Below are positions 1 through 64,000 of a stretch of 64,000 nt of DNA, piece after piece. The notes below the pieces were generated by a model. It was not told where the DNA came from, did not search any database, and saw only the letters and a program-made list of their open reading frames with translations. The stretch is taken from the NCBI GenBank assembly GCA_965217585.1, contig OZ244561.1, positions 608,001-672,000 on the forward strand. The letters are read 5' to 3'. Numbering within the stretch: position 1 is the first letter of the stretch; every line of letters starts with the position of its first letter. This DNA comes from Candidatus Latescibacterota bacterium. Lineage in GTDB: Bacteria; Latescibacterota; UBA2968; UBA8231. The position numbers and the translations under genes are program-made.

Positions 1-835
1 AGGCGATGGGCAGGACCAAACCCTCGACGTGATCTTCCCCCTCCTGCACGGCCCCTACGGCGAGGACGGCACTATGCAGGGCCTGATGGAGCTCGCCAAT
101 ATAGCGTATGTGGGGGCCGGGGTCGTCGGCTCGGCCGTGGGCATGGACAAGGAGATGATGAAGCGGGCTTTCAAGGCCGAGGGACTGCCGCAGGTGGACT
201 ATCAGGTGGTGCGGCGCAGCCGTTGGGAAAAGGACCGCGCTGGAGTGCGGGCCGGGATCGAAGCCGCGCTGGCCTACCCCGTCTTCGTCAAGCCGGTGAA
301 TCTTGGTTCGAGCGTCGGGGTGAGCAAGGCCCGCGATGGTGCCGAACTGGAGCAGGCCATCGACGAAGCAGCACAATACGATTACAAGGTCGTGGTCGAG
401 GCCGAAGCGAGCGGCTGCCGCGAAGTCGAGGTGGCGATCTTGGGCAACGAGTCGCCAGAAGCGTCCATAGCCGGCGAGATCGTGCCGGGCAATGACTTTT
501 ACGACTACAACGCCAAATACATCGACGACAACTCCGATCTAATTATTCCTGCGCGCATCTCGCCGGCCACCCAAGAGGCCGTGCGCGAAATGGGCATCCG
601 GGCCTTTCAGGCGGTGGAAGCCTGGGGGTTGGCGCGGGTAGATTTTTTCGTGCGCGAAAGCGACGAAGCGATCTTTGTCAACGAGATCAACACCATGCCG
701 GGGTTTACGCCCATTAGCATGTATCCCAAGCTGTGGGAGGCGAGCGGGGTGAGCTACGGGGCGTTGATTGACCGGTTGATTCAGTTGGGGATCGAACGGC
801 ACGAAGACAAGCAGAAGACGAAGACGGCGCGGTAA
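1..835 (+). CDS. ddl: D-alanine--D-alanine ligase (5' truncated by window)
   Basis: LHGPYGEDG, KPVNLGSSVG, FYDYNAKY and NEINTMPGFT motifs. Confidence 0.96.
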   Translation, partial: GDGQDQTLDVIFPLLHGPYGEDGTMQGLMELANIAYVGAGVVGSAVGMDKEMMKRAFKAEGLPQVDYQVVRRSRWEKDRAGVRAGIEAALAYPVFVKPVNLGSSVGVSKARDGAELEQAIDEAAQYDYKVVVEAEASGCREVEVAILGNESPEASIAGEIVPGNDFYDYNAKYIDDNSDLIIPARISPATQEAVREMGIRAFQAVEAWGLARVDFFVRESDEAIFVNEINTMPGFTPISMYPKLWEASGVSYGALIDRLIQLGIERHEDKQKTKTAR

Positions 836-840
836 CTTCT

Positions 841-1548
841 ATGCAGAAAGCGCGTTGGGAAAAGGGCAACGTCAGCAACCTGATTTCGCTCGCCCTGTTG
901 GTGGCGGGCCTCTGGGGGCGCGTTGAGGGCGTCGGCGGCAGCGAGTGGGTGTTGGCGGTTGGATTGTTTGGATTTGCCGGCGGGGCGACCAATTGGTTGG
1001 CAGTAAAGATGCTCTTCGACCGCGTGCCCCTGCTGTACGGATCCGGGGTGATTCCAGCGCGGTTTCGCGCCATCAGGGAAGCGGTCAAAGACGCCATCAT
1101 GCGCTACTTCTTCGACGAGGAATATCTAGAGCGATTCTTCGCCGAGCAGATGGCCGGCGAGGATGTCGGGGAAAAGGTGCAAACGGTGCTAGCGTCCGAT
1201 GAAGTTGACGCGATCATCGACCGCAAACTCGAAGAGTTGGCAGAATCGCCGCAAGGAATGATGATCCAGTTGGTGGGGACGCAGACGGTCAAGCCGCTGG
1301 TCAAGCAGTTCGTGATCGGGTTCGGGAGCGAGATTGCGCCGCTTTTGGCCGGCGGAGCGGGTACAGAAGTCAAAGCGATGCGGGCGCAGGTTGACGGACT
1401 GTTGGAGACCAAGCTAGAGGAACTGACACCCGACCGGGTCAAGGAGATGATGGAGGAAGTAATCCGCGAACACTTGGGCTGGCTAATCGTCTGGGGCAAT
1501 GTGTTCGGTGGCACTATTGGACTGTTATCTAAAGCACTGGGGTATTGA
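841..1548 (+). CDS. DUF445-family membrane protein
   Basis: N-terminal GGATNWLAVKMLF and C-terminal WLIVWGNVFGG motifs. Confidence 0.8.
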   Translation: MQKARWEKGNVSNLISLALLVAGLWGRVEGVGGSEWVLAVGLFGFAGGATNWLAVKMLFDRVPLLYGSGVIPARFRAIREAVKDAIMRYFFDEEYLERFFAEQMAGEDVGEKVQTVLASDEVDAIIDRKLEELAESPQGMMIQLVGTQTVKPLVKQFVIGFGSEIAPLLAGGAGTEVKAMRAQVDGLLETKLEELTPDRVKEMMEEVIREHLGWLIVWGNVFGGTIGLLSKALGY

Positions 1549-1549
1549 A

Positions 1550-2356
1550 ATGAGTCAATGGAATTTGCGCGGCGAAGTAGCGGCAGTTATCGGTGGGACC
1601 GGCGTATTGGGCGGAGCGATGGCCCAGGGATTGGCCGAGGCCGGAGCCTCTGTAGCAGTGTTGGGACGAGACCACGACCGGGGGCATAAGCGAGTAGCGG
1701 CGATAGAGGCAGCAGGAGGCACGGGCGTTTTCGCCGCCTGCGACGCCACGGACAAAGCGTCGCTCAAGGCAGCCCATGAAGCGGTCGTCGCGGCATTGGG
1801 TCCCGTCAATGTGCTGCTCAACGCAGCCGGCGGCAATCAGCCGCAGGTGACCCTGAACGACGACCTAGACTTTGCCGCGATAACAACCGACGATTGGCAG
1901 CGCTGTTTCGACCTGAACTTGGGGGCTGGCGCGCTGTTGCCCTGCCAAGAATTCGGGTCGGCCATGGTCGCACGGGGCCGGGGCAGCATCATCAACATCG
2001 CCTCGGTTGCCGCCCACCTGCCGGTTTCGCGGGTGGTGGCGTACTCAGCGGCTAAAGCGGCTGTATTGAACCTAACGCAATTCCTCTCGCGGGAGTGGGC
2101 TGACAAAGGCGTGCGGGTCAACTCCATTACCCCGGGCTTCTTCCCCGCCGAGCAAAACCGCCGCTTGCTCTTTGAAGACGACGGCACCCCAACCGAACGC
2201 GGCCAACAAATCCTCTCCCACACCCCCATGGACCGCTTTGGCCGCCCCGAGGAACTGGTCGGCGCAGCGGTGTTCCTCGCATCGGACGCGGCCAGCGGCT
2301 TCGTCACCGGCACGGACATCCGCGTTGACGGAGGGTTTTTGGCGACGACGATCTAA
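1550..2356 (+). CDS. SDR oxidoreductase (D-mannonate/gluconate dehydrogenase-like)
   Basis: GGTGVLG, NAAGG, YSAAK, VDGG motifs; ATG at 1550. Confidence 0.9.
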   Translation: MSQWNLRGEVAAVIGGTGVLGGAMAQGLAEAGASVAVLGRDHDRGHKRVAAIEAAGGTGVFAACDATDKASLKAAHEAVVAALGPVNVLLNAAGGNQPQVTLNDDLDFAAITTDDWQRCFDLNLGAGALLPCQEFGSAMVARGRGSIINIASVAAHLPVSRVVAYSAAKAAVLNLTQFLSREWADKGVRVNSITPGFFPAEQNRRLLFEDDGTPTERGQQILSHTPMDRFGRPEELVGAAVFLASDAASGFVTGTDIRVDGGFLATTI

Positions 2357-2382
2357 AGAGCGGCGAGACGCCACGCTTTACA

Positions 2383-2613
2383 GTGAAGAAAAAAACATCA
2401 CAGTTTGCGATTTGTCTCAACAACGAGGGCTATGAGGCTTCTCTTGAAGTCGGAAAAGTGTATCGCGTACTTCCCGATCGGGAGGCCGCTGCGCACGGGT
2501 ACATTCGCATGGTGGATGAAAGTGGCGAAGATTACGCATTTGATGCCGACCGCTTTTACAAGATCGAATTCCCACCCCCGGTTGAAGCAACGCTAGATGC
2601 TGCTCTGCACTAG
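2383..2613 (+). CDS. small conserved hypothetical protein
   Basis: 76-aa ORF with ASLExGKVY...IRMVDESGEDY pattern. Confidence 0.7.
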   Translation: MKKKTSQFAICLNNEGYEASLEVGKVYRVLPDREAAAHGYIRMVDESGEDYAFDADRFYKIEFPPPVEATLDAALH

Positions 2614-2640
2614 GTTATCAGGCGGCTAGGAATATGGTCT

Positions 2641-2683
2641 CGGACATCCGCGTTGACGGAGGTTTTTGGCGACGACGATCTGA
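2641..2683 (+). repeat. 43-bp copy of the SDR 3' end (2313-2356)
   Basis: cggacatccgcgttgacggagg(g)tttttggcgacgacgatct; 1-bp deletion, TGA instead of TAA. Confidence 0.95.
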
Positions 2684-2704
2684 GCTTCGATCACAGAAGC
2701 TTAA

Positions 2705-3121
2705 TCATGGAAATTTTCTGAAATATGTAGCTGATGCTTCATAGCCAATTGCCTTGTAAAACGCTTCAGCCCTTCGAGTTGCCAACGCGATCAATCTTGA
2801 ATTTCTCTCCTTAGCTTTCTTCTCAGCAATCTCCATGAGTCTTCTACCTATGCCTTGCTTCCGGCATTCATCTTCTACGAATAATTCCTCGACCCAACTC
2901 ACAGGACCATTGGCAAAAAAGGTCAGGTGGTGAAACACCAGAACATAGCCCTTAAGATCGGATTCGGATTCTGCCACTATCAGATCAACATTCTCATCTT
3001 TGATCAATCGCGAGAAGGAAGTTTCAAAGGAATGTGCGTCGATCTCAAAACTTGAGGCGAATTTCTTTACAAGAGTTAATAGCTGATCTTGATCTTGATC
3101 CATTGCTGTTCTATAGTGCAT
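2705..3121 (-). CDS. GNAT family N-acetyltransferase (cassette-like)
   Basis: ELFV...RKQGIGRRLM and FYKAIGY motifs; GTTATAG core directly before the ATG. Confidence 0.9.
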   Translation of the reverse strand: MHYRTAMDQDQDQLLTLVKKFASSFEIDAHSFETSFSRLIKDENVDLIVAESESDLKGYVLVFHHLTFFANGPVSWVEELFVEDECRKQGIGRRLMEIAEKKAKERNSRLIALATRRAEAFYKAIGYEASATYFRKFP

Positions 3122-3154
3122 TTTCTATAACTCCGAGCAAATACAGTTATATGC
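3122..3154 (-). repeat. short att-like site (TATAAC-14 bp-GTTATA)
   Basis: inverted cores tttctataac / gttatatgc between the leader and the GNAT ORF. Confidence 0.55.
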
Positions 3155-3253
3155 TATTTATGCGAAACGAAGGTACGTCTCTTGGTGCATAGTCGCAATC
3201 GCAACGAGCGACCGGATACGAGCCGACAAAGCCGTCCGGTCCTAGTGCGAGAG
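3146..3253 (-). promoter_or_regulatory. cassette-array leader copy 1 with putative sigma70 promoter
   Basis: near-identical to 12213-12314; minus strand TTGCGA (3198-3193), 17 bp, TACCTT (3175-3170). Confidence 0.65.
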
Positions 3254-3522
3254 CGCGCGAGTGGGCCGACAAAGGCGTGCGGGTCAACTCCATCACCCCG
3301 GGCTTTTTCCCCGCCGAGCAAAACCGCCGCTTGCTCTTTGAAGACGACGGCACCCCAACCGAACGCGGCCAACAAATCCTCTCCCACACGCCCATGAACC
3401 GCTTTGGCCGCCCCGAGGAACTGGTCGGCGCAGCGGTGTTCCTCGCATCGGACGCGGCCAGCGGCTTCGTCACCGGCACGGACATCCGCGTTGACGGAGG
3501 GTTTTTGGCGACGACGATCTAA
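3254..3522 (+). pseudogene. 269-bp duplicate of the SDR 3' end (2088-2356)
   Basis: 6 substitutions counted by eye, 5 synonymous; lacks the N-terminal two-thirds of the gene. Confidence 0.95.
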
Positions 3523-3526
3523 GACC

Positions 3527-3561
3527 ACTTCCGCAGCAGCCGGAGGTAGAACAGCGGGTTG
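3527..3561 (-). repeat. 35-bp duplicate of the 3' end of the geranylgeranyl reductase-like gene (12355-12389)
   Basis: encodes NPLFYLRLLRK versus NPLFYLRLLWK; 3 mismatches. Confidence 0.9.
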
Positions 3562-3613
3562 CCGGAGGCCAAGACGCTACAGGCACCGCAGCGCGAACCA
3601 TGCTGTTATTCGA
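3556..3613 (-). repeat. attC-like site, truncated
   Basis: gggttgccggaggccaag..cgcagcgcgaacc..gttattcg is homologous to the right half of 5833-5930; contains the TAA of the methyltransferase. Confidence 0.8.
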
Positions 3614-4424
3614 TGTCCCGCCTCTTCACAACAAGAAGAATGTGGCCACTCGCACCCAAGAGAGAGCGATCTCGATCGGTTCGGTCTATCATCTCGAGCA
3701 TGATAGCCCGTTGTCGCGGATCCGACCAAATTTGATCAAAATTCTGCCAAAACCACGCCACACCCTCGACGGCGATGTGATCCACAATCTGTAAATGTGC
3801 CTCCTCAGCTTCCCGTTCGATCTCATCCGGGTGGTGGAAATAGGCATCAGTAAAGTATCTGGTATTGTCCTTGTTGGGACGGTGGACACCTGTTTCTAAG
3901 TCTTGCCGCACAATATCCAGATATTCCGGATCCTCAAATAAGCCACTTATGAAACCATCGAACATCGACCCAAACCTCGAGATATATGCCACATACCCGA
4001 CCCCGTTGGGGGCAAGCCAATCGGCGACCTTCCGTAGCACTAGGCTGCGCTCGTTTGCATCGGTGAGATGGTACATGGGTCCCAAAAGTAGGACTACATC
4101 ATACTGCTGAGACTCAAGTTCGAGAGATCGTACATCGGCAGTTTCGATCCGAGAGAGCGGATTTGGCGCTTTCTTGTTGATCGACACGGCCTCTTCAACG
4201 TGGTTAGGCATCAAATCAAACAAGGCGACCTTGTGCCCCTTCTCGGCAAGCCAGAACGCGTACGGTCCAGATCCTCCACCAACGTCTACTATCGACAAAC
4301 CAGTTTCATCGGGGAGAAACTGCTCTATGATCTGTTTAGTGCGGAGGAATTCTAGCTCGCCCCGGCCACTGAAGAGACGTTGGCTCTCGTTCTTTCTGTT
4401 GTAATAGGTCGCTATTCGATCCAA
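3606..4424 (-). CDS. class I SAM-dependent methyltransferase
   Basis: DVGGGSG motif I, LLLGPMYHL. Confidence 0.92.
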   Translation of the reverse strand: MDRIATYYNRKNESQRLFSGRGELEFLRTKQIIEQFLPDETGLSIVDVGGGSGPYAFWLAEKGHKVALFDLMPNHVEEAVSINKKAPNPLSRIETADVRSLELESQQYDVVLLLGPMYHLTDANERSLVLRKVADWLAPNGVGYVAYISRFGSMFDGFISGLFEDPEYLDIVRQDLETGVHRPNKDNTRYFTDAYFHHPDEIEREAEEAHLQIVDHIAVEGVAWFWQNFDQIWSDPRQRAIMLEMIDRTDRDRSLLGASGHILLVVKRRDIE

Positions 4425-4442
4425 TCAGCACCTCATCTGAGG

Positions 4443-4835
4443 CTATTCGTCGTGGGGCCTCTCAGCCATGAGTGCAAGGATGTTCATCTCGCTATCTCGA
4501 AAGAACGCCATCCACAACTCGTGGTCTTGAAGATCAGCAATCTTGTGAGGCCCTCCATCGAATGGCACGTTCCTACCCTTCAAAACCCGGTAGGCGTCAT
4601 GGATGTCGTCAACTCTGTAATACAGAACAGAGGAATGGATATCATCAGACTGCCCCTCCGGGATACTCAACATGAGGCGTACGCCTGAGCAATCAAAGAA
4701 CGCCATGTTCGGCACCCGAAACAGGAACTGCATTTCCAGTTGATCTCGGTAGAAGGTAACTGCCCTGTCGAGTTCCTTCACGGTGACAGATATTTGCCCT
4801 ATGGTCGATAGACCGAATCCACTATGCTGCGTCAT
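4443..4835 (-). CDS. VOC/glyoxalase family protein
   Basis: IGQISVTV...FYRD, FFRDSEMNILAL; AGGAGG RBS before the ATG at 4835. Confidence 0.9.
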   Translation of the reverse strand: MTQHSGFGLSTIGQISVTVKELDRAVTFYRDQLEMQFLFRVPNMAFFDCSGVRLMLSIPEGQSDDIHSSVLYYRVDDIHDAYRVLKGRNVPFDGGPHKIADLQDHELWMAFFRDSEMNILALMAERPHDE

Positions 4836-4918
4836 TCTGGACCTCCTGTGGTGTGGGTTCAATAGCTGCTCCTACGAACCTAAACTACAGAATTCCTCGG
4901 CCGCAGACTTCTCTGAAA

Positions 4919-5791
4919 TCACCTTTTTGTTCTGCGGAATTGTCTCGGCGAGAGACCATAGTGCCGCCGAAAAAGCCAACTGAATGAACCAAGGCTTGCG
5001 AATCCGATTTCTAGGGCAATCTCTGTCACAGTCCGATCTGTAGTCTCCAATAGCCTGGCGGCTCGCTCCAGTCGCTTCATAACAAGATACTGGTGTGGGC
5101 TCTGACCGACTATCTGGCGAAATGTCCGCAGGAAGTGATTCGAGGAGAGACACGCCACCTTAGCCATCGCATCGAGGGAGATCGGCTCCGAGAGGGAGGA
5201 ACAGATATAGTCGCGAGCCATGTGGATGCGACGGTAAAGCTCCTTTCGCGTCGCCGCACGAACGGCCTCAACTGTCTCTACTTCCTTCAAAACCTGATGA
5301 TGTGCACTCAGAAGTCCAACCATCACCGCGTGCATCTGCTCCTCGACCCATCCAAGCTCTTCACTTCGCAGTGAGTACTCTGATCTGAACCGGCTCAGAG
5401 TCGGAGTCAGAACGCGATCCTGCGGGCGAGTGGTCTGGAAGAATTCCAACCGGCGCGACTGACGTGCTGGATCATCAAGAAGCTTGATAGCTCTAGAATT
5501 GATGGATGCGTAGACCTCCTCAGCAAATCCATCCCTGAAGAAGACACAAAATGACCCAACAATCGAAGGAGAGTCGATAGATACCGTGTATTCCTGTCCG
5601 TAATTCAGAATCAGATATGAATGCTCATCGACTTCGATCGCGTGATTGTCGATCTCATACTTTGCCGTGCCATTTGAGAATGACTTGACCGACAGACCTC
5701 CCTTGCCCGTCCACAGATGGTGTTTGCTGGCGGCATTCAGCACTTCGTTGGGGGCACCACTATCGTATGCAGGGCCATTCATGTCGATCAA
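4919..5791 (-). CDS. AraC family transcriptional regulator
   Basis: C-terminal double HTH (SSNHFLRTF...IALEIGF...FSWLFRRHYGLSP). Confidence 0.93.
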   Translation of the reverse strand: MIDMNGPAYDSGAPNEVLNAASKHHLWTGKGGLSVKSFSNGTAKYEIDNHAIEVDEHSYLILNYGQEYTVSIDSPSIVGSFCVFFRDGFAEEVYASINSRAIKLLDDPARQSRRLEFFQTTRPQDRVLTPTLSRFRSEYSLRSEELGWVEEQMHAVMVGLLSAHHQVLKEVETVEAVRAATRKELYRRIHMARDYICSSLSEPISLDAMAKVACLSSNHFLRTFRQIVGQSPHQYLVMKRLERAARLLETTDRTVTEIALEIGFASLGSFSWLFRRHYGLSPRQFRRTKR

Positions 5792-5832
5792 GGCATTCCC
5801 TCAGAGGCTTTTATGAGTTGGTTTTTTCCATT

Positions 5833-5930
5833 GCGGATAACGTTCTCGCCGTGCCCGAACCCCAAGCTTGTCGAGGGGTTGCCGGAGGCCAAGGCGCGAA
5901 GCGCCACAGTGCAAACACGGTGTTATAGGC
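5833..5930 (-). repeat. attC-like site (98 bp)
   Basis: gcggataac...gttataggc inverted cores around an imperfect palindrome; the upstream ORF stops inside the core. Confidence 0.88.
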
Positions 5931-6935
5931 TGTGGGAGATCCCGGCACTCTCCAGCAATTCGTCTCCCATCTCGATTCCTCGGTGTGGTAGGCGCATCAA
6001 CTCACCGTGGATATCAAAAGTCGAGAATGGAGGATCTGTGATTTTAGAACCCCACTTTCGGTAGAGGAAGCTGAGTCTATCTGCATAGTAGGCTGCCCAA
6101 ACCACCGGAACGCTCTTATTTCCGACTGAGATAGAGCTCTCCCCTCGTGATAGCCAAGCAATATCTCCCTCGCTTCCGCAACATTCAGCGGTCTAGATTC
6201 ACCCATAAGATCCCCCATTAACCACTGGTGACGCGTCATGACAAGATCCACCAAAGCTGGAGAAAACTCCCCGCTGCTGAAATCCGTGAACGCGACACAG
6301 CCAGTGCCGGCCCCGATCACATTACCTGCACGAACATCCCAATGGCAAAGGATCCAAGGGACGCTTGCGTCAAGAGCCGTTGCATGGCTGTTTTCCAGTA
6401 GTTGCGCTAATTCGTACACTGGCTGTGCGATTTCCGTATCAAGCCGACCGAGCGCGCTGGAAAGTCGATCTTGCGCCCAGCGGCGGACAGGTCGCTCGCG
6501 CACTGGCTGTTCCTGAAATAATCCGGCAGCATTATGAATGCTCGCAAGAACCTTGCCCGTCTTCTTCAGATAGTCGAGATGGCGAGAATCTAACGGCTGG
6601 CCTGGAAGTAGGCTCTCCAAGGAGACTGTATAGTCCCGATATGGAACTGAGAATTCGCCGTTAAGGGTTGGTACAATCTTGGGAACTGGTGCTCTCGAAG
6701 ATGAAAGGTGGTCCACAAATCGAACGATCAACTCTGGCGGCGAGGGACCATCCCACCCTGGATTGGTGCGAAGAACAGAATTTCCTTGCGCGCTGCGCAC
6801 AAAATGGACGTTCCTGGAAGTGGGCGTTTCTACTTGAACGGCTGCGACACCCCAGTGCTTCCAGAGAATGTCTGAAGCTTCCTCAGTCGTCACCATCGGT
6901 GACGTAGATTCTCGATCACGGGGGAATGAAGTCAT
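5923..6935 (-). pseudogene. phosphotransferase (APH/kinase-like), frameshifted near 6105
   Basis: HWDVRAGN and FTDF kinase motifs; C-terminus continues in ORF 5923-6105, whose TAA lies in the attC core. Confidence 0.72.
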
Positions 6936-8178
6936 GACTCTTACTGTTTTTGCGAAACTGGCGTTGTAGTATTTTCCACAAGGGGTTCATTCCTCGTGGC
7001 TTGAATTGCTCGGGATCTTTGCCCTGTTCGACAGCTTGCCAATAATGCCAACCCATCTTGTGACTCGATGCGATTTCATAATCTAACCCCGTCCATGATC
7101 CATCACCGCGAAAGGCGTAAAACGACCAATGCCAACCTTGGCTGTTATAGATTTCTATTAGGTCGCTCAGGTAGGCCGCAGCGCCTTCGAGCCGGCGGTC
7201 GTACCAGAATTCTGAAGCTATGATTCGGTGAGAAGGTATCTCATATCGCTCAGAAAACCGCTGCACCGCGTTGATCTCCTCCGCAAGACGATCGATAGTC
7301 CACGACTCTATAGGACCGTTCCACCACTTCGGAACTCGGTCTGGATAGGCGTACCGGTCCTTATTGGCTCGATAAGTCACCATCTGCCACGGACCGGGGT
7401 TGTGAAAAGCGTACAACACTTTGTCATCATCTACAGGGCGATTGAAGTCGAACGCTTGAGGAGCGGCATAGAACCAGCCATCGAGCATGATGGGCGTATC
7501 TGCGTCTACTGAACGGATGGATTCGACCATCCGCTGGTTAAATCGGTTGAGGTCAGCTGGCGTATTCTGGATGTCCTGAAACCATTGGCTGAAATTCTCG
7601 TCCGGTTCTGCAAAACCGAATACCTTCTCTGGATGTGGTTCATTGAGAGGGTTGTAAGCCACGATTGCAGGATGCTTTTCCAAACGCATTGCTAACTGAC
7701 GCCAGAAATTGAAGGCTTGCTTATGGTAGCTTTCGTCACGCCAGAGCCGGCCATCATCTTGGTTCTCATTCAGCTGCTTCCAGCGTCCACCGGGCAAGCT
7801 GGCCATCGCAAGGACAACTTTGATACCATTGCTCTCGGCTTCATTGAGTGCTTCTACCAACAGGGCTAGATCGGTCTCATTGATTGCTGCGAAATTATCT
7901 GCGTTGCCGATTAGGAAGTCTCTATTATCGGCGGGCCATGCATCGGGTAAAATCCGAACATAATCCAGTCCCAGTTCACCTGCCGCCCTGTACCACTCAG
8001 GACGATGTCGCTCGTTTTGCTGATTAGCTCCCTTACGCTGCTTTTCCCAAAAGCCAATCTTGGGAGCATCGGCCATAACGCCGCTGGTGAAGCACAAAAT
8101 AGATATCATTGAAACTATGTATCTATAAATACCCCGTTGCCGCCCTTCTTTACGACCGTTTCCGTTCCTAATAAGCAT
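6916..8178 (-). CDS. glycoside hydrolase family 5 (cellulase-like), probably secreted
   Basis: YNPLNEP acid/base, AFH, ASEF nucleophile, WSFY; signal-like N-terminus. Confidence 0.85.
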   Translation of the reverse strand: MLIRNGNGRKEGRQRGIYRYIVSMISILCFTSGVMADAPKIGFWEKQRKGANQQNERHRPEWYRAAGELGLDYVRILPDAWPADNRDFLIGNADNFAAINETDLALLVEALNEAESNGIKVVLAMASLPGGRWKQLNENQDDGRLWRDESYHKQAFNFWRQLAMRLEKHPAIVAYNPLNEPHPEKVFGFAEPDENFSQWFQDIQNTPADLNRFNQRMVESIRSVDADTPIMLDGWFYAAPQAFDFNRPVDDDKVLYAFHNPGPWQMVTYRANKDRYAYPDRVPKWWNGPIESWTIDRLAEEINAVQRFSERYEIPSHRIIASEFWYDRRLEGAAAYLSDLIEIYNSQGWHWSFYAFRGDGSWTGLDYEIASSHKMGWHYWQAVEQGKDPEQFKPRGMNPLWKILQRQFRKNSKSHDFIPP

Positions 8179-8198
8179 CTGTGCTTTATGGCTTCACG

Positions 8199-8259
8199 TT
8201 CCTGTAACGTTTCAGGGTTTGCGAACCCCGAAGGGATTGCCAAGGCCAAGCCGCCGCAG
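8199..8259 (-). repeat. attC-like half site
   Basis: ttcctgtaacgtttcagggtttgcgaacccc...gccaagccgc matches the left arms of the other sites; right arm missing. Confidence 0.75.
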
Positions 8260-8276
8260 TTCGCTCTAAACTTCAA

Positions 8277-9000
8277 TCAGGCTTTCTTCCTGCGAAATGC
8301 CAAAGCAGTTTCGTAGTGCTTGGTGATCGATCCTCCGTAGTTCTTGTTTATCAGGTCAGCGATGCCGTCAAATAGATGCGTGCGATTGAATTCGGGCAGC
8401 GCGATATGGTCAGAATAGGTGCCAATGAGTTTGATGTACTGTTCCGCAGAATAGTTCGCTGTCCATGCGTACACTCGGTGGATAGGATCGGCAAAAGCAG
8501 TAGTTCCAGGTTCTGGGGACTCTGATGTCGTCGGAGTACTGGGATCCCGAGGGGAATCTGAAACTACATAATGCTTGCTATAAACTTCCTGGACTTCCGC
8601 AAAGAAACCTTCGTCTTTTCTTACGTGTTGGTTGGAGAAGATGGCCAATGATCCCCTAGCCTTCAGGGTGTCACGGGCTCTAATGAATCTGACTCTTGGA
8701 CTCACCCAGCGGAATGCAGTCGCGGAGATCACAAGGTCAAACTTGCTAGCCGAGTCCCAATCTGCGAAAGGACACAGGACGAAGCGAACGTTCTTGTAGT
8801 TGTTGAGTCGCGCCCGCGCAACCTCGATCAAATCTTGGCCAATATCCAAACAGGTCATTTCGCAACCGAGGGTAGCAAATAATCTCGAAGCCTGTCCGAT
8901 TCCACACCCGACTTCCAGGATTTTTCCGCTCCTATCGATTCCGGACGTCATAGAGCGAGGCAATGGTATTGAAAGTAGTTCTGAGATCAGGGCGGGGCAT
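8277..9000 (-). pseudogene. class I SAM methyltransferase with 5' deletion/frameshift
   Basis: ATG at 9000 gives MPRPDLRTTFNTIASLYD, out of frame with the LEVGCGIG-containing body. Confidence 0.7.
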
Positions 9001-9025
9001 TAGAATTCCCATGACACGCAAACGC

Positions 9026-9790
9026 CTATGATGGCAGGGCGATTGCCTTGGCAATCAAGAGTGTCGGCACTATGCTTTCTCGACGCCTCTCCACCAAGTC
9101 TGCTACAGAATCAAGCGGTTCAGAGATCTCGGCAAGTTGGAATCCACTTCTGATCAAGGTATTGAAGTACGTTGAAAGCGTTCGGTGGTGGCTACCAAGC
9201 GTGCCACACATCCCGATTCCATCCGAGTACCATTTGCCTTCAAGGCCATACCGTGAAACACGCAATGCCTTGAAATTTCCCTCTTCGTCAAACTCCTCCT
9301 GTGGATTCTCTGCATTGAACGGAGGGAAAAGGCACGGATGAAGAATTGTGAAGATGAACTTGCCATTGTCGAGAAGTATCCGACGGACATTGAACAATGT
9401 TGCCGTTAGGTCAGGGATATCCATGAGTGCCATGTTGCAAGTAACGGCATCCATGCTGGCGTCGGACACCTGATTCAGCGATTGTGCATCGTCCAGGACA
9501 TAGGTGATGCCGTGGTCAGCAGAATGCTCCTTTGCATGCCGCAGCAGCATCTGTGAAATATCAACACCCGTAACGAGAGCACCTCGACTCGCTAGGATGC
9601 GAGACAGATACCCTTCACCGCATCCCAAGTCACATATACTGGTCCCTTGGACATCGCCCAGCATAGTCAGCATGACTTCTACCGAGGGCTGGATACGCCT
9701 ATTCCTATCCGGAACATTCCTATCCAGCCAGTTGAGATAGAAATCACCTACCTTGTCATATTCAGAATCTGCCACCTCATCGATTCCCAT
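9026..9790 (-). CDS. class I SAM-dependent methyltransferase
   Basis: DLGCGEG, GVDIS, NMALMDIPD, HRTLSTY. Confidence 0.92.
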   Translation of the reverse strand: MGIDEVADSEYDKVGDFYLNWLDRNVPDRNRRIQPSVEVMLTMLGDVQGTSICDLGCGEGYLSRILASRGALVTGVDISQMLLRHAKEHSADHGITYVLDDAQSLNQVSDASMDAVTCNMALMDIPDLTATLFNVRRILLDNGKFIFTILHPCLFPPFNAENPQEEFDEEGNFKALRVSRYGLEGKWYSDGIGMCGTLGSHHRTLSTYFNTLIRSGFQLAEISEPLDSVADLVERRRESIVPTLLIAKAIALPS

Positions 9791-9868
9791 GGTATCAGTC
9801 CCGTTGGGACACGGGATCTTCGACCGTCCAAGCTACGCGTTATAAAACAAGTGACCTTTCCCAGCGAC

Positions 9869-9986
9869 ATATAGCAATCCTGAATGACTTGAACGATTAG
9901 AGCTGCGGATCGTCTTGTGCATACTATTCTGTGTCCATCTGCGTCCATCTGCGGATTATCTTATGAATGATTTAGGATTGCTATAT
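9869..9986. mobile_element. MITE-like element (118 bp)
   Basis: 19-bp terminal inverted repeats atatagcaatcctgaatga / tgatttaggattgctatat (2 mismatches); no coding capacity. Confidence 0.7.
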
Positions 9987-10015
9987 CACATTATTCTCTG
10001 CATTTCTGATTCAAT

Positions 10016-10075
10016 TTCAGCTAACGTTTTCGCCATGCCCGAACCGCGAAGCCAGGCACGGACGTGTTATGTGAA
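10016..10075 (-). repeat. attC-like site (60 bp)
   Basis: ttcagctaac...gttatgtgaa; left arm resembles the 5833 site. Confidence 0.85.
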
Positions 10076-10091
10076 GTGCACTATTTCCCTC

Positions 10092-10886
10092 TTAGTCTAC
10101 GAAGTCATGGATCCTTTGATACACGCTCAACTTGGCCTGATCCAATTCTTGCCCATACTCCCGGAAAAACAAGGGAACCCACTCACCACCCAGATTTCTG
10201 CGAATCGTGTTGTACGCGGCGACAAAGTCGAGATAGCGATCTCCTATTCCTGCATAACCCCAATCAATGTAGCCACTCAGGTGGCCATTGACGATCATGA
10301 CGTTGGGAAGGCAATAATCCCCGTGGGTGAACACCACGTCTTCTGGCGGCAGGTCGGCTCGTATGCTTGCCAGTTCATCCCGCAGGACATTTCTAGTGCC
10401 GCCTTTGGGGATCTGACCATCCAGCACTCCTGAATCAATCAGGTCTGTCGCCCACGCAAAATAGCGTTCAAAGCGCCAATCCAATGGGCACGAATCAACT
10501 GGAATTGCGTGAATCTCGCGAAGTCCATGAGCGAACATACGTATTAGACCTGGGGTATCTGTCTTGGCGTCTTCGTGGACACCAGAGACGCCAGCGATTC
10601 GGGTCATCAGCAGATACTGAGTATTGTTTTCCTCGTGGAAGCAGACCACGCTAGGCACACTCAGTTTGTCGTGCAACCAAGACATCGCCGCTTTTTCGGC
10701 GCGAAGATCAGATTCTTGCGGCGCAGCGAGCGCATCTCTGATTTTGAGGAACAAACTCTGCTTGCTCGGGTGAGTAAATGAGAATACATCGGCGCACGAT
10801 TCAGTCCTGAGGTTGTCGCCATTTGAGGCGAAACCCTTCAGATGGGCTTGGACCGGATCTGGTAGATCTTGGACTATCAACGTCAA
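10092..10886 (-). CDS. APH(3')-family aminoglycoside phosphotransferase
   Basis: LFLK, HGDYCLPNV, GYIDWG, GDRYLDF motifs; 264 aa. Confidence 0.85.
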   Translation of the reverse strand: MTLIVQDLPDPVQAHLKGFASNGDNLRTESCADVFSFTHPSKQSLFLKIRDALAAPQESDLRAEKAAMSWLHDKLSVPSVVCFHEENNTQYLLMTRIAGVSGVHEDAKTDTPGLIRMFAHGLREIHAIPVDSCPLDWRFERYFAWATDLIDSGVLDGQIPKGGTRNVLRDELASIRADLPPEDVVFTHGDYCLPNVMIVNGHLSGYIDWGYAGIGDRYLDFVAAYNTIRRNLGGEWVPLFFREYGQELDQAKLSVYQRIHDFVD

Positions 10887-10915
10887 CCTGCGTTCGAGGA
10901 TTGCCTAAAATTCAT

Positions 10916-11013
10916 TTCACATAACGGTTCTCCGGTTTGCGAACCCCCGGAGGGGGTTGCCCGAAGGGCCAATCCGCGAATGTGCCGCAGCGTAAACTGC
11001 GCTGTTAAATGAC
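10916..11013 (-). repeat. attC-like site (98 bp)
   Basis: ttcacataac...gttaaatgac with shared ggtttgcgaaccc/gttgcccg/ggccaa internal motifs. Confidence 0.9.
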
Positions 11014-11043
11014 GTGGGCCAATCCGCGGCAAGATATAACGGG

Positions 11044-11550
11044 CTAAACCTCCTCGGCGAAGTCCGATGAGAGAGCTCCCCGAAATCCAATGCGTTTGTG
11101 CGGATCTCTATATTGAGTCAATTCGTGATGTCCGATCATGAAGCCTTGGGACTTCCAGAACGTCAGGGCGCTCGGATTGTCGCGGCGTACATTCAAGTCA
11201 ATCCGATCGATACCCAAGCCGTCGGTGATTTCCGTTACGGCTTGTACAAGGAATGACCCAATGCCCTCCCGGCGTTGCGCAGGAATAACGTAGAAGTCAT
11301 TGATCTTCGCGCTAGTGCCACTAATTGAAAATGAAACAAATCCAACTGGGGACCCTTCGCTGAGGCACCAGAAAATCCTTGGTTCCGGACTGGAAAGGGG
11401 AAACCGATCTGCGAAATACACATCGCGGCGATCCGATGAACGTACTGTATCAGCAGTTGGCATTGTCTCCAACCAGTAGGCATCAACCAGTGGCCGAAAC
11501 CTATTCTCATCGGAAGGAAGCACCTGCTCGAATTCAAGGCGAACGCTCAA
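11044..11550 (-). CDS. GNAT family N-acetyltransferase
   Basis: DFYV..QRREGIG, N..ALTFWKSQGF; start codon uncertain. Confidence 0.85.
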   Translation of the reverse strand: MSVRLEFEQVLPSDENRFRPLVDAYWLETMPTADTVRSSDRRDVYFADRFPLSSPEPRIFWCLSEGSPVGFVSFSISGTSAKINDFYVIPAQRREGIGSFLVQAVTEITDGLGIDRIDLNVRRDNPSALTFWKSQGFMIGHHELTQYRDPHKRIGFRGALSSDFAEEV

Positions 11551-11578
11551 AACTCATTTCCTCTCACATAAGACCCAT

Positions 11579-11678
11579 GTCATTTAACGTTTTCACGGTT
11601 TGCGAACCCAAGAAGCGAGTTGCCCGTAGGCCAAGCCGCCTGAAGGGCGGCGCAGCGCGAGCCGAGCCGTTATAGGAC
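11579..11678 (-). repeat. attC-like site (100 bp)
   Basis: gtcatttaac...gttataggac with the family internal motifs. Confidence 0.9.
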
Positions 11679-11685
11679 GTGTGTT

Positions 11686-12126
11686 CTACTTACGAGCTTC
11701 CATTAAATGTAGCAGTAAGTCGATCTTGTCGTCATAATTGGCGACAAGTTTGGGAAGTGCTCTGACATCGGCCCAAAAGAAATCGAATGGATGGACTATC
11801 GATCCGTCCTCCGCGTATTCTCCATGGCACCAGTTGTCCTTTGTTGGTCCTTCTACAGACAAATGAAAGAACCAGCGGTACTGTAGTTCATCGGTCCCGC
11901 AATCCCGCATGTCCCGGGTATCCTGGGCCAGGAACTGCTCATATCTGAGATCGGACAACCCGGTTTCCTCTTCTGCTTCCCGCATCACGGCATCCTGGGG
12001 ATTCTCTCCGGGCTCAATCGTTCCGGCTGGAACTTGAATGCCAGCTTCCGGTGCCTCGGGTTGAGTAAAGAGGAGCAGGCGGCTCCCGTTGGTGATATAG
12101 GCGTAAGCTCTGTGCCGGATTTTCAT
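11686..12126 (-). CDS. NUDIX hydrolase
   Basis: Nudix box GTIEPGENPQDAVMREAEEETG. Confidence 0.93.
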   Translation of the reverse strand: MKIRHRAYAYITNGSRLLLFTQPEAPEAGIQVPAGTIEPGENPQDAVMREAEEETGLSDLRYEQFLAQDTRDMRDCGTDELQYRWFFHLSVEGPTKDNWCHGEYAEDGSIVHPFDFFWADVRALPKLVANYDDKIDLLLHLMEARK

Positions 12127-12167
12127 CTCAATTGGAGAACTATGAAGTCACAGTGTTTGTTTCTCAT

Positions 12168-12221
12168 GTCCTATAACTGCTTGCACCCGAACAAGTAGTT
12201 CGGGTAACGGCCGCTAGATGC
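12168..12221 (-). repeat. short degenerate att-like site
   Basis: gtcctataac, hairpin acccgaac/gttcgggt, second core degenerate (gctagat). Confidence 0.6.
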
Positions 12222-12314
12222 TATTTATGCGCAACGAAGGTATATCTCTTGGTGCATAGTCGCAATCGCAACGAGCGGCTGAGCGGACAAGGCCGTCCGG
12301 TCCCCGTGCGAGAG
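12213..12314 (-). promoter_or_regulatory. cassette-array leader copy 2 with putative sigma70 promoter
   Basis: TTGCGA (12265-12260), 17 bp, TACCTT (12242-12237), pointing into the array. Confidence 0.65.
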
Positions 12315-12339
12315 CGCGGGAGTGGGCCGACCAAGGCGT
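12315..12339 (+). repeat. 25-bp stub of the SDR gene (2088-2112)
   Basis: cgcgggagtgggccgaccaaggcgt; same start point as the 3254 copy. Confidence 0.8.
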
Positions 12340-12352
12340 TCTGAGACCGTGC

Positions 12353-13594
12353 CTACTTCCACAGCAACCGGAGGTAAAACAGCGGGTTGGTCAACACCTT
12401 GCGCGGCACGGCGTCGGCCATCATGCCGCAGATCAGGTCGCTGACCTCGGCGTTTTTGGCGGCCTTGCGAATGACCAAGTTCATCAGATAGGGCCAGCAG
12501 CCCAAATTGTGCAGCTTGGTGCTCAGCTTCAGCTCGCTGCCCAGCGCATCCCACAGCCGATCCTCGTAGCGCCGCAAAAAGCCAGCCGAATAATCCCCCG
12601 CCTCCCGGGCCTGAGTTGCAGTCTCCACGGCAAAGCGGGCCGAGTACAGAGCATTGCCAATGCCCTCGCCCGTGAACGGGTCAATCAGGCCGGCTGCGTC
12701 GCCCAAGAGCAAAAAGCCGTTGCCGTGCGCCGGTCGCCGCCGCGAGCCAACCGGCAAGTTCCAGCCGACCGGGGCTTCGAGGGGACGGGCGTCGCGAAAG
12801 CGCGCGCCAAAGGTCGTACTCGCCACTGCGGCTGCGAGCGCGTCCTTGAGATCGATGCCGCGCGCCTTGATATCTCGGTGATCCATGCCGATGCCGACAT
12901 TGGCGCGGTTGCCCTCTAAAGGAAAGATCCAAAAATACCCGGGCCGCACCTCGTCTATAAAGTGCAATTCTATCTGATCGCTCAGGTCCGCCACGCCCCC
13001 GAAGTACTGCCGCAGAGCCACCATCCAATCGCGGCCCTCGTGGCGGTATAATCCGCTCTTGCGGGCGACGATCGAATTAAAGCCATCGCACCCTAACACC
13101 AAGGGCGCGCGAAATTCCAAGCGCGTGCCATCGGCTGTACGCCCCCGCACCCCGCAGACCTGCTCGCCTTCTCTCAGGAGATCGCGCACGTTAAAACCCT
13201 CTACGGTATGGGCGGCTGCGGCCTGCGCCTTGGCAAAGAGAAAGTCGTCGAAGACCTCGCGGCGGATGACAAAGCCCTCCATCGGCAGCACCCGACCAGT
13301 CAGGGCGTTGTGCAGATCGTAGCTGCTCAGGTCAATGGACGCGGCGGTCGCGTCTGGGCTGCCGAAGACAATACGGGCAACGGTCGCCCCAGGCAGATTG
13401 CACACCTCCTCGAAAAGCCCCAGATCGTGGAGGATGGCCACCGTCTTGCCAGAGAGGGCGTCGCCGCAGATCTTGTCGCGGGGGAAGCACTGCTTGTCCA
13501 GCAGCAGAGCCGCCAGCCCGTGACGCTGCGCATACAGCGCGGCCGTGGCACCAGCCGGACCGCCGCCGACGATAATTAGGTCGTAGGTTTGCAC
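12353..13594 (-). CDS. geranylgeranyl reductase family FAD oxidoreductase
   Basis: GGGPAG, FPRDKICGD, GYFWIFP, GDAAGLIDPFTGEGI. Confidence 0.92.
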   Translation of the reverse strand: MQTYDLIIVGGGPAGATAALYAQRHGLAALLLDKQCFPRDKICGDALSGKTVAILHDLGLFEEVCNLPGATVARIVFGSPDATAASIDLSSYDLHNALTGRVLPMEGFVIRREVFDDFLFAKAQAAAAHTVEGFNVRDLLREGEQVCGVRGRTADGTRLEFRAPLVLGCDGFNSIVARKSGLYRHEGRDWMVALRQYFGGVADLSDQIELHFIDEVRPGYFWIFPLEGNRANVGIGMDHRDIKARGIDLKDALAAAVASTTFGARFRDARPLEAPVGWNLPVGSRRRPAHGNGFLLLGDAAGLIDPFTGEGIGNALYSARFAVETATQAREAGDYSAGFLRRYEDRLWDALGSELKLSTKLHNLGCWPYLMNLVIRKAAKNAEVSDLICGMMADAVPRKVLTNPLFYLRLLWK

Positions 13595-13715
13595 GTGGCC
13601 CAGAAAATAGTCCGTCCAGCCCTCGCTACAAGGGCGCAGGCCGAACTTGCTTTGTAGATGATCTTCCTTACATTTTCGGTTTTGTCAACGCAATCGCCAA
13701 AGGAGCCACAACGCG

Positions 13716-15614
13716 ATGTCCGAAGACGTCCACACCGAAAATCCACAAGTCGAAAAACGGGCTTTTCAAACCGAGGTCCAACAGGTACTGCACCTGCTGG
13801 TCCATTCGCTGTACACCCAAAAAGAAATTTTCTTGCGCGAGCTGATCTCCAATGCCTCAGACGCGCTGGACAAAATTCACCACCGCTCGCTGACCGACCG
13901 CAATATCCGCGACCCCGACGCCGAATTGGACATTGAGCTCGAGGTGTCGAGCAGCAACAAGACCCTGACCATCCGCGACCGGGGGATCGGCATGACCCGC
14001 GACGAGGTCAATGAGAATATCGGCACCATTGCCCGCTCCGGCTCGGCTGAGTTTACCGCCAAGCTGGCCGACGCCGACGATGAGCAAGAGAAGCTCAAAC
14101 TGATCGGCCAATTCGGGGTGGGCTTCTACTCGGTCTTCATGGTGGCCGACCGAGTGGTGCTCACCACGCGCTCGGCCGACCCAGAAGCCGACGGGGTGCT
14201 GTGGGAATCCACCGGCGACGGGGCCTACACCCTATCCCACGCCGACAAGGCCGACCGCGGCACCGAGATCAAGCTCTACATCCGTTCGGACTGCGAGGAA
14301 TTTCTCGATGCCCACCAGCTAGAGGCCATCATCCGCAAGCACTCGGATTTTGTCGCGTACCCCATCAAGGTCGCCGGCAAACAGGTCAACGACACGGCCG
14401 CGCTGTGGACCCGGCCGCGCAACGAAATTACTCCCGAACAATACAACGAGTTTTACACGCACCTGACCGGCGACCCCGACGAGCCACTCGCGTCCGAGCA
14501 CATCGTCGTGGATGTGCCGATCCAATTCTACGCCGTGCTCTACATTCCCAAGCGCGCACCGGTCCAATGGCTGCACGCAGAGCCGACGATCTCGCTCAAC
14601 CTGCACGTCGCACGGGTTTTTATCCAAGACGACTGCAAGGAGCTTTTGCCGCTGTGGCTGCGCTTTGTGCGCGGCGTGGTTGACTGCGACGACCTGCCGC
14701 TCAACGTCTCGCGCGAAACCCTCCAGCAAAATCCCATCATCACCAAAATCCGCGCCACCTTAGTCCGGCGCATCATCGGCATGTTGGAGGGAATGGCGAA
14801 GAAGGATGAAGAGCAGTACATGGCCTTTTGGCACGCCTGCGGCACCATCCTCAAAGAGGGCGTGGCCACCGATGCCGCGCACCAAGCCCAGCTCGCCAAG
14901 CTCCTGCGCTACCGCTCCTCGCTAGCCGACGACGACACGCCCTACATTTCGTTGCAGAACTACGTCGATCGGATGCAGAGCGAGCAGGACAAGATCTACT
15001 ACCTCGCCGGCGAGAACAAAGAGGCCATCGCCCAAAGCCCCCTGTTGGAGGCCTTCCGCAAGCGCGGCATAGAGGTGCTCTACTTCGACGAACCGGTCGA
15101 TGAATGGGTCATCCAAGGGCTGCAAAAGTTCGCCGACAAAGAGTTTGCGGGCGTGGATGCGGCCGAGCTGAACCTGGACGAGGATGCGGTCAAGTTGGAA
15201 GGGGTCGACGATCAGAAGGCCGAAGCCATCGAGCTGCTCGCCTTTCTCAAGCAGAAGCTCGCCGGCCGGGTCGAGGACGTGGTCGAGTCCAAGCGGCTGA
15301 CCGACAGCCCCTGCCTGCTAGTCGCCAGCCAAGGCGGCTTGAGCCGCAACATGGAGCGGCTGATGAAAATGACCGATCGCGAATTCAAAGGATCACTGCG
15401 CACGCTAGAAATCAATCGCCAACACCCGATCATCCGCAACATGGCCGCCGTACTCAAGCGCGACCGCGACTCCGAGCAATTGGCGAACTGGGCCCATTTT
15501 CTGGTTGATTTCGTATTGTTAGGCGAGGGCACAGTCGAGGATCCACAGCGGCTGAGCCAGAGCTTGCAGTCCATCATGGGAGCGGCCACCGCGCATGCCG
15601 CCGAGGAGAGTTAG
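13716..15614 (+). CDS. htpG: molecular chaperone HtpG (Hsp90)
   Basis: EIFLRELISNASDALDK, IGQFGVGFYS, LNVSRE. Confidence 0.98.
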   Translation: MSEDVHTENPQVEKRAFQTEVQQVLHLLVHSLYTQKEIFLRELISNASDALDKIHHRSLTDRNIRDPDAELDIELEVSSSNKTLTIRDRGIGMTRDEVNENIGTIARSGSAEFTAKLADADDEQEKLKLIGQFGVGFYSVFMVADRVVLTTRSADPEADGVLWESTGDGAYTLSHADKADRGTEIKLYIRSDCEEFLDAHQLEAIIRKHSDFVAYPIKVAGKQVNDTAALWTRPRNEITPEQYNEFYTHLTGDPDEPLASEHIVVDVPIQFYAVLYIPKRAPVQWLHAEPTISLNLHVARVFIQDDCKELLPLWLRFVRGVVDCDDLPLNVSRETLQQNPIITKIRATLVRRIIGMLEGMAKKDEEQYMAFWHACGTILKEGVATDAAHQAQLAKLLRYRSSLADDDTPYISLQNYVDRMQSEQDKIYYLAGENKEAIAQSPLLEAFRKRGIEVLYFDEPVDEWVIQGLQKFADKEFAGVDAAELNLDEDAVKLEGVDDQKAEAIELLAFLKQKLAGRVEDVVESKRLTDSPCLLVASQGGLSRNMERLMKMTDREFKGSLRTLEINRQHPIIRNMAAVLKRDRDSEQLANWAHFLVDFVLLGEGTVEDPQRLSQSLQSIMGAATAHAAEES

Positions 15615-15616
15615 AC

Positions 15617-16930
15617 ATGTCCGATCAAGTGCGCCAACAAGCCCAAGCGGCACGCGCAGCGTCGCGCACCCTCGCCGCAACTTCCGAAGAGGTGCGCAAC
15701 CAAGCCCTCGAAGCTATTGCCGCGGCCCTCGAAGCAAATCGCGAGCGCATCTTGGGCGCCAACGCCGAGGACCTAAAAGCTGGCGAGCAAGATGGGCTGG
15801 CCTCCCCCTTGCTCAAGCGGCTCGACCTGAGCGGGCGCAAATTCGCCAGCACAGTGGAGATGGTGCGCGGCGTCTGCGCCCAGCCCGATCCCCTCGGCCA
15901 GACCCAGAGCGCGACTGAGCTAGACGACCGACTCCACCTCTACCGAGTGACCGTGCCTATCGGCGTGATCGGCGTGATCTTTGAATCCCGGCCCGACGCC
16001 TTGGTGCAGATCGCCGCCCTGTGCCTCAAGTCCGGCAATGCCGCCCTGCTCAAGGGAGGGCGCGAGGCCACCGTGACCAACCAGACCCTCGCCGAAGTAA
16101 TGTGCCAAGCCACGCATGGCATCCTGCCAGAGGGGTGGATGGCGCTCTTGTCCGGCCGCGAGGAAGTCCGCGCCCTCCTCGGCGAGGAAGACCTGATTGA
16201 CCTAATTATCCCGCGCGGCAGCAACGAGTTCGTGCAATACATCATGCACAACACCAAAATCCCGGTCATGGGCCACGCCGACGGAATCTGCCACGTGTAC
16301 GTCGATGCCAGCGCAGATCTAGACAAGGCCGTGCAAATCGCCGTCGATGCCAAGACTCAGTACGTGGCCGTGTGCAACGCGGCTGAGACCCTGCTCGTCC
16401 ACAGTGGCATTGCCCCAGCCTTCTTGCCGCGGGCCGTGCCGGCGCTACTCGCAAGGGACGTGGAACTGCGCGGCGACGAGCGCGCCATTGCCCTCGCCAA
16501 CGCCAACGGGCAAGTCAAGCCGGCCGCCGAATCCGACTGGTCCACCGAATACCTAGACTTGATGCTGGCGGTAAAAGTCGTCGATAGCACGGCCGAGGCC
16601 ATCGAGCACATCAACGCGTACGGCAGCCACCACACCGACGCGATCGTGACCGAGGACCCAGAGGCCGCGCGCACCTTTTTGCGCGAGGTGGATTCAGCGT
16701 CGGTGATTCACAATGCTTCGACGCGCTTTGCCGATGGCTTCAAATACGGGCTAGGGGCCGAGGTCGGCATCAGCACCAACCGCCTGCATAGCCGCGGCCC
16801 GGTGGGGCTGGAGGGCCTCGTCATCTACAAGTACATTCTCCAAGGGGACGGCCACATCGTCGATATGTACGACGGCCAGCAGCAGCGCCCCTTCACCCAT
16901 CGCCCCCTCGACCAACACTGGCAGGCCTAA
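15617..16930 (+). CDS. proA: gamma-glutamyl phosphate reductase
   Basis: [30 protein letters not shown]. Confidence 0.97.
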
Positions 16931-16931
16931 C

Positions 16932-17294
16932 ATGAGCGAGCACACCACGGATTCGACCTATACTCCGGTGGAGCGCCACATCTTTCTCTGCGCCACCCCC
17001 ACCAAGCCCAAGTGCCACAGCGACGGCACTGGGGCCGACTGCTGGGAGTACCTAAAAAAGCGGTTGTCCGAATTGGGCTACGGCCATCCGGGCCGCGGCG
17101 GCATCCACCGCACCAAGGCCGACTGTCTGCGCGTCTGCGAGTCCGGGCCGACGGTCGTGGTGTATCCCGAAGGCGTCTGGTACCACTCCATGACCGTCGA
17201 AAAGCTGGAGCGCATCATCCAAGAGCACTTGATCGGCGGGCAGGTCGTAGAAGAGCTGGTCAACCGCGAGCCGTTCCGCAGCCTGAGCCTGTAG
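16932..17294 (+). CDS. thioredoxin-like (2Fe-2S) ferredoxin
   Basis: [19 protein letters not shown]. Confidence 0.9.
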
Positions 17295-17330
17295 TCGCAC
17301 AGGGACACCCTCAACCGGCCACAAAAGCGC

Positions 17331-18515
17331 ATGGCGAGCAAATCCAAATCCAAACACATCGACCTAGAGATCAAGGACGCCAGCCTGATCTTCGACAGCG
17401 TCTGGAGCGACCTAGAGCAAGAGTTCGGTCGCGCCAAGCTCTGCTTTCCCGGGGAAATTATCTGGCTCGGCGGCGCACCCGGCGCCGGCAAGGGTACCAA
17501 TACCCCCTTCATCCTCGAGGCGCGGGGCATTACGGCCGCAGCCGTGGTAGTCAGCAACTTGCTCGACAGCCCCCGCGCCCAACAGATCAAGAACGCCGGC
17601 GGCTTAGTCGGCGATGAGGAAGTCACCTACCTGCTCTTGCACAAGCTGCTCGACCCGATATACGAGCGCGGCGTGATCGTCGATGGCTTCCCGCGCACCC
17701 AAGTGCAGGTCGAGTGCCTCAAGCTGTTCTACGACAAGATGACCGAATTGCGCGAGGAATTCCGCAATCACAACTTCCCGCGCCCCCTCTTCCGCAGCGT
17801 GTTGCTCTTCGTCGATGAAGAGGTCAGCATCGAGCGCCAGCTCCACCGCGGCCGAGAAGCCCAAGAGCAAAACCGCAAGACCACGGAGTCAGGCGTCGGC
17901 CAGCTCGCCGAGATCCGCGCCACCGACCTCGACCCGGCGGCTGCGCGCAAGCGCTACCAAGTATTCAAGGAAACGACCTTTGAAGCACTGCGCTCGCTGC
18001 GCGCCATTTTTCACTTTCGCTTCATCGACGCCAGCCAGCCGCTCGTCGAGGTGCAACAGGAGATTGAAGAGGAGTTTTCCTACCAGAGTTCGCTGGAGCT
18101 GTCGCACAAGACCTTCGACCGCGTCCGCACCATCATGCCGGCCAGCCGCCTCGTGCTCTACGCCCGCCAAGAACTGGTCAAGCGGCTAGAGATCTACAAC
18201 GAGGACTATCCCGAGCTGTTTCAGCGGGTCATCGACAAAGTCAACTCCAAGTTCATGCCCATTGTCACCCGCTATGCCATTACCGGCATGACGCTCGTCA
18301 ACTCCGAGGACACGCTCTTTGACGACCCTTTGGCCTTAGCTATGCTAATCGACATCTTTTCCGAGCGCGGCTATCAGGCTCTCGTCGATGTCAACCACGT
18401 CGAGGTCCCCCACCGCATCGACCCCCACACGCACGAAATCATCTGCCAGCAAAAGCGCGTCTATCGCTTTCAGATTCGCTTTGCAGCCTCGGCCATTCGG
18501 CACGGGAACTACTAG
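17331..18515 (+). CDS. adenylate kinase-like protein with C-terminal extension
   Basis: GGAPGAGKGT P-loop, VDGFPRT. Confidence 0.8.
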   Translation: MASKSKSKHIDLEIKDASLIFDSVWSDLEQEFGRAKLCFPGEIIWLGGAPGAGKGTNTPFILEARGITAAAVVVSNLLDSPRAQQIKNAGGLVGDEEVTYLLLHKLLDPIYERGVIVDGFPRTQVQVECLKLFYDKMTELREEFRNHNFPRPLFRSVLLFVDEEVSIERQLHRGREAQEQNRKTTESGVGQLAEIRATDLDPAAARKRYQVFKETTFEALRSLRAIFHFRFIDASQPLVEVQQEIEEEFSYQSSLELSHKTFDRVRTIMPASRLVLYARQELVKRLEIYNEDYPELFQRVIDKVNSKFMPIVTRYAITGMTLVNSEDTLFDDPLALAMLIDIFSERGYQALVDVNHVEVPHRIDPHTHEIICQQKRVYRFQIRFAASAIRHGNY

Positions 18516-19534
18516 CCCGGCCCGATCTGCCCCTCTGCGAGCATGGTAATCAGGGCCGAGTCGTCCACGTCGAGGGGGAGCAACACCCGGCCACGGCGGC
18601 GACTCGACTCATAGGTAGCAAAAATCAGTTCGGTCGCTTGCAGGGCCTTGCGTGCCGACAGACGCGGCTCCGCACCGCTTGCGAGACAGGCGATCAGGTC
18701 GAGCACCGACAGCACGGTGTCGCCACCTGGCGGGACGACATCGGCGATCTCTTCATCCGCAAAGTCCTGCCACGCCGCACCCACGCGCAACAGCCGCAGT
18801 GGTGCGCGCGCCGCGCCGCCGATTTCGATGATGCCCTCGCTGCCGATGAGGCGGTTGCGCGGGCCTTGCACGTGCGCGCCCCCCGTGCCGAGCAGGCCCT
18901 CGACGCCGTTTTGCCAGCGGACCCACGACAGGCCGCTGCTCTCTAAGGGCACGCCAAAGACCGCGTGTTCGGATTCGACGGCAATCTGGCCCATGACCCA
19001 TTCGGCGGGCACTTCGTCGTTGTAAAAGAAGAACATGTCAAACCAATGCGTGCCCCAATCAAACAGGTTGGAACACGCGCCTTCGAGCCGCTGGAGCGCG
19101 CCTATGGCCCCTGCGTCGAGCAATTGTTTGGCCTTGACAAACGGGGCACCAAAGCGGCGCTGGTGGCTGAAAGTGAGGAGCACGTCGCGGTCGGCGCAGG
19201 CCTGGGCCAGCGCCTTGGCGTCGCCCCACGTGCTGGCCATGGGCTTTTCGCAGTGGATGGCTTTGACGCCGGCTGCGGCCGCGGCTTCGACCATTTCGCG
19301 GTGCTGGCCGGTCCACGTGCAGACGCTCACCACATCGAGGGCTTCGCGCTCTAGCATGGCGCGGTAATCTTCGTACGGGGATGCTACGGCAAAGTCCTCG
19401 GCAAAGGACGCGCGCACCGCGGCCACTGGGTCGGCACAGGCGGCGATTGCAACTTGGGCGGCGGCTTGGTAGCCCTCGGCGTGGCGGCGACCGCGATTGC
19501 CGCAGCCGATCACACCGGCTTTGTACATAGTCAT
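18512..19534 (-). CDS. Gfo/Idh/MocA oxidoreductase
   Basis: IGCG, CEKP, DWGTH. Confidence 0.92.
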   Translation of the reverse strand: MTMYKAGVIGCGNRGRRHAEGYQAAAQVAIAACADPVAAVRASFAEDFAVASPYEDYRAMLEREALDVVSVCTWTGQHREMVEAAAAAGVKAIHCEKPMASTWGDAKALAQACADRDVLLTFSHQRRFGAPFVKAKQLLDAGAIGALQRLEGACSNLFDWGTHWFDMFFFYNDEVPAEWVMGQIAVESEHAVFGVPLESSGLSWVRWQNGVEGLLGTGGAHVQGPRNRLIGSEGIIEIGGAARAPLRLLRVGAAWQDFADEEIADVVPPGGDTVLSVLDLIACLASGAEPRLSARKALQATELIFATYESSRRRGRVLLPLDVDDSALITMLAEGQIGPG

Positions 19535-19550
19535 TTTCTTACCGCGTTCC

Positions 19551-19802
19551 TCAGCCTCCGGCTTTAGACACAAGAATGGACAAATGAACCCACATAGCGG
19601 CGATTATGGTCATTATGCCCAAAATTCCGACAACTAGTCGGTTATTGGTCTCCTTGTTGGCATCGGCTATAACCTTCCGCAGCTCGGCCATGTCTTGCCT
19701 GTGGGCGTCCTCAAAACGGTCTAACTGCTTTGATACCTGTCTAAATTCTCCCCGCATTTCGCTTTGTTGTTCCCTAATATCGGCTTGGGTTTGCTCGGTC
19801 AT
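19551..19802 (-). CDS. small coiled-coil protein with C-terminal TM helix
   Basis: 83 aa, AGGAG RBS, heptad-rich body, hydrophobic tail. Confidence 0.7.
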   Translation of the reverse strand: MTEQTQADIREQQSEMRGEFRQVSKQLDRFEDAHRQDMAELRKVIADANKETNNRLVVGILGIMTIIAAMWVHLSILVSKAGG

Positions 19803-19926
19803 GGCGTAGTCTCCTGTGGCTTGGGTTTCGCCGTCCTGCTCGGCAAGCAAATATCTAAGGGGCTTTACGACCTAAAGGCTTAGAGGTAAGATAGGAAATC
19901 AACCCTACTATCAACAGGAGAACGCC

Positions 19927-20754
19927 ATGCCCATCACCGACGCCCTCCCCGACATGGAGCGCGTGCTCAAATTTTTCAGCGCGACCAACGACAACCCCCA
20001 AAAGCTCACCCACGCCCAGATCCACCAGTTCAACGAACAGGGCTACATCTGCCCCTTGGACGTGTTTACGCCAGAGGAAGCAGCGGCCAATCGCCGCTAT
20101 TTCGACGCGCTCATGGACCAAGCCAAGGCCCACGGACACAACAGCTACTCGATCAACGGCTGGCATCGCCACTGCCGGGGCATCTACGACTTGTTGCACG
20201 AGCCGCGCATTCTCGATTACGTCGCAGACCTCCTCGGCCCCAACCTCGTCAGCGTTATGACCCACTACTTTTGCAAGGAGCCGGGCGAACAAAAACAAGT
20301 CGTCTGGCACCAAGACGCCTCGTACTGGCCGCTGACCCCGAGCAAGGTGGTGACCGCTTGGCTGGCCATCGACGATGTGGACGAAGAAACCGGGCCGATG
20401 ACCGTCGTCCCCGGCTCGCATTTGCACGGGCAGATTCCCTTTGAGCACAGCACCGCCGAGGAGCAAAATGTCTTGGGACAGAGCGTACACGATCCGCTCC
20501 AGTGGGGCGGTGAGCCAGTGGCCTTTACCATGCGCGCCGGCCAGATGTCCCTGCACACCGACCTGCTCTTGCACGGCTCGGTCCCCAACCGCTCCACGCG
20601 CCGCCGCTGCGGCCTGACGCTGCGCTACATGCCGCCCGAGGTGCGCACCCGCGAAGAGAAACGCGCCAACGGTTACATCTGCCGGGGCACCGACCCGTGC
20701 GGCTACTGGATCAACCTCCCCGTGCCGACCGGCGACGAGGTGCCACCGAGGTAG
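19927..20754 (+). CDS. phytanoyl-CoA dioxygenase (PhyH) family
   Basis: WHQD, PGSH, HGS..N. Confidence 0.92.
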   Translation: MPITDALPDMERVLKFFSATNDNPQKLTHAQIHQFNEQGYICPLDVFTPEEAAANRRYFDALMDQAKAHGHNSYSINGWHRHCRGIYDLLHEPRILDYVADLLGPNLVSVMTHYFCKEPGEQKQVVWHQDASYWPLTPSKVVTAWLAIDDVDEETGPMTVVPGSHLHGQIPFEHSTAEEQNVLGQSVHDPLQWGGEPVAFTMRAGQMSLHTDLLLHGSVPNRSTRRRCGLTLRYMPPEVRTREEKRANGYICRGTDPCGYWINLPVPTGDEVPPR

Positions 20755-20759
20755 CTTCC

Positions 20760-21725
20760 GTGCCCCTGCCGGAAACCTTTCGCGCCCGCTTGCAGGCCAT
20801 ACTTCCGGCCGAGCACTTTGCCGCCTGCTGGCAGAGCTTGGCCTCCGAGCAGCCTACGGCCTTCCGCGTCAACTCTCTCAAAGGCACGCCTGACGCTCTC
20901 GTTGCCGATCTAACGGCTGCGGGCTTCGCGCTGACGCCATTGAGTTGGAAGGCCGACGCCTTTGTCGTCCCGGCTGACCAGCGCCGCGCCCTCACCGAGT
21001 GCACAGCCTACCGCGAAGGCCGGCTCTACATCCAAAACCCCTCCAGCATGGTGCCGCCGATGCTCCTGTCACCGCAAAGCGAGGAGTGCATTCTCGATCT
21101 CGGGGCCGCTCCGGGCAGCAAGACCTTGCAGCTCGCCGAGCTGATGGGCAATCAAGGACGCATCTGGGCTGTGGAGTCCGTGCGCGGCCGCTTCTTTCGC
21201 CTGCGGGACAATCTGGCGCGGCACGGAGCCGAAAACGTGCAAGCCCATCTCGCTGACGGAACCCGCATCTGGCGTCGCCACTCAGAGCGCTTCGACCGCG
21301 TGCTCCTCGACGCGCCGTGCTCGTCCGAAGGACGGTTCCGCGCCGATGCGCCCAAGACCTATGCCTATTGGAGCGGGAAGAAGATCGCCGAGGCCAGCCG
21401 CAAACAGCGGCGGCTCTGCTACTCGGCCGTGCAATGCCTCAAGCCGGGCGGGGTGTTGGTCTATTCGACCTGCACCTTCGCGCCCGAAGAAAACGAGGCC
21501 ATCATCAACCGAGTGCTGCGGCAGTTCGCCGGTGCCCTAACCGTCGAGGACATCGCGCTGCCTTTTGCCAATGCGGCACCGGGCTTGAGCGAGTGGCGAG
21601 GGAAGGCGTTTGACGATCAGGTGCAGCGGGCCAAGCGGATTTTGCCGCTGGGGGGAATGGAGGGATTTTTCGTGTGCCGGTTGCGGAAGACGGAGAGTAC
21701 CGTTAGCGACCCACCTCGGCGCTAA
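20760..21725 (+). CDS. RsmB/RsmF-type RNA m5C methyltransferase
   Basis: AAPGSKT, LDAPCS, YSTCT..PEENE; GTG start inferred. Confidence 0.92.
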   Translation: MPLPETFRARLQAILPAEHFAACWQSLASEQPTAFRVNSLKGTPDALVADLTAAGFALTPLSWKADAFVVPADQRRALTECTAYREGRLYIQNPSSMVPPMLLSPQSEECILDLGAAPGSKTLQLAELMGNQGRIWAVESVRGRFFRLRDNLARHGAENVQAHLADGTRIWRRHSERFDRVLLDAPCSSEGRFRADAPKTYAYWSGKKIAEASRKQRRLCYSAVQCLKPGGVLVYSTCTFAPEENEAIINRVLRQFAGALTVEDIALPFANAAPGLSEWRGKAFDDQVQRAKRILPLGGMEGFFVCRLRKTESTVSDPPRR

Positions 21726-23799
21726 GCCCCAAGCGCCAAGTACGGCCTGGAGCAGGTTCAAAGAAGCGGCCTCCAAAGGCGTTGGGCACCACCGAGCCGT
21801 TGTACTGGGTGTCAAACAGGTTCTCGACCGCGACAAAGGCCCTCGCGGTGCGATAGTCGATCCCCAACCGCAGATCCACCCGCATATACGCGCGGTTGAA
21901 AAACTCGTCAGGCGCGGACTCGCTCCCGGGCGGTGGGCCGTTGAAATCGTTTGCCCAGTAGCGGCCGACCTGCTCTAATTCGACCTCGGTAAACAGGCCC
22001 TGCGGACTCTCGTAACTCAGCGCGGCGAAGAGCCGGTGGCGCGGCACGCCCGGCACCTCATTGCCAGCGAGCTGAACAAGTTCACCAGCGGTCTCAACCT
22101 CGTAGTCCTCAAAAACATAGTCGCCAAAGGTGTACGCGAGAGTAGTCCGTAGCCCGGGATGCGGCACCGCCGAGAGCGAGAGCTCCAACCCTCGATTGCG
22201 CGCTTGGCCGGCGTTGCGGAAGTAAATCTCCTCGCTGTCTTCACTCTCGACCTGAAAGGGAATCAGCGCGTCGGCGATCTGGAGTTGATACAAGGCCACC
22301 TCCAAATCCAAGCGCGCCCGGCGCACGTGGCGACGCAATCCCGTCTCCAACCCGAGCACGCGCTCAGGGCCTAGATCCGGATTGAAGCCGCCCTCCCCGC
22401 TGGGCCGGTTGCCCAACTCAGAGGTGGTGGGCGTTTGGAAGGCCGTGGCAACATGGGCGTACCAGCGGGAGAAAGGGTCGAGGCGGTACACCACGCCCGC
22501 CATCGGACTGAACTGGCCCATGTCGCGCGCGAGGTCGTCCACGGCAAAGCGGTAGCGGTCGTAGCGACCGCCGACGGTCGCAGTCAACGAGGCCCCAAAA
22601 TCTTGCTCCAAGGAGACAAACGGCCCGAAGCTCCGCACCTGTTCCTCTTGATTTATCTGCTCCTCACCGTATTGCACGAGTTCGAATACGCGCTCGTCGT
22701 CCACGCGCACGTCCTCGGGCAAGCCCTCGTTGGCGAACTCGCGGCGGTCGTCGCGCTGAAAATCCAAATCGAGGCCGGTCACAAGGCGCGTACCGGCCCA
22801 AGCAAATTGATGCTCGGTGCGCAGGCCGCCGGCGCGGCGGTCGAGCTCGACAATGCGGCCTGGAATGGGGTTTTTGAGTGCGCGGCCAACGCCGTATAGC
22901 ACGAGACTCGACGCGCGGTGGTGCGGCGCGTGCGGCGGGCGATATTCGAGGCGGATGCCGCCTTGGCCCTGGCGAACCTGCTTGGATGCCCCCTGCCCCA
23001 CCACGAATCCGCGGACGCTACGCGGGCTGGTCCGCGCGGCTTCCGCAGCGAGCGAACTCGGATTGAACAAATAGGGGGCATCGTATAAATGCAGCAGGAG
23101 CGTCAACTCCGTATGGGGAGTTAGGGAATGGCCAACGCGCGCGTTAAGGCCTCGGGCGCGGGCGTCGGCGTAGTCGCGGTAGCCCTCGCTGCGCAGGTCG
23201 TACAAGCTGGCGAATACGTGGGTTTTAGCGGCGCGACCCGAAAAGTTCGTCTGCGCGCGGAGCAGACCATTGCTGCCGGCGATCAAGCGCGGCTCCACGC
23301 GCCAAGCAGCTTCTACCGGAGCTTGGGTGTGGGCCGCGAGCACGCCGCCGCCCGCATTGCCGTACAGCGAAGAGCTGGGGCCGCGCAAGATCTCGATGCG
23401 GCCGGTTGACCCCAAGTCGAGGTTGTTGAGCTGGCTCTGGCCGTCGGGCATGGTCAGGGGAATGCCGTCGAGCAAGACCTTGATCCCGCGGACGCCAAAG
23501 GCCGCGCGCGCCCCTAAGCCGCGCACGCTAAGCCGATCGCCTTGGGAAAGATTGTGGCGATTGGCGATGAACAGCCCGGGCACCGGACGCAGCGACTCGG
23601 CCAGCGAGAGCCCGGGCCGGGCACGCCCGACATCCGCGATCACGGTCGTGGCAAGCGGCAGATCAAATCCCTCGCGGGGCGCACGCGTCGCCGTGACTTC
23701 GGTGGGGGGCATTTGGTAGCGGGGCTCAGGATCGGCGGCGCGGGCAACTGCGGCGATCAGGATTAGCGCTAGGCACTGGATTAACTGGTTTTTTTTCAT
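21703..23799 (-). CDS. TonB-dependent receptor
   Basis: signal peptide, plug IEILRGPSSSLYG, C-terminal FEPAPGR. Confidence 0.93.
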   Translation of the reverse strand: MKKNQLIQCLALILIAAVARAADPEPRYQMPPTEVTATRAPREGFDLPLATTVIADVGRARPGLSLAESLRPVPGLFIANRHNLSQGDRLSVRGLGARAAFGVRGIKVLLDGIPLTMPDGQSQLNNLDLGSTGRIEILRGPSSSLYGNAGGGVLAAHTQAPVEAAWRVEPRLIAGSNGLLRAQTNFSGRAAKTHVFASLYDLRSEGYRDYADARARGLNARVGHSLTPHTELTLLLHLYDAPYLFNPSSLAAEAARTSPRSVRGFVVGQGASKQVRQGQGGIRLEYRPPHAPHHRASSLVLYGVGRALKNPIPGRIVELDRRAGGLRTEHQFAWAGTRLVTGLDLDFQRDDRREFANEGLPEDVRVDDERVFELVQYGEEQINQEEQVRSFGPFVSLEQDFGASLTATVGGRYDRYRFAVDDLARDMGQFSPMAGVVYRLDPFSRWYAHVATAFQTPTTSELGNRPSGEGGFNPDLGPERVLGLETGLRRHVRRARLDLEVALYQLQIADALIPFQVESEDSEEIYFRNAGQARNRGLELSLSAVPHPGLRTTLAYTFGDYVFEDYEVETAGELVQLAGNEVPGVPRHRLFAALSYESPQGLFTEVELEQVGRYWANDFNGPPPGSESAPDEFFNRAYMRVDLRLGIDYRTARAFVAVENLFDTQYNGSVVPNAFGGRFFEPAPGRTWRLGLSAEVGR

Positions 23800-23856
23800 A
23801 GCATTTAAAGAACACCACGAAGAAATACAGACGCAAACCGAGAGTTGGGACCAGCC

Positions 23857-24306
23857 ATGATCATGGGGATCTCACTAGTGCTGTTGCTGGGCGGGTGTTT
23901 TGCCACAGAAGACGTACCGAGCGGCTCGGTGGACGTGCTGCGTAGCGAAGTAGAGTTTGTCGAAGACGAGGGACTGGAGGGCAGCGTGTCGATCGACAGC
24001 TTGACTTGGTGGCCGTTTTTTCCACAGCCGGGCTTCGGAGAAACAGCAGAAGTCGAGGGAGTCTTTGTGGCCGTGTTTCGCAATGTCGGCGAATCTACCG
24101 TGTGGGTGCGCTACGACTTGCGGTTTTTCGACCAAGAGGAATTTCTAATCGACGCGTATATACCGCTTGGGCAGCCGGTAGTCCTCAGCGCCGGAGAAGA
24201 ACAACGCGTGGAGGGAGATTTTCTAATTCGCACCGACGATCCGCGCGACTTTGGGCGGCTCGCCCTGATGAGGCTCGTAGCGCGCATCAGACGGCCCGAG
24301 GAGTAG
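23857..24306 (+). CDS. hypothetical lipoprotein
   Basis: lipobox LGGC. Confidence 0.7.
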   Translation: MIMGISLVLLLGGCFATEDVPSGSVDVLRSEVEFVEDEGLEGSVSIDSLTWWPFFPQPGFGETAEVEGVFVAVFRNVGESTVWVRYDLRFFDQEEFLIDAYIPLGQPVVLSAGEEQRVEGDFLIRTDDPRDFGRLALMRLVARIRRPEE

Positions 24307-24345
24307 GACAACCCCTATGGCTGTTCCTTGTTTGAACTATAGCCC

Positions 24346-25143
24346 TCAAAACGCCACGAACCCCCCGCACACGGGAATGCACTGCCCGGTGACGTAATCC
24401 GAAAGGTCGGACGCCAAAAACTCCACCACCCGAGCGCAGTCCTCGGGCGTGCCCAAGCGGCGGAGGGGAATCTGCGGCTCTAGGTGCCGGCGCGATTCCT
24501 CGCTGTTGCGGCCTTGGGCCACGGCGCGGGACGACAAAATTAGGCCTGGGGCGATGCAGTTGACGTGGATGCCATAAGGGCCTAGCTCGGCGGCGAGCAC
24601 CCGCGTGTAGTGGACGATGCCGGCCTTGGCCACCTTGTAGGGCATACCGCCGCCATCGCGCCCGCTCCACAAGCCCGCTTGCGAGGCCACGTTGATGATC
24701 TTGCCGGACTGGGCCTCCTTCATCGCCGCGCTGACCGCTTGGCAACAGTGGATGGTGGCGGTGAGGTTGATGTCCATTATGTAGCGGTAGTGGGCCTCCT
24801 CAGCTAAGGACGCGGCTTGTTCCTCGTGCGAGCGCAAGTTGCCGCCGGCGTTGTTGACGAGTACGTCGATGCGGCCAAAGGCGTCGAGAGCCTCGGCGAC
24901 CAAGGCGTCCACAGCTTGGCGGTCGGTGACATCTACGGCAATGCCCACGGCGCGGCGGCCTAGATTGACGACTTCGGCTTCTACGGTCTCGGCCGTGAGT
25001 TCTTCGCCATATTCGCGGGCGGCCTGCAGGTCTATGTCGGCGATGACAATGTCCGCGCCCAAGCGGGCGAGATGGAGGACGTAGGCGCGGCCCAAGCCAC
25101 GCGCGCCACCTGTGATGAGAGCTACTTTGCCTTCGAGCGACAT
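24346..25143 (-). CDS. SDR oxidoreductase
   Basis: TGGARGLG, NNAG, YKVAK. Confidence 0.92.
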   Translation of the reverse strand: MSLEGKVALITGGARGLGRAYVLHLARLGADIVIADIDLQAAREYGEELTAETVEAEVVNLGRRAVGIAVDVTDRQAVDALVAEALDAFGRIDVLVNNAGGNLRSHEEQAASLAEEAHYRYIMDINLTATIHCCQAVSAAMKEAQSGKIINVASQAGLWSGRDGGGMPYKVAKAGIVHYTRVLAAELGPYGIHVNCIAPGLILSSRAVAQGRNSEESRRHLEPQIPLRRLGTPEDCARVVEFLASDLSDYVTGQCIPVCGGFVAF

Positions 25144-25298
25144 CGAAAATCTCCTTTTAGACCAAATAATTAGGACATGGCGTCGGTCGTCGGCAACCAA
25201 CAAGGGGCCAGAGGAATTGAGGAAAACTTGCATGGGAAGGGGAGCGTTTGGCAGATTAGGTGCTGACCAGTAAACGCTATTCATCAGAAAGAGATCCA

Positions 25299-26681
25299 AT
25301 GGAAGAGCAAATCGGGGCAATTATTGAACAGGGGCCAGAGGACTGGCAGATCGTGCAGCAGGACGAGCGTAGAGAGGGAAGCATTAAGTTGGGAGGGAAG
25401 TGGAAATTCGAGACCCCCGGACAAGTGGAGGTGCGCTTGGTGTGGGAGGATACGGGGGTGGCTGTTGCGGCCGGTTTGGACTGGCAGGCGGCGCAGACAG
25501 CGGAGGATGGTGCTTGGAAAGCTGTGTTGGAACACATCCCTGCGGGAGGGCTTTACCGGCTGGAGACGCGATTGCGGACGGCGGAGAATCCGGCCGGGGA
25601 GTGGTCGCCGCGAGGGGATATGCGGCACTTTTTGGGGGTAGGCGATTTGTGGGTGATCGCCGGACAGAGCAATTCGGCGGGCTACGGGCGCGGGCCTTAC
25701 GAGGATCCAGCGGAATTGGGAGTGCATCTGTTCAAAAATAGCGAGCGCTGGGCACTGGCGACGCATCCAATGAACGAATCGACGGATACCCAACACGCGG
25801 TGAACCGAGAGGCCGCCAATCCAGGGCACTCGCCCTATCTGCAATTTGGCCGCACGCTCAAAAGGACGCTCTCGCACCCGGTGGGTTTGGTGCAGACGGC
25901 GTTGGGAGGCTCCCCGCTCACTCGGTGGAATCCCGGCGAGCCTAGAGCGGCGGACCTGTTTGACAATATGGTGCAGTGCGTGGAAAAGGTTGGAGGAAAG
26001 GTCCGGGGGATTGTGTGGTACCAAGGAGAAAGCGATACGGGGACGGACGCGGACGCGACCAGTTACGCGCAGCGGTTCCAGCAAGCGGTCGCCGCCTGGC
26101 GGGAGGCCCTTGCAGACGCGGAGTTGCCGGTGCTCACCGTGCAGCTAAACCGCGTGTACCAACCCGCCGACCCGGATGCCGACCGGCGCTGGAGCCAAGT
26201 GCGCGAGGCGCAGCGGCAGGTGGCGCGGCAGACGCCGGGGATAGGCGTGGTGCCGGCGCTCGACTTGCCGCTTGCGGATCTGATCCACACCAGTCCCGCC
26301 GGCAACATGCTCTTGGGCGAGCGGTTGGCGCAGGCGGCTTTAGGGCTAGTCTATGGCCAAGCGGTAGCTTGGCAGGCACCGGATTTGGCCGCGGCCCGGC
26401 GGCACCAAGACCGCGTCGAACTGAAGTTTACTGCCGTCGAGAGCCGGATGGACACCATCGACTTAGAGGCCAACAGCTTCCGAGTTGAGGATGCGGCCGG
26501 CGAGGTGCCGGTTGCGGAGGTGGTCTATCCCCAGGACCACAGCGTCGAGCTGGTCTTGGAGCGGCCCTTGCAAGGGTCGGCTAGGGTCCACGGCGGCTAC
26601 GGCAAGGCCCCGGCGACCGTGCCAGCGGATATGGAGCGATTCTTGCCCATGTTGGGCTTTTGGGGCATGGAGATCGTCTGA
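25299..26681 (+). CDS. sialate O-acetylesterase family (SGNH) protein
   Basis: GQSN, WYQGESD, DLIH. Confidence 0.88.
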   Translation: MEEQIGAIIEQGPEDWQIVQQDERREGSIKLGGKWKFETPGQVEVRLVWEDTGVAVAAGLDWQAAQTAEDGAWKAVLEHIPAGGLYRLETRLRTAENPAGEWSPRGDMRHFLGVGDLWVIAGQSNSAGYGRGPYEDPAELGVHLFKNSERWALATHPMNESTDTQHAVNREAANPGHSPYLQFGRTLKRTLSHPVGLVQTALGGSPLTRWNPGEPRAADLFDNMVQCVEKVGGKVRGIVWYQGESDTGTDADATSYAQRFQQAVAAWREALADAELPVLTVQLNRVYQPADPDADRRWSQVREAQRQVARQTPGIGVVPALDLPLADLIHTSPAGNMLLGERLAQAALGLVYGQAVAWQAPDLAAARRHQDRVELKFTAVESRMDTIDLEANSFRVEDAAGEVPVAEVVYPQDHSVELVLERPLQGSARVHGGYGKAPATVPADMERFLPMLGFWGMEIV

Positions 26682-27397
26682 TGATTACGGTACGCGCAAG
26701 CATCTTTTCGGTTGCCCTGCTGTTCGGCAGCGCTGAGGCGCAGGCGAATATAGTAGGTGCCTGGGAGGGCTGCCGGAGCGAGTTCGGCACCTTCGTAGAG
26801 CATTTCTATATAGAGTTCAATAGCGCTGGGCGCTTCCGCCGCGTCGCACTCCGGGACGACCCCGAGCAGCCGATGGCGGAAAACCAAGGCCAGTACGAGG
26901 CCACTGACGGCGTTGTGACCCTGCGCTACACCGCGGCCGTCGGCGGGGTGCTAACCGAGCAAAGCGAAACCGTGCCCTTCCAGCTAGAGGACGACATTCT
27001 GTATTGGGGGGTTGAACCCGCAATCGCCTTGGCGCGAGCGCAAGACTTAGGCGACGAGCTGTTGGGTCGGTGGGGCATCGTCAATTTTGCCGATGGGACG
27101 CTGGTCGGGCACGTGGTCTTCCGGGCGGATGGAACCTACGAGCTAGAATTGGGCGGCGTCGGGCACAGCGGGGTTTGGGCACAGGCGGGATCGGGCGTGG
27201 TCCACTGGCCGACCGCGGCCGACGACGCCGGGATCGTCGGGTTGCCAGCCGTGTGGACCAATGTCCGCGTCGAGGGCGACCAACTCTTCTACGATATCGC
27301 CTGTAGCTTCACCATCGAGGCCGTGCGGTTGGCCACAGCCGTGGCAGAGGTGTCTTGGGGGGCGATCAAGCGCCGTCTCGCAGACCCGCCAAAATAG
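26681..27397 (+). CDS. secreted hypothetical protein with C-terminal 'TAVxxxSWGxIK' motif
   Basis: signal peptide, two lipocalin-like GxW repeats, terminal motif. Confidence 0.7.
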   Translation: MITVRASIFSVALLFGSAEAQANIVGAWEGCRSEFGTFVEHFYIEFNSAGRFRRVALRDDPEQPMAENQGQYEATDGVVTLRYTAAVGGVLTEQSETVPFQLEDDILYWGVEPAIALARAQDLGDELLGRWGIVNFADGTLVGHVVFRADGTYELELGGVGHSGVWAQAGSGVVHWPTAADDAGIVGLPAVWTNVRVEGDQLFYDIACSFTIEAVRLATAVAEVSWGAIKRRLADPPK

Positions 27398-28319
27398 CCG
27401 TCGCAAGCTCCATAGTAGCGATAGCCTCGTCCAAGTCCGCAGCCGGTGGGCCGATGGGACGACCGGCCTTGATGCAGTCAAAGAAGTGGGCGGCTTGGGC
27501 TAGGGTGCTGTCCGTACCCTCCTTTTGCAAGTGCTTGCGCTCCCCGTCGCACACCAACTCGCAGGTGGAAATCCCCTCTAAATAGGCCGAAATGTCGCGG
27601 CCGTGGATTTCGTAGCGCTCTAGGCGGGCGTCGGTGGTATAGTTCGCGCAGATCTGGGCGACGCAACCATTCTCAAAGACGACCAAAGCGGCGTGGACAT
27701 CCTTGTAGGCGGATGCGCGCCGGACGAAGCTGTGGACTTCGGCAACCGGCGCACCACCCAAGTGGCGCACCAAATCAATCGCGTGGATCGGGCTTTCGAG
27801 CAGCATGTTGTCCATGACGATCTCGGGAAAGCGGCCAGCGGCGACAAAACGGCTCATGCTCTTGTGGAACTCGCCGACTAGCTGGTAGATCGGACCGCGG
27901 GCGGCGATCTCCTTGTGCACTTGCCGCACCAGCGGATCAAAGCGGCGATTCCAGCCGACCATGCCACGGGCACCGCTGGCCCCAGCAGCCGCTTTGAGCG
28001 CGCGAGTCTGGTCCAAGCTCATACCCGGAGGCTTTTCCAACAGGGTATCGATGCCTCGCTCCAAGCACGGCAGGGCCGCCTCGGCGTTGAGATGGGCCGG
28101 AGTAGCGACGATCGCCGCGGCCAATTGCTCGGCGTCGAGCATGGCCTCTATGGTTGTGTAGCGGCGCTCAATGCCCCACTCGTCGCCCACCTGTTCGCGG
28201 TTTGCCGCAACGGGGTCACAGATGGCGACCAACTCGACGTCCTCTAGCGATTGCAGGGCGCGTACGTGACCCCGACCGCGGCCACCGCAGCCAATTAATC
28301 CGACAGGTATATTCGCCAT
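27366..28319 (-). CDS. Gfo/Idh/MocA oxidoreductase
   Basis: IGCG, LEKP, GWNRRF. Confidence 0.92.
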   Translation of the reverse strand: MANIPVGLIGCGGRGRGHVRALQSLEDVELVAICDPVAANREQVGDEWGIERRYTTIEAMLDAEQLAAAIVATPAHLNAEAALPCLERGIDTLLEKPPGMSLDQTRALKAAAGASGARGMVGWNRRFDPLVRQVHKEIAARGPIYQLVGEFHKSMSRFVAAGRFPEIVMDNMLLESPIHAIDLVRHLGGAPVAEVHSFVRRASAYKDVHAALVVFENGCVAQICANYTTDARLERYEIHGRDISAYLEGISTCELVCDGERKHLQKEGTDSTLAQAAHFFDCIKAGRPIGPPAADLDEAIATMELATAILAGLRDGA

Positions 28320-28385
28320 GACTAGTTCCCCTTTCTCGCCAAAGCAAAACGGGCTACGCCTTTTGACGTAACCCATTGTTTTTAA

Positions 28386-28462
28386 TGGCGCGCCCATAGG
28401 GATTCGAACCCCAAACCTCCTGATCCGTAGTCAGGTGCTCTATCCAATTGAGCTATGGGCGC
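28386..28462 (-). tRNA. tRNA-Arg(ACG)
   Basis: cloverleaf, anticodon arm CCTGA-CTACGGA-TCAGG, CCA end. Confidence 0.97.
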
Positions 28463-28507
28463 ATAGCAAAATGTGGTGCTATAAAATAGACGCAACCCCC
28501 CCTCTCG

Positions 28508-29683
28508 TCAAGGCACAAGCCCCTCGGATAAAGCCTCCAAGTACTTGTAGCCCGACCCCGTATTGAAGAGCACCACGCGCTCGTCCGGGGCCACTAGTCC
28601 CTGCTCCTTGAGCTTGATTAGGGCTGCCAGCGTTGCCCCGCCTTCGGGCGCGGGGAAAATGCCCGCGTGCGCCGCCATGCTGTGCGAATACGCGAGCAGT
28701 TCTTCGTCGCTGACGGCAATGGCTGTGCCGCCGCTCTCCCGCAACACCTGCAACATCAGAAAGTCACCGACCGCGCTGGGGACGCGCAGGCCCGAGGCCA
28801 CCGTATGGGCGTCTTCCCACATCTGGGCAGATTCATCACCGCGAGCAAAAGCCCGGACAATCGGCGCACAGCCCTCGGCCTGCACCGAGATCATCCGCGG
28901 CCTGTGCCGGCCAATCCAGCCGAGTTCCTCCAGCTCGGCGAATGCCTTCCACATCCCGATCAGCCCCGTGCCCCCGCCGGTCGGATAGATCACCACGTCG
29001 GGCAGGGACCAATCCATCTGCTCGGCCAGCTCGTAGCCCAAGGTCTTCTTGCCCTCGATGCGGTACGGCTCCTTCAGGGTCGATACCTCGAACCACCCCT
29101 CGGCTTCCTTGCGCTCGCCGACGATGCGGCCGCAATCGCTGATTAGCCCGTCAACCAGCTCGACCTCGGCACCGCAGGACTGGCACTCGGCGACAAAGGC
29201 CACCGGCGTATCGCGGGGCATAAAGACAATCGCCGGCAGGCCACAGGCGGCCGCGTAAGCCGCCAGCGCACCACCGGCGTTGCCCGCCGTGGGAATAGCT
29301 AACTTTTTCGCGCCCCGAGCGCGGGCGCAAGTGACGGCAGCCGAGAGGCCGCGGGCCTTAAAGGAGCCGGTGGGATTGGGCGATTCGTCCTTAATATAGA
29401 GCTGGGAAAAGCCCGTCCAGCGACCCAAGCGCTCCGGGCGGTGCAGCGGGGTCCAGCCCTCGCCGAGGGAGACGATTTCCGCAGGCGAGCGGACGGGCAT
29501 GACTTCCCGGTAGCGCCACATCGTCGGCGGGCGGGTGCCGAGCGCGGCGCGGTCCAGCGCGTGGCCAGCCCGGTCAAGATCGTAGCGGGCGAGGAGAGGC
29601 GCACCAACCTCCGAGAGGTTGTGCAGCGCGTCGGCGTTGTAGCGCGCGCCCGTGCGGGCGCACTCTAAATGCGTCATAAACAC
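28508..29683 (-). CDS. thrC: threonine synthase
   Basis: NPTGSFKARG, YPTGGGTG. Confidence 0.9.
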   Translation of the reverse strand: MFMTHLECARTGARYNADALHNLSEVGAPLLARYDLDRAGHALDRAALGTRPPTMWRYREVMPVRSPAEIVSLGEGWTPLHRPERLGRWTGFSQLYIKDESPNPTGSFKARGLSAAVTCARARGAKKLAIPTAGNAGGALAAYAAACGLPAIVFMPRDTPVAFVAECQSCGAEVELVDGLISDCGRIVGERKEAEGWFEVSTLKEPYRIEGKKTLGYELAEQMDWSLPDVVIYPTGGGTGLIGMWKAFAELEELGWIGRHRPRMISVQAEGCAPIVRAFARGDESAQMWEDAHTVASGLRVPSAVGDFLMLQVLRESGGTAIAVSDEELLAYSHSMAAHAGIFPAPEGGATLAALIKLKEQGLVAPDERVVLFNTGSGYKYLEALSEGLVP

Positions 29684-30261
29684 GGGGCGGCGTACAATCC
29701 TTTCGCAAGTATGTGGGCCTCGACCGCTTCGGGCACCATGTAGCGGATGGGCAGGCCAGCGGCCCGGCGCGTCCTAATCTCGGTCGAGGATAGCTCAATG
29801 AGCGGGGTATCTATGAAGCGTAGGCGAGCCAGTAGCTTGGGGTCGCCACCCGTCACCTCGCCCGGACGCGCGCCCGCCACCACCGTACACTGGGCAAAAA
29901 CGCCCTCGAGGTCGTGCCAAGCGTCGAGCTGGGCGGTGTTGTCCGCGCCGATGATGAAGAACAGCGCGGCATGGGGATGAAGCTGGTGCAGCAGGCGTAG
30001 GGTTTCGACGGTATAGGACTTGCCCGGGCGGTCTAGCTCCAAGCGCGAGGCCGCAAAGTCAACGCAGCCAGCCACGGCCAACTCGACCATGGCCCAACGC
30101 TCCTCGGCCGGCGCGCACGCGCCCTGCTTGAGCGGCGGATCGGCCGCCGGAATGAAGAGCACTTCGTCGAGGGGAATTTTCTCTACGGCGAAGCGGGCCA
30201 AGAGCAGGTGGCCGTGGTGGATGGGGTCAAAGGTGCCGCCGATGACGCCGATGCGCCGCAT
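29674..30261 (-). CDS. nadD: nicotinate-nucleotide adenylyltransferase
   Basis: GGTFDPIHHGH, SYTVETL, SSTEIR. Confidence 0.96.
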   Translation of the reverse strand: MRRIGVIGGTFDPIHHGHLLLARFAVEKIPLDEVLFIPAADPPLKQGACAPAEERWAMVELAVAGCVDFAASRLELDRPGKSYTVETLRLLHQLHPHAALFFIIGADNTAQLDAWHDLEGVFAQCTVVAGARPGEVTGGDPKLLARLRFIDTPLIELSSTEIRTRRAAGLPIRYMVPEAVEAHILAKGLYAAPCL

Positions 30262-30263
30262 CT

Positions 30264-31010
30264 TCAGCCCGGCGATTGGCTCAGCCCAGACAGGTGCTTT
30301 TGCACATCCTCGACCAACTCCGGGTCGCCGCTGTCTTGTAGTACTTCCTTCCAGTAGCGCACCGCTAGATCCACATCGCCTTGGGCGCGGGCGATTTCGC
30401 CCATGCGGAAGAGAGTAGTGTAATACCACTCGTTAACATCCGGGTACTCGCGCAGGACTTCCTCGTAGATCATTTTGGCCGCGTCGAGATGTCCCTGTTT
30501 GTGGTACAGGCGGCCGCTCAGGTACTGCTTCTTGGCCAAGCGGCTCCGGCAATCGACGATGCGCTGGCGAGCCTGTTCAGCCAAGGGCGAGTCGGAATGG
30601 TCCTCGATGAAATTGCGGAAGGCCGTCAGGGCCTCAAAGGTCTCCTTCTGATCGAGCTCCGGGCGGCGCAATTGCTTGAAGTACGACTCGCCGATCTTGA
30701 ACTGCGCCTCGACTGCCCACTCGCTAGACGGGTAAATATCGACGATGCGCTGATACTCAAAGGCTGCGTTGACCCAATCGCGATTGCAAAAGTACGCTTC
30801 GGCGAGGAGGAATTGCGCCTCGGCAACCCGGCGCGAGCCAGGAAAGTTGCTGACTAAGCGCTTGAAGTGCTCGGATGCCTCGAGGCAGCGGTTCTTCTCC
30901 ATGGCCTTTTGGCCTTCTTCAAAGTAGTAATCCGCGCCTTGGAGTTTCTCGGGCGGCGTGCTGGCGCAGGCGGCGACGCACAGGGCGAGCAGAAAAGCGA
31001 GGTATTTCAT
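30264..31010 (-). CDS. bamD: outer membrane assembly lipoprotein BamD
   Basis: lipobox, TPR repeats, ELDQ...AKKQY pattern. Confidence 0.85.
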   Translation of the reverse strand: MKYLAFLLALCVAACASTPPEKLQGADYYFEEGQKAMEKNRCLEASEHFKRLVSNFPGSRRVAEAQFLLAEAYFCNRDWVNAAFEYQRIVDIYPSSEWAVEAQFKIGESYFKQLRRPELDQKETFEALTAFRNFIEDHSDSPLAEQARQRIVDCRSRLAKKQYLSGRLYHKQGHLDAAKMIYEEVLREYPDVNEWYYTTLFRMGEIARAQGDVDLAVRYWKEVLQDSGDPELVEDVQKHLSGLSQSPG

Positions 31011-31012
31011 GG

Positions 31013-31639
31013 CTAGCGATTAGAAAAGAATAAATAGATAAGCCCACCGAGCACGGTGGATACGATCACAGGTTCGACAAATTTGCTCCACGTTTGTTCC
31101 TCTAACTCGGTCTTGGCGAATTTGAATTGGTCGTGCTGAAGCATTTCTAACTGCTTCTTGGGGATCCGATCGCGCTGCGTGCGGGTGATTTCGTCCTGCC
31201 AGTGCACCACGTCGTCGCGCTCGTCGCTCAAGCGCAGGGCGAGCGTTACCCGGCCCTGGCGGCTGACCTCGCTACCGCGCAATCCCGAATGCGCGGAGAC
31301 GCCGAGGTCAAGCACCCGGTAGGACAGGCGCATACTCGTCGGTTGGGCCGCAGTCGAATCCAAGGTCACGCTAAAGCCGCGCGTCAGCAGCCGGTTGGCC
31401 AGCAGGTGCTCGACCATCCAATTGGCGTCGTGCTTGCTCTGCGCCACGACCAACAAGGGGGCCATCGCGGCGTCGGCCGGCATCTCAATGCGCGCCAAAC
31501 TCTCATCGACCGCACTCGCCACGGTCTCGACCAACAAGTCCATATTGGTGGGAAAAGGAACGGCGACCGACGCGGTGGCACAGACCATCAGCGCGGCCAA
31601 AAGGCGATAACAGAATCGGAGCAAGATCGTTCGCATCAA
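31013..31639 (-). CDS. hypothetical protein with C-terminal TM segment
   Basis: ORF within an operon, signal-like N-terminus, EPVIVS...IYLFF tail. Confidence 0.75.
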   Translation of the reverse strand: MMRTILLRFCYRLLAALMVCATASVAVPFPTNMDLLVETVASAVDESLARIEMPADAAMAPLLVVAQSKHDANWMVEHLLANRLLTRGFSVTLDSTAAQPTSMRLSYRVLDLGVSAHSGLRGSEVSRQGRVTLALRLSDERDDVVHWQDEITRTQRDRIPKKQLEMLQHDQFKFAKTELEEQTWSKFVEPVIVSTVLGGLIYLFFSNR

Positions 31640-32376
31640 CCGCCGAGTTGCTTTATTTGTTCGCGGGCAGCGGGCGCGTATTCGCTGTCTGGATATTCGT
31701 TGAGCAGCTTGCGCAAGGCCGCAAGCGCTCGGTCGCGCTCGTCCAAGGCGAGGTGGCAGCGGGCGATTTTTAGCTGGGCGTCGTCGGCCTTACCCGTGTT
31801 GCTGAAGGCAAACACCTTGGTGAATTCGATGAGCGATTGCTGGTATTTGCGCAGCCCGTAATAGCACTCGCCCTTCCAGTACTGGGCGTTATCGGACCAT
31901 TCGCTCATGGGTGCTTCCTGCAGCAAGCGGTCAAACTCGGCCAAGGCACGGTCGTATTGTTCGTGGCGATAGTAGTAGAGCGCACCTTGGTACATGTTGA
32001 ACGCATCGCTTTTGCCGACGGCAGCCGTCGTATCGGCCCGTGTATCGCGGTTGCTGGTATTAGCGGCACCGCGCGGCGGCATCGCGCGGCGGGGCAAAGA
32101 ATCCAGCCGCGCACTTAGGACGCGGCTCTGGCTTTGGAGGGCCCTGAGTGCCTGCCGCAACTGAGCATTGGATGCCTCTAGCTGACGCACGCGCTCGGCC
32201 ATGGCCTGCTCGCGCTCGTACGCAGCCGCAACGGCGCGTTCGAGCGCCTGGAGGGCCCCACTTTTTTCCTCCTGCTGGGCCTCCTCCCACTGGACGGGAG
32301 GTTGTCCAGTTTGCGGCGGCGTAGCACAAGCCCCAAGGCCCAAGGCCAACACCAACGCGCTTTTCGCGCTTTTCAT
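31636..32376 (-). CDS. CpoB/YbgF-like TPR lipoprotein
   Basis: lipobox, coiled coil, DNAQYWKGECYY. Confidence 0.85.
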   Translation of the reverse strand: MKSAKSALVLALGLGACATPPQTGQPPVQWEEAQQEEKSGALQALERAVAAAYEREQAMAERVRQLEASNAQLRQALRALQSQSRVLSARLDSLPRRAMPPRGAANTSNRDTRADTTAAVGKSDAFNMYQGALYYYRHEQYDRALAEFDRLLQEAPMSEWSDNAQYWKGECYYGLRKYQQSLIEFTKVFAFSNTGKADDAQLKIARCHLALDERDRALAALRKLLNEYPDSEYAPAAREQIKQLGG

Positions 32377-32461
32377 CGCATTTTTAATTGGAAGCACCAA
32401 TGAACCATCTTCGATAAATATAGCACAATCCCCCTCCCCAGACCAAATCGCGCAAGGGGCG

Positions 32462-32977
32462 TCACGCGCTGGGCAGCGCCTTGATGCGCTCGACTAATTG
32501 GGTAGTGGAAACGCCCGGCCACAGCGGCAGGGCGCGAACTTGGCCGCCGCGCGTTTCGACGTGTTCGCGGCCGACGATGGCGGCCGGGGCGTAATCGCCA
32601 CCCTTGACCAAGACATCGGGCGCGAGTGCGGCCACGAGGCTCTCGACGCTCTCACCTGAGAAAATGCACACATGCGAAACGCATTCTAAGGCCGCGAGCA
32701 CGGCGGCGCGGTCGCCCTGTGGGCAGAGGGGACGGCCCCGTCCCTTGAGGGCGCGGACCCCGTCGTCGTCGTTTAACCCCACCGCGAGACAATCGCCCAA
32801 GGCGCGCGCCGCGCGTAGGTACTCGACGTGGCCGCGGTGCAGTAGGTCAAAGCATCCATTGGTGAAGACGAAGGTCTGCCGCGCTTTTTTCAATTGGCTG
32901 CGGACGGCAAGCAACTGGTCGCACGTAATGATTTTGGCGGGACCGGCCCAGGCCGGCGGTGCATCGGGCGACTGCAT
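32462..32977 (-). CDS. rfaE2: heptose-1-phosphate adenylyltransferase (RfaE2)
   Basis: FTNGCFDLLHRGH, LVKGGDY, STT. Confidence 0.92.
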   Translation of the reverse strand: MQSPDAPPAWAGPAKIITCDQLLAVRSQLKKARQTFVFTNGCFDLLHRGHVEYLRAARALGDCLAVGLNDDDGVRALKGRGRPLCPQGDRAAVLAALECVSHVCIFSGESVESLVAALAPDVLVKGGDYAPAAIVGREHVETRGGQVRALPLWPGVSTTQLVERIKALPSA

Positions 32978-33000
32978 GGGCAAAGACGAGATGTAAAAGA

Positions 33001-33078
33001 TGGGGTGGATGACGGGAATTGAACCCGCGCCCTCCAGGGCCACAACCTGGCGCTCTAACCAACTGAGCTACACCCACC
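33001..33078 (-). tRNA. tRNA-His(GTG)
   Basis: G-1, anticodon GTG, CCA. Confidence 0.97.
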
Positions 33079-33099
33079 ACTATGTCTTGAGGGCTTGCA

Positions 33100-33176
33100 T
33101 GGCGTGCCCAGTAGGACTCGAACCTACGACCGTCTGCTTAGAAGGCAGATGCTCTATCCAACTGAGCTATGGGCAC
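33100..33176 (-). tRNA. tRNA-Arg(TCT)
   Basis: anticodon arm TCTGC-CTTCTAA-GCAGA, CCA. Confidence 0.97.
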
Positions 33177-33302
33177 ATCGCCAAGCGGTGCAAGCATTCA
33201 AAGATATTAGGGGCTATTGCGATCAAAGTCAACGCGACTCGCGGCTAGGCCGGACCTCTGCCGGGGCCGGGGGTCGCCATGTATCCGCCGGGCCCCAACC
33301 GC

Positions 33303-35333
33303 CTACTCGACCGGGACCTCGCCGCCATGCCAAGGAAAGGCGTAGCTGGGGTCGTTTACAAACCGTCTCAGGCCGCAGGATAGGCGCACGGACGTCATCG
33401 GCGGCAAGGTCACGGTGAAGTGCTTGCCGTTGACCTGAATGGTATTCGCGGTCGCGGTCTTGATCGAACGCACGCGGGTATTGGGGTTGAGGTCGTCGCT
33501 GCTGTAATCCGTCCCCGTGAACTCCACTTCCGTGAAGGAATGCTCGCCGAAGGCGCCGGACTGGACGATGAGGTTCCGGCACTCGCTGTGGCTCGTGTTC
33601 ACTAGCTGGATTCCGCATCCATTGGCGGAGAGATCATCGACGAGGGCGGCCACGTCCGGCGGCAGGCCGGGGCGGATGGCGTCGGCGTCGAAGTAACGCA
33701 CGGTCGCGCGCAGTATTCCCCCGTTGTAGAGTTGACCGGGGCAGCCCATGGTCGTCTGCACGAGGCCCTTGACGATCACGGGATTTGGCGGCCAAGCGTT
33801 GTCTGCGATGATCTGCTGGACGGTGCGGGTGTCGCGCATCATACCCTCGAGGAAATCGGCGACCTGTTGGTAGTCGGCCTGCAAACACTGCACCGGCCAG
33901 TCCGGGTTCTTGCCGTCGTAATACTGGAAGCGGGCGAATTCGGTGCGAGCGCCGCCGCGGTCGCCGATGGGCGGGAGCTCGTTCCAGTCGGTGCCGCCGC
34001 CGTCCCGCACCTGGGTGACCAGCTCGTAGTCGCCCTGTGACATGGACTCGTGCCACAGGTTGACCAGATGGGTGGGGCCGCCGCGGATGGTGAACTCGGC
34101 GTAGCCGGTCCAGCCGTCGGGCCCGTGGCTCTTCGGCACCACCAGCTCGCCCTGCTCGGTCTTGCCGCGGTCGAGGAGGGCGACGATCTGCGAGCGCAGC
34201 ACTTCGAGGTAGTCGTCGTCGCCGCTGAGCAGATGGGCGCACTGGGCCCCGACGATGAGACCGAGAAAGAGTCGGTCGGCGGCACTCTCGCTGCTGCTCC
34301 AGCCGTGCAACCCCCCCCACCACTGGCCGTCGTGGTGTTCGCCGATCTTGCCGGTGGGACCGACGTTGTCGGGAATGACCCCATCGTTGTCGCGGATGCG
34401 CTCTATCCAGCCGCCGACGTAGTCGAGGACCCACTTCTTGTACTTCTCGTCGCCGGTGTAGAGGTAGGCGTTGGTCACCAGCGCCGTGGCGCAGAGGCCG
34501 GCCGGCTCGTCGCCCTGCAGCGCCATCTCGTCGAAGAGGTCGAGGATCTCCTCGCGACGAGCTTGGTCCTCGTACCACCGTGGCTCGAGCTCCTTGATCT
34601 TCGGGTAGAGGAAGTGAGGCGTCAGCGGCTCGGTACTCGGATTGTCTTGGAGCGCGTTGCGATGGCCAAAATCGCCCAGCGAGCCGCGATCGAGCCAGTG
34701 GCGCACCAAGTGGACGTGATCCGAGATGTCCCCTCCTCGTTGGACAATGCCTTCGTGCTGGCGCACGGACGTCATCGGGCCGGCACCGCCGTGGAGTGGC
34801 GAGCGGAAGACACCGTGCTCGGTATCGAAGTTGGGCGCGTTGGGGTCCTCGCCGATGTACATGGCGGCGAACTTGCGGGCGCGCTCGCGGTTGGACGGAT
34901 TGGTCGGATCGGCGACGCCGAAGTCGTAGAGCATCTGATTGCCCTCGCCCATGTGGAACCAGTCGGCGTTGAAGGGGATGCTGAGGTTCCAGTACTCGTT
35001 GCGCAACTGCGGCATGTACATGGGATGCTTAGGCTCGTCGTCGGTCAGCTTGCGCTCTTCGCTGTAGAGCCAAGTGATCGCATCCCATTCCCGCTTGGCG
35101 ATGTGGAGGAAGCGCTCGTGGCCGCCTAGGGCGTAGAGCATGGCGCGCATGGAGCGGCTTTCGTAGGCGTCGTCCACGTCGAAGAAATGGTACACCCGGC
35201 CGTCGGAGCGGGCATAGCCCTCCGTGGCGCTGTCGCCCGCTGTCTCCAAGATGCTGAACAGGCGACGCTGCAGCAACGCCCACTTGGGCGGGGGGAGGAT
35301 GTCGGTACTAACGATGGTCGGTATGGTAGCCAT
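33303..35333 (-). CDS. uncharacterised 676-aa protein (paralogue of 38962-40992)
   Basis: long ORF with many motifs shared with the paralogue. Confidence 0.88.
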   Translation of the reverse strand: MATIPTIVSTDILPPPKWALLQRRLFSILETAGDSATEGYARSDGRVYHFFDVDDAYESRSMRAMLYALGGHERFLHIAKREWDAITWLYSEERKLTDDEPKHPMYMPQLRNEYWNLSIPFNADWFHMGEGNQMLYDFGVADPTNPSNRERARKFAAMYIGEDPNAPNFDTEHGVFRSPLHGGAGPMTSVRQHEGIVQRGGDISDHVHLVRHWLDRGSLGDFGHRNALQDNPSTEPLTPHFLYPKIKELEPRWYEDQARREEILDLFDEMALQGDEPAGLCATALVTNAYLYTGDEKYKKWVLDYVGGWIERIRDNDGVIPDNVGPTGKIGEHHDGQWWGGLHGWSSSESAADRLFLGLIVGAQCAHLLSGDDDYLEVLRSQIVALLDRGKTEQGELVVPKSHGPDGWTGYAEFTIRGGPTHLVNLWHESMSQGDYELVTQVRDGGGTDWNELPPIGDRGGARTEFARFQYYDGKNPDWPVQCLQADYQQVADFLEGMMRDTRTVQQIIADNAWPPNPVIVKGLVQTTMGCPGQLYNGGILRATVRYFDADAIRPGLPPDVAALVDDLSANGCGIQLVNTSHSECRNLIVQSGAFGEHSFTEVEFTGTDYSSDDLNPNTRVRSIKTATANTIQVNGKHFTVTLPPMTSVRLSCGLRRFVNDPSYAFPWHGGEVPVE

Positions 35334-35451
35334 TTCTCGCCTTTCCTCTATTCGATTGAAAGGGAATTCGCCGTGCTAGGGGGACAGCTATTATAAGGTC
35401 AAATCCCTTCCTGAAGAAAGCCGGGCGGTGACCGATTGAGAGCAGGTCGGG

Positions 35452-37443
35452 CTAGTAGTGGTGGGAGAAGACCGGGACTTTGTTGCCGGTGCCACCGGCC
35501 AGCAAGTCGACGACGAGCCAGAACGCGGAGCAGGTAATCTGCCCCAATATGAAACCGAGAAAGAGGGGTCGCAGGGCGCGGTAGAGCCGGACTCCACCGT
35601 ACTTAAGGATGAAAGCCTTCAGGACCGATCCCAAGAAGATACTGAACCAACTCGCCGAGGTCATGTTGGTGGCGCTGACGGCGAAGCCGATATAGTGTAT
35701 GGGCCACCACAGGAAATGGTGCCGGGCCCAGATGAGGGCGGTCATGACGGCACCGCCGATGCCGGTGAACAACAACCGCGGGCCCATCACGTCAAAAGGC
35801 TCCAACAGGCTGACGGGGTTCAGAATTTTGTAGGCGGTGAAGCTGGAGGGCCCCTTGGCCATGGCCTGATACGCCCACAGCTCCAGATTGATGCCGCCGT
35901 GCTCGTAGGCGAGGTAGATGACGAGCCAGACCGAGGAGAGCAGGCTGACGAGCATGGCGACGACCATCGCCCAGAAAAGGGGACGCCGGAGCGCACCGAC
36001 GCCCTCGGCCAACTTCATGCCGTTGATGGCCGAGGCCATGAGCAGGATGCGAAGGTTGCCGGCCCAGCTAAAGGTCATGGCCAAGCTGAAGATGCCGGGC
36101 GGAGTGACGGAACCAGTGCCGAGAAAATTGATGACGATAGGCTGGGACGTCATCTGGGGCCGGATGAAGCCCAAGCCGCTCTCGGCGATGAGGCGGGCCA
36201 TGAACAGGAAGACGCCGAACGCCACCAGTAGGAAGACGATGGTCACCCACAGCGGCACCCCCGACAAGGTGAGCCAGGCCATCACGTAAAGGCTGCAGAC
36301 GCCCAGCAGCAGGGCGGCCGCCCGGTAGGAGAGCATCTCACCGCTGTCGTTGGTGGCGTTGGGGCCGGAACGCCAGACTTTGAGGGCGACCGTCTTGAGG
36401 TGATCTCGGGCCGTCCAGATGCCGTACGCGATGAGGGCCAGCATGGCACCCATGCCTTGGTGCGCCAGCATCAGGGTCCCCTCCATGAACTTCTCGATTT
36501 CCCCCGACAGCCGGTAGCCGATGGTGTACTGGAGCCCCATCTGCAGGTTGGCCAGCAAGTGGAACAGCCAGAGGCTGGAGGCCAACGCGAAGCTGAGGAA
36601 GTAAGCCAAGCCGAGGACGGTAAAGCTGAGGAGGATTTCGAGGGCACCAAAGTCGCGAAAGGGTACGATGACGGTGTACAGGTTGACCTTGGGAATGGAC
36701 GGAAAATAGAAATTCAGTCCGTGGGTACTCATCAGGCAGAACGGCACTAAGAAGCCAACCCACATGAGCGGGCTCTTCAGGAATGGGCCGAAGCGATCGC
36801 CGGGCCGGCCCTCCTCGATCATCTGCAAAGGCAGCTGCACTAGCGGGAAGAGCAGGCGCTCGTGGTCCACCCATTGCCGGCGCAGCAGCACCATCAGCGC
36901 GATCATCATCAGGTATATGGCCACGATGAAGCTGAGCCAAGCGACCAGCGGCACGACCCAAGCACTCCAGGGGATGGCCGCGCCTTCGGGCAGGCCCTCA
37001 AAGAAATAGCTGACGGCATCGTGGTCATGAACCACCATCCAGCGGTGGATGTGGGGGTGGATGAGCTCGGACCAGTCGTTCTCGACCGTGGCGAAGTAGT
37101 AAACCGCCGGGAGCATCGGGATGAGGTTGGCCGAAAAACCCCAGGTGGGAATGGTCGAGGCGATGATGAGCATCACGTAGATCACGGCCAGTTCGCCGCG
37201 ATTGAAGCCCCAAGGCGGATGCACCAGCTTGAGCAACGGATTGAGAAAAGCGGTGAGGAGGAAGAAGACGGCCACGGCCCCGGCGGTGATGTAGTCCGAG
37301 GACATACCGGCCGTGGACAGGGCCAGCCGGCAGTAGGCAAAGCCGACGCTGATGAGCAGGGACAACAAGGTCCCGGCGATGATGCTGCGGGCAAAGCGCA
37401 GGTGGGTCTCGCCAGCGGCTTGTGGGGTGCAGGAAGCGGCCAT
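35452..37443 (-). CDS. DUF6785-type polytopic membrane protein (putative transporter)
   Basis: many TM helices, RQWVDHERLLFPL, WWPIHYIGF, KYGG..LY. Confidence 0.8.
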   Translation of the reverse strand: MAASCTPQAAGETHLRFARSIIAGTLLSLLISVGFAYCRLALSTAGMSSDYITAGAVAVFFLLTAFLNPLLKLVHPPWGFNRGELAVIYVMLIIASTIPTWGFSANLIPMLPAVYYFATVENDWSELIHPHIHRWMVVHDHDAVSYFFEGLPEGAAIPWSAWVVPLVAWLSFIVAIYLMMIALMVLLRRQWVDHERLLFPLVQLPLQMIEEGRPGDRFGPFLKSPLMWVGFLVPFCLMSTHGLNFYFPSIPKVNLYTVIVPFRDFGALEILLSFTVLGLAYFLSFALASSLWLFHLLANLQMGLQYTIGYRLSGEIEKFMEGTLMLAHQGMGAMLALIAYGIWTARDHLKTVALKVWRSGPNATNDSGEMLSYRAAALLLGVCSLYVMAWLTLSGVPLWVTIVFLLVAFGVFLFMARLIAESGLGFIRPQMTSQPIVINFLGTGSVTPPGIFSLAMTFSWAGNLRILLMASAINGMKLAEGVGALRRPLFWAMVVAMLVSLLSSVWLVIYLAYEHGGINLELWAYQAMAKGPSSFTAYKILNPVSLLEPFDVMGPRLLFTGIGGAVMTALIWARHHFLWWPIHYIGFAVSATNMTSASWFSIFLGSVLKAFILKYGGVRLYRALRPLFLGFILGQITCSAFWLVVDLLAGGTGNKVPVFSHHY

Positions 37444-37591
37444 TCTGCTCCGTTCCGGCGCTCCGCGGCACCGGAGTTTGTATGGGACGAGTTGACGGCC
37501 TGCGGAGGAATCGCCTGCTTGTCCGGAACTAATTAAAGAAGCGACAATTTGTGCGTTCTGTCGATGCAGCCTGATTAGGAGGAAGGAGCTT

Positions 37592-38710
37592 ATGACCCAA
37601 GACAACAGGACCTATCGCGTCGCCTTGATCGGCTGCGGCCGCAAGGGGCACGGACACGCCCGGGGGTACGCGGGCAATCCGCGCACCGAGATCGTCGCCG
37701 CCGCCGATCCGGACGCCGACAATCTGAAGCTGTTTCTGGAACACTTTCCGGTGCAGGGGTATGCCGACTACCGCGAGCTGCTCGCCCAAGAGGAGATCGA
37801 CATCGCCGCCCCGATCCTGCCGGTGCAGCCCAACCCGCAAGTCGTCATCGATTGTTCCGGTGCCGACGTCAAGGCCATTTACTGCGAAAAGCCGATGGCG
37901 GCGAGTCTGGCGGAAGCCGACGCCATGGTTCAGGCCTGCGAATCGCGGGGCATCGCCTTTGCCTCGGGGGACGCCTACCGAAACATGCCCCAGCATTGGA
38001 AGGTCAAGGGCCTCATGGACTCGGGCGACCTCGGGGAGCTGTGCAGCATCAATCTGTACCAGTCCACCAACGAGATCTCGGGGGGCGGCTGCCAAGGCCT
38101 CAGCGTCCTGCGCCTATTCGCCGACGACGCCGACGTGGAATGGGTGACCGGCTGGTGCCTCGGCGACCCGTTTTCGGACGACGACCAGTGCATGGGTGGG
38201 CACGTCCGGTTCGCCAACGGCGCGGACGCCTTCATCCACACCAAGCGCTCGCCTCTCGAGGGCATCGAGGTAGTGTGCAGTAAGGGCGTGTACCATTCGA
38301 CCTGGAACAGCGGTCATCTCTGGCGGGGTGAGCCTCATAAGAAACTGGCGGAAGAGGAAGGTTTCTTCGCGGAATTTGGCGATCCGGAGGACTGGATCAA
38401 CCCCAGCGGTACGCGCCAGCGCGGCGGCATCCAGTCCATTGTTGAGGCCCTCGACCAGGGCATCGAACCCCGCTGCAGCGGGGCCAACATGCGCAAGGTG
38501 CTCGAGATCGCCATCGGCCTGCGCCAGTCGCACCGCGAGAATCACGCACCCGTCCGCTTCCCCATCCGGGACCGCAGCCAGAAGATCGTCCCGGCGAGGA
38601 GCCGCTTGCTCAACAAGAAGGAGACCCTAGGCGAGGAGCGTTATAGCGAGCAGATCAAGTCGGCGGCCGAAAAACCGCTCGGCGGGGCCGCAGTGGAAAC
38701 GGCGAGGTGA
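37592..38710 (+). CDS. Gfo/Idh/MocA oxidoreductase
   Basis: IGCG, CEKP; strong RBS. Confidence 0.9.
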   Translation: MTQDNRTYRVALIGCGRKGHGHARGYAGNPRTEIVAAADPDADNLKLFLEHFPVQGYADYRELLAQEEIDIAAPILPVQPNPQVVIDCSGADVKAIYCEKPMAASLAEADAMVQACESRGIAFASGDAYRNMPQHWKVKGLMDSGDLGELCSINLYQSTNEISGGGCQGLSVLRLFADDADVEWVTGWCLGDPFSDDDQCMGGHVRFANGADAFIHTKRSPLEGIEVVCSKGVYHSTWNSGHLWRGEPHKKLAEEEGFFAEFGDPEDWINPSGTRQRGGIQSIVEALDQGIEPRCSGANMRKVLEIAIGLRQSHRENHAPVRFPIRDRSQKIVPARSRLLNKKETLGEERYSEQIKSAAEKPLGGAAVETAR

Positions 38711-38961
38711 TGGTATCGTCGAGGCCGCCGGTTCGCCGCCTCGATCGCGTCCAGACCGTTGGGGCGAAAAGTGAGTTTTCTCGGTTTGGCTTAGATTCTA
38801 TATTTTATCCCTGCTCCCGCACGTCGCATACCACAGGACGCTCGCCTTTGTCAGCCGCTTTTGCGGCAAGCGGCGTCATGGGGGCCATCGTCGGCGGGGT
38901 CTAGGTGAAGCAGATGGGCGGACAGAAACGGGATGATTGACCAACGATCAAGGAGGCTGCT

Positions 38962-40992
38962 GTGACCGATATGAGTGCATTGCCGCAGATCACCGCGACC
39001 CGGGTGGGTGCGCCGCCGGCCTGGGCCCTACTAGAGCGCAATCTCATCGCCCAGATGGAGGAGGGAGCTCGGTTCAGGTTTCGCCAGTGTACGGAGCGCG
39101 GTGGGGCCATCCTCTACGCCGAGGATTTCGACGATCTCTTCGAGCAATTCTACAACTGGGGCCTGTTCTACGCCATGGGGGCGGACGATAGCTTGCTCGA
39201 GATGGCGGCGACGGCGTGGAACGCGACAGTCCGAATCAGCGATGAGAACATCGTCCATCGCACCCGGTTTAACGACCACAAGAAGGTCTTCCGGCCCTCG
39301 GCCCGGCGGGAGTTCTGGAATATCGAGCAGGCCATGGAGTGGCATCATCTGGGGGAGGGCATGATGGCCTTCTACGACTTCGGCGTCGCCGACCCGACGA
39401 TCTCGGAGATGGCCCGGCGCACCCAGCTATTCGCCGGATTCTACACGGGCGAGGATCCGGAGGCACCCAACTACGATCCAGAGCACAAAATTCTGCGGTC
39501 CCCCTTCCAGTCGAGCGAGGGGCCGTTGCAGGAAGTGGGGGCCGAGACCGCACACGCCATGCTCCTCGCGGGGCGCTGGCTGGGCAGCGAGGTCAACTAC
39601 TACGGCGTCCGCGCCAGTCTCTACCCGATCGTGGAAGACCTCGAGCTCGACTGGTGGGAGGACCCGGCGCGACGGGAGGAGATCGTCGACCTGTTCAACA
39701 AGCTGATTCTGCAGTCGGACACACCCAACAACCTAGGCGCCACGGCGCTGGTGACCCACGCCTACCTGTACACGGGGGACGAGAAGTACAAACGCTGGGT
39801 GCTGGAGTACACCGAGGCGTGGATGGAGCGGGCCGCGCAGAACGGCGGCATCATGCCCGATAACGTGGGACCCAACGGCATCATCGGCGAGCGTCGCAAC
39901 GGCAACTTCTGGGGCGGCCAGTACGGTTGGAACCACTATCAGGGCTTCAACATCATGTTTCACAGCCTCAACATCGCCGCCGAATGCGCCCTGCTGCTGA
40001 CCGGCGACTTCGGCTACCTCGATCTGCTCCGCGATCAGGTCAAAATCCTCCTCGATGCCTCCATCAAGAGAGAGGACGGTCAGCTAATTATGCCGACGCG
40101 CTACGGACCCTCTGGCTGGCAGTACGACCCACCCCTGCCGCGGCGGGAAGACACGATCGTGCCGATGCGCCACGTTTACACCGGTCCGATTCCCTGGCGT
40201 ATGCAGGAGTTGGCCCACCTGTACCACGCCTCCATGGCGCGGGAGGACTACGAGCTGATCGAGCAGGTGCGCGAGGGGGAGGTCGAGCGCGACTGGAATT
40301 CCGTTGGCGCGGTTGCCGGCGAAAAGAACGGGGGACAGACCGAGTTCGCCCGGTTCCAGTACTACGACGGCAAGAACCCGGAGTGGCCCGAGAAGATCCT
40401 AGCGGCCGAGTCGGAGTGGTCAATGCAGGCCATTAACCGGATGCGCAAGGACCAGCGCACCGCGATCGAAAGACTGCAGGAAAACGCCATTCCCGAGAAC
40501 CCGGTCTTTACCAAGGGCCTGACCCAAGTGACGATGGGGGGGCCCCAGTCCATCTACAACGGCGGGCTGCTGCGCGCCACGGTTCGCTACTACGACCGAG
40601 ACCAGCAGCGTCCCGGGTTACCTCCCGACGTCGCCGCCCTCGTCGACCATCTCGCAGCCGACGCCGTGGGGGTCCAGCTCGTGAACTGCAGCCGTGAAGA
40701 GGAGCGACGGTTGATCGTGCAGGCGGGTACCTTCGGGGAGCACACCTTCACGGAGGTGAGGACGGAGAATGGCGAGGGGACGGCACCGGCCACAACGCAC
40801 GTAAACGGCCGGTATGTCGCCGTCAATCTGCCGCCCGCGACGCAGGTGAGCCTCAACGCCGGTCTCTCCCGGTTCAGCAACAAGCCGAGTTACGCTTTCC
40901 CTTGGCACGGCGGTGAGATCCCGATCCCGTTTCCCGTAAACGCGGGTGCAACCGGCAGATCGGGTTCAGCATACGTGGCGCCGTCTCGTTGA
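38962..40992 (+). CDS. uncharacterised ~676-aa protein (paralogue of 33303-35333)
   Basis: AGGAGG RBS, shared motifs. Confidence 0.88.
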   Translation: MTDMSALPQITATRVGAPPAWALLERNLIAQMEEGARFRFRQCTERGGAILYAEDFDDLFEQFYNWGLFYAMGADDSLLEMAATAWNATVRISDENIVHRTRFNDHKKVFRPSARREFWNIEQAMEWHHLGEGMMAFYDFGVADPTISEMARRTQLFAGFYTGEDPEAPNYDPEHKILRSPFQSSEGPLQEVGAETAHAMLLAGRWLGSEVNYYGVRASLYPIVEDLELDWWEDPARREEIVDLFNKLILQSDTPNNLGATALVTHAYLYTGDEKYKRWVLEYTEAWMERAAQNGGIMPDNVGPNGIIGERRNGNFWGGQYGWNHYQGFNIMFHSLNIAAECALLLTGDFGYLDLLRDQVKILLDASIKREDGQLIMPTRYGPSGWQYDPPLPRREDTIVPMRHVYTGPIPWRMQELAHLYHASMAREDYELIEQVREGEVERDWNSVGAVAGEKNGGQTEFARFQYYDGKNPEWPEKILAAESEWSMQAINRMRKDQRTAIERLQENAIPENPVFTKGLTQVTMGGPQSIYNGGLLRATVRYYDRDQQRPGLPPDVAALVDHLAADAVGVQLVNCSREEERRLIVQAGTFGEHTFTEVRTENGEGTAPATTHVNGRYVAVNLPPATQVSLNAGLSRFSNKPSYAFPWHGGEIPIPFPVNAGATGRSGSAYVAPSR

Positions 40993-41010
40993 ACAGCGCC
41001 AGCCGGCGTC

Positions 41011-42183
41011 CTAGGCCGAGGCCAGCACCCGCACGACGTTTTCCCCCATGATCTTGGCCGCGTCCGTCTCGGAATAGCCATGGTCGATCAACGCCGCGGT
41101 GTACTCCTTCCACTGCGGCACACTTTGTGCATGGGAGGAAAGGCCGACATGGTCGATTCCCGCCGCGTTGATTACATGGTCTATGGTGGCTAAGTCGAGC
41201 TTGGTGCCCCAGATCTCCGCGTCGGCCAACTTGGCCTGGGCACGCTCGAACGGGTCGGGGTAGCGCCGGTGCAGGGCGTCGTCGCGCTTGCGCCGGGCCT
41301 CGTGTCGTTCGCGAGGAGTTCGCGGCGTCGGCGCCAAGACGCAGACCACGCCTCCGCCATCTGCTACTTCCCGCATCAGGTCGTCCGGCATGTCGCGCAG
41401 ACTCCGGCTGAGAGCCCGGGCTTTGGTGTGGGTGGCTATCATCGGCTTCGTCGCCACTGTTAGGGCATCTCTGCAGGTGTAGTCGGAGCAGTGCGCCAAG
41501 TCGACGAGCATACCGAGTTCGTTGCAGGTGCGGATCACGTCGCGCCCAAAGTCGGTCAAGCCGGGGGGATCGTTCAACTCGGCGCTGGAGTCGGCCCAAG
41601 AGGGCGCGCTCAGGTGGCTGGGGCACATGACCCGTATGCCCTCGCGGTAAAACTCGCGGAGCACGTCGAGACGGTCCGCGATAAAGCCGCTCACCAGCAT
41701 CAGCACCATCGCGATCCTGCCGTCGGCGACGATCCTAGAGACGTCATCGCCGGAGCAGGCGACCTCGACGTAGTCCCCGTAGGCCGCGGCGAACTGCTTG
41801 TGCTCTTCGAGGTTCATCACCACGCGCTCGAGGAGCTCCTCGCCTTCAAAGAATGGCTTCCACTGCTTGGACCCGCGAGTCGGTTCGGTTAGGGAATCGA
41901 ACTCCGGCGTCTCGGCTACGTACTGTTCCTCCACCCCGAACGCTTGGATGACCACGTCGATGCGTCCGCGGATGTTCTCCGCTAGATCTACCACAGCCGA
42001 GTAGGCGTCGACCACGGTGAGCTGCCGATGGAGTTGGTCGTACGGGCCGTGATCGAAGCGGTCATCGAGAACGCAGTGGGTCGACGCGTCCAGCCGGCCG
42101 ATCTTTTGGCCGATCGGCAGGCCCAGCCTCTCGGTCTCGCGGCTTTCGACGTACTTAGTGCCTATGTCAGGTCGCCTAGTCAT
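41011..42183 (-). CDS. membrane dipeptidase (M19)-like protein
   Basis: GLTDFGRDVI...GMLVDLAH, ATH, IDHVG, IMGEN..RV. Confidence 0.82.
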   Translation of the reverse strand: MTRRPDIGTKYVESRETERLGLPIGQKIGRLDASTHCVLDDRFDHGPYDQLHRQLTVVDAYSAVVDLAENIRGRIDVVIQAFGVEEQYVAETPEFDSLTEPTRGSKQWKPFFEGEELLERVVMNLEEHKQFAAAYGDYVEVACSGDDVSRIVADGRIAMVLMLVSGFIADRLDVLREFYREGIRVMCPSHLSAPSWADSSAELNDPPGLTDFGRDVIRTCNELGMLVDLAHCSDYTCRDALTVATKPMIATHTKARALSRSLRDMPDDLMREVADGGGVVCVLAPTPRTPRERHEARRKRDDALHRRYPDPFERAQAKLADAEIWGTKLDLATIDHVINAAGIDHVGLSSHAQSVPQWKEYTAALIDHGYSETDAAKIMGENVVRVLASA

Positions 42184-42443
42184 CCCGATCACCGACGGGC
42201 AGATGGCCGATAAAGTATGCCGCGGCAGGTACGGCTACGCAGCCTCGCGGCTAGGACGGCCCACCGCTTTCGTTGTTGACTGCCTGCACCAGCGCCCGCA
42301 TATAGGCGATGGAGTACGCGACGCCCACGCGACTTCCTCCGATTATCTCGGGGATATGGTCGGGGATGATGGCCCCGTCGAACTCAACGGCGCGCTGGCG
42401 TACAAGCCGGGGACAGCGCGCAGTGCGTAGGGTCTGTTGGCGG

Positions 42444-43232
42444 TCATGGCGTGCCTTCCTTTATCAGTTCTGAGACCGGCTGCGACCTTTCCCAGCGCAG
42501 CGCGATCTCTTGGTCAATGCCGCAAAGCCAGTGCCAAGTGCGGATGCGCCGCACCCGGTCGCGGTAGGATTCGACTTCGGTCGCGTAGGGCAGGCGCGGA
42601 CGATCGCGGTAGGGGGGAATCTCCGCCCCATCGCAGAGCCAGTCTCGCTGTGGCGCGGCCATGCGGTGGTAGGAAAACTTGATCATGCTGCGGGCGCGGT
42701 CGTTGGTTTTGGGGCCGGCCTTGTGCCAGATGCCATAACGGGTCAGCACCACGGTGCCGGCCGGCACCGTCAGCGAGACTTGGCCGCGGATATCGCCGTA
42801 GTGGGCGATGGCTTCGCGATCGACGGCGCGGCAATGCGAGCCGGGCAGAACCATAGTCGGCCCGTCGGCGAGCGCGACGCTGTGCGGGTAGTAGTAGCAC
42901 TGGAGCTCGACGACATCGTAGCCGCTGCCCGAAAGCCCGTCCGAATGCCAGGTCTGGCCGAAGTGCGGCTCCTTGAAAAAGTGGTGGTGGCCGCCTCGGG
43001 GCACCAAGAAGTCCTCGCCCAAAAGCGAGCGTGCAACCCCGGCGACTTGGGGATGCAGGAGCACCTGGTGAGTGAAGTCGTCCCCAGCGATAAAGGCGTC
43101 GCAATTGCCGGGGGCGAGGTCGTCGCAGCAGCGATTGAAGCGCTCGTTGATGGCGCTTTCGAGGACGACCAAGCCGGAGGCGACAAAGTCCATGACGCCG
43201 TCGTCGTCTAGCGTCGGTCTAATTGGGGACAT
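42444..43232 (-). CDS. PhyH-like Fe(II)/2OG dioxygenase
   Basis: WHSD, GPT.VLPGSH, IWH. Confidence 0.82.
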   Translation of the reverse strand: MSPIRPTLDDDGVMDFVASGLVVLESAINERFNRCCDDLAPGNCDAFIAGDDFTHQVLLHPQVAGVARSLLGEDFLVPRGGHHHFFKEPHFGQTWHSDGLSGSGYDVVELQCYYYPHSVALADGPTMVLPGSHCRAVDREAIAHYGDIRGQVSLTVPAGTVVLTRYGIWHKAGPKTNDRARSMIKFSYHRMAAPQRDWLCDGAEIPPYRDRPRLPYATEVESYRDRVRRIRTWHWLCGIDQEIALRWERSQPVSELIKEGTP

Positions 43233-43240
43233 AGTTTCTC

Positions 43241-43600
43241 CTAAACGAATTTTTCGAGCACGAACTCATAGCCGAGGTAGTCGTTGTCCTGGCCCTCGTA
43301 CGCGTAGAGCTTGGCGATGGGAAACTGTACCACGCGCCAGCCATCGGCCACGGCCGCGAGCACCGACTCATAGGGCGGTTCGTCTCGGGGCAGGGTCGGC
43401 ATTTGCGGCTGGGTAGCGTCGTACAAGGCCCAGCTAGCGAGCGGCGAGCGCATATTGGTCGATTTGGCGTAGAGGTAGAGGACCTGCTGGCGAGGCTCGG
43501 CGAGCAAGGCACCGAGGCGGTCGAGATCCGCGGCGGTAATCGCCTCGGTGCGGAGCTTGTCCCGGCAGTGTGCCAACCAGTCTTTTACAGCTTCGTGCAT
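43241..43600 (-). CDS. hypothetical protein
   Basis: ORF with RBS; PYESVLAAVADGWRVVQFP. Confidence 0.7.
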   Translation of the reverse strand: MHEAVKDWLAHCRDKLRTEAITAADLDRLGALLAEPRQQVLYLYAKSTNMRSPLASWALYDATQPQMPTLPRDEPPYESVLAAVADGWRVVQFPIAKLYAYEGQDNDYLGYEFVLEKFV

Positions 43601-43671
43601 ATAGGCTCCTGATAGCGTCGGCGGCATAAGAAAGCGTCCCCATTTAGCGCGGTCAACAAGCGGCGGGGTGC

Positions 43672-44694
43672 CTAGTAATCAACCACCACTTTTATGGTTT
43701 GAGGCTGGAGCGCTGCGTCGAAACCGGCGACCAAGTCGGGAAAGGTGACGCACTGCGAGATGAGGGGGTCGAGGTCTAACTGCCGCCGCGCCAACAGATC
43801 GAGGGCTTGGGAAAATACGTGGGCAAAGCGGAAGGAGCCGCGGACGGTCAATTCCTTTTGCATGACCAAGTTGACCGGCAGTTCAATCGGGCCGCCCTGG
43901 ACGCCCAACTGCACGATGGTGCCACCGGCCTTGCAGTGCGCGTACGCGGCTTGCAGGGCGGCCGGAGCACCGGAGGCTTCCATGACCACATCGCTGCCCG
44001 CGCTCGCTGCCCGCGCCATGGCCGCCGGATCGTCGGCGCGCACGGGCTGATCGGCCCACAGCGACGACGCCAAGTCGAGTGCACTTTGGCGAATATCGCT
44101 GACGGCGAGATGGGCCGCTCCGTAGTGCCGAGCGACTAGGCCGATGAGCTGGCCGATGGGACCAGCACCGGTCACCAGTACGCGCTTGCCAGCAATGCCC
44201 CCCGCTTGGCCGACGCCGTGGACGGCAATGGATAGCGGTTCAAGTAGGGCCGCTTGACGATAGTCCATTGCGGCAGGCAGCGGATGGCAGTTGTGCGCAT
44301 GGACTTGCACGTATTCGCGGAACGAGCCGTCTTGGGGTGGGCTACAGGCAGCAGAGCCGAAGTAGCGCATCTGCGGGCAGAGGTTGTAGCGGCCCTGACG
44401 GCAGTGAGCGCATCTGCGGCAGGGGTGGGACGGGTCAATGGCCACTCGGCTGCCCATCGGCAGCACGTCTGCGAAAGCCCCCGCATCGACGACTTCCCCG
44501 GCCGACTCGTGCCCGAGGACAAAGGGGCGCTCCGGGACGAAATCGCCGTTTCTGCCGTGTACATAGTAATGCAGGTCCGAGCCACAGATGCCAGTGGCGC
44601 GAATCTGCACCAAGACCTCGTCTGCGGCGATCTGCGGCCGGTCGATTTCCGCGGCTCGCAGGTCGCGAGCGCCGTGTAGGTAAAAGGCTCGCAT
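43672..44694 (-). CDS. zinc-dependent dehydrogenase (L-idonate 5-dehydrogenase-like)
   Basis: GICGSDLHY, GHE, four-Cys Zn site, GAGPIG, GSFRF. Confidence 0.9.
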   Translation of the reverse strand: MRAFYLHGARDLRAAEIDRPQIAADEVLVQIRATGICGSDLHYYVHGRNGDFVPERPFVLGHESAGEVVDAGAFADVLPMGSRVAIDPSHPCRRCAHCRQGRYNLCPQMRYFGSAACSPPQDGSFREYVQVHAHNCHPLPAAMDYRQAALLEPLSIAVHGVGQAGGIAGKRVLVTGAGPIGQLIGLVARHYGAAHLAVSDIRQSALDLASSLWADQPVRADDPAAMARAASAGSDVVMEASGAPAALQAAYAHCKAGGTIVQLGVQGGPIELPVNLVMQKELTVRGSFRFAHVFSQALDLLARRQLDLDPLISQCVTFPDLVAGFDAALQPQTIKVVVDY

Positions 44695-44830
44695 GAAGCG
44701 GATAGTAGCGGCCAAAATAAGGCGCGTCAAGGGAAAGAGCTAGCCATGGCGAAAGTTGCCTGCCGCAGGCGTTGTGCGTACTGTGCAGGCACCCTGTTAA
44801 CAGCTCATCCCATCAGAAAGGGGACCTGCC

Positions 44831-45802
44831 GTGAAACTCGGCCTCAAGTTCAGCCTCGACGCGCTCAGCAAAGAAAACCTGCAATTCGCCCAACAGATGG
44901 GCGTCACGCACATCGTCGTCCACAGCCCCCGCCTCGGCAACGAGGGCGTCCTCGATTACTTCGAATTGTTGCGGATGAAAAAATTCATCGACTCGTTCGG
45001 CTTGGAGCTGTGCGCCATCGAGAACTTGCCCGGCGACCACATGCACCCCATCACCCACGCGACGCCAGAGCGCGACGCCCAGTTGGCGAAAGTTTGCACA
45101 TCCATTGAAAACATGGGGAAAATCGGCATCCCGGTCCTCGGCTACTACTTCAGCTTGGCCGGCGTCTCCGGCCACTGGCGCGCGTACGACAGTGGCGGCG
45201 GACGCGGTGGGGCTGGACTTAAAAGCTTCGATTACAGCTTAGTCAAGGACGCGCCGCCGATTGTTGATGAGTCGGTCTCGGTCGCCGAGATGTGGGAGCG
45301 ATTGGCCTATTTTCTCGAACGAGTAGTGCCCGTCGCCGAAAACGCCGGGGTCAAACTCGCCGCCCACCAAGACGACCCCCCGGCCGAAACCCTCTTCGGC
45401 ACGGGGCGGCTCTTGACCAACCACGACGCCATGCAGCGGTTGATTGACCTCGTGCCCAGTCCTAGCAATGGGCTGGAGTTTTGTCAGGGAACGGTGGCAG
45501 AAATGGGGCCGGACGAGACGATCTCAGCCGTGCGCCGCTTCGCCGCACAGGGCAAGATATTCTACGTGCATTTCCGCAATGTGCGCGGCGGCTTCCCCAA
45601 ATTCGACGAGGTCTTTATCGACGAGGGAGACGTCAACATGATCGCCGCGCTCAAAGCCTATCGCGACGCTGACTACGACGGAATCATCACGCCCGACCAC
45701 ACGCCCCGCGTAATCGGCGACGAGCCGTACGGACACCGGGGTCGAGCTTTCGCCCTAGGGTACATTCGCGCCGGAATGCAGGCGCTGGAATTGCTGGATT
45801 AG
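44831..45802 (+). CDS. uxuA: mannonate dehydratase family protein
   Basis: HQDDPP, FCQGT, HFRNV, PDH. Confidence 0.85.
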   Translation: MKLGLKFSLDALSKENLQFAQQMGVTHIVVHSPRLGNEGVLDYFELLRMKKFIDSFGLELCAIENLPGDHMHPITHATPERDAQLAKVCTSIENMGKIGIPVLGYYFSLAGVSGHWRAYDSGGGRGGAGLKSFDYSLVKDAPPIVDESVSVAEMWERLAYFLERVVPVAENAGVKLAAHQDDPPAETLFGTGRLLTNHDAMQRLIDLVPSPSNGLEFCQGTVAEMGPDETISAVRRFAAQGKIFYVHFRNVRGGFPKFDEVFIDEGDVNMIAALKAYRDADYDGIITPDHTPRVIGDEPYGHRGRAFALGYIRAGMQALELLD

Positions 45803-45823
45803 TGGGAAGGGGTGAGGGTCTAG

Positions 45824-45911
45824 TGGTGCCGAGGGCCGGACTCGAACCGGCACGTCCTAAGCGGACAGTGGATTTTAAGTCCACCGCGTCTACCAATTCC
45901 GCCACCCCGGC
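45824..45911 (-). tRNA. tRNA-Leu(TAA)
   Basis: long variable arm, anticodon TAA, CCA. Confidence 0.97.
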
Positions 45912-45926
45912 GCACAGATAAAAAAA

Positions 45927-46000
45927 TGGAGGCGACGCCCGGAATCGAACCGGGGATAAGGGCTTTGCAGGCCCCTGCCTTACCACTTGGCCACGTCGCC
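45927..46000 (-). tRNA. tRNA-Cys(GCA)
   Basis: anticodon GCA, CCA. Confidence 0.97.
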
Positions 46001-46095
46001 TCAAACAAGGGTTTGAAGGTACGCGGCGGGTAGGCCCCTGTCAACCTGTCTGCCGCCCGCTTGCGCTATGTGTTCCGAGCCAAGAATAGGTTACA

Positions 46096-46128
46096 CCTCG
46101 ACCATGGAGCGACCAAAGCCGACCGCAC
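46096..46128 (+). repeat. 33-bp copy of the thyA 5' coding segment (46214-46246)
   Basis: LDHGATKADRT versus [11 protein letters not shown], 3 mismatches. Confidence 0.85.
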
Positions 46129-46136
46129 AAACGCCT

Positions 46137-46164
46137 TTGACACGGTGCGAAAAACCGCTAAAAT
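46137..46164 (+). promoter_or_regulatory. putative sigma70 promoter of thyA
   Basis: TTGACA, 16 bp, TAAAAT. Confidence 0.65.
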
Positions 46165-46181
46165 AAAAAAGAGCTTTCACC

Positions 46182-46973
46182 ATGCGACAATACCTCGACC
46201 TAGTAAGCCATTGCCTCGACCACGGCGCGGCCAAAGCCGACCGCACGGGTGTCGGCACCCTCGCCATCTTCGGCTATCAGATGCGCTTTGATCTCGCGGA
46301 TGATTTCCCCTGCCTGACCACCAAAAAGCTGCATTTGCGCTCCATCATCCACGAACTCTTGTGGTTCCTCAAGGGCGACACCAACACGGCCTATTTGCAA
46401 AAAGAAAACGTCAGCATCTGGGACGAATGGGCCGATGAAAACGGCGACCTCGGCCCCATCTACGGCAAGCAGTGGCGCGAGTGGTCAACCCCGGACGGCC
46501 CCATCGACCAAATTCAACGCGCCATTGATCTGATTAAGACTAATCCCGATTCACGCCGCATCCTCGTCAGCGCGTGGAACGTCAGCGAGTTGGAGCAAAT
46601 GGCCCTCATGCCCTGCCACTGCCTGTTCCAGTTTTTCGTCGCCCGCGGTCGGCTTTCCTGCCAGCTCTATCAACGCTCTTGCGACGTGGGGCTTGGCGTG
46701 CCGTTCAACATCGCCAGCTACAGCCTGCTGACCATGATGATGGCCCAAGTCTGCGGCTTGCAGCCCGGGGAATTCGTCTGGACCGGCGGCGACGTCCATA
46801 TCTATCAGAACCACATCGCCGCGCTGCGGCAACAACTCGCCCGCACCCCCCGGCCACAGCCGGTGATGACCATTAAAAATCGCGGCCAGTCGATTGCCGA
46901 CTTCCGCTACGACGACTTCAAACTGCTCAACTACCATCCCCATCCCTCCATCCCCATGGAAATCGCCGTCTGA
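46182..46973 (+). CDS. thyA: thymidylate synthase
   Basis: DRTGVGT, MALMPCH, YQRSCD.GLGVPFN. Confidence 0.98.
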
Positions 46974-46982
46974 CGGGCCTGT

Positions 46983-47073
46983 TTGCACCGACCATGTCGT
47001 GCCCGTTGGGCGGGTGAAGCGGTCGGCGGATACAGCCTTGCACCGACCATTCAGTCGGCGGATACAGCCTTGC
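46983..47073. repeat. intergenic interleaved direct repeats
   Basis: gtcggcggatacagccttgc at 47022 and 47054; ttgcaccgaccat at 46983 and 47038. Confidence 0.85.
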
Positions 47074-47430
47074 TCAATCTTTGTTCAGGACCTTCACCTG
47101 CGGATGTGCAGCATCTATGGTCCAAGCCCCAATCTGCCCGTCCCCGTCCAAGTCGGCCCGCACCACCAACCAGAACCCATCGGTGACGGGCCATAACTCC
47201 CAAGCATGGCCCTCTACCCGCCACCAAGTGCGCCGCAACTTCTCGTCATTTGGGTCAAAGTAGCGGCCGTGCTCGGCAAAATAGGCATTTTCGACCAAGT
47301 AGAGTTGCTCTAACCGCGCCTCCAATTGGATCAAGCGCTGCTCATCAGGGGTCAAGCGAGAAAAATGCACAACCCCCAGCCCTATGAGCACCAAGACCAA
47401 AAGCGTCAACTCGATCAGTCTCAGCGGCAT
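47074..47430 (-). CDS. small pilin-like membrane protein
   Basis: LIEL plus hydrophobic helix, YFAEHGRY, ADLDGDG...WTID. Confidence 0.6.
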   Translation of the reverse strand: MPLRLIELTLLVLVLIGLGVVHFSRLTPDEQRLIQLEARLEQLYLVENAYFAEHGRYFDPNDEKLRRTWWRVEGHAWELWPVTDGFWLVVRADLDGDGQIGAWTIDAAHPQVKVLNKD

Positions 47431-48983
47431 GGGATAACTACCTCCTCGACGATTTGGCCCGCGTCTAAGTCAATCGGCTCGCCATAGCGTCCATAAGGCT
47501 CAGCATAGCGAAGGGGGCTGAGCGAGCCGCTGCCGTGCTCTCCGTCGCCATCGCGATCTACAAACGCCCACAGCGAGTAGGTGCCAGCCAGCAGGCCCTC
47601 CAGAGCGAACTGCCCATCTTCATCGGTCCACTCGGCGTACGTCCGCCCGTCCTCGTTGAAGGCCGCGACCCGGACGCGACCCATTTCCCCGGCCTGCACC
47701 TGCCCCTGAATCGCCGCGGTCTCCGCGCCGACCGCGAACGAGAGCGCGAGCAGGCTGTCGGCGAGGCCATTGCCGGCCCGGTCCACGAGCCGAGCGGCTG
47801 GCCCCGCGAGCCGATACGCACCCGGTGCCAGCGGTTCGGCGGGAGCAAAGCGGGCGCAGTTGGGCGCTGGCCACAGCCAATCCCCGGCTAATGATTGCGT
47901 CGAATCGCTCTCCGTCCAAAACCCTTCCAACGCGGCCGGCTCCATAGCTTCAGAAAAAAGCAAGTCCAGAGCATCGCTTGGGGTCAGTCGATTCCGCGCC
48001 AGCGCGACGAAAGAGGGCGGCTTGCGGTCGGGTCGCGCACTGCCGCGAACGGGCGCGTCCCACTGCACGGGCGCACCGGCGAGCGCAAGCTGTACAGCAT
48101 AGTGCCGGCCCGGCTCTTGCGCTGCCGTCTCGACGTAAATTTTCCCCTCTGCATCAGGGGCCGCGGACAGCGATTCCACCGCCAGCCCAGCGACTTCCAG
48201 CTCTAAATCTTGCGGATCCACAGCCTCGGTAAACAGCAACATCAGCCGCTCGGCGTGTATGGCTTGGACCCGCTTGAGCACGGGCGCGAGCATCTGTCGG
48301 CGCACGAGAGCCAAATCGCCAGCCAGCACCTCTTCCTCCCCCACTTCCACAGAGGACGCCGGCAGGGCTAGCCACTCGTCGGCATCTGGCAGGGCGTTGC
48401 GGTTTTTGTCCCTAAAGGCCAGCACCCCATAGTGCCCCGGAGCGAGGCGGGTAAACTCGTAGTCTCCGTCGGTGCCACTCTGCGTCTGATAGGACGGTTC
48501 GTCCAATCCTACCTCCCCGCTAAAGGTTCCCAAGTCATAGGCCCAAATATGGACACCGGCCACGGGTTGATGGTCTTGGTACACCCGGCCCCGAACCAAA
48601 CCCTGATCGAGCTGTGAGCCAGTGGCAAAAGCCAAGGTAAAGGAGTTCGCCAAGGCATTGCCCCGCAGATCTCGTGCCCCGGTACCCACCGTCAGCACAT
48701 AGGTCCGCTCCTCGGCCAAGGGCATGGCAATGCGTAGCCGCGGGCCGCGCCACGAGAGTTGCAACGGCCCGGCCGGTGATGTGAAAATAGCGGCTTCGGT
48801 CTGCTCGCGGCTCATGGGTTCGCTGAAGACGATCTCCACTTCGGTATCCCGCGCCACTTCCAAAGCGTCGCTCTCTGGGTAGTGAGACAGAATGCGGGGC
48901 GGCTGTTTGTCCACCGGCCCTCCGGTGGGGGGGCCGACTTTGGCACAACCCCACAACAGCGCGACCAAGACGCTAATCAGCAC
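47421..48983 (-). CDS. Ig-like (Big_5-type) domain lipoprotein
   Basis: WGCAKVGPPTGGPVD..PP, FSEP, DLRGN. Confidence 0.82.
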   Translation of the reverse strand: MLISVLVALLWGCAKVGPPTGGPVDKQPPRILSHYPESDALEVARDTEVEIVFSEPMSREQTEAAIFTSPAGPLQLSWRGPRLRIAMPLAEERTYVLTVGTGARDLRGNALANSFTLAFATGSQLDQGLVRGRVYQDHQPVAGVHIWAYDLGTFSGEVGLDEPSYQTQSGTDGDYEFTRLAPGHYGVLAFRDKNRNALPDADEWLALPASSVEVGEEEVLAGDLALVRRQMLAPVLKRVQAIHAERLMLLFTEAVDPQDLELEVAGLAVESLSAAPDAEGKIYVETAAQEPGRHYAVQLALAGAPVQWDAPVRGSARPDRKPPSFVALARNRLTPSDALDLLFSEAMEPAALEGFWTESDSTQSLAGDWLWPAPNCARFAPAEPLAPGAYRLAGPAARLVDRAGNGLADSLLALSFAVGAETAAIQGQVQAGEMGRVRVAAFNEDGRTYAEWTDEDGQFALEGLLAGTYSLWAFVDRDGDGEHGSGSLSPLRYAEPYGRYGEPIDLDAGQIVEEVVIPCR

Positions 48984-49944
48984 CGTGCGGGTGGGCCTCG
49001 GCGTAGATGGCTTGCAGGTGCTCCAAGCTCACTTCGGTATAGCTCTGAGTCGCGGCCAACGTCGCGTGCCCGAGAAGCTCCTTAACGGCCACCAAGTCGG
49101 CACCAGCGTCGAGGAGGTGGGCGGCAAAGGAGTGGCGCAGGCGATGCGGGCTGAGCGAATCGTCTTCGGAGACTGCGCGCAGATGGCGCTCGACGATGCG
49201 TTGCACGGTGCGGCGGCTCAAGCGCTTGCCGCGCCCGTTGAGGAAGAGGGCACCGGCTTCTACTTGGGACATATCGCATTCGAGCAGAACCTCGGCGCGG
49301 CGTTGCAGATACGCTTTGAGAGCCTCTTGTGCCTTCGCACCGATGGGAGCGAGGCGCTCCTTGCGGCCCTTGCCCATCACCTTGATGGTGCCTTCGCCCA
49401 GATCCAGCGACGAGAGGTTGAGCGCCAATAGCTCTCCGAGGCGAATCCCCCCTCCGTAGAACACCTCTAGAATGGCCCGATCCCGCACGCCACTGAACCG
49501 CTCGGTCGAAGGGGCTTCCATAGCCTCGGCGACCTGTTCTACGGGCAGGTGCCGCGGCAATGCACGCTCGACTAAGGGCGATGCCACCGCACCAGCCGGG
49601 TTGGCGACGAGCGCGCCCTCGCGACAGAGATAGCGGAAGAGCGAGCGCAGGGCCGCCAACTTGCGGGCGACGGTACTGGCCTTGAGGCCCTTTTCCTCTA
49701 GGTCGGCGACAAAGGACTGCACCTGCTCGTGCTGCACCACTCGGAGCGGCAGTTGCAAATTATCGACTCGCGGGTAGAGAAAGCGGGCGAATTGCTGCAA
49801 GTCGCAGCAATATGAACTGAGGGTGTACTCGGCGCAGTTGCGCTCTTTGTGCAGGTATTCCAAGAAGCGGGCAATGCCCTCTTCGAGGCTGGATCCGGCG
49901 TGCAGAGCGCTCTGCGGTGCATCGGCCATGGCGTAGCGAGCCAA
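48973..49944 (-). CDS. xerC: tyrosine recombinase XerC
   Basis: RDRAILE...GIR, GKG.KER, H.LRHSFA.H, LLGH, Y; directly downstream of topA. Confidence 0.9.
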   Translation of the reverse strand: MARYAMADAPQSALHAGSSLEEGIARFLEYLHKERNCAEYTLSSYCCDLQQFARFLYPRVDNLQLPLRVVQHEQVQSFVADLEEKGLKASTVARKLAALRSLFRYLCREGALVANPAGAVASPLVERALPRHLPVEQVAEAMEAPSTERFSGVRDRAILEVFYGGGIRLGELLALNLSSLDLGEGTIKVMGKGRKERLAPIGAKAQEALKAYLQRRAEVLLECDMSQVEAGALFLNGRGKRLSRRTVQRIVERHLRAVSEDDSLSPHRLRHSFAAHLLDAGADLVAVKELLGHATLAATQSYTEVSLEHLQAIYAEAHPHGAD

Positions 49945-49962
49945 GGAGGAAAGAATGAATAC

Positions 49963-52254
49963 TTAGGTAGCTTGGGCGCTTTTGTCTTTTTCGCCCTCTT
50001 CATTTTCGTACTCAGTGCCGCAGACCCGGCAGTACATGGAAGAAGGGCCCGAGCGGCTACTCTTTTCGTAGAGCAAGGCAGCGTCGCAATGCGTGCATTT
50101 GCGGTCTATGGGGCGGTCCCAGCTAGCGAACTTGCACTGGGGATAGGTGCTGCAACCAAAGAAGACCTTGCCCTTGCGCGACCGCTTCTCCACGATCTGG
50201 CCCTCGCAGCCGTCCTCTGGACATTGGATCCCGAGGACATAGGGCTTGACGTTTTTGCAAGCTGGATAGCCGCTACAAGCCAAAAAGCGGCCATAGCGGC
50301 CCGTCTTGACGACCATGGGCGCGCTGCACTGATCGCAGACCTCGTCGGTCTCCTTCTCGCTTTGCTCTTCGAGGGGTTTGGTGTTTTTGCACTTGGGATA
50401 ACCAGAGCAAGCGAGGAAGCGGCCGTTGCGGCCCCACTTGACGACCATATCGGCTCCGCAGTCCTCGCAGTCCTCGTCCGACGCCTCTTGCAGCGCGAGC
50501 TTTAGCTCTTTGCGGCGGTTGTTGGCCCCGTCTAAGTCACCCTTCCACGAGTCGTAGAACTGCTGCACGATCGCCACCCAGTTAATGCCCCCATCCTCGA
50601 CCTGATCGAGTTTGTCCTCCATGTTGGCCGTGAAAGCCACGTTGAAGAGGTGCGGAAAGGTATCGACGAGTAGTTTGTTGACGGTCTGGCCGAGCTCAGT
50701 GGCCACGAAGTAGCGGTTATCAACCTTTTCGACGTATTTGCGCTCGAGGATGGTAGTGATGATTTGCGCGTAGGTCGAGGGACGGCCAATGCCTTCGGAC
50801 TCTAGTTGTTTGACGAGAGACGCCTCGGTAAAGCGCGGCGGCGGCTTGGTAAAGTGTTGCTCAGGCGCGATTTCCTCTAACTTCAGCACCTCGCCCTGGG
50901 CAATGCCGACAGGCATGGCCCGCAGTTCGTCCACTCCTTCCTTCTGGGCAATGCCGTTAGACACGGCCTCCGACTTCTCCTCTTCTTCCTTGCTCTCGCT
51001 GTAGAGCAGGGTAAAGCCCGGAAACTTGACGACGCTACCCGTGGCTCGGAGCAAATAGGGGCCGGCCTCGATGTTGGCCGTTGTGATGCTGAGTACCTGC
51101 GGCTTCATCTGCGAGGTAACGAACCGTTTCCAGATCAGGGAGTACACCCGCGCCTGATCTGGCTTGAGCAAGTGCCTGATCTCGTCTGGATGCAGGGCCA
51201 CGGAGGTAGGGCGTATCGCTTCGTGAGCGTCTTGGGCGCTGTTCTTGGTCCGGTAGTGATTGGGAGCCTCGGGTACGTACTCGCGGCCGTAGAGGGCGTC
51301 GATCTGCTCGCGCACCTCGGCAATGGCGTCGGCTGCAACGCGCACCGAATCCGTGCGCATATAAGTAATCAGACCACGGGTTTCGCCCTCGACCTCAATG
51401 CCTTCGTATAGCTGCTGAGCTACAGCCATGGTGCGCTTAACCGAAAAGCGCATCCGCCGAGCGCATTCTTGCTGCAAGGTGCTGGTCGTGAAGGGCGGGG
51501 CCGGGCGGCGCACTTGGTCGCGCTTCTTGACCTCTTTGACCGCTATGTCCTGCTCGGCTAGCTCAGCGGTGATGCGATCGGCTTGCTCCTGATTGACGAT
51601 GTCGAGCTTCTCGCCGTCTTTGGCCAAAAGGCGCGCCCAGAACGAACCTCGGCTCTCTCGGCCCAAAAGGGCCTCGATTGACCAGTACTCCTGAGGATCA
51701 AATGCCTTGATCTCGCGGTCGCGGTCGCAGATTAACCGCACGGCTACGGACTGCACTCGGCCGGCTGAGAGCCCGGAGTGTATGACCTTCCACAAGAGCG
51801 GGCTGATCTCGTAGCCGACTAAGCGGTCGAGCACGCGCCGCGCCTGCTGGGCATCGACCTTGTGAAGGTCCAGCACGCCCGAGTGCTCCAGCGACTCGCG
51901 CACCGCCTTGGGCGTGATCTCGTTGAAGAGAATTCGCTTGACGTTGTCGTCCTTGCGAGCGATGGCTTGGGCCACGTGCCAAGCAATGGCCTCGCCCTCG
52001 CGGTCGGGGTCGGTGGCCAAGTAGGTAGTATCGGCAGCTTGGGCTGCTTTGCGGAGGCCGCTGAGGATCTTGCCCTTGCCCCGAATCGTTACGTAGCGCG
52101 GCTTGAAGCCGTCTTCAATGTCGATGCCCAGCTCTTTCGGCGGCAGGTCCCGCACGTGCCCCATACAGGGTTTGACTACAAAATTTTTGCCCAAAATTTT
52201 GTTAATTGTCTTGGCCTTGGCCGGCGACTCGACAACCACCAATGACTTGCCCAT
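49963..52254 (-). CDS. topA: DNA topoisomerase I
   Basis: VESPAKA, DPDREGE, SAGRVQS, ITYMRTD, C-terminal Zn ribbons. Confidence 0.98.
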   Translation of the reverse strand: MGKSLVVVESPAKAKTINKILGKNFVVKPCMGHVRDLPPKELGIDIEDGFKPRYVTIRGKGKILSGLRKAAQAADTTYLATDPDREGEAIAWHVAQAIARKDDNVKRILFNEITPKAVRESLEHSGVLDLHKVDAQQARRVLDRLVGYEISPLLWKVIHSGLSAGRVQSVAVRLICDRDREIKAFDPQEYWSIEALLGRESRGSFWARLLAKDGEKLDIVNQEQADRITAELAEQDIAVKEVKKRDQVRRPAPPFTTSTLQQECARRMRFSVKRTMAVAQQLYEGIEVEGETRGLITYMRTDSVRVAADAIAEVREQIDALYGREYVPEAPNHYRTKNSAQDAHEAIRPTSVALHPDEIRHLLKPDQARVYSLIWKRFVTSQMKPQVLSITTANIEAGPYLLRATGSVVKFPGFTLLYSESKEEEEKSEAVSNGIAQKEGVDELRAMPVGIAQGEVLKLEEIAPEQHFTKPPPRFTEASLVKQLESEGIGRPSTYAQIITTILERKYVEKVDNRYFVATELGQTVNKLLVDTFPHLFNVAFTANMEDKLDQVEDGGINWVAIVQQFYDSWKGDLDGANNRRKELKLALQEASDEDCEDCGADMVVKWGRNGRFLACSGYPKCKNTKPLEEQSEKETDEVCDQCSAPMVVKTGRYGRFLACSGYPACKNVKPYVLGIQCPEDGCEGQIVEKRSRKGKVFFGCSTYPQCKFASWDRPIDRKCTHCDAALLYEKSSRSGPSSMYCRVCGTEYENEEGEKDKSAQAT

Positions 52255-52413
52255 CTGCTTCCTCGGTTGATAGTACTTAAGCCGTAAGTTGTGTAATTTT
52301 CTGAATATATAGACGCCCTAAGACAATAGCAAGACGCGCTCTTGACAAACCAGAGCCGCCGCCTTTTTGTAACGCAGCCGGTATTACGCGCCGCATTCTC
52401 TGGGGTTTGGACC

Positions 52414-53169
52414 TTGATCCACCGCAAGAAATCAAGCGAAATAGAGTACATTGCCGCTAGCTGCGAGATCGTCTTCGCCGTCCAGCAGAAGCTCGAAGCG
52501 CTCATCGCGCCTGGCATCAGCACCCTCGAGCTGGACCAAGTCGCCGAAGCCGAAATCCGCGCCTTAGGAGCTGTGCCCGCCTTCAAGGGATACCACGGCT
52601 TCCCCCACTCGATTTGCACTTCAGTAAATGCCGCAATCGTGCATGGGTTCCCCGACGAAACCCCGCTGCAAGAGGGCGACATCGTTAGCATTGACGTGGG
52701 TGCCTACCTCGACGGCTACTATGGCGACGGGGCCTTTACCGTCGCGGTCGGCGCGATCAGCGCGCAGGCGCAGCACCTCATCAATGGCACCCTCGCCTGC
52801 CTCGCACGGGGCATTGACCAAGCGCGAGCAGGAAGGCGACTCTCCGACATCTCGTACGCCATCCAGTGCCAAGCCGAAAGCCAAGGGCTAGCCGTAGTGC
52901 GCGAGTACGGGGGCCACGGCATTGGCCGCGAGCTGCACGAGTCGCCCTATATCGGCAACTATGGCCCGCCCGGCAAAGGTCCTCTGCTCACGCCCGGGCA
53001 CGTATTATGTATCGAGCCAATCCTCTGCCTAGGCGACCCCCAAATCGACCATCTCGACGACTGGACCACCCTTACCTCCGACCGCTCGCTCGCCGCCCAC
53101 GCCGAGCACACTGTGGCCATTACTGAGGAGGGTCCGCGGATTCTGACCCTGCCCGCTGTGCCGGCATGA
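52414..53169 (+). CDS. map: methionine aminopeptidase type I
   Basis: VHGFP, DGYYGD, GHGIG..LHE, AHAEHT; TTG start inferred. Confidence 0.95.
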   Translation: MIHRKKSSEIEYIAASCEIVFAVQQKLEALIAPGISTLELDQVAEAEIRALGAVPAFKGYHGFPHSICTSVNAAIVHGFPDETPLQEGDIVSIDVGAYLDGYYGDGAFTVAVGAISAQAQHLINGTLACLARGIDQARAGRRLSDISYAIQCQAESQGLAVVREYGGHGIGRELHESPYIGNYGPPGKGPLLTPGHVLCIEPILCLGDPQIDHLDDWTTLTSDRSLAAHAEHTVAITEEGPRILTLPAVPA

Positions 53170-53924
53170 AAGTCACCTTCCTCGGCACCGGCACCTCTAT
53201 CGGGGTGCCGCGCATCGGCTGCTACTGCCCGGTTTGCGCCTCAGACGACCCGAAAAATAAGCGCTTGCGCTGCGCCTTACACCTAGCACATCAAGGCCGG
53301 TCAATCCTCGTAGATGCCGGCCCAGATCTCAGAACCCAAGCCCTGCGCTATCAGATCGACCGAGTCGATTGCGTGCTGTTGACCCACGGCCACGCCGATC
53401 ATCTGCACGGCCTCGACGACGTGCGCTCCTATTGCTTTGACCGCGACCAGCCGCTGCCCTGCTATGCGGACCCGCACACCATTGCACGCATCGAACGAGT
53501 CTTCGACTACGCCTTTGACAAAGACGCCCCCAGCGCGACGCCGCAGATTGCCCTGCGTCCGATTGCCGGGCCGTTCACGGCCTGTGGGATCGCCATCGAG
53601 CCGCTTACCATCTATCACGGCCGCGCTCCGGTTCTCGCCTTCCGCATCGGCGACTTCGCCTACGCCACGGACACGAACTACATCCCAGAGGCGGCCATGG
53701 CGCGGCTGCGCGGTCTAGAGGTCTTGGTCCTCGACGCACTACGCCACAAAGAACATCCTACCCATTTCAACGTCGAGCAGGCGTTGGCCATTGTCGCCGA
53801 ACTCCAGCCCGCTTGTACCTACTTCACGCATATAGCCCACGACCTCGATCACCATCAGACCAATGCAGAACTCCCCCCAGGCGTACAACTCGCCTACGAC
53901 GGATTGGTGCTGGAGTTGAGATAA
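53166..53924 (+). CDS. MBL-fold metallo-hydrolase (PhnP-like)
   Basis: LGTGTS.GVP, THGHADHLHG. Confidence 0.92.
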   Translation: MKVTFLGTGTSIGVPRIGCYCPVCASDDPKNKRLRCALHLAHQGRSILVDAGPDLRTQALRYQIDRVDCVLLTHGHADHLHGLDDVRSYCFDRDQPLPCYADPHTIARIERVFDYAFDKDAPSATPQIALRPIAGPFTACGIAIEPLTIYHGRAPVLAFRIGDFAYATDTNYIPEAAMARLRGLEVLVLDALRHKEHPTHFNVEQALAIVAELQPACTYFTHIAHDLDHHQTNAELPPGVQLAYDGLVLELR

Positions 53925-53962
53925 AAAACGAGGACGCCGCCGGTCTCCCGACGACATCCTCG
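53923..53962 (-). terminator. rho-independent terminator of nrdJ
   Basis: CGAGGATGTCGTCGG-GAGA-CCGGCGGCGTCCTCG-TTTTTT on the minus strand. Confidence 0.85.
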
Positions 53963-53994
53963 CCTCAATCAAAAAAGCACTGTCCGGCTTTAGT

Positions 53995-56346
53995 TCAACA
54001 CTTGGACCACCCGCAGTGCTTGCACATCAGACAGCTACTCTCATACGATACCGTCGACCCGCACTCTGGACAGGTAGTCAGCGTCTTCGGCTCGCTGCTC
54101 TCGACAAAACTGGGCGGTACGTCCTCGGGGGCGACAGCATCAAGCTGCTTGCCTGCCTTCCGCTGCAAATAGCGCTCCATCGCCTTGCCAATGGCATCGG
54201 GCGTAGACAGGATCAACTCGCCGTTCTCCCAGACCGGGTTTGGGCCTGAAATGCCCTTCAACTCGCTGATAACTTCCTGAGGATCAACCCCCGAACTCAG
54301 CACCAGCGAAATTAGCCGGCTGATGGCCTCAGACTGAGCTGCGGCGTTGCCGCCAGACTTGCCGATGGTACTGAAGACTTCGCATATCCCGTACTCGTCT
54401 TCGTTAATTGTGACGTAGATTTTGCCCTCGCCGGTGTTGATCCGCTCGGTGATACCCGCAGTGACCGCTGGGCGGCGGCGGCGGTGGAGAAAGCCGTCCG
54501 GCCCCATGTAGTCGGGGATCTCCGCAGCCGGGGCTTCTTTCTTGTCGGATTGGCCCTCGGTCTGCAGGATGCCCTCGCGGCTGCCCTCGCGGTACACCGT
54601 CACGCCCTTGAGGCCCTCCTTGTACGCGGTGATGTAGATGTCGGCGACCGTCTCTATCGCGATGTCTTCGGGCAGATTGATCGTCGAAGAAATGCTACTA
54701 TCAGTGTATTTCTGGATCACGCCCTGCATCTTGACTCGGAAGTAGGGATCGATTTCGTGGGCCGTCACGACGTAATTGGGCAGGTCCTCGTCGCCGCCGA
54801 AGACGCGCTGAATGAGCGGGTGATAGACCTTGTATTCGCGGAAACTCTCGCCGTCGTCCTGCTTTACCCGGCGGGTGTAGCTAGTGCAAAAGATTGGCTC
54901 AATCCCCGAACTCGTCTGCGCCACAATAGAACCCGTACCCACCGGCGGCATCGTAATCAAGGTGCAATTGCGCAGGCCGTGCTCGGCGATTTTCTCTTGC
55001 AGCGCTTGGGGTAGGCTCTGGATGAATTTGCTCTGCTTGATGCCCTCCCAGTCGAAAAGCGGAAAGGCTCCCTTTTCACGGGCCAACTCGACGGACATTT
55101 CATAGGCATTGTGGCAGATGGTGGCCATAATGCGGTCGATGATTTCCAGGGCCTCGTCCGAATCGTATTTGCTCTGCATCAAGACCATCGCATCGGCCAT
55201 GCCGGTGATGCCTAAACCCACCCGGCGATCGGAGGCTACGGCTTCCCGAATTTTGGGCAAGGCATGGTTGTCCACGTTGTAATCAATGACGTTGTCCAAA
55301 AAGCGGGTCGCCACGCGGGCGGCCTGCCCCAACTCCTCGTAGTCGAGCTCGCCGTCGGCACGGACGAAGTTCACCAAATTGAGATTGCCTAGGTTGCAGG
55401 CCGTGTACGACGCCAGTGGCTGCTCGCCGCAGGGATTGGTGCTGGAGAGCGGATTGACGTATTCGACATTGTGATACTCGCGCATCGTATCCCAAAAAAT
55501 AATCCCCGGCTCGGCGCTGGCGTGGGCATTGGCGATGATCTTGTCCCACAATTGGCGCGCCTTGACCGTGCGGAATACCTTGCCACCCCAGCGCAAGTCG
55601 AAGTCCGAGTCGGCCAATACAGCCTGCATGAACTCGTGGGTAATCAGCACGCTGATGTTGGCGTACTGCACTTTGGTGCGGTTGGCGTCGTTTTTGATGG
55701 TAATAAAGTCTTCGATATCGGGATGATCGACCCGCAAAGTCAGCATCAGGGCACCGCGACGGCCGGCTTGGGAGACGGCATTGGTGCTCTCGGAGAGCAG
55801 GTTCATAAAGGCGGTGCAACCCGGTGAAGCATCCACCGTGGCGTTGACCGGGGCTCCTTGCGGCCTGAGAATCGACAAATCCGTGCCGACGCCACCGCCC
55901 GTGCGGTACACCATCGCCGATTCGTTCAGGCAGCGATAGATGCCCTCTAGACTGTCCTCTTCAATGGGGATGACATAGCAGTTGGACAGCGTCGGCTTGC
56001 GCCTAGCCTCGTCGCGGCCAGCCCCGTGCATGACGCGCCCGCCAGGGATGAACTTGAAGTCCATCAACAGCGAGAAGAAGCGGTCGTACCAGTATTGGGG
56101 ATCCTTCTCCACCGAGGCCATGGCCCGGGCGATGCGGTCCCAGATGTGCAGCGGCCCGGTCTCGCCGGGTGCCAAGTACTTGTTGCGCAAAACGTCGATG
56201 GCGAGGTCGTTGTCCCTGTAATAGGTCTCGGCATCAGCGGCGCGAGCCAAGAGAGCGTCGTGGCCGTTGCGCTTGAGCCCGTGGCCTTCGAGCTGCGCTA
56301 GCATATCTTCAAAGCGGTGTGTGACTGCGCGTTCGGACTCCATCAT
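53995..56346 (-). CDS. nrdJ: class II (B12-dependent) ribonucleotide reductase
   Basis: SNCYV, TNPCGEQPL, SSGIEP, KGVTVYR, C-terminal TSCPD-like domain and Cys tail. Confidence 0.95.
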   Translation of the reverse strand: MMESERAVTHRFEDMLAQLEGHGLKRNGHDALLARAADAETYYRDNDLAIDVLRNKYLAPGETGPLHIWDRIARAMASVEKDPQYWYDRFFSLLMDFKFIPGGRVMHGAGRDEARRKPTLSNCYVIPIEEDSLEGIYRCLNESAMVYRTGGGVGTDLSILRPQGAPVNATVDASPGCTAFMNLLSESTNAVSQAGRRGALMLTLRVDHPDIEDFITIKNDANRTKVQYANISVLITHEFMQAVLADSDFDLRWGGKVFRTVKARQLWDKIIANAHASAEPGIIFWDTMREYHNVEYVNPLSSTNPCGEQPLASYTACNLGNLNLVNFVRADGELDYEELGQAARVATRFLDNVIDYNVDNHALPKIREAVASDRRVGLGITGMADAMVLMQSKYDSDEALEIIDRIMATICHNAYEMSVELAREKGAFPLFDWEGIKQSKFIQSLPQALQEKIAEHGLRNCTLITMPPVGTGSIVAQTSSGIEPIFCTSYTRRVKQDDGESFREYKVYHPLIQRVFGGDEDLPNYVVTAHEIDPYFRVKMQGVIQKYTDSSISSTINLPEDIAIETVADIYITAYKEGLKGVTVYREGSREGILQTEGQSDKKEAPAAEIPDYMGPDGFLHRRRRPAVTAGITERINTGEGKIYVTINEDEYGICEVFSTIGKSGGNAAAQSEAISRLISLVLSSGVDPQEVISELKGISGPNPVWENGELILSTPDAIGKAMERYLQRKAGKQLDAVAPEDVPPSFVESSEPKTLTTCPECGSTVSYESSCLMCKHCGWSKC

Positions 56347-56461
56347 GCCCTCCCATTGGAACAAAAAAGGTCCATGGGCGAAGTAGGAAACATCGCCAAA
56401 AACAAGAACTTAGGTTAACTGCTGTTAGAATTAGGGGAGAGGGCAAAAGTGCAGCCCTGAG

Positions 56462-56508
56462 ACACATTATCTCAGGGCATTACACTCATTTGACACTATA
56501 TGTAGTGT
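56462..56508. promoter_or_regulatory. tandem NrdR boxes
   Basis: ACACTATATGTAGTGT (56493) and ACACATTATCTCAGGG (56462), 31 bp apart. Confidence 0.85.
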
Positions 56509-56518
56509 GTTGAGGCCT

Positions 56519-56547
56519 AAAGTAGAAACGGCGTGCGTATTTGTCAA
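56519..56547 (-). promoter_or_regulatory. sigma70 promoter of nrdJ
   Basis: TTGACA, 17 bp, TACTTT on the minus strand. Confidence 0.75.
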
Positions 56548-56619
56548 GTCAAAAATAAGGTCCAGAGCAATTTCTTTTCAATCCGGTTACGATGCGCTAA
56601 AAAAAACAGCACAGACCTC

Positions 56620-57072
56620 TTAGCTGTTGGCCAATTGCTCTAATTCGCGCATGAAATCGCTCTTGTCTTTGAACTGGCGATAGACCGAGGCAAAACGCAC
56701 ATACGCCACTTCGTTGAGTTGGCGCAGATGCTCCACGACGCGCTCGCCGATCTGTTTGGAGGGAATTTCCTTCACGTTGAGGCTGCCCACTTCGGCCTCG
56801 ACCTGATCGACGAGCTGCTCGATCGCCTCGACCGATATGGTCGTCTTGTAGCAGGCTATCTGTATCTTGTCGAGCAGTTTGCTGCGATCGAAAGGCTCGC
56901 GCCGGCCGTCGGCCTTAATAACGGATAGAGGCACGTTTTCGATGTATTCATAGGTTGTGAAGCGCTTGGCACAGCTTATGCACTCGCGGCGACGGCGGAT
57001 CGCCATACCTTCGCGGCACGACCGCGAATCCACTACCCGATCTTCTTCACAATTGCAATAGGGACACCGCAT
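56620..57072 (-). CDS. nrdR: transcriptional repressor NrdR
   Basis: MRCPYC, IRRRREC, ATP cone, VRFASVY. Confidence 0.98.
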   Translation of the reverse strand: MRCPYCNCEEDRVVDSRSCREGMAIRRRRECISCAKRFTTYEYIENVPLSVIKADGRREPFDRSKLLDKIQIACYKTTISVEAIEQLVDQVEAEVGSLNVKEIPSKQIGERVVEHLRQLNEVAYVRFASVYRQFKDKSDFMRELEQLANS

Positions 57073-57183
57073 AGACTAATCCTCCCACCAGTTTGCTCAG
57101 AGTACGACGGACGGTGTTTATGCGGGGAGTAGAGGAAGGAGAGTAAGACTAAATATAAGAAAAATAGGAGGATATGGCAATCA

Positions 57184-57843
57184 TTAGTTGAGCCTGAAGA
57201 TGAAGGGCAGGCTAACCCTGACCTTGACGGGCCTGTCGTTTTGCATCGCCGGCGTAAACTCCCATTGGAGAGCAGCGGCTCTGGCGACCTCGTGGAAAAC
57301 CTTGGGACCCGTGATCTTGCCGATCTCTTCGACCTTGCCGTCTTTGTCGATTAGCGCCTCGACAAACACCTTGCCGGTGATGTTGGCCTTCTGGGCGGTA
57401 GGCGGATACTTCGGCTCTACTCTCTTGGTGGGCACAGGTTTCTTCTCGACCCGCCACAACTCGACGATCTCCTCTTCCTCTTCCAATTCGACTTCCTCAA
57501 CCACCTCCTCCTCCAACGGCGGCGGCGGTGCCAAATCGTCGAGGCCTAAGTCGAGCTCGGTGTCCTCAATGGTCACGTCATCCGGGACATCCGGGTTGTC
57601 GGTAGGCACGGGCACCACTGGCCGGGCCGGCGGTGGGGGCCGACGCTCTTGCTTAGTCTCAGGGATTTCTTCGAGTTGAATGATAATCGGCTCTTCGGAT
57701 CTGGCGTAGGCTTCGGGCTCGAAGCTGGGGAAGAGGCCAAAGAGGGCCGCGTGCAAGAGGGTAGAAAACCCCGTGCAGGCCCATAACGTCTTCCGGTACG
57801 TCAACCGTAGATTAGCTTCAGGCTGTTTGCCGCGAATCATCAT
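57184..57843 (-). CDS. tonB: energy transducer TonB
   Basis: TM anchor, Pro-rich linker, PKYP...WEFTPA. Confidence 0.9.
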   Translation of the reverse strand: MMIRGKQPEANLRLTYRKTLWACTGFSTLLHAALFGLFPSFEPEAYARSEEPIIIQLEEIPETKQERRPPPPARPVVPVPTDNPDVPDDVTIEDTELDLGLDDLAPPPPLEEEVVEEVELEEEEEIVELWRVEKKPVPTKRVEPKYPPTAQKANITGKVFVEALIDKDGKVEEIGKITGPKVFHEVARAAALQWEFTPAMQNDRPVKVRVSLPFIFRLN

Positions 57844-58250
57844 TCCAGCTCCCGTTTGGTGGAGAAATTGACCCGCAGAGCCTCGGCTTTGCGCAGCTCC
57901 TCCATGACATCGGAAATCACCCCGAACTCGGAATCCTTATCACCTCGCAACGAGATGATCAACCGAGGATTGGCCGTCAGGTACTTATGCACCAACTTGC
58001 CCACTTCGGAAAGCGGTATGTTCCGGTCTTCAATATTGACGATTCCCTCGCTATTGACCCAAACCTGCAATACGTTGCGGCGGCTTTCGAGCTTCTCAAT
58101 TTTTTCGGCCTGTGGTAGCTCCACCGGCACGCCCCTATAGCGCACGAAAACCGTCGATACCATAAAAAACACGAGGAGCAAGAAGGATATATCAGCCATG
58201 GAAGCCGTGGGAATGACGCTGACCACTTTGGCTTTGCGTGCGAATTTCAT
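57840..58250 (-). CDS. exbD: ExbD/TolR
   Basis: SMADISFLLLVFFMV. Confidence 0.92.
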   Translation of the reverse strand: MKFARKAKVVSVIPTASMADISFLLLVFFMVSTVFVRYRGVPVELPQAEKIEKLESRRNVLQVWVNSEGIVNIEDRNIPLSEVGKLVHKYLTANPRLIISLRGDKDSEFGVISDVMEELRKAEALRVNFSTKRELE

Positions 58251-58253
58251 CGG

Positions 58254-58667
58254 CTATTCTTCCGGGTTGGCAATCGAGATTTTGGTAGAACCGGCCAGTT
58301 TGAGTTCATCTAATACATCGACGAAGGTCCGATAGGTGGCCCCGCGCTCGGTCTTAAGCGAGACGATCAGATTCTCGTTTTCCCGCAGACGCCCCTCAAT
58401 TCGCGCTTTGAGCTCGGCAAACGGCACCGGCGTTAGCTGGTCATTTTCAAAAAAGGCGACCTGATCGCGGGCGTTGATCCACACGTTGAGAATGTTCTTT
58501 TCTCGCACTTCCTTGGTCTCGCCCACCGGCGGCAAGTGCAACGAAAGGCCCTTGTCTTGGTTCATCGTGGTCGTGACGAGGAAGAACACGATCAACAAAA
58601 AGGCGATATCCGCCATCGAAGCCGTAGGGATTTCCGGGGGAACCCGGCTTTGGCGCCTCCCGATCAC
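58254..58667 (-). CDS. exbD: ExbD/TolR
   Basis: SMADIAFLLIVFFLV. Confidence 0.92.
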   Translation of the reverse strand: MIGRRQSRVPPEIPTASMADIAFLLIVFFLVTTTMNQDKGLSLHLPPVGETKEVREKNILNVWINARDQVAFFENDQLTPVPFAELKARIEGRLRENENLIVSLKTERGATYRTFVDVLDELKLAGSTKISIANPEE

Positions 58668-58669
58668 GC

Positions 58670-59287
58670 CTAGGCTCCTTGATGCTGACGCGCGGCCAGC
58701 AGGTCGATGAAGTTGGCCGTCTGCTCGGTCATGTCGGCGATGATCTTATCGATGCGATTGGCGCAAAAGTTGTAGCAAAACTGGATTAGGATGCCCACGA
58801 TCAGACCCGCAGCCGTGGTGATTAGGGCCTCAGAAATACCGCCCGCGACCATGGAAGGCTCGACGTCGCCGGCTTCCTTGATCGCCTGAAAGGCGTTGAT
58901 CATACCGCTGACCGTGCCCAAAAAGCCTATCATCGGTGCCAAGTTAGCCACTGTCGAGAGCCAGACCATGCCGCGCTCGAGAAAGGCCATCTCCACCGCG
59001 CCGGAATTGTCAATGGCTTTCTCGACGTGGTCGATGCCGCGCTCCAAGCGCAGGAGCCCAGCGTGGATAACTGAGGCAACCGGACCGCGCGTATTCGAGC
59101 AAAGCTCGGCCGCGGCGTCGGGGCCCCCGCTGTTGAGTGCCTCTTCGAGGTTCGTGAAGAAATTCGCAGCGTCAATCGACGACCGCGACAGATTGAACAG
59201 GCGTTCGGCGGCTACGGCAACGCCGATGATGAGCAGAATGAGCAAGGGATACATGGCCCACCCACCGTCTTGAAAAAGCTCTACCAT
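58670..59287 (-). CDS. exbB: MotA/TolQ/ExbB proton channel
   Basis: APMIGFLGTV.GM, GISEALITTAAGL. Confidence 0.93.
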   Translation of the reverse strand: MVELFQDGGWAMYPLLILLIIGVAVAAERLFNLSRSSIDAANFFTNLEEALNSGGPDAAAELCSNTRGPVASVIHAGLLRLERGIDHVEKAIDNSGAVEMAFLERGMVWLSTVANLAPMIGFLGTVSGMINAFQAIKEAGDVEPSMVAGGISEALITTAAGLIVGILIQFCYNFCANRIDKIIADMTEQTANFIDLLAARQHQGA

Positions 59288-59341
59288 TTTTTTTCCTCGC
59301 GATTATAACGTTAGTCCCGGTCCGACAGACCCGAGCGATGT

Positions 59342-60496
59342 TTAGTTTTGTTCCTCTTGTGCCTCTTCGCCACCGAAGAATTGTCGCTTGAGCTTTTCTT
59401 CTTCGGTCTCGGGCGGCCGGAGCTGCCAGATGCGCTGCTGGGCCACCTTCTCCCAAGCCGGATCGGCTTTGGCTTTCTCAAAGGCGGCGATGGCCCCTTC
59501 CTCGTCACCCTCCCTCACCAAATTGTCGCCCTTAAGCAGCAGCAGGTGTGCATCCTCCGAATCTCCCTTCAGCCCCCGCTCCAACCACGTTTTTGCAGAT
59601 GCGAACTCGCCGCGGCCTTGGTGCCACTCCACTAGTTTAGCTATGCTCTTCAGATCCTTGGGATCGGCCTCAACCATGCCCTTGAGGCCCTCAACGTGCA
59701 TGGAGTCGTTGCCCGCTTCAGAGGCGACTGATGCGATGCGGTTATAATAGGAATAGGCGTTCTGCGAATCCACCTTCGCTAGTTCCAACAGCGAGTCGTA
59801 GGCCCCTTTGACATCTCCGACCTCTAGCTGCAGCTCGACGATGCTCTCTAGTTGGTCGGCACCACCCGTCCCGCCCTTGACTTGGCGGTGGCGCCACGCA
59901 AGAGCCTGCTCCACCTGCCCCAGCTCCTGGTGCAACACCGCAAGTATTTCAAATAGCTCGGCATCCTTAGCCCCATCCTCGGCCAACTGTTCGTAGTGGG
60001 TGACAGCCCGCTCGTTGTGGCCCTCGCGGCGATAGAGGTCGGCCAGCTCGCGACGGTGCTTAGCTGCGTCCGGCTTTTTGAGCAGTGTGCGCTCCAAGCT
60101 CCAAGCAGCCGAATCGGGCAAGTCCATGGCTTTATATATCGAATAGAGAAGCAGGTTGGAATTCAGATGCAGCGAGTCGATGCTGACTGCTTGGCGCAGT
60201 GCGATGCGCGCCTGGGGCAGTGCGATGCGTGCGCCGGTGGAATCCTTTTTTTCGTAGTAGAGCTGCCCCAAGAAGAAGGCGGCCTTCAGGTCTTGGGGAC
60301 TATATTGCAGAAGAGTCGTGTAATAGCCTATAGCCCTGTCGTACTCTTTGTTTTTGCGGGCCGTCTTGGCGTAGTATTTGTACTTGTGGATTGAATCGGC
60401 TGTTGCAACTTCCTCCGCCTCGGCCTCGGCACCCAAAATTAAGGCGCAGATCGCTAGTCCTAGGGTACACATCAGATTACATTTCACGGTGAGCAA
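59342..60496 (-). CDS. tetratricopeptide repeat protein
   Basis: signal peptide, repeated TPR-like helices; start uncertain. Confidence 0.8.
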   Translation of the reverse strand: MLTVKCNLMCTLGLAICALILGAEAEAEEVATADSIHKYKYYAKTARKNKEYDRAIGYYTTLLQYSPQDLKAAFFLGQLYYEKKDSTGARIALPQARIALRQAVSIDSLHLNSNLLLYSIYKAMDLPDSAAWSLERTLLKKPDAAKHRRELADLYRREGHNERAVTHYEQLAEDGAKDAELFEILAVLHQELGQVEQALAWRHRQVKGGTGGADQLESIVELQLEVGDVKGAYDSLLELAKVDSQNAYSYYNRIASVASEAGNDSMHVEGLKGMVEADPKDLKSIAKLVEWHQGRGEFASAKTWLERGLKGDSEDAHLLLLKGDNLVREGDEEGAIAAFEKAKADPAWEKVAQQRIWQLRPPETEEEKLKRQFFGGEEAQEEQN

Positions 60497-60648
60497 TCCT
60501 CAATGTGGCTACGGTCTCCGAGCCGCGACAATTCGCGGGTTCATTATCATTGCTTAATGCAACCTTCGTAGAGCCGTCAAAATATGGATTTACCGTTTGG
60601 GATGCAACTTCAAAGGCCACATGGATATTGAATACAATAACCCCGCGA

Positions 60649-60700
60649 TTACATCTATATAGCAACTGCGTTACATTTATATAGCAACTGCGTTACATTT
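60649..60700. repeat. 22-bp tandem repeat (about 2.4 copies)
   Basis: ttacat(c/t)tatatagcaactgcg. Confidence 0.9.
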
Positions 60701-60725
60701 TCGCGGCTGGCCTCGCGTCCGCAGA

Positions 60726-60754
60726 TTGACAAGTATTTATTTTTAATGCACTTT
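60726..60754 (+). promoter_or_regulatory. putative promoter of accD
   Basis: TTGACA, 17 bp, CACTTT. Confidence 0.55.
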
Positions 60755-60853
60755 ATTCGTTTCTAGCAATATGGCGACGAGCGCGTTTATCCGAGCTACC
60801 GCCATGTTCACTTCGCCGGACTCGAGCGGCGGGCTAATCTGAGAGGAAAAGCC

Positions 60854-61708
60854 TTGAACTGGTTTGAAAAAATGAAAACGGGGATCAAGTCCTTAATAAA
60901 GCGCGAAATTCCCCAAGGCATCTGGATTAAGTGCAAAAAGTGTAGCCGCTCCAACTACGAGATGGCCCTGCGACGCAGTCACTGGATCTGCCCGGAGTGC
61001 GCCTTCCACTATCCCATCGGCCCGCAGCAATACATTGACCTCCTCGTCGACGAAGGTACTTTTGCCGAAATCGACCCGGACGTGATGCCCGTCGATCCGC
61101 TCAAGTTCAAAGGCTATAAGGACAAAATCAAGAAGGGGCGACGCGAAAGCGGCACCAAGGAATCAGTACACACTGGCGTCGGCCAGATCGACGGGCAGCC
61201 CATTGCTCTCGCGATCATGGACACGCGCTACCTAATGGGTACTTTGGGCGGCGCGACCGGCGAGAAGATCTGCCGCCTCATCGACCGTGCCATTGCCGAG
61301 CACCGTACCCTAATCGTCATCTGCCAGTCTGCTGGGGCCAGAATGCAGGAGAGTGCCTACTCCCTGATGCAGATGGCCCGGATCAGTGCCAAGCTCAACC
61401 AGCTCGCGCAAAACGGCTTGCTCTACATCGCCATTCTTACCGACCCGACCTACGGGGGAGTCACCGCCAGCTTCGCCATGCTCGGCGATATCGCCTTGGC
61501 CGAACCCGGGGCGCGCATTGGGTTTGCCGGCCCAGCCGTCATCCAGCAGTTCCTCGGCACGGACACCCCTTTTCCCGCGGGCTTTCAGAAAGCCGAAACC
61601 GTCCTTGAACACGGCTTTATCGACCGCATCGTCCCGCGCGACCGCATGGCGGCGGAATTGGCGCGCTTAATCGCACTTTTGGCCTCGAAGACTGCCGACC
61701 ACGCCTAG
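60854..61708 (+). CDS. accD: acetyl-CoA carboxylase carboxyltransferase beta subunit
   Basis: Zn finger, SAGARMQE, PTYGGVTASFA. Confidence 0.96.
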   Translation: MNWFEKMKTGIKSLIKREIPQGIWIKCKKCSRSNYEMALRRSHWICPECAFHYPIGPQQYIDLLVDEGTFAEIDPDVMPVDPLKFKGYKDKIKKGRRESGTKESVHTGVGQIDGQPIALAIMDTRYLMGTLGGATGEKICRLIDRAIAEHRTLIVICQSAGARMQESAYSLMQMARISAKLNQLAQNGLLYIAILTDPTYGGVTASFAMLGDIALAEPGARIGFAGPAVIQQFLGTDTPFPAGFQKAETVLEHGFIDRIVPRDRMAAELARLIALLASKTADHA

Positions 61709-63018
61709 AAGTTATGTCCTAGACTCAGCCAGATATCCATTTGCTCGTCGGCGACGCCCGTGCCCATGCGGACCACGAGATCGGCGTCCCAGACCATTCG
61801 CACCCCCGCGCCGCCGCTGATGTGCATACCCGACCACCCGATCTGATCTAAGTCGGGCCAGACCCGGCCCGAATCGAAAAAAACCATCCCCTGCCACTCT
61901 ATATACTGCCCGTAAAACCAGATGTCGTACAGTTGGTAGCGCAATTCGACATTGGACAAAAAGCGCACGTCATCTGTAAACCGCTGGGTGTCGAAACCAC
62001 GCAGCGAATCGCTGCCGCCCAACCCTTTGACCCGGCGGCTGCCCCCGATCTCGCCATAGGCGTAGAGAGGCACTGCGCCACTAAGCACCTCCAGCACGAG
62101 GCGATGGGAGAAGTTCACCCGAGGCGACAGCGGGATGTAGTAAGCATTGGTCAGGGTCACGCGGCTAAAATCAATAGGCTCAAAGAACAGCGCCAGAAGC
62201 GAGTTGCGCGCCGACTCGTACGACCACTCTTGAAAGAAGCCGCGCCGCGGCATCACTTCGTCGTCGCGGGTATCCCACTGAAGAGTCGCACTGATAAACC
62301 CCGAAAATCCATCTATCACTCCGTCTGGGGTGCCACGCTCTAAATAGAATGCCTGTGTCCCCCGCTGGTCCACATCGACGCGCTCCAGCCCAAAACCGAC
62401 CGACATGGATACCGGACCGTACAAACGGCGAAAAAGGCTCACCAAGATTCGCGGGTTTCTTGCTAAGATATAGTAGTAGTAGTTCTCATCCTTGAAATCA
62501 GTGCTATTCGGCTCGACGAAGTCCCGATTGAATGCGCTGTCGTTGCCCAACCCGTAGTAGCGCGTGCGCAGATTGCGCTCTCGGACCAACTCCAACCCCA
62601 AGCCGAAACCCGTCCCCGAAATCTGGGGTACCTTCAACCGCACGAGGTTTTTTAATTTGCCCTCAGAGGACTGCTGTACGTGCAGGGTCAGCTTATAGAG
62701 ATAGGGCTGGTGCCGATAGTCGGCCCAATGTACGCGCGCCCCCCAGTTCCAGCCCGTGTTGGGGCTGAGAAAAGCGAAAGGAAGGCCGGTGACGCCGTAG
62801 GGAATGCCCCACAGGGTAAACTGGCGTCGCTTTGCCATCCAGCGCACAGCCTCCACGGTTTGCTCGGTCGCCGACTGCGAGACTTTGGCCAGCAACGGGG
62901 ACGAAGGTTGGCTGTGGGTGGAATCGACGCGGACCTCGCCCTCGCCCCACGCGCCCTCTGCGAACAATAGGACGCCGATACAACTGCCGTTTGTGAGAAG
63001 ACGCTTAACCACGACCAC
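61705..63018 (-). CDS. BamA/TamA (Omp85) family outer membrane protein
   Basis: WDTRD, LRGF..RF, FFDSG, terminal Phe; start uncertain. Confidence 0.85.
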   Translation of the reverse strand: MVVVKRLLTNGSCIGVLLFAEGAWGEGEVRVDSTHSQPSSPLLAKVSQSATEQTVEAVRWMAKRRQFTLWGIPYGVTGLPFAFLSPNTGWNWGARVHWADYRHQPYLYKLTLHVQQSSEGKLKNLVRLKVPQISGTGFGLGLELVRERNLRTRYYGLGNDSAFNRDFVEPNSTDFKDENYYYYILARNPRILVSLFRRLYGPVSMSVGFGLERVDVDQRGTQAFYLERGTPDGVIDGFSGFISATLQWDTRDDEVMPRRGFFQEWSYESARNSLLALFFEPIDFSRVTLTNAYYIPLSPRVNFSHRLVLEVLSGAVPLYAYGEIGGSRRVKGLGGSDSLRGFDTQRFTDDVRFLSNVELRYQLYDIWFYGQYIEWQGMVFFDSGRVWPDLDQIGWSGMHISGGAGVRMVWDADLVVRMGTGVADEQMDIWLSLGHNF

Positions 63019-63904
63019 CTCGCTTCACCGTGCCTGCAGGCGTGAAAACGCCGCGCTCAAAGCGCCGTCGATCAACTGGGCTTATTGGGGCACCGAGCGA
63101 ATAGTGGAGTGGCGTAATCGCGATTGCACCGCGTTCCAAGGCTTCCACATCGCTGTTAGCTCCATCGCCGACTAACTGCAACTGGCAGCTATGGTAATCG
63201 AAGTGCGGCTCGGTCGCGCGTCGGGTGAATAGCGGACCATAGCTCGTCCTCGCCAAGCCCGTCAGGCACCTCGGGGATTCGCGCCTAGTACTAGCGGGCA
63301 TGTTTACCGCGACCATGTCGGCACCAGCGGGCAACCCCCCGCGCAAGATCTCGGCGGCGATGTCGGCGGAGACAGCCACCGCCGCCGAGACCAGCGCATC
63401 GAGCGCGGGATCGAGCCGCCGAGACCGCCGCCAGAGAGCAAAAGCCGGGGCGGGCAGCTCCAGCGAAAAAGCCGCGGACGGCACCCCGGCGAGAAAGCCC
63501 TCTACAGCCGCTCCTATCGTGCCGGAACTCAGCGTGAAAGCGAGGCCGGAGTTGACGCCCATATTGATGCCGGAAACGACTAGGGCCGGCTTTTCGGGAC
63601 AGATGTTGTGAATGCCGATATTGGCACAGTCGGCTGGCTTGCCGGTCAGCGTCTGGGCGGGAAAGCCGCCGCATTCGATCTCGGCCAGCACCAACGGCTC
63701 AAAGCGGCTCATACTCTTGCTGGTCCAACTGCATTCCGCAGCCGGCACGACTATGCACAGCTCGGCCAACTTGGATAACTCCCGTAGCAAAGGCACCAAA
63801 ATGGGCGAATCGGCCCCGTCGTCGTTTGTCACCAATACTTGGGGTTTTACAGCGGTCACAGTCGGTTTTCCCTTCGATATAGACGCACTCTGAGGTGGCG
63901 TCAT
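63005..63904 (-). CDS. surE: 5'/3'-nucleotidase SurE
   Basis: VTNDDG, G.PADC, SGINMG.N, SGTIGAA. Confidence 0.92.
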   Translation of the reverse strand: MTPPQSASISKGKPTVTAVKPQVLVTNDDGADSPILVPLLRELSKLAELCIVVPAAECSWTSKSMSRFEPLVLAEIECGGFPAQTLTGKPADCANIGIHNICPEKPALVVSGINMGVNSGLAFTLSSGTIGAAVEGFLAGVPSAAFSLELPAPAFALWRRSRRLDPALDALVSAAVAVSADIAAEILRGGLPAGADMVAVNMPASTRRESPRCLTGLARTSYGPLFTRRATEPHFDYHSCQLQLVGDGANSDVEALERGAIAITPLHYSLGAPISPVDRRRFERGVFTPAGTVKRGGRG

Positions 63905-64000
63905 AATAATAACAATCCGCCATTCGGCTCCCAACAATTTCCTTGCTTAGCTGCGGCCTGCGGTCCTATTATTTTGTTATGGATGACTCCATTCTCCTAC

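Follow-up and report, generated by a model that had tools for sequence, protein, structure and literature searches.

Clusters of attC sites that lack an integron integrase are known as CALINs; half of them reside in genomes free of IntI, and 95% lack an intI pseudogene in their vicinity (Cury et al., 2016, PMC4889954). Sedentary chromosomal integrons are represented by the ilvD-linked integron of Xanthomonas with its eroded integrases (Colombi et al., 2025, PMC12444791). Gene-less promoter cassettes have been described (Blanco et al., 2024, PMC11014356; Tansirichaiya et al., 2019, PMC6557892), cassette arrays were found to be exchanged when homologous recombination acts on their conserved flanks (Domingues et al., 2012, PMC3575428), and cassettes can be inserted outside att sites, at attG (Loot et al., 2023 preprint, 10.1101/2022.09.11.507474).

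Here we describe a 10-kb interval of low GC content (0.46-0.55, flanks 0.58-0.64) between the converging SDR and GGR-like genes of an uncultured Latescibacterota bacterium, whose metagenome-assembled genome is a single closed 7.3-Mb contig. Like a CALIN in the sense of Cury et al. (PMC4889954), it comprises at least two attC sites close together and no intI nearby, an assignment made here with the sites of our covariance model R1. Unlike the CALINs of that account, the array keeps to a single syntenic junction throughout the genus, has a repeated leader at its head and copies of the ends of both flanking genes in between, and its cassettes appear younger than the flanks. With the Xanthomonas integron as reported (PMC12444791) it shares a fixed chromosomal site, lineage-wide integrase loss, species-specific arrays and a transfer of cassettes between species that is seen by comparing cassette with genome identity. 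However, Xanthomonas keeps an intI gene or pseudogene beside the array, while the close clade studied here has none, and only the present array is described as lying between two converging genes together with their duplicated ends.

The leader resembles the promoter cassettes of PMC11014356 and PMC6557892 in that it is a short ORF-less unit ahead of cassette genes and their putative driver. In contrast to what these sources describe, its core is found outside arrays as well, its promoter role is putative, and its site is unusually small (~50 nt) with R'' TAGC instead of the consensus TAAC. As in the exchange outlined by Domingues et al. (PMC3575428), which followed DNA uptake, cassette blocks seem to be replaced without an integrase via flanking identity. 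There, class 1 integrons supplied the anchors with their conserved segments, whereas here the candidates lie within the interval and comprise stubs of host genes, leaders and attC sites, and the flanking genes show no raised identity in our closest pair. Finally, attG insertion (10.1101/2022.09.11.507474) would explain how a first cassette landed at a chromosomal site that was no integron.

Architecture of the interval

The features are collected in Table 1, with positions counted in the window, i.e., the whole 64-kb stretch that was analyzed. The interval comprises 11 genes of cassette type and six attC-like sites that all share one orientation. It further contains the leader in two copies and four 3' stubs of the flanking genes, three from SDR and one from GGR. 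All pieces listed in an earlier sequence-only reading of this DNA were recovered in place by ORF calls, Pfam and repeats, which confirms its observation.

Table 1. Features of the SDR-GGR interval and its flanking genes.
Feature	Position	Strand	Evidence or remark
SDR (short-chain dehydrogenase), intact, core flank	1499-2356	+	Pfam adh_short_C2, E 1.8e-48
Small ORF, 76 aa	2383-2613	+	ORF call
SDR 3' stub (last 44 nt of SDR)	2641-2684	+	repeat families D7, D8
GNAT acetyltransferase, module B cargo	2705-3121	-	Pfam Acetyltransf_10, E 8.9e-14
Leader copy B: 65-nt core (3148-3212) and 41-nt joining piece	3148-3253	-	repeats
SDR 3' end copy, 269 nt	3254-3522	+	98% identity with 2088-2356
GGR 3' end copy, 35 nt	3527-3561	-	91% identity with 12355-12389
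Truncated attC	3562-3617 (R1 match 3513-3617)	-	R1 41.2 bits
Methyltransferase	3606-4424	-	Pfam
Glyoxalase-family	4443-4862	-	Pfam
AraC-type regulator	4919-5791	-	Pfam
attC-like site	5828-5934	-	R1 77.2 bits
APH-family kinase	5997-6935	-	Pfam
GH5 glycosidase	6916-8178	-	Pfam
attC-like site	8195-8296	-	R1 50.5 bits
Methyltransferase	8277-8963	-	Pfam
Methyltransferase	9026-9790	-	Pfam
MITE-like insertion	9868-9990	.	>25 genome copies; site without insertion in G001
Short attC-like site, ~61 nt	10012-10078	-	R1 34.3 bits
APH-family kinase cassette	10092-10886	-	Pfam APH, E 1e-33
attC-like site	10912-11016	-	R1 88.4 bits
GNAT cassette	11044-11550	-	also in second array of same genome
attC-like site	11575-11681	-	R1 88.1 bits
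NUDIX hydrolase cassette, first gene after leader A	11686-12126	-	Pfam NUDIX, E 5e-16
Mini-attC-like hairpin, leader A	12171-12220	-	GTTACCCGAAC, loop, GTTCGGGTGC, AAGCA, GTTATAG
Leader copy A: 65-nt core (12215-12279) and joining piece	12215-12319	-	repeats
SDR stub: head of 269-nt unit and SDR stop-end remnant	12320-12345	+	repeats, alignment
GGR-like FAD oxidoreductase, intact, core flank	12353-13594	-	Pfam FAD_binding_3 and GGR_cat

Both flanks are conserved: SDR adjoins DUF445 in 16/16 congeners with both flanks resolved, and the GGR-like gene is present in all 41 relatives. The small ORF has no Pfam match, and its region (2383-2613) stands behind SDR in several congeners. Comparison with L017, where the site is empty, revealed that the 269-nt SDR copy, positions 3523-3526 and the GGR copy together reproduce the empty-site junction. 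The truncated attC meets this GGR copy within a common 8-nt CAACCCGC, a join that L072 has as well. From these letters the attC::GGR stub is best seen as the product of illegitimate joining across 8 nt of microhomology, not of an allelic crossover. At the far end, where a 25-bp SDR stub had been proposed, an SDR stub does exist; it is not a separate short stub but the 269-nt unit with ~240 nt deleted inside.

Among the cassette genes, the overlapping APH-family kinase (5997-6935) and GH5 act as a single block that is common to L012, and 4437-5916 is missing from some relatives and some public contigs. The MITE-like insertion, which public contigs skip, splits a conserved non-coding stretch, with 9819-9872 common to 10 relatives.

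attC-like sites

The model R1 was trained on five of the six attC-like sites, while the truncated one (3513-3617) was outside the training set. Throughout the window it found these six sites, which span 3513 to 11681 and all lie on the minus strand; the next best match had an E-value of 1.4. The sites carry R'' xxTAAC and R' GTTAxxx boxes, and in the R and L helices 78.2% of cells are paired, compared to 24-41% if the 3' partners are slid. Covariation did not exceed column shuffles (74 of 500 reached the observed percentage paired), RNAalifold predicted only 5 pairs, and upon single-site folding five of the six sites were no better than shuffles (z -1.62 to +0.25), with one at -2.48. Intact versions of the truncated attC occur in L011 and G001. 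Both the cassettes and the attC-like sites conform to the type known from classical integrons.

The earlier view that all genes are delimited by attC sites could not be upheld, as six sites face ten genes. No attC was detectable at the junctions 4425-4442, 4863-4918, 6916-6935 and 8964-9025, nor did inspection of the intergenic sequence reveal one behind the GNAT gene of module B. With default filters, R1 found 13 sites in the loci of 26 relatives and none in the intervals of G012 (9.6 kb) and G010 (11.4 kb). Thus many intervals are not clean cassette arrays.

The leader

The leader copies correspond to the repeats D2 (63 nt at 94%) and D4 (59 nt at 90%); copy B is without the hairpin part. 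The arms of the hairpin covary (ACCCGAAC/GTTCGGGT, ATCCGAAT/ATTCGGAT, ATCTGAAC/GTTCAGAT). Modules had been thought to be bounded without att sites. This does not hold, given that module A is attC-structured and that leader A ends in the mini-attC-like hairpin, with the loci parting company right behind its GTTA. All four hairpin copies of the host genome lie in attC arrays, oriented as attC sites. The 65-nt core is dispersed, being found in 19 of the 31 genus genomes, and also precedes ordinary genes without attC nearby; consequently, the core need not be a cassette. A consensus scan gave no sigma-70-type site in either leader. Judged by eye, the hairpin wobbles favor no strand and thus do not separate an RNA hairpin from a DNA site.

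The interval across the genus

In the close loci resolved on both flanks (16 of 24), the interval ranges from 9 nt, both stop codons counted, to ~14.6 kb, and its content and order differ widely. Some congeners have an empty site, at which the SDR and GGR stop codons are 3 nt apart. Units of stub plus leader recur across the congeners with up to three per interval: three in G001, two each in G044 and the window, and one each in G010, G012, G013 and G024. Thus the stacked modules of the sequence-only reading are real, and relatives showed what it had predicted: an empty site, cassette content that varies, and a leader and stubs that stay the same.

Its statement that intI is absent stands as well. 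None of the five tyrosine-recombinase matches of the genome passes the cut-off of the integron-integrase family (best 84 bits vs. 265), and neither does any protein of the 31 genus genomes; in the profile search with this cut-off, no genome of the close clade encodes an integrase. Split or broken IntI-like matches were confined to the distant G015, G016 and G017. The three tyrosine recombinases examined are XerD, a XerC-like and a weaker Xer-like protein. Neither an integrase nor a transposase was found nearby in the part of the window that was scanned: the nearest of the five tyrosine recombinases is the XerC-like gene at 48973-49944 of the window, and no mobility gene was among the 10 ORFs scanned of the 17 with at least 180 aa listed at 15.5-30 kb.

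Recent exchange between species

Between the window and G001, six flank genes share 93.7-95.1% identity, while the eight shared cassette genes share 96.4-99.8%. Compared to G012, the values are 90.9-93.7% for the flanks and 94.0-96.2% for five closely shared cassettes. In four further pairs, and hence in 6/6 pairs sharing cassettes, the cassettes exceed the flanks, the excess over the flanking core genes being 2-5 points of identity between species. Thus, as far as identity tells, blocks do move, as had been suggested, and did so recently, and cassette DNA is shown to be younger than its flanks. However, differing mutation or selection regimes could account for part of the higher identity. Cassettes are common to other species and to a second array of the same genome, and content varies by species. 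Single cassettes are apparently mobile, too: the second array (genome 4303372-4304026) carries a copy of the GNAT cassette 11044-11550 with 96.5% identity, and the high identity sets in with GTTAAAT, the R' of the upstream site.

The proposal that recombination was anchored in the flanking core genes fared worse. In the closest pair, the window and G001, the block of 97-99.8% identity stops short of GGR and SDR, whose array-proximal ends are only 90-95% identical. Consequently, the last exchange between both was anchored inside the interval. The methyltransferase cassette 8259-9014 has 90% identity with G001, while its neighbors have 97-99%.

Alternative explanations

It is unlikely that the interval is a decaying relic, i.e., a former classical chromosomal integron that lost its integrase and has since only eroded, with no continuing gene flow. 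Truncated attC sites, joins without sites, a common deletion joining 4436 to 5917 (public contigs have 3 filler bases there), the few recognizable attC sites of many relatives and a clade without intI would fit such decay. However, the cassettes lie 2-5 points above the six flanking core genes in every cassette-sharing pair, one methyltransferase cassette diverges amid far more similar neighbors, and congeners vary widely in content and order. Considerably less probable is a site-specific integrative element, with the gene-end copies as attL and attR and a tyrosine or serine recombinase elsewhere or lost. The inserts of L022 and L072 are indeed bracketed by direct repeats spanning the junction, and stub-plus-leader units keep an identical join within a type. 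Yet these junction duplications vary in length and end points (32 nt in L022, 94 nt in L072, and in the window 35 nt from GGR together with 269 nt from SDR), no common core is visible, and one end is the microhomology join with attC. Furthermore, there is no tyrosine recombinase in or beside any interval, and none of the five of the genome is near an array.

We give hardly any credence to an assembly artifact, in which the merging of co-existing strains gave rise to the repeated ends. The genome is metagenome-assembled, and several alternative joins are seen among public contigs of like samples; thus strain mixtures do exist. Nevertheless, the genome is one contig, the repeats (up to 269 nt) are far below long-read length, and over 2583-3180 and 4407-5894 the public contigs of two further samples do not differ from it at a single position. 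Similar structures are moreover found in independent closed assemblies of other species, such as the three units of G001, the attC::GGR join of L072 and a 247-nt SDR stub in G012. It is possible, although doubtful, that the leader serves solely as the regulatory 5' region (promoter plus RNA hairpin) of a dispersed regulon and has nothing to do with integron recombination, selection for expression having placed it at module heads. The core precedes ordinary genes within a ~200-nt conserved intergenic region, some hairpin variants carry T-G wobbles on the sense strand, and a co-oriented ORF lies behind 30/30 core copies, a weak check given 1504 of 2000 random places. On the other hand, copies keep 85-97% identity between loci over 65-130 nt, beyond the needs of a binding motif, divergence begins exactly behind GTTA, the four hairpins of the host genome share the attC orientation, and the leader has no Rfam match.

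Proposed origin and growth of the array

With the stop codons 3 nt apart, an insertion that spares both genes would have to carry or create a second gene-end copy, and inserts would consequently arrive flanked by a duplicated junction. Integrase-mediated insertion is not known to cause target duplication; if it causes none, the attG route alone cannot give duplicated gene ends. In homology-facilitated illegitimate recombination, incoming DNA is anchored by homology at one end, and its other end is joined across a few bases of microhomology. It was reportedly described by de Vries and Wackernagel in 2002 for transformable bacteria, and the scar seen here, the 8-nt attC::GGR join, would fit such an event.

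Taken together, we consider the SDR-GGR interval, with a probability of about 0.6, to be an integrase-less cassette array (CALIN) in a chromosomal recombination hotspot, which grew by stacking of blocks headed each by a gene-end copy together with the common short leader. The sequence-only model is thus partly supported: the missing integrase, the variable hotspot and the moving, stacked blocks remain, while att-free bounds and, for the closest pair, core-gene anchoring do not, and the promoter is a putative one. Inserts would arise by joins, at least one of them at a microhomology, while two copies of the locus share a cell, either as sister chromosome or as incoming DNA. Stubs, leaders and attC sites would then represent portable homology, and unequal RecA-type recombination between strain alleles might stack leader-headed blocks and swap segments. 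Classical attC-by-attC movement probably contributed too, formerly or with an integrase in trans. The leader itself would be a gene-less unit of a promoter-like 65-nt core, plus a mini-attC in copy A, and as a putative promoter it most likely drives the transcription of the downstream genes.

The array and its flanking core genes

The host genome is a single contig of 7,323,734 bases, in which the array fills the 9,996 nt (2357-12352) between two converging core genes, a short-chain dehydrogenase gene (SDR) and the gene of a GGR-like FAD oxidoreductase (GGR). GC content is 0.46-0.55 in this interval, below the 0.58-0.64 of the flanks. The interval encodes a NUDIX protein, two GNAT proteins, two APH-family kinases, three methyltransferases, a GH5 glycosidase, a glyoxalase-family protein and an AraC-type regulator; these genes are typical cassette cargo. 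Every repeat named in the sequence-only reading, i.e., the copy and the stub of the SDR 3' end, the GGR copy and the two leader copies, was recovered at sequence level.

Coordinates of flanking genes, copied gene ends and leader copies in the window
Feature	Position	Strand	Length	Remark
SDR	1499-2356	+		array flank, converges on GGR
GGR-like FAD oxidoreductase	12353-13594	-		opposite flank, converges on SDR
SDR 3' end copy	3254-3522		269 nt	98% identity
SDR stub	2641-2684		44 nt	
GGR 3' end copy	3527-3561		35 nt	91% identity
Leader copy B	3148-3253			
Leader copy A	12215-12319			

Two further elements were observed. The small-ORF region at 2383-2613 (76 aa, no family) follows SDR in several congeners, and four of these (L016, L020, L021, L023) have a second copy near 9400-9900, ~90% identical and placed between HtpG and GGR. 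Furthermore, a MITE-like element of ~120 nt with terminal inverted repeats (9868-9990) has more than 25 copies in the genome (73-93% identity), is missing at the equivalent site of the window's closest relative G001 and is skipped by public contigs.

Integrase and attC-like sites

As the sequence-only reading had claimed, no integrase accompanies the array: no protein passed the 265-bit cut-off of the integron integrase model TIGR02249 in the genome (best score 84) or in any of the 31 genus genomes. The best match of the genus is an IntI-type gene, split over two frames (251.5 and 160.7 bits), with which a short contig of the distant congener G015 begins (L086, G015:C156:1-2386); a weaker IntI-type match occurs in G017 and a fragment with a stop in G016. 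The leader was not found beside these three IntI-like fragments, but all of them sit on short contigs, which makes this negative uninformative. Five tyrosine recombinases are encoded in the genome, none of them adjoining an array. Three were examined. One is XerD (346.7 bits, above its cut-off), another is XerC-like and, at a distance of 37 kb, the nearest to the array, and the third is a weaker Xer-like protein. On the GGR side, no mobility gene was present among 10 scanned ORFs (17 listed).

Between the cassette genes, intergenic stretches of the - strand share an R'' box (xxTAAC), an R' box (GTTAxxx) and a common inner motif, and the inverse core R'' (RYYYAAC) and the core R' (GTTRRRY) stand at their ends, e.g., CCTATAAC...GTTAAAT and CATTTAAC...GTTATGT; in the site at 8195-8296 R'' is poor. 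Extrahelical bases were noted by eye. Since single-site folding gave z-scores of -0.08, -2.48, 0.25, -0.51, -1.62 and -0.66, which are weak for five of the six sites, and RNAalifold returned only 5 pairs, we drew the R/L-box structure by hand for 12 sites from the window and its relatives and compared it with slide controls. In this structure 78.2% of the cells were paired vs 24-41% with the partners slid, while covariation did not rise above column shuffles (74 of 500 shuffles reached the observed pairing).

Our own covariance model, built from the 12-site alignment with five of the six window sites in training and the truncated site left out, finds six window sites, all on the - strand and co-oriented (3513-11681), the next match having an E-value of 1.4. 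At four gene junctions inside the array no site was detectable. Genome-wide, 20 matches reach E <=0.01, and 14 of them lie outside the window, mainly at 2.157-2.188, 3.279-3.294 and 4.303-4.311 Mb. These three stretches, the first reaching to 2.192 Mb as a cluster, and one at 98.7 kb are further attC clusters of the same genome without an integrase. Because the model with default filters recovered few sites in many of the relatives' loci, a cassette count per genome was dropped.

The interval in related genomes

We compared 24 loci of relatives with a GGR ~90% identical or more. Both flanks lie within 10 kb in 12 of them, and four more were resolved over 20 kb; G005 shows SDR fragments only, and of the rest, some lie at the ends of short contigs and others were not extended. 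The shortest interval (L017) measures 9 nt including both stop codons, i.e., a 3-nt spacer. The next longer intervals measure 466 nt in L022, 1170 nt in L059, 2.1-5.8 kb in nine others and about 9.6, 11.4, 11.7 and 14.6 kb in G012, G010, G007 and G001. The variability postulated earlier is present among the resolved congeners, from an empty site up to ~14.6 kb. Furthermore, an internal piece of the window, composed of 35 nt of GGR, 4 nt and 269 nt of SDR, has the same sequence as the empty site.

L022 (11230-11740) represents a minimal filled site whose insert carries one small ORF, HTH antitoxin-like by eye, and a short CCACTGA tandem run. Next to the hotspot, protein identity of HtpG (window 13716-15614) is bimodal, with 81-84% in L017, L018, L022, L024, L031, L059 and L072 and 90-96% elsewhere, unlike that of GGR, which is 90-96% in all loci. 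This pattern suggests that an HtpG allele may have been replaced beside the hotspot.

Stubs, joins and stacked units

Stubs and leaders are joined in two ways. In the first, the 269-nt SDR end is followed by a 41-nt joining piece and the leader, with two copies each in the window's genome (G000) and in G044; the window stub adjoining GGR is this 269-nt unit with an internal deletion. In the second, about 53 nt of SDR precede 5 nt and the leader, with three copies in G001 and one each in G010, G012, G013 and G024. The stacked modules described from the sequence alone are therefore borne out by repeated stub-plus-leader units (two in G000, two in G044, three in G001). In front of the second unit of G001 lie 61 nt whose usual place is behind the SDR stop, which is the scar expected if a stub recombined unequally with the genuine SDR end.

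Duplicated ends also occur in other relatives. A 32-nt junction duplication flanks the insert of L022, and in L072 a piece of 37 nt of GGR, 3 nt and 54 nt of SDR stands on either side of the array. L072 shares as well the window's join between the truncated attC and the GGR end, and the intact attC in L011 and G001 places this join inside 8 nt common to attC and GGR, CAACCCGC.

The leader

The 65-nt leader core is present in 19 of the 31 genus genomes with one to four copies each, within and outside the SDR-GGR interval. A third copy in the window's genome (3327728-3327790) stands in front of an ordinary operon, and there is no attC close to it. Outside arrays, a conserved intergenic region of ~200 nt (genome 3327600-3328040; L101, L103, L110, L115, L123) ends with the core, which in three such loci adjoins a divergently read gene that by eye resembles a DCC1-type thiol oxidoreductase.

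In copy A and many others, a hairpin, then five bases and then GTTA come after the core, and the loci diverge past this GTTA; copy B lacks the hairpin. The hairpin arms vary in step, and the boxes can be read as those of a putative mini-attC (R'' ATCTAGC, R' GTTATAG). A variant leader unit occurs at three places in two other arrays of the genome, in the same orientation as the attC sites. There, the variant core with its mini-attC hairpin comes after an apparent 5' half of a long attC.

At the array head stands a conserved leader with divergence after GTTA, without an integrase that would define attI. The leader unit (~130 nt) contains no ORF, and a consensus promoter scan found no site in either copy; a weak TTGCGA-17-TACCTT was seen by eye. 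The scan returned one promoter-like site on the + strand (3089-3117) and, within 11500-12500, three terminator-like sites. At the gathering threshold, Rfam detected only 5 tRNAs and no leader family in the window, and it gave nothing at E <=1 in six leader loci. A co-oriented ORF lies within 260 nt behind the leader in all 30 copies vs 1504 of 2000 random places. The evidence on the function of the leader is thin. Its unit makes a compact candidate mobile promoter.

Movement of cassettes

The relatives carry the window's cassettes in differing orders. Compared with G001, nucleotide identity is 93.7-95.1% for six flank genes vs 96.4-99.8% for eight shared cassette genes, and compared with G012 it is 90.9-93.7% for flanks vs 94.0-96.2% for cassettes, excluding a GNAT relative of 77%. 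G010, L084, L011 and L009 show the same tendency. Within the genome, the GNAT cassette at 10955-11609 is 96.5% identical to a copy in the 4.30-Mb array; the high identity begins at the R' box while the bodies of the upstream sites differ, a start that is the classical cassette boundary. The methyltransferase cassette at 8259-9014 shares just 90% identity with its equivalent in G001, with neighbors on both sides at 97-99%, which suggests that a single cassette may have been replaced.

The sequence-only reading had further proposed crossovers anchored in the core genes. For the closest pair, the window and G001, this does not hold, since identity beside the array is not raised in either gene (91-95% at the GGR 3' end, 90-93% at the SDR 3' end).

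Exact matches to parts of the interval, as well as alternative joins, occur in public contigs of other samples; the best sequencing run contained 0.82 of the sampled words and none contained all. In the one RNA run (share 0.07), the small ORF and three methyltransferase cassettes were matched by contigs with 95-99% identity, and the leader by no contig; we draw nothing on expression or habitat from this run.

Discussion

With six co-oriented attC-like sites according to our own model and no intI within cluster distance, the SDR-GGR array is a CALIN, i.e., a cluster of attC sites lacking an integron integrase, within a hotspot. A complete integron is excluded by the absence of an integron integrase beside the array. 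A site-specific integrative island would be bounded by attL and attR, identical direct repeats of constant length; repeats are indeed found at the boundaries, but they measure 32 nt, 94 nt or 35 + 269 nt, their ends differ and no cognate recombinase was found among the tyrosine recombinases of the genome. Insertion by an integrase at a secondary site would leave the duplicated gene ends unexplained. We know of no target duplication for this route and consequently reject it as sole origin.

Instead, the array appears to be shaped by classical cassette recombination together with homology or microhomology joins, the microhomology join, the duplicated gene ends and the repeated leaders being scars that show how blocks were added. 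Judged by the identity of cassettes against flanks and by the shared cassettes, the blocks appear to be still moving.

A further, tentative reading, with a probability of roughly one in four, is that a whole genus without an integron integrase still runs integron-like gene capture. Cassette blocks would cross species and would pile up, each headed by a leader, where the two genes converge. Gene-end stubs, leaders and attC sites would serve host recombination as portable homology; alternatively, a non-IntI recombinase, e.g., XerC/XerD, would act on a folded mini-attC. Xer recombinases act on single-stranded phage hairpins.

Earlier publications address related systems: CALINs, along with how often they occur where a genome lacks IntI (Cury et al., 2016, PMC4889954), homologous recombination as a route of array exchange (Domingues et al., 2012, PMC3575428), eroded integrases and cassette transfer between species in Xanthomonas (Colombi et al., 2025, PMC12444791), gene-less promoter cassettes (Blanco et al., 2024, PMC11014356) and cassettes that insert at places other than att sites (Loot et al., 10.1101/2022.09.11.507474). 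Judged by titles and the beginnings of abstracts, none of the papers retrieved treats integrons of the phylum Latescibacterota.

CALINs are common, yet they are usually regarded as dead remnants. In the uncultured symbiont-type lineage studied here, ~20 genomes, closed or nearly so, allow one syntenic site to be traced from empty to 14.6 kb, with cassette DNA younger than its flanks. Thus, the long-standing question of how arrays change without an integrase of their own becomes testable in this lineage.
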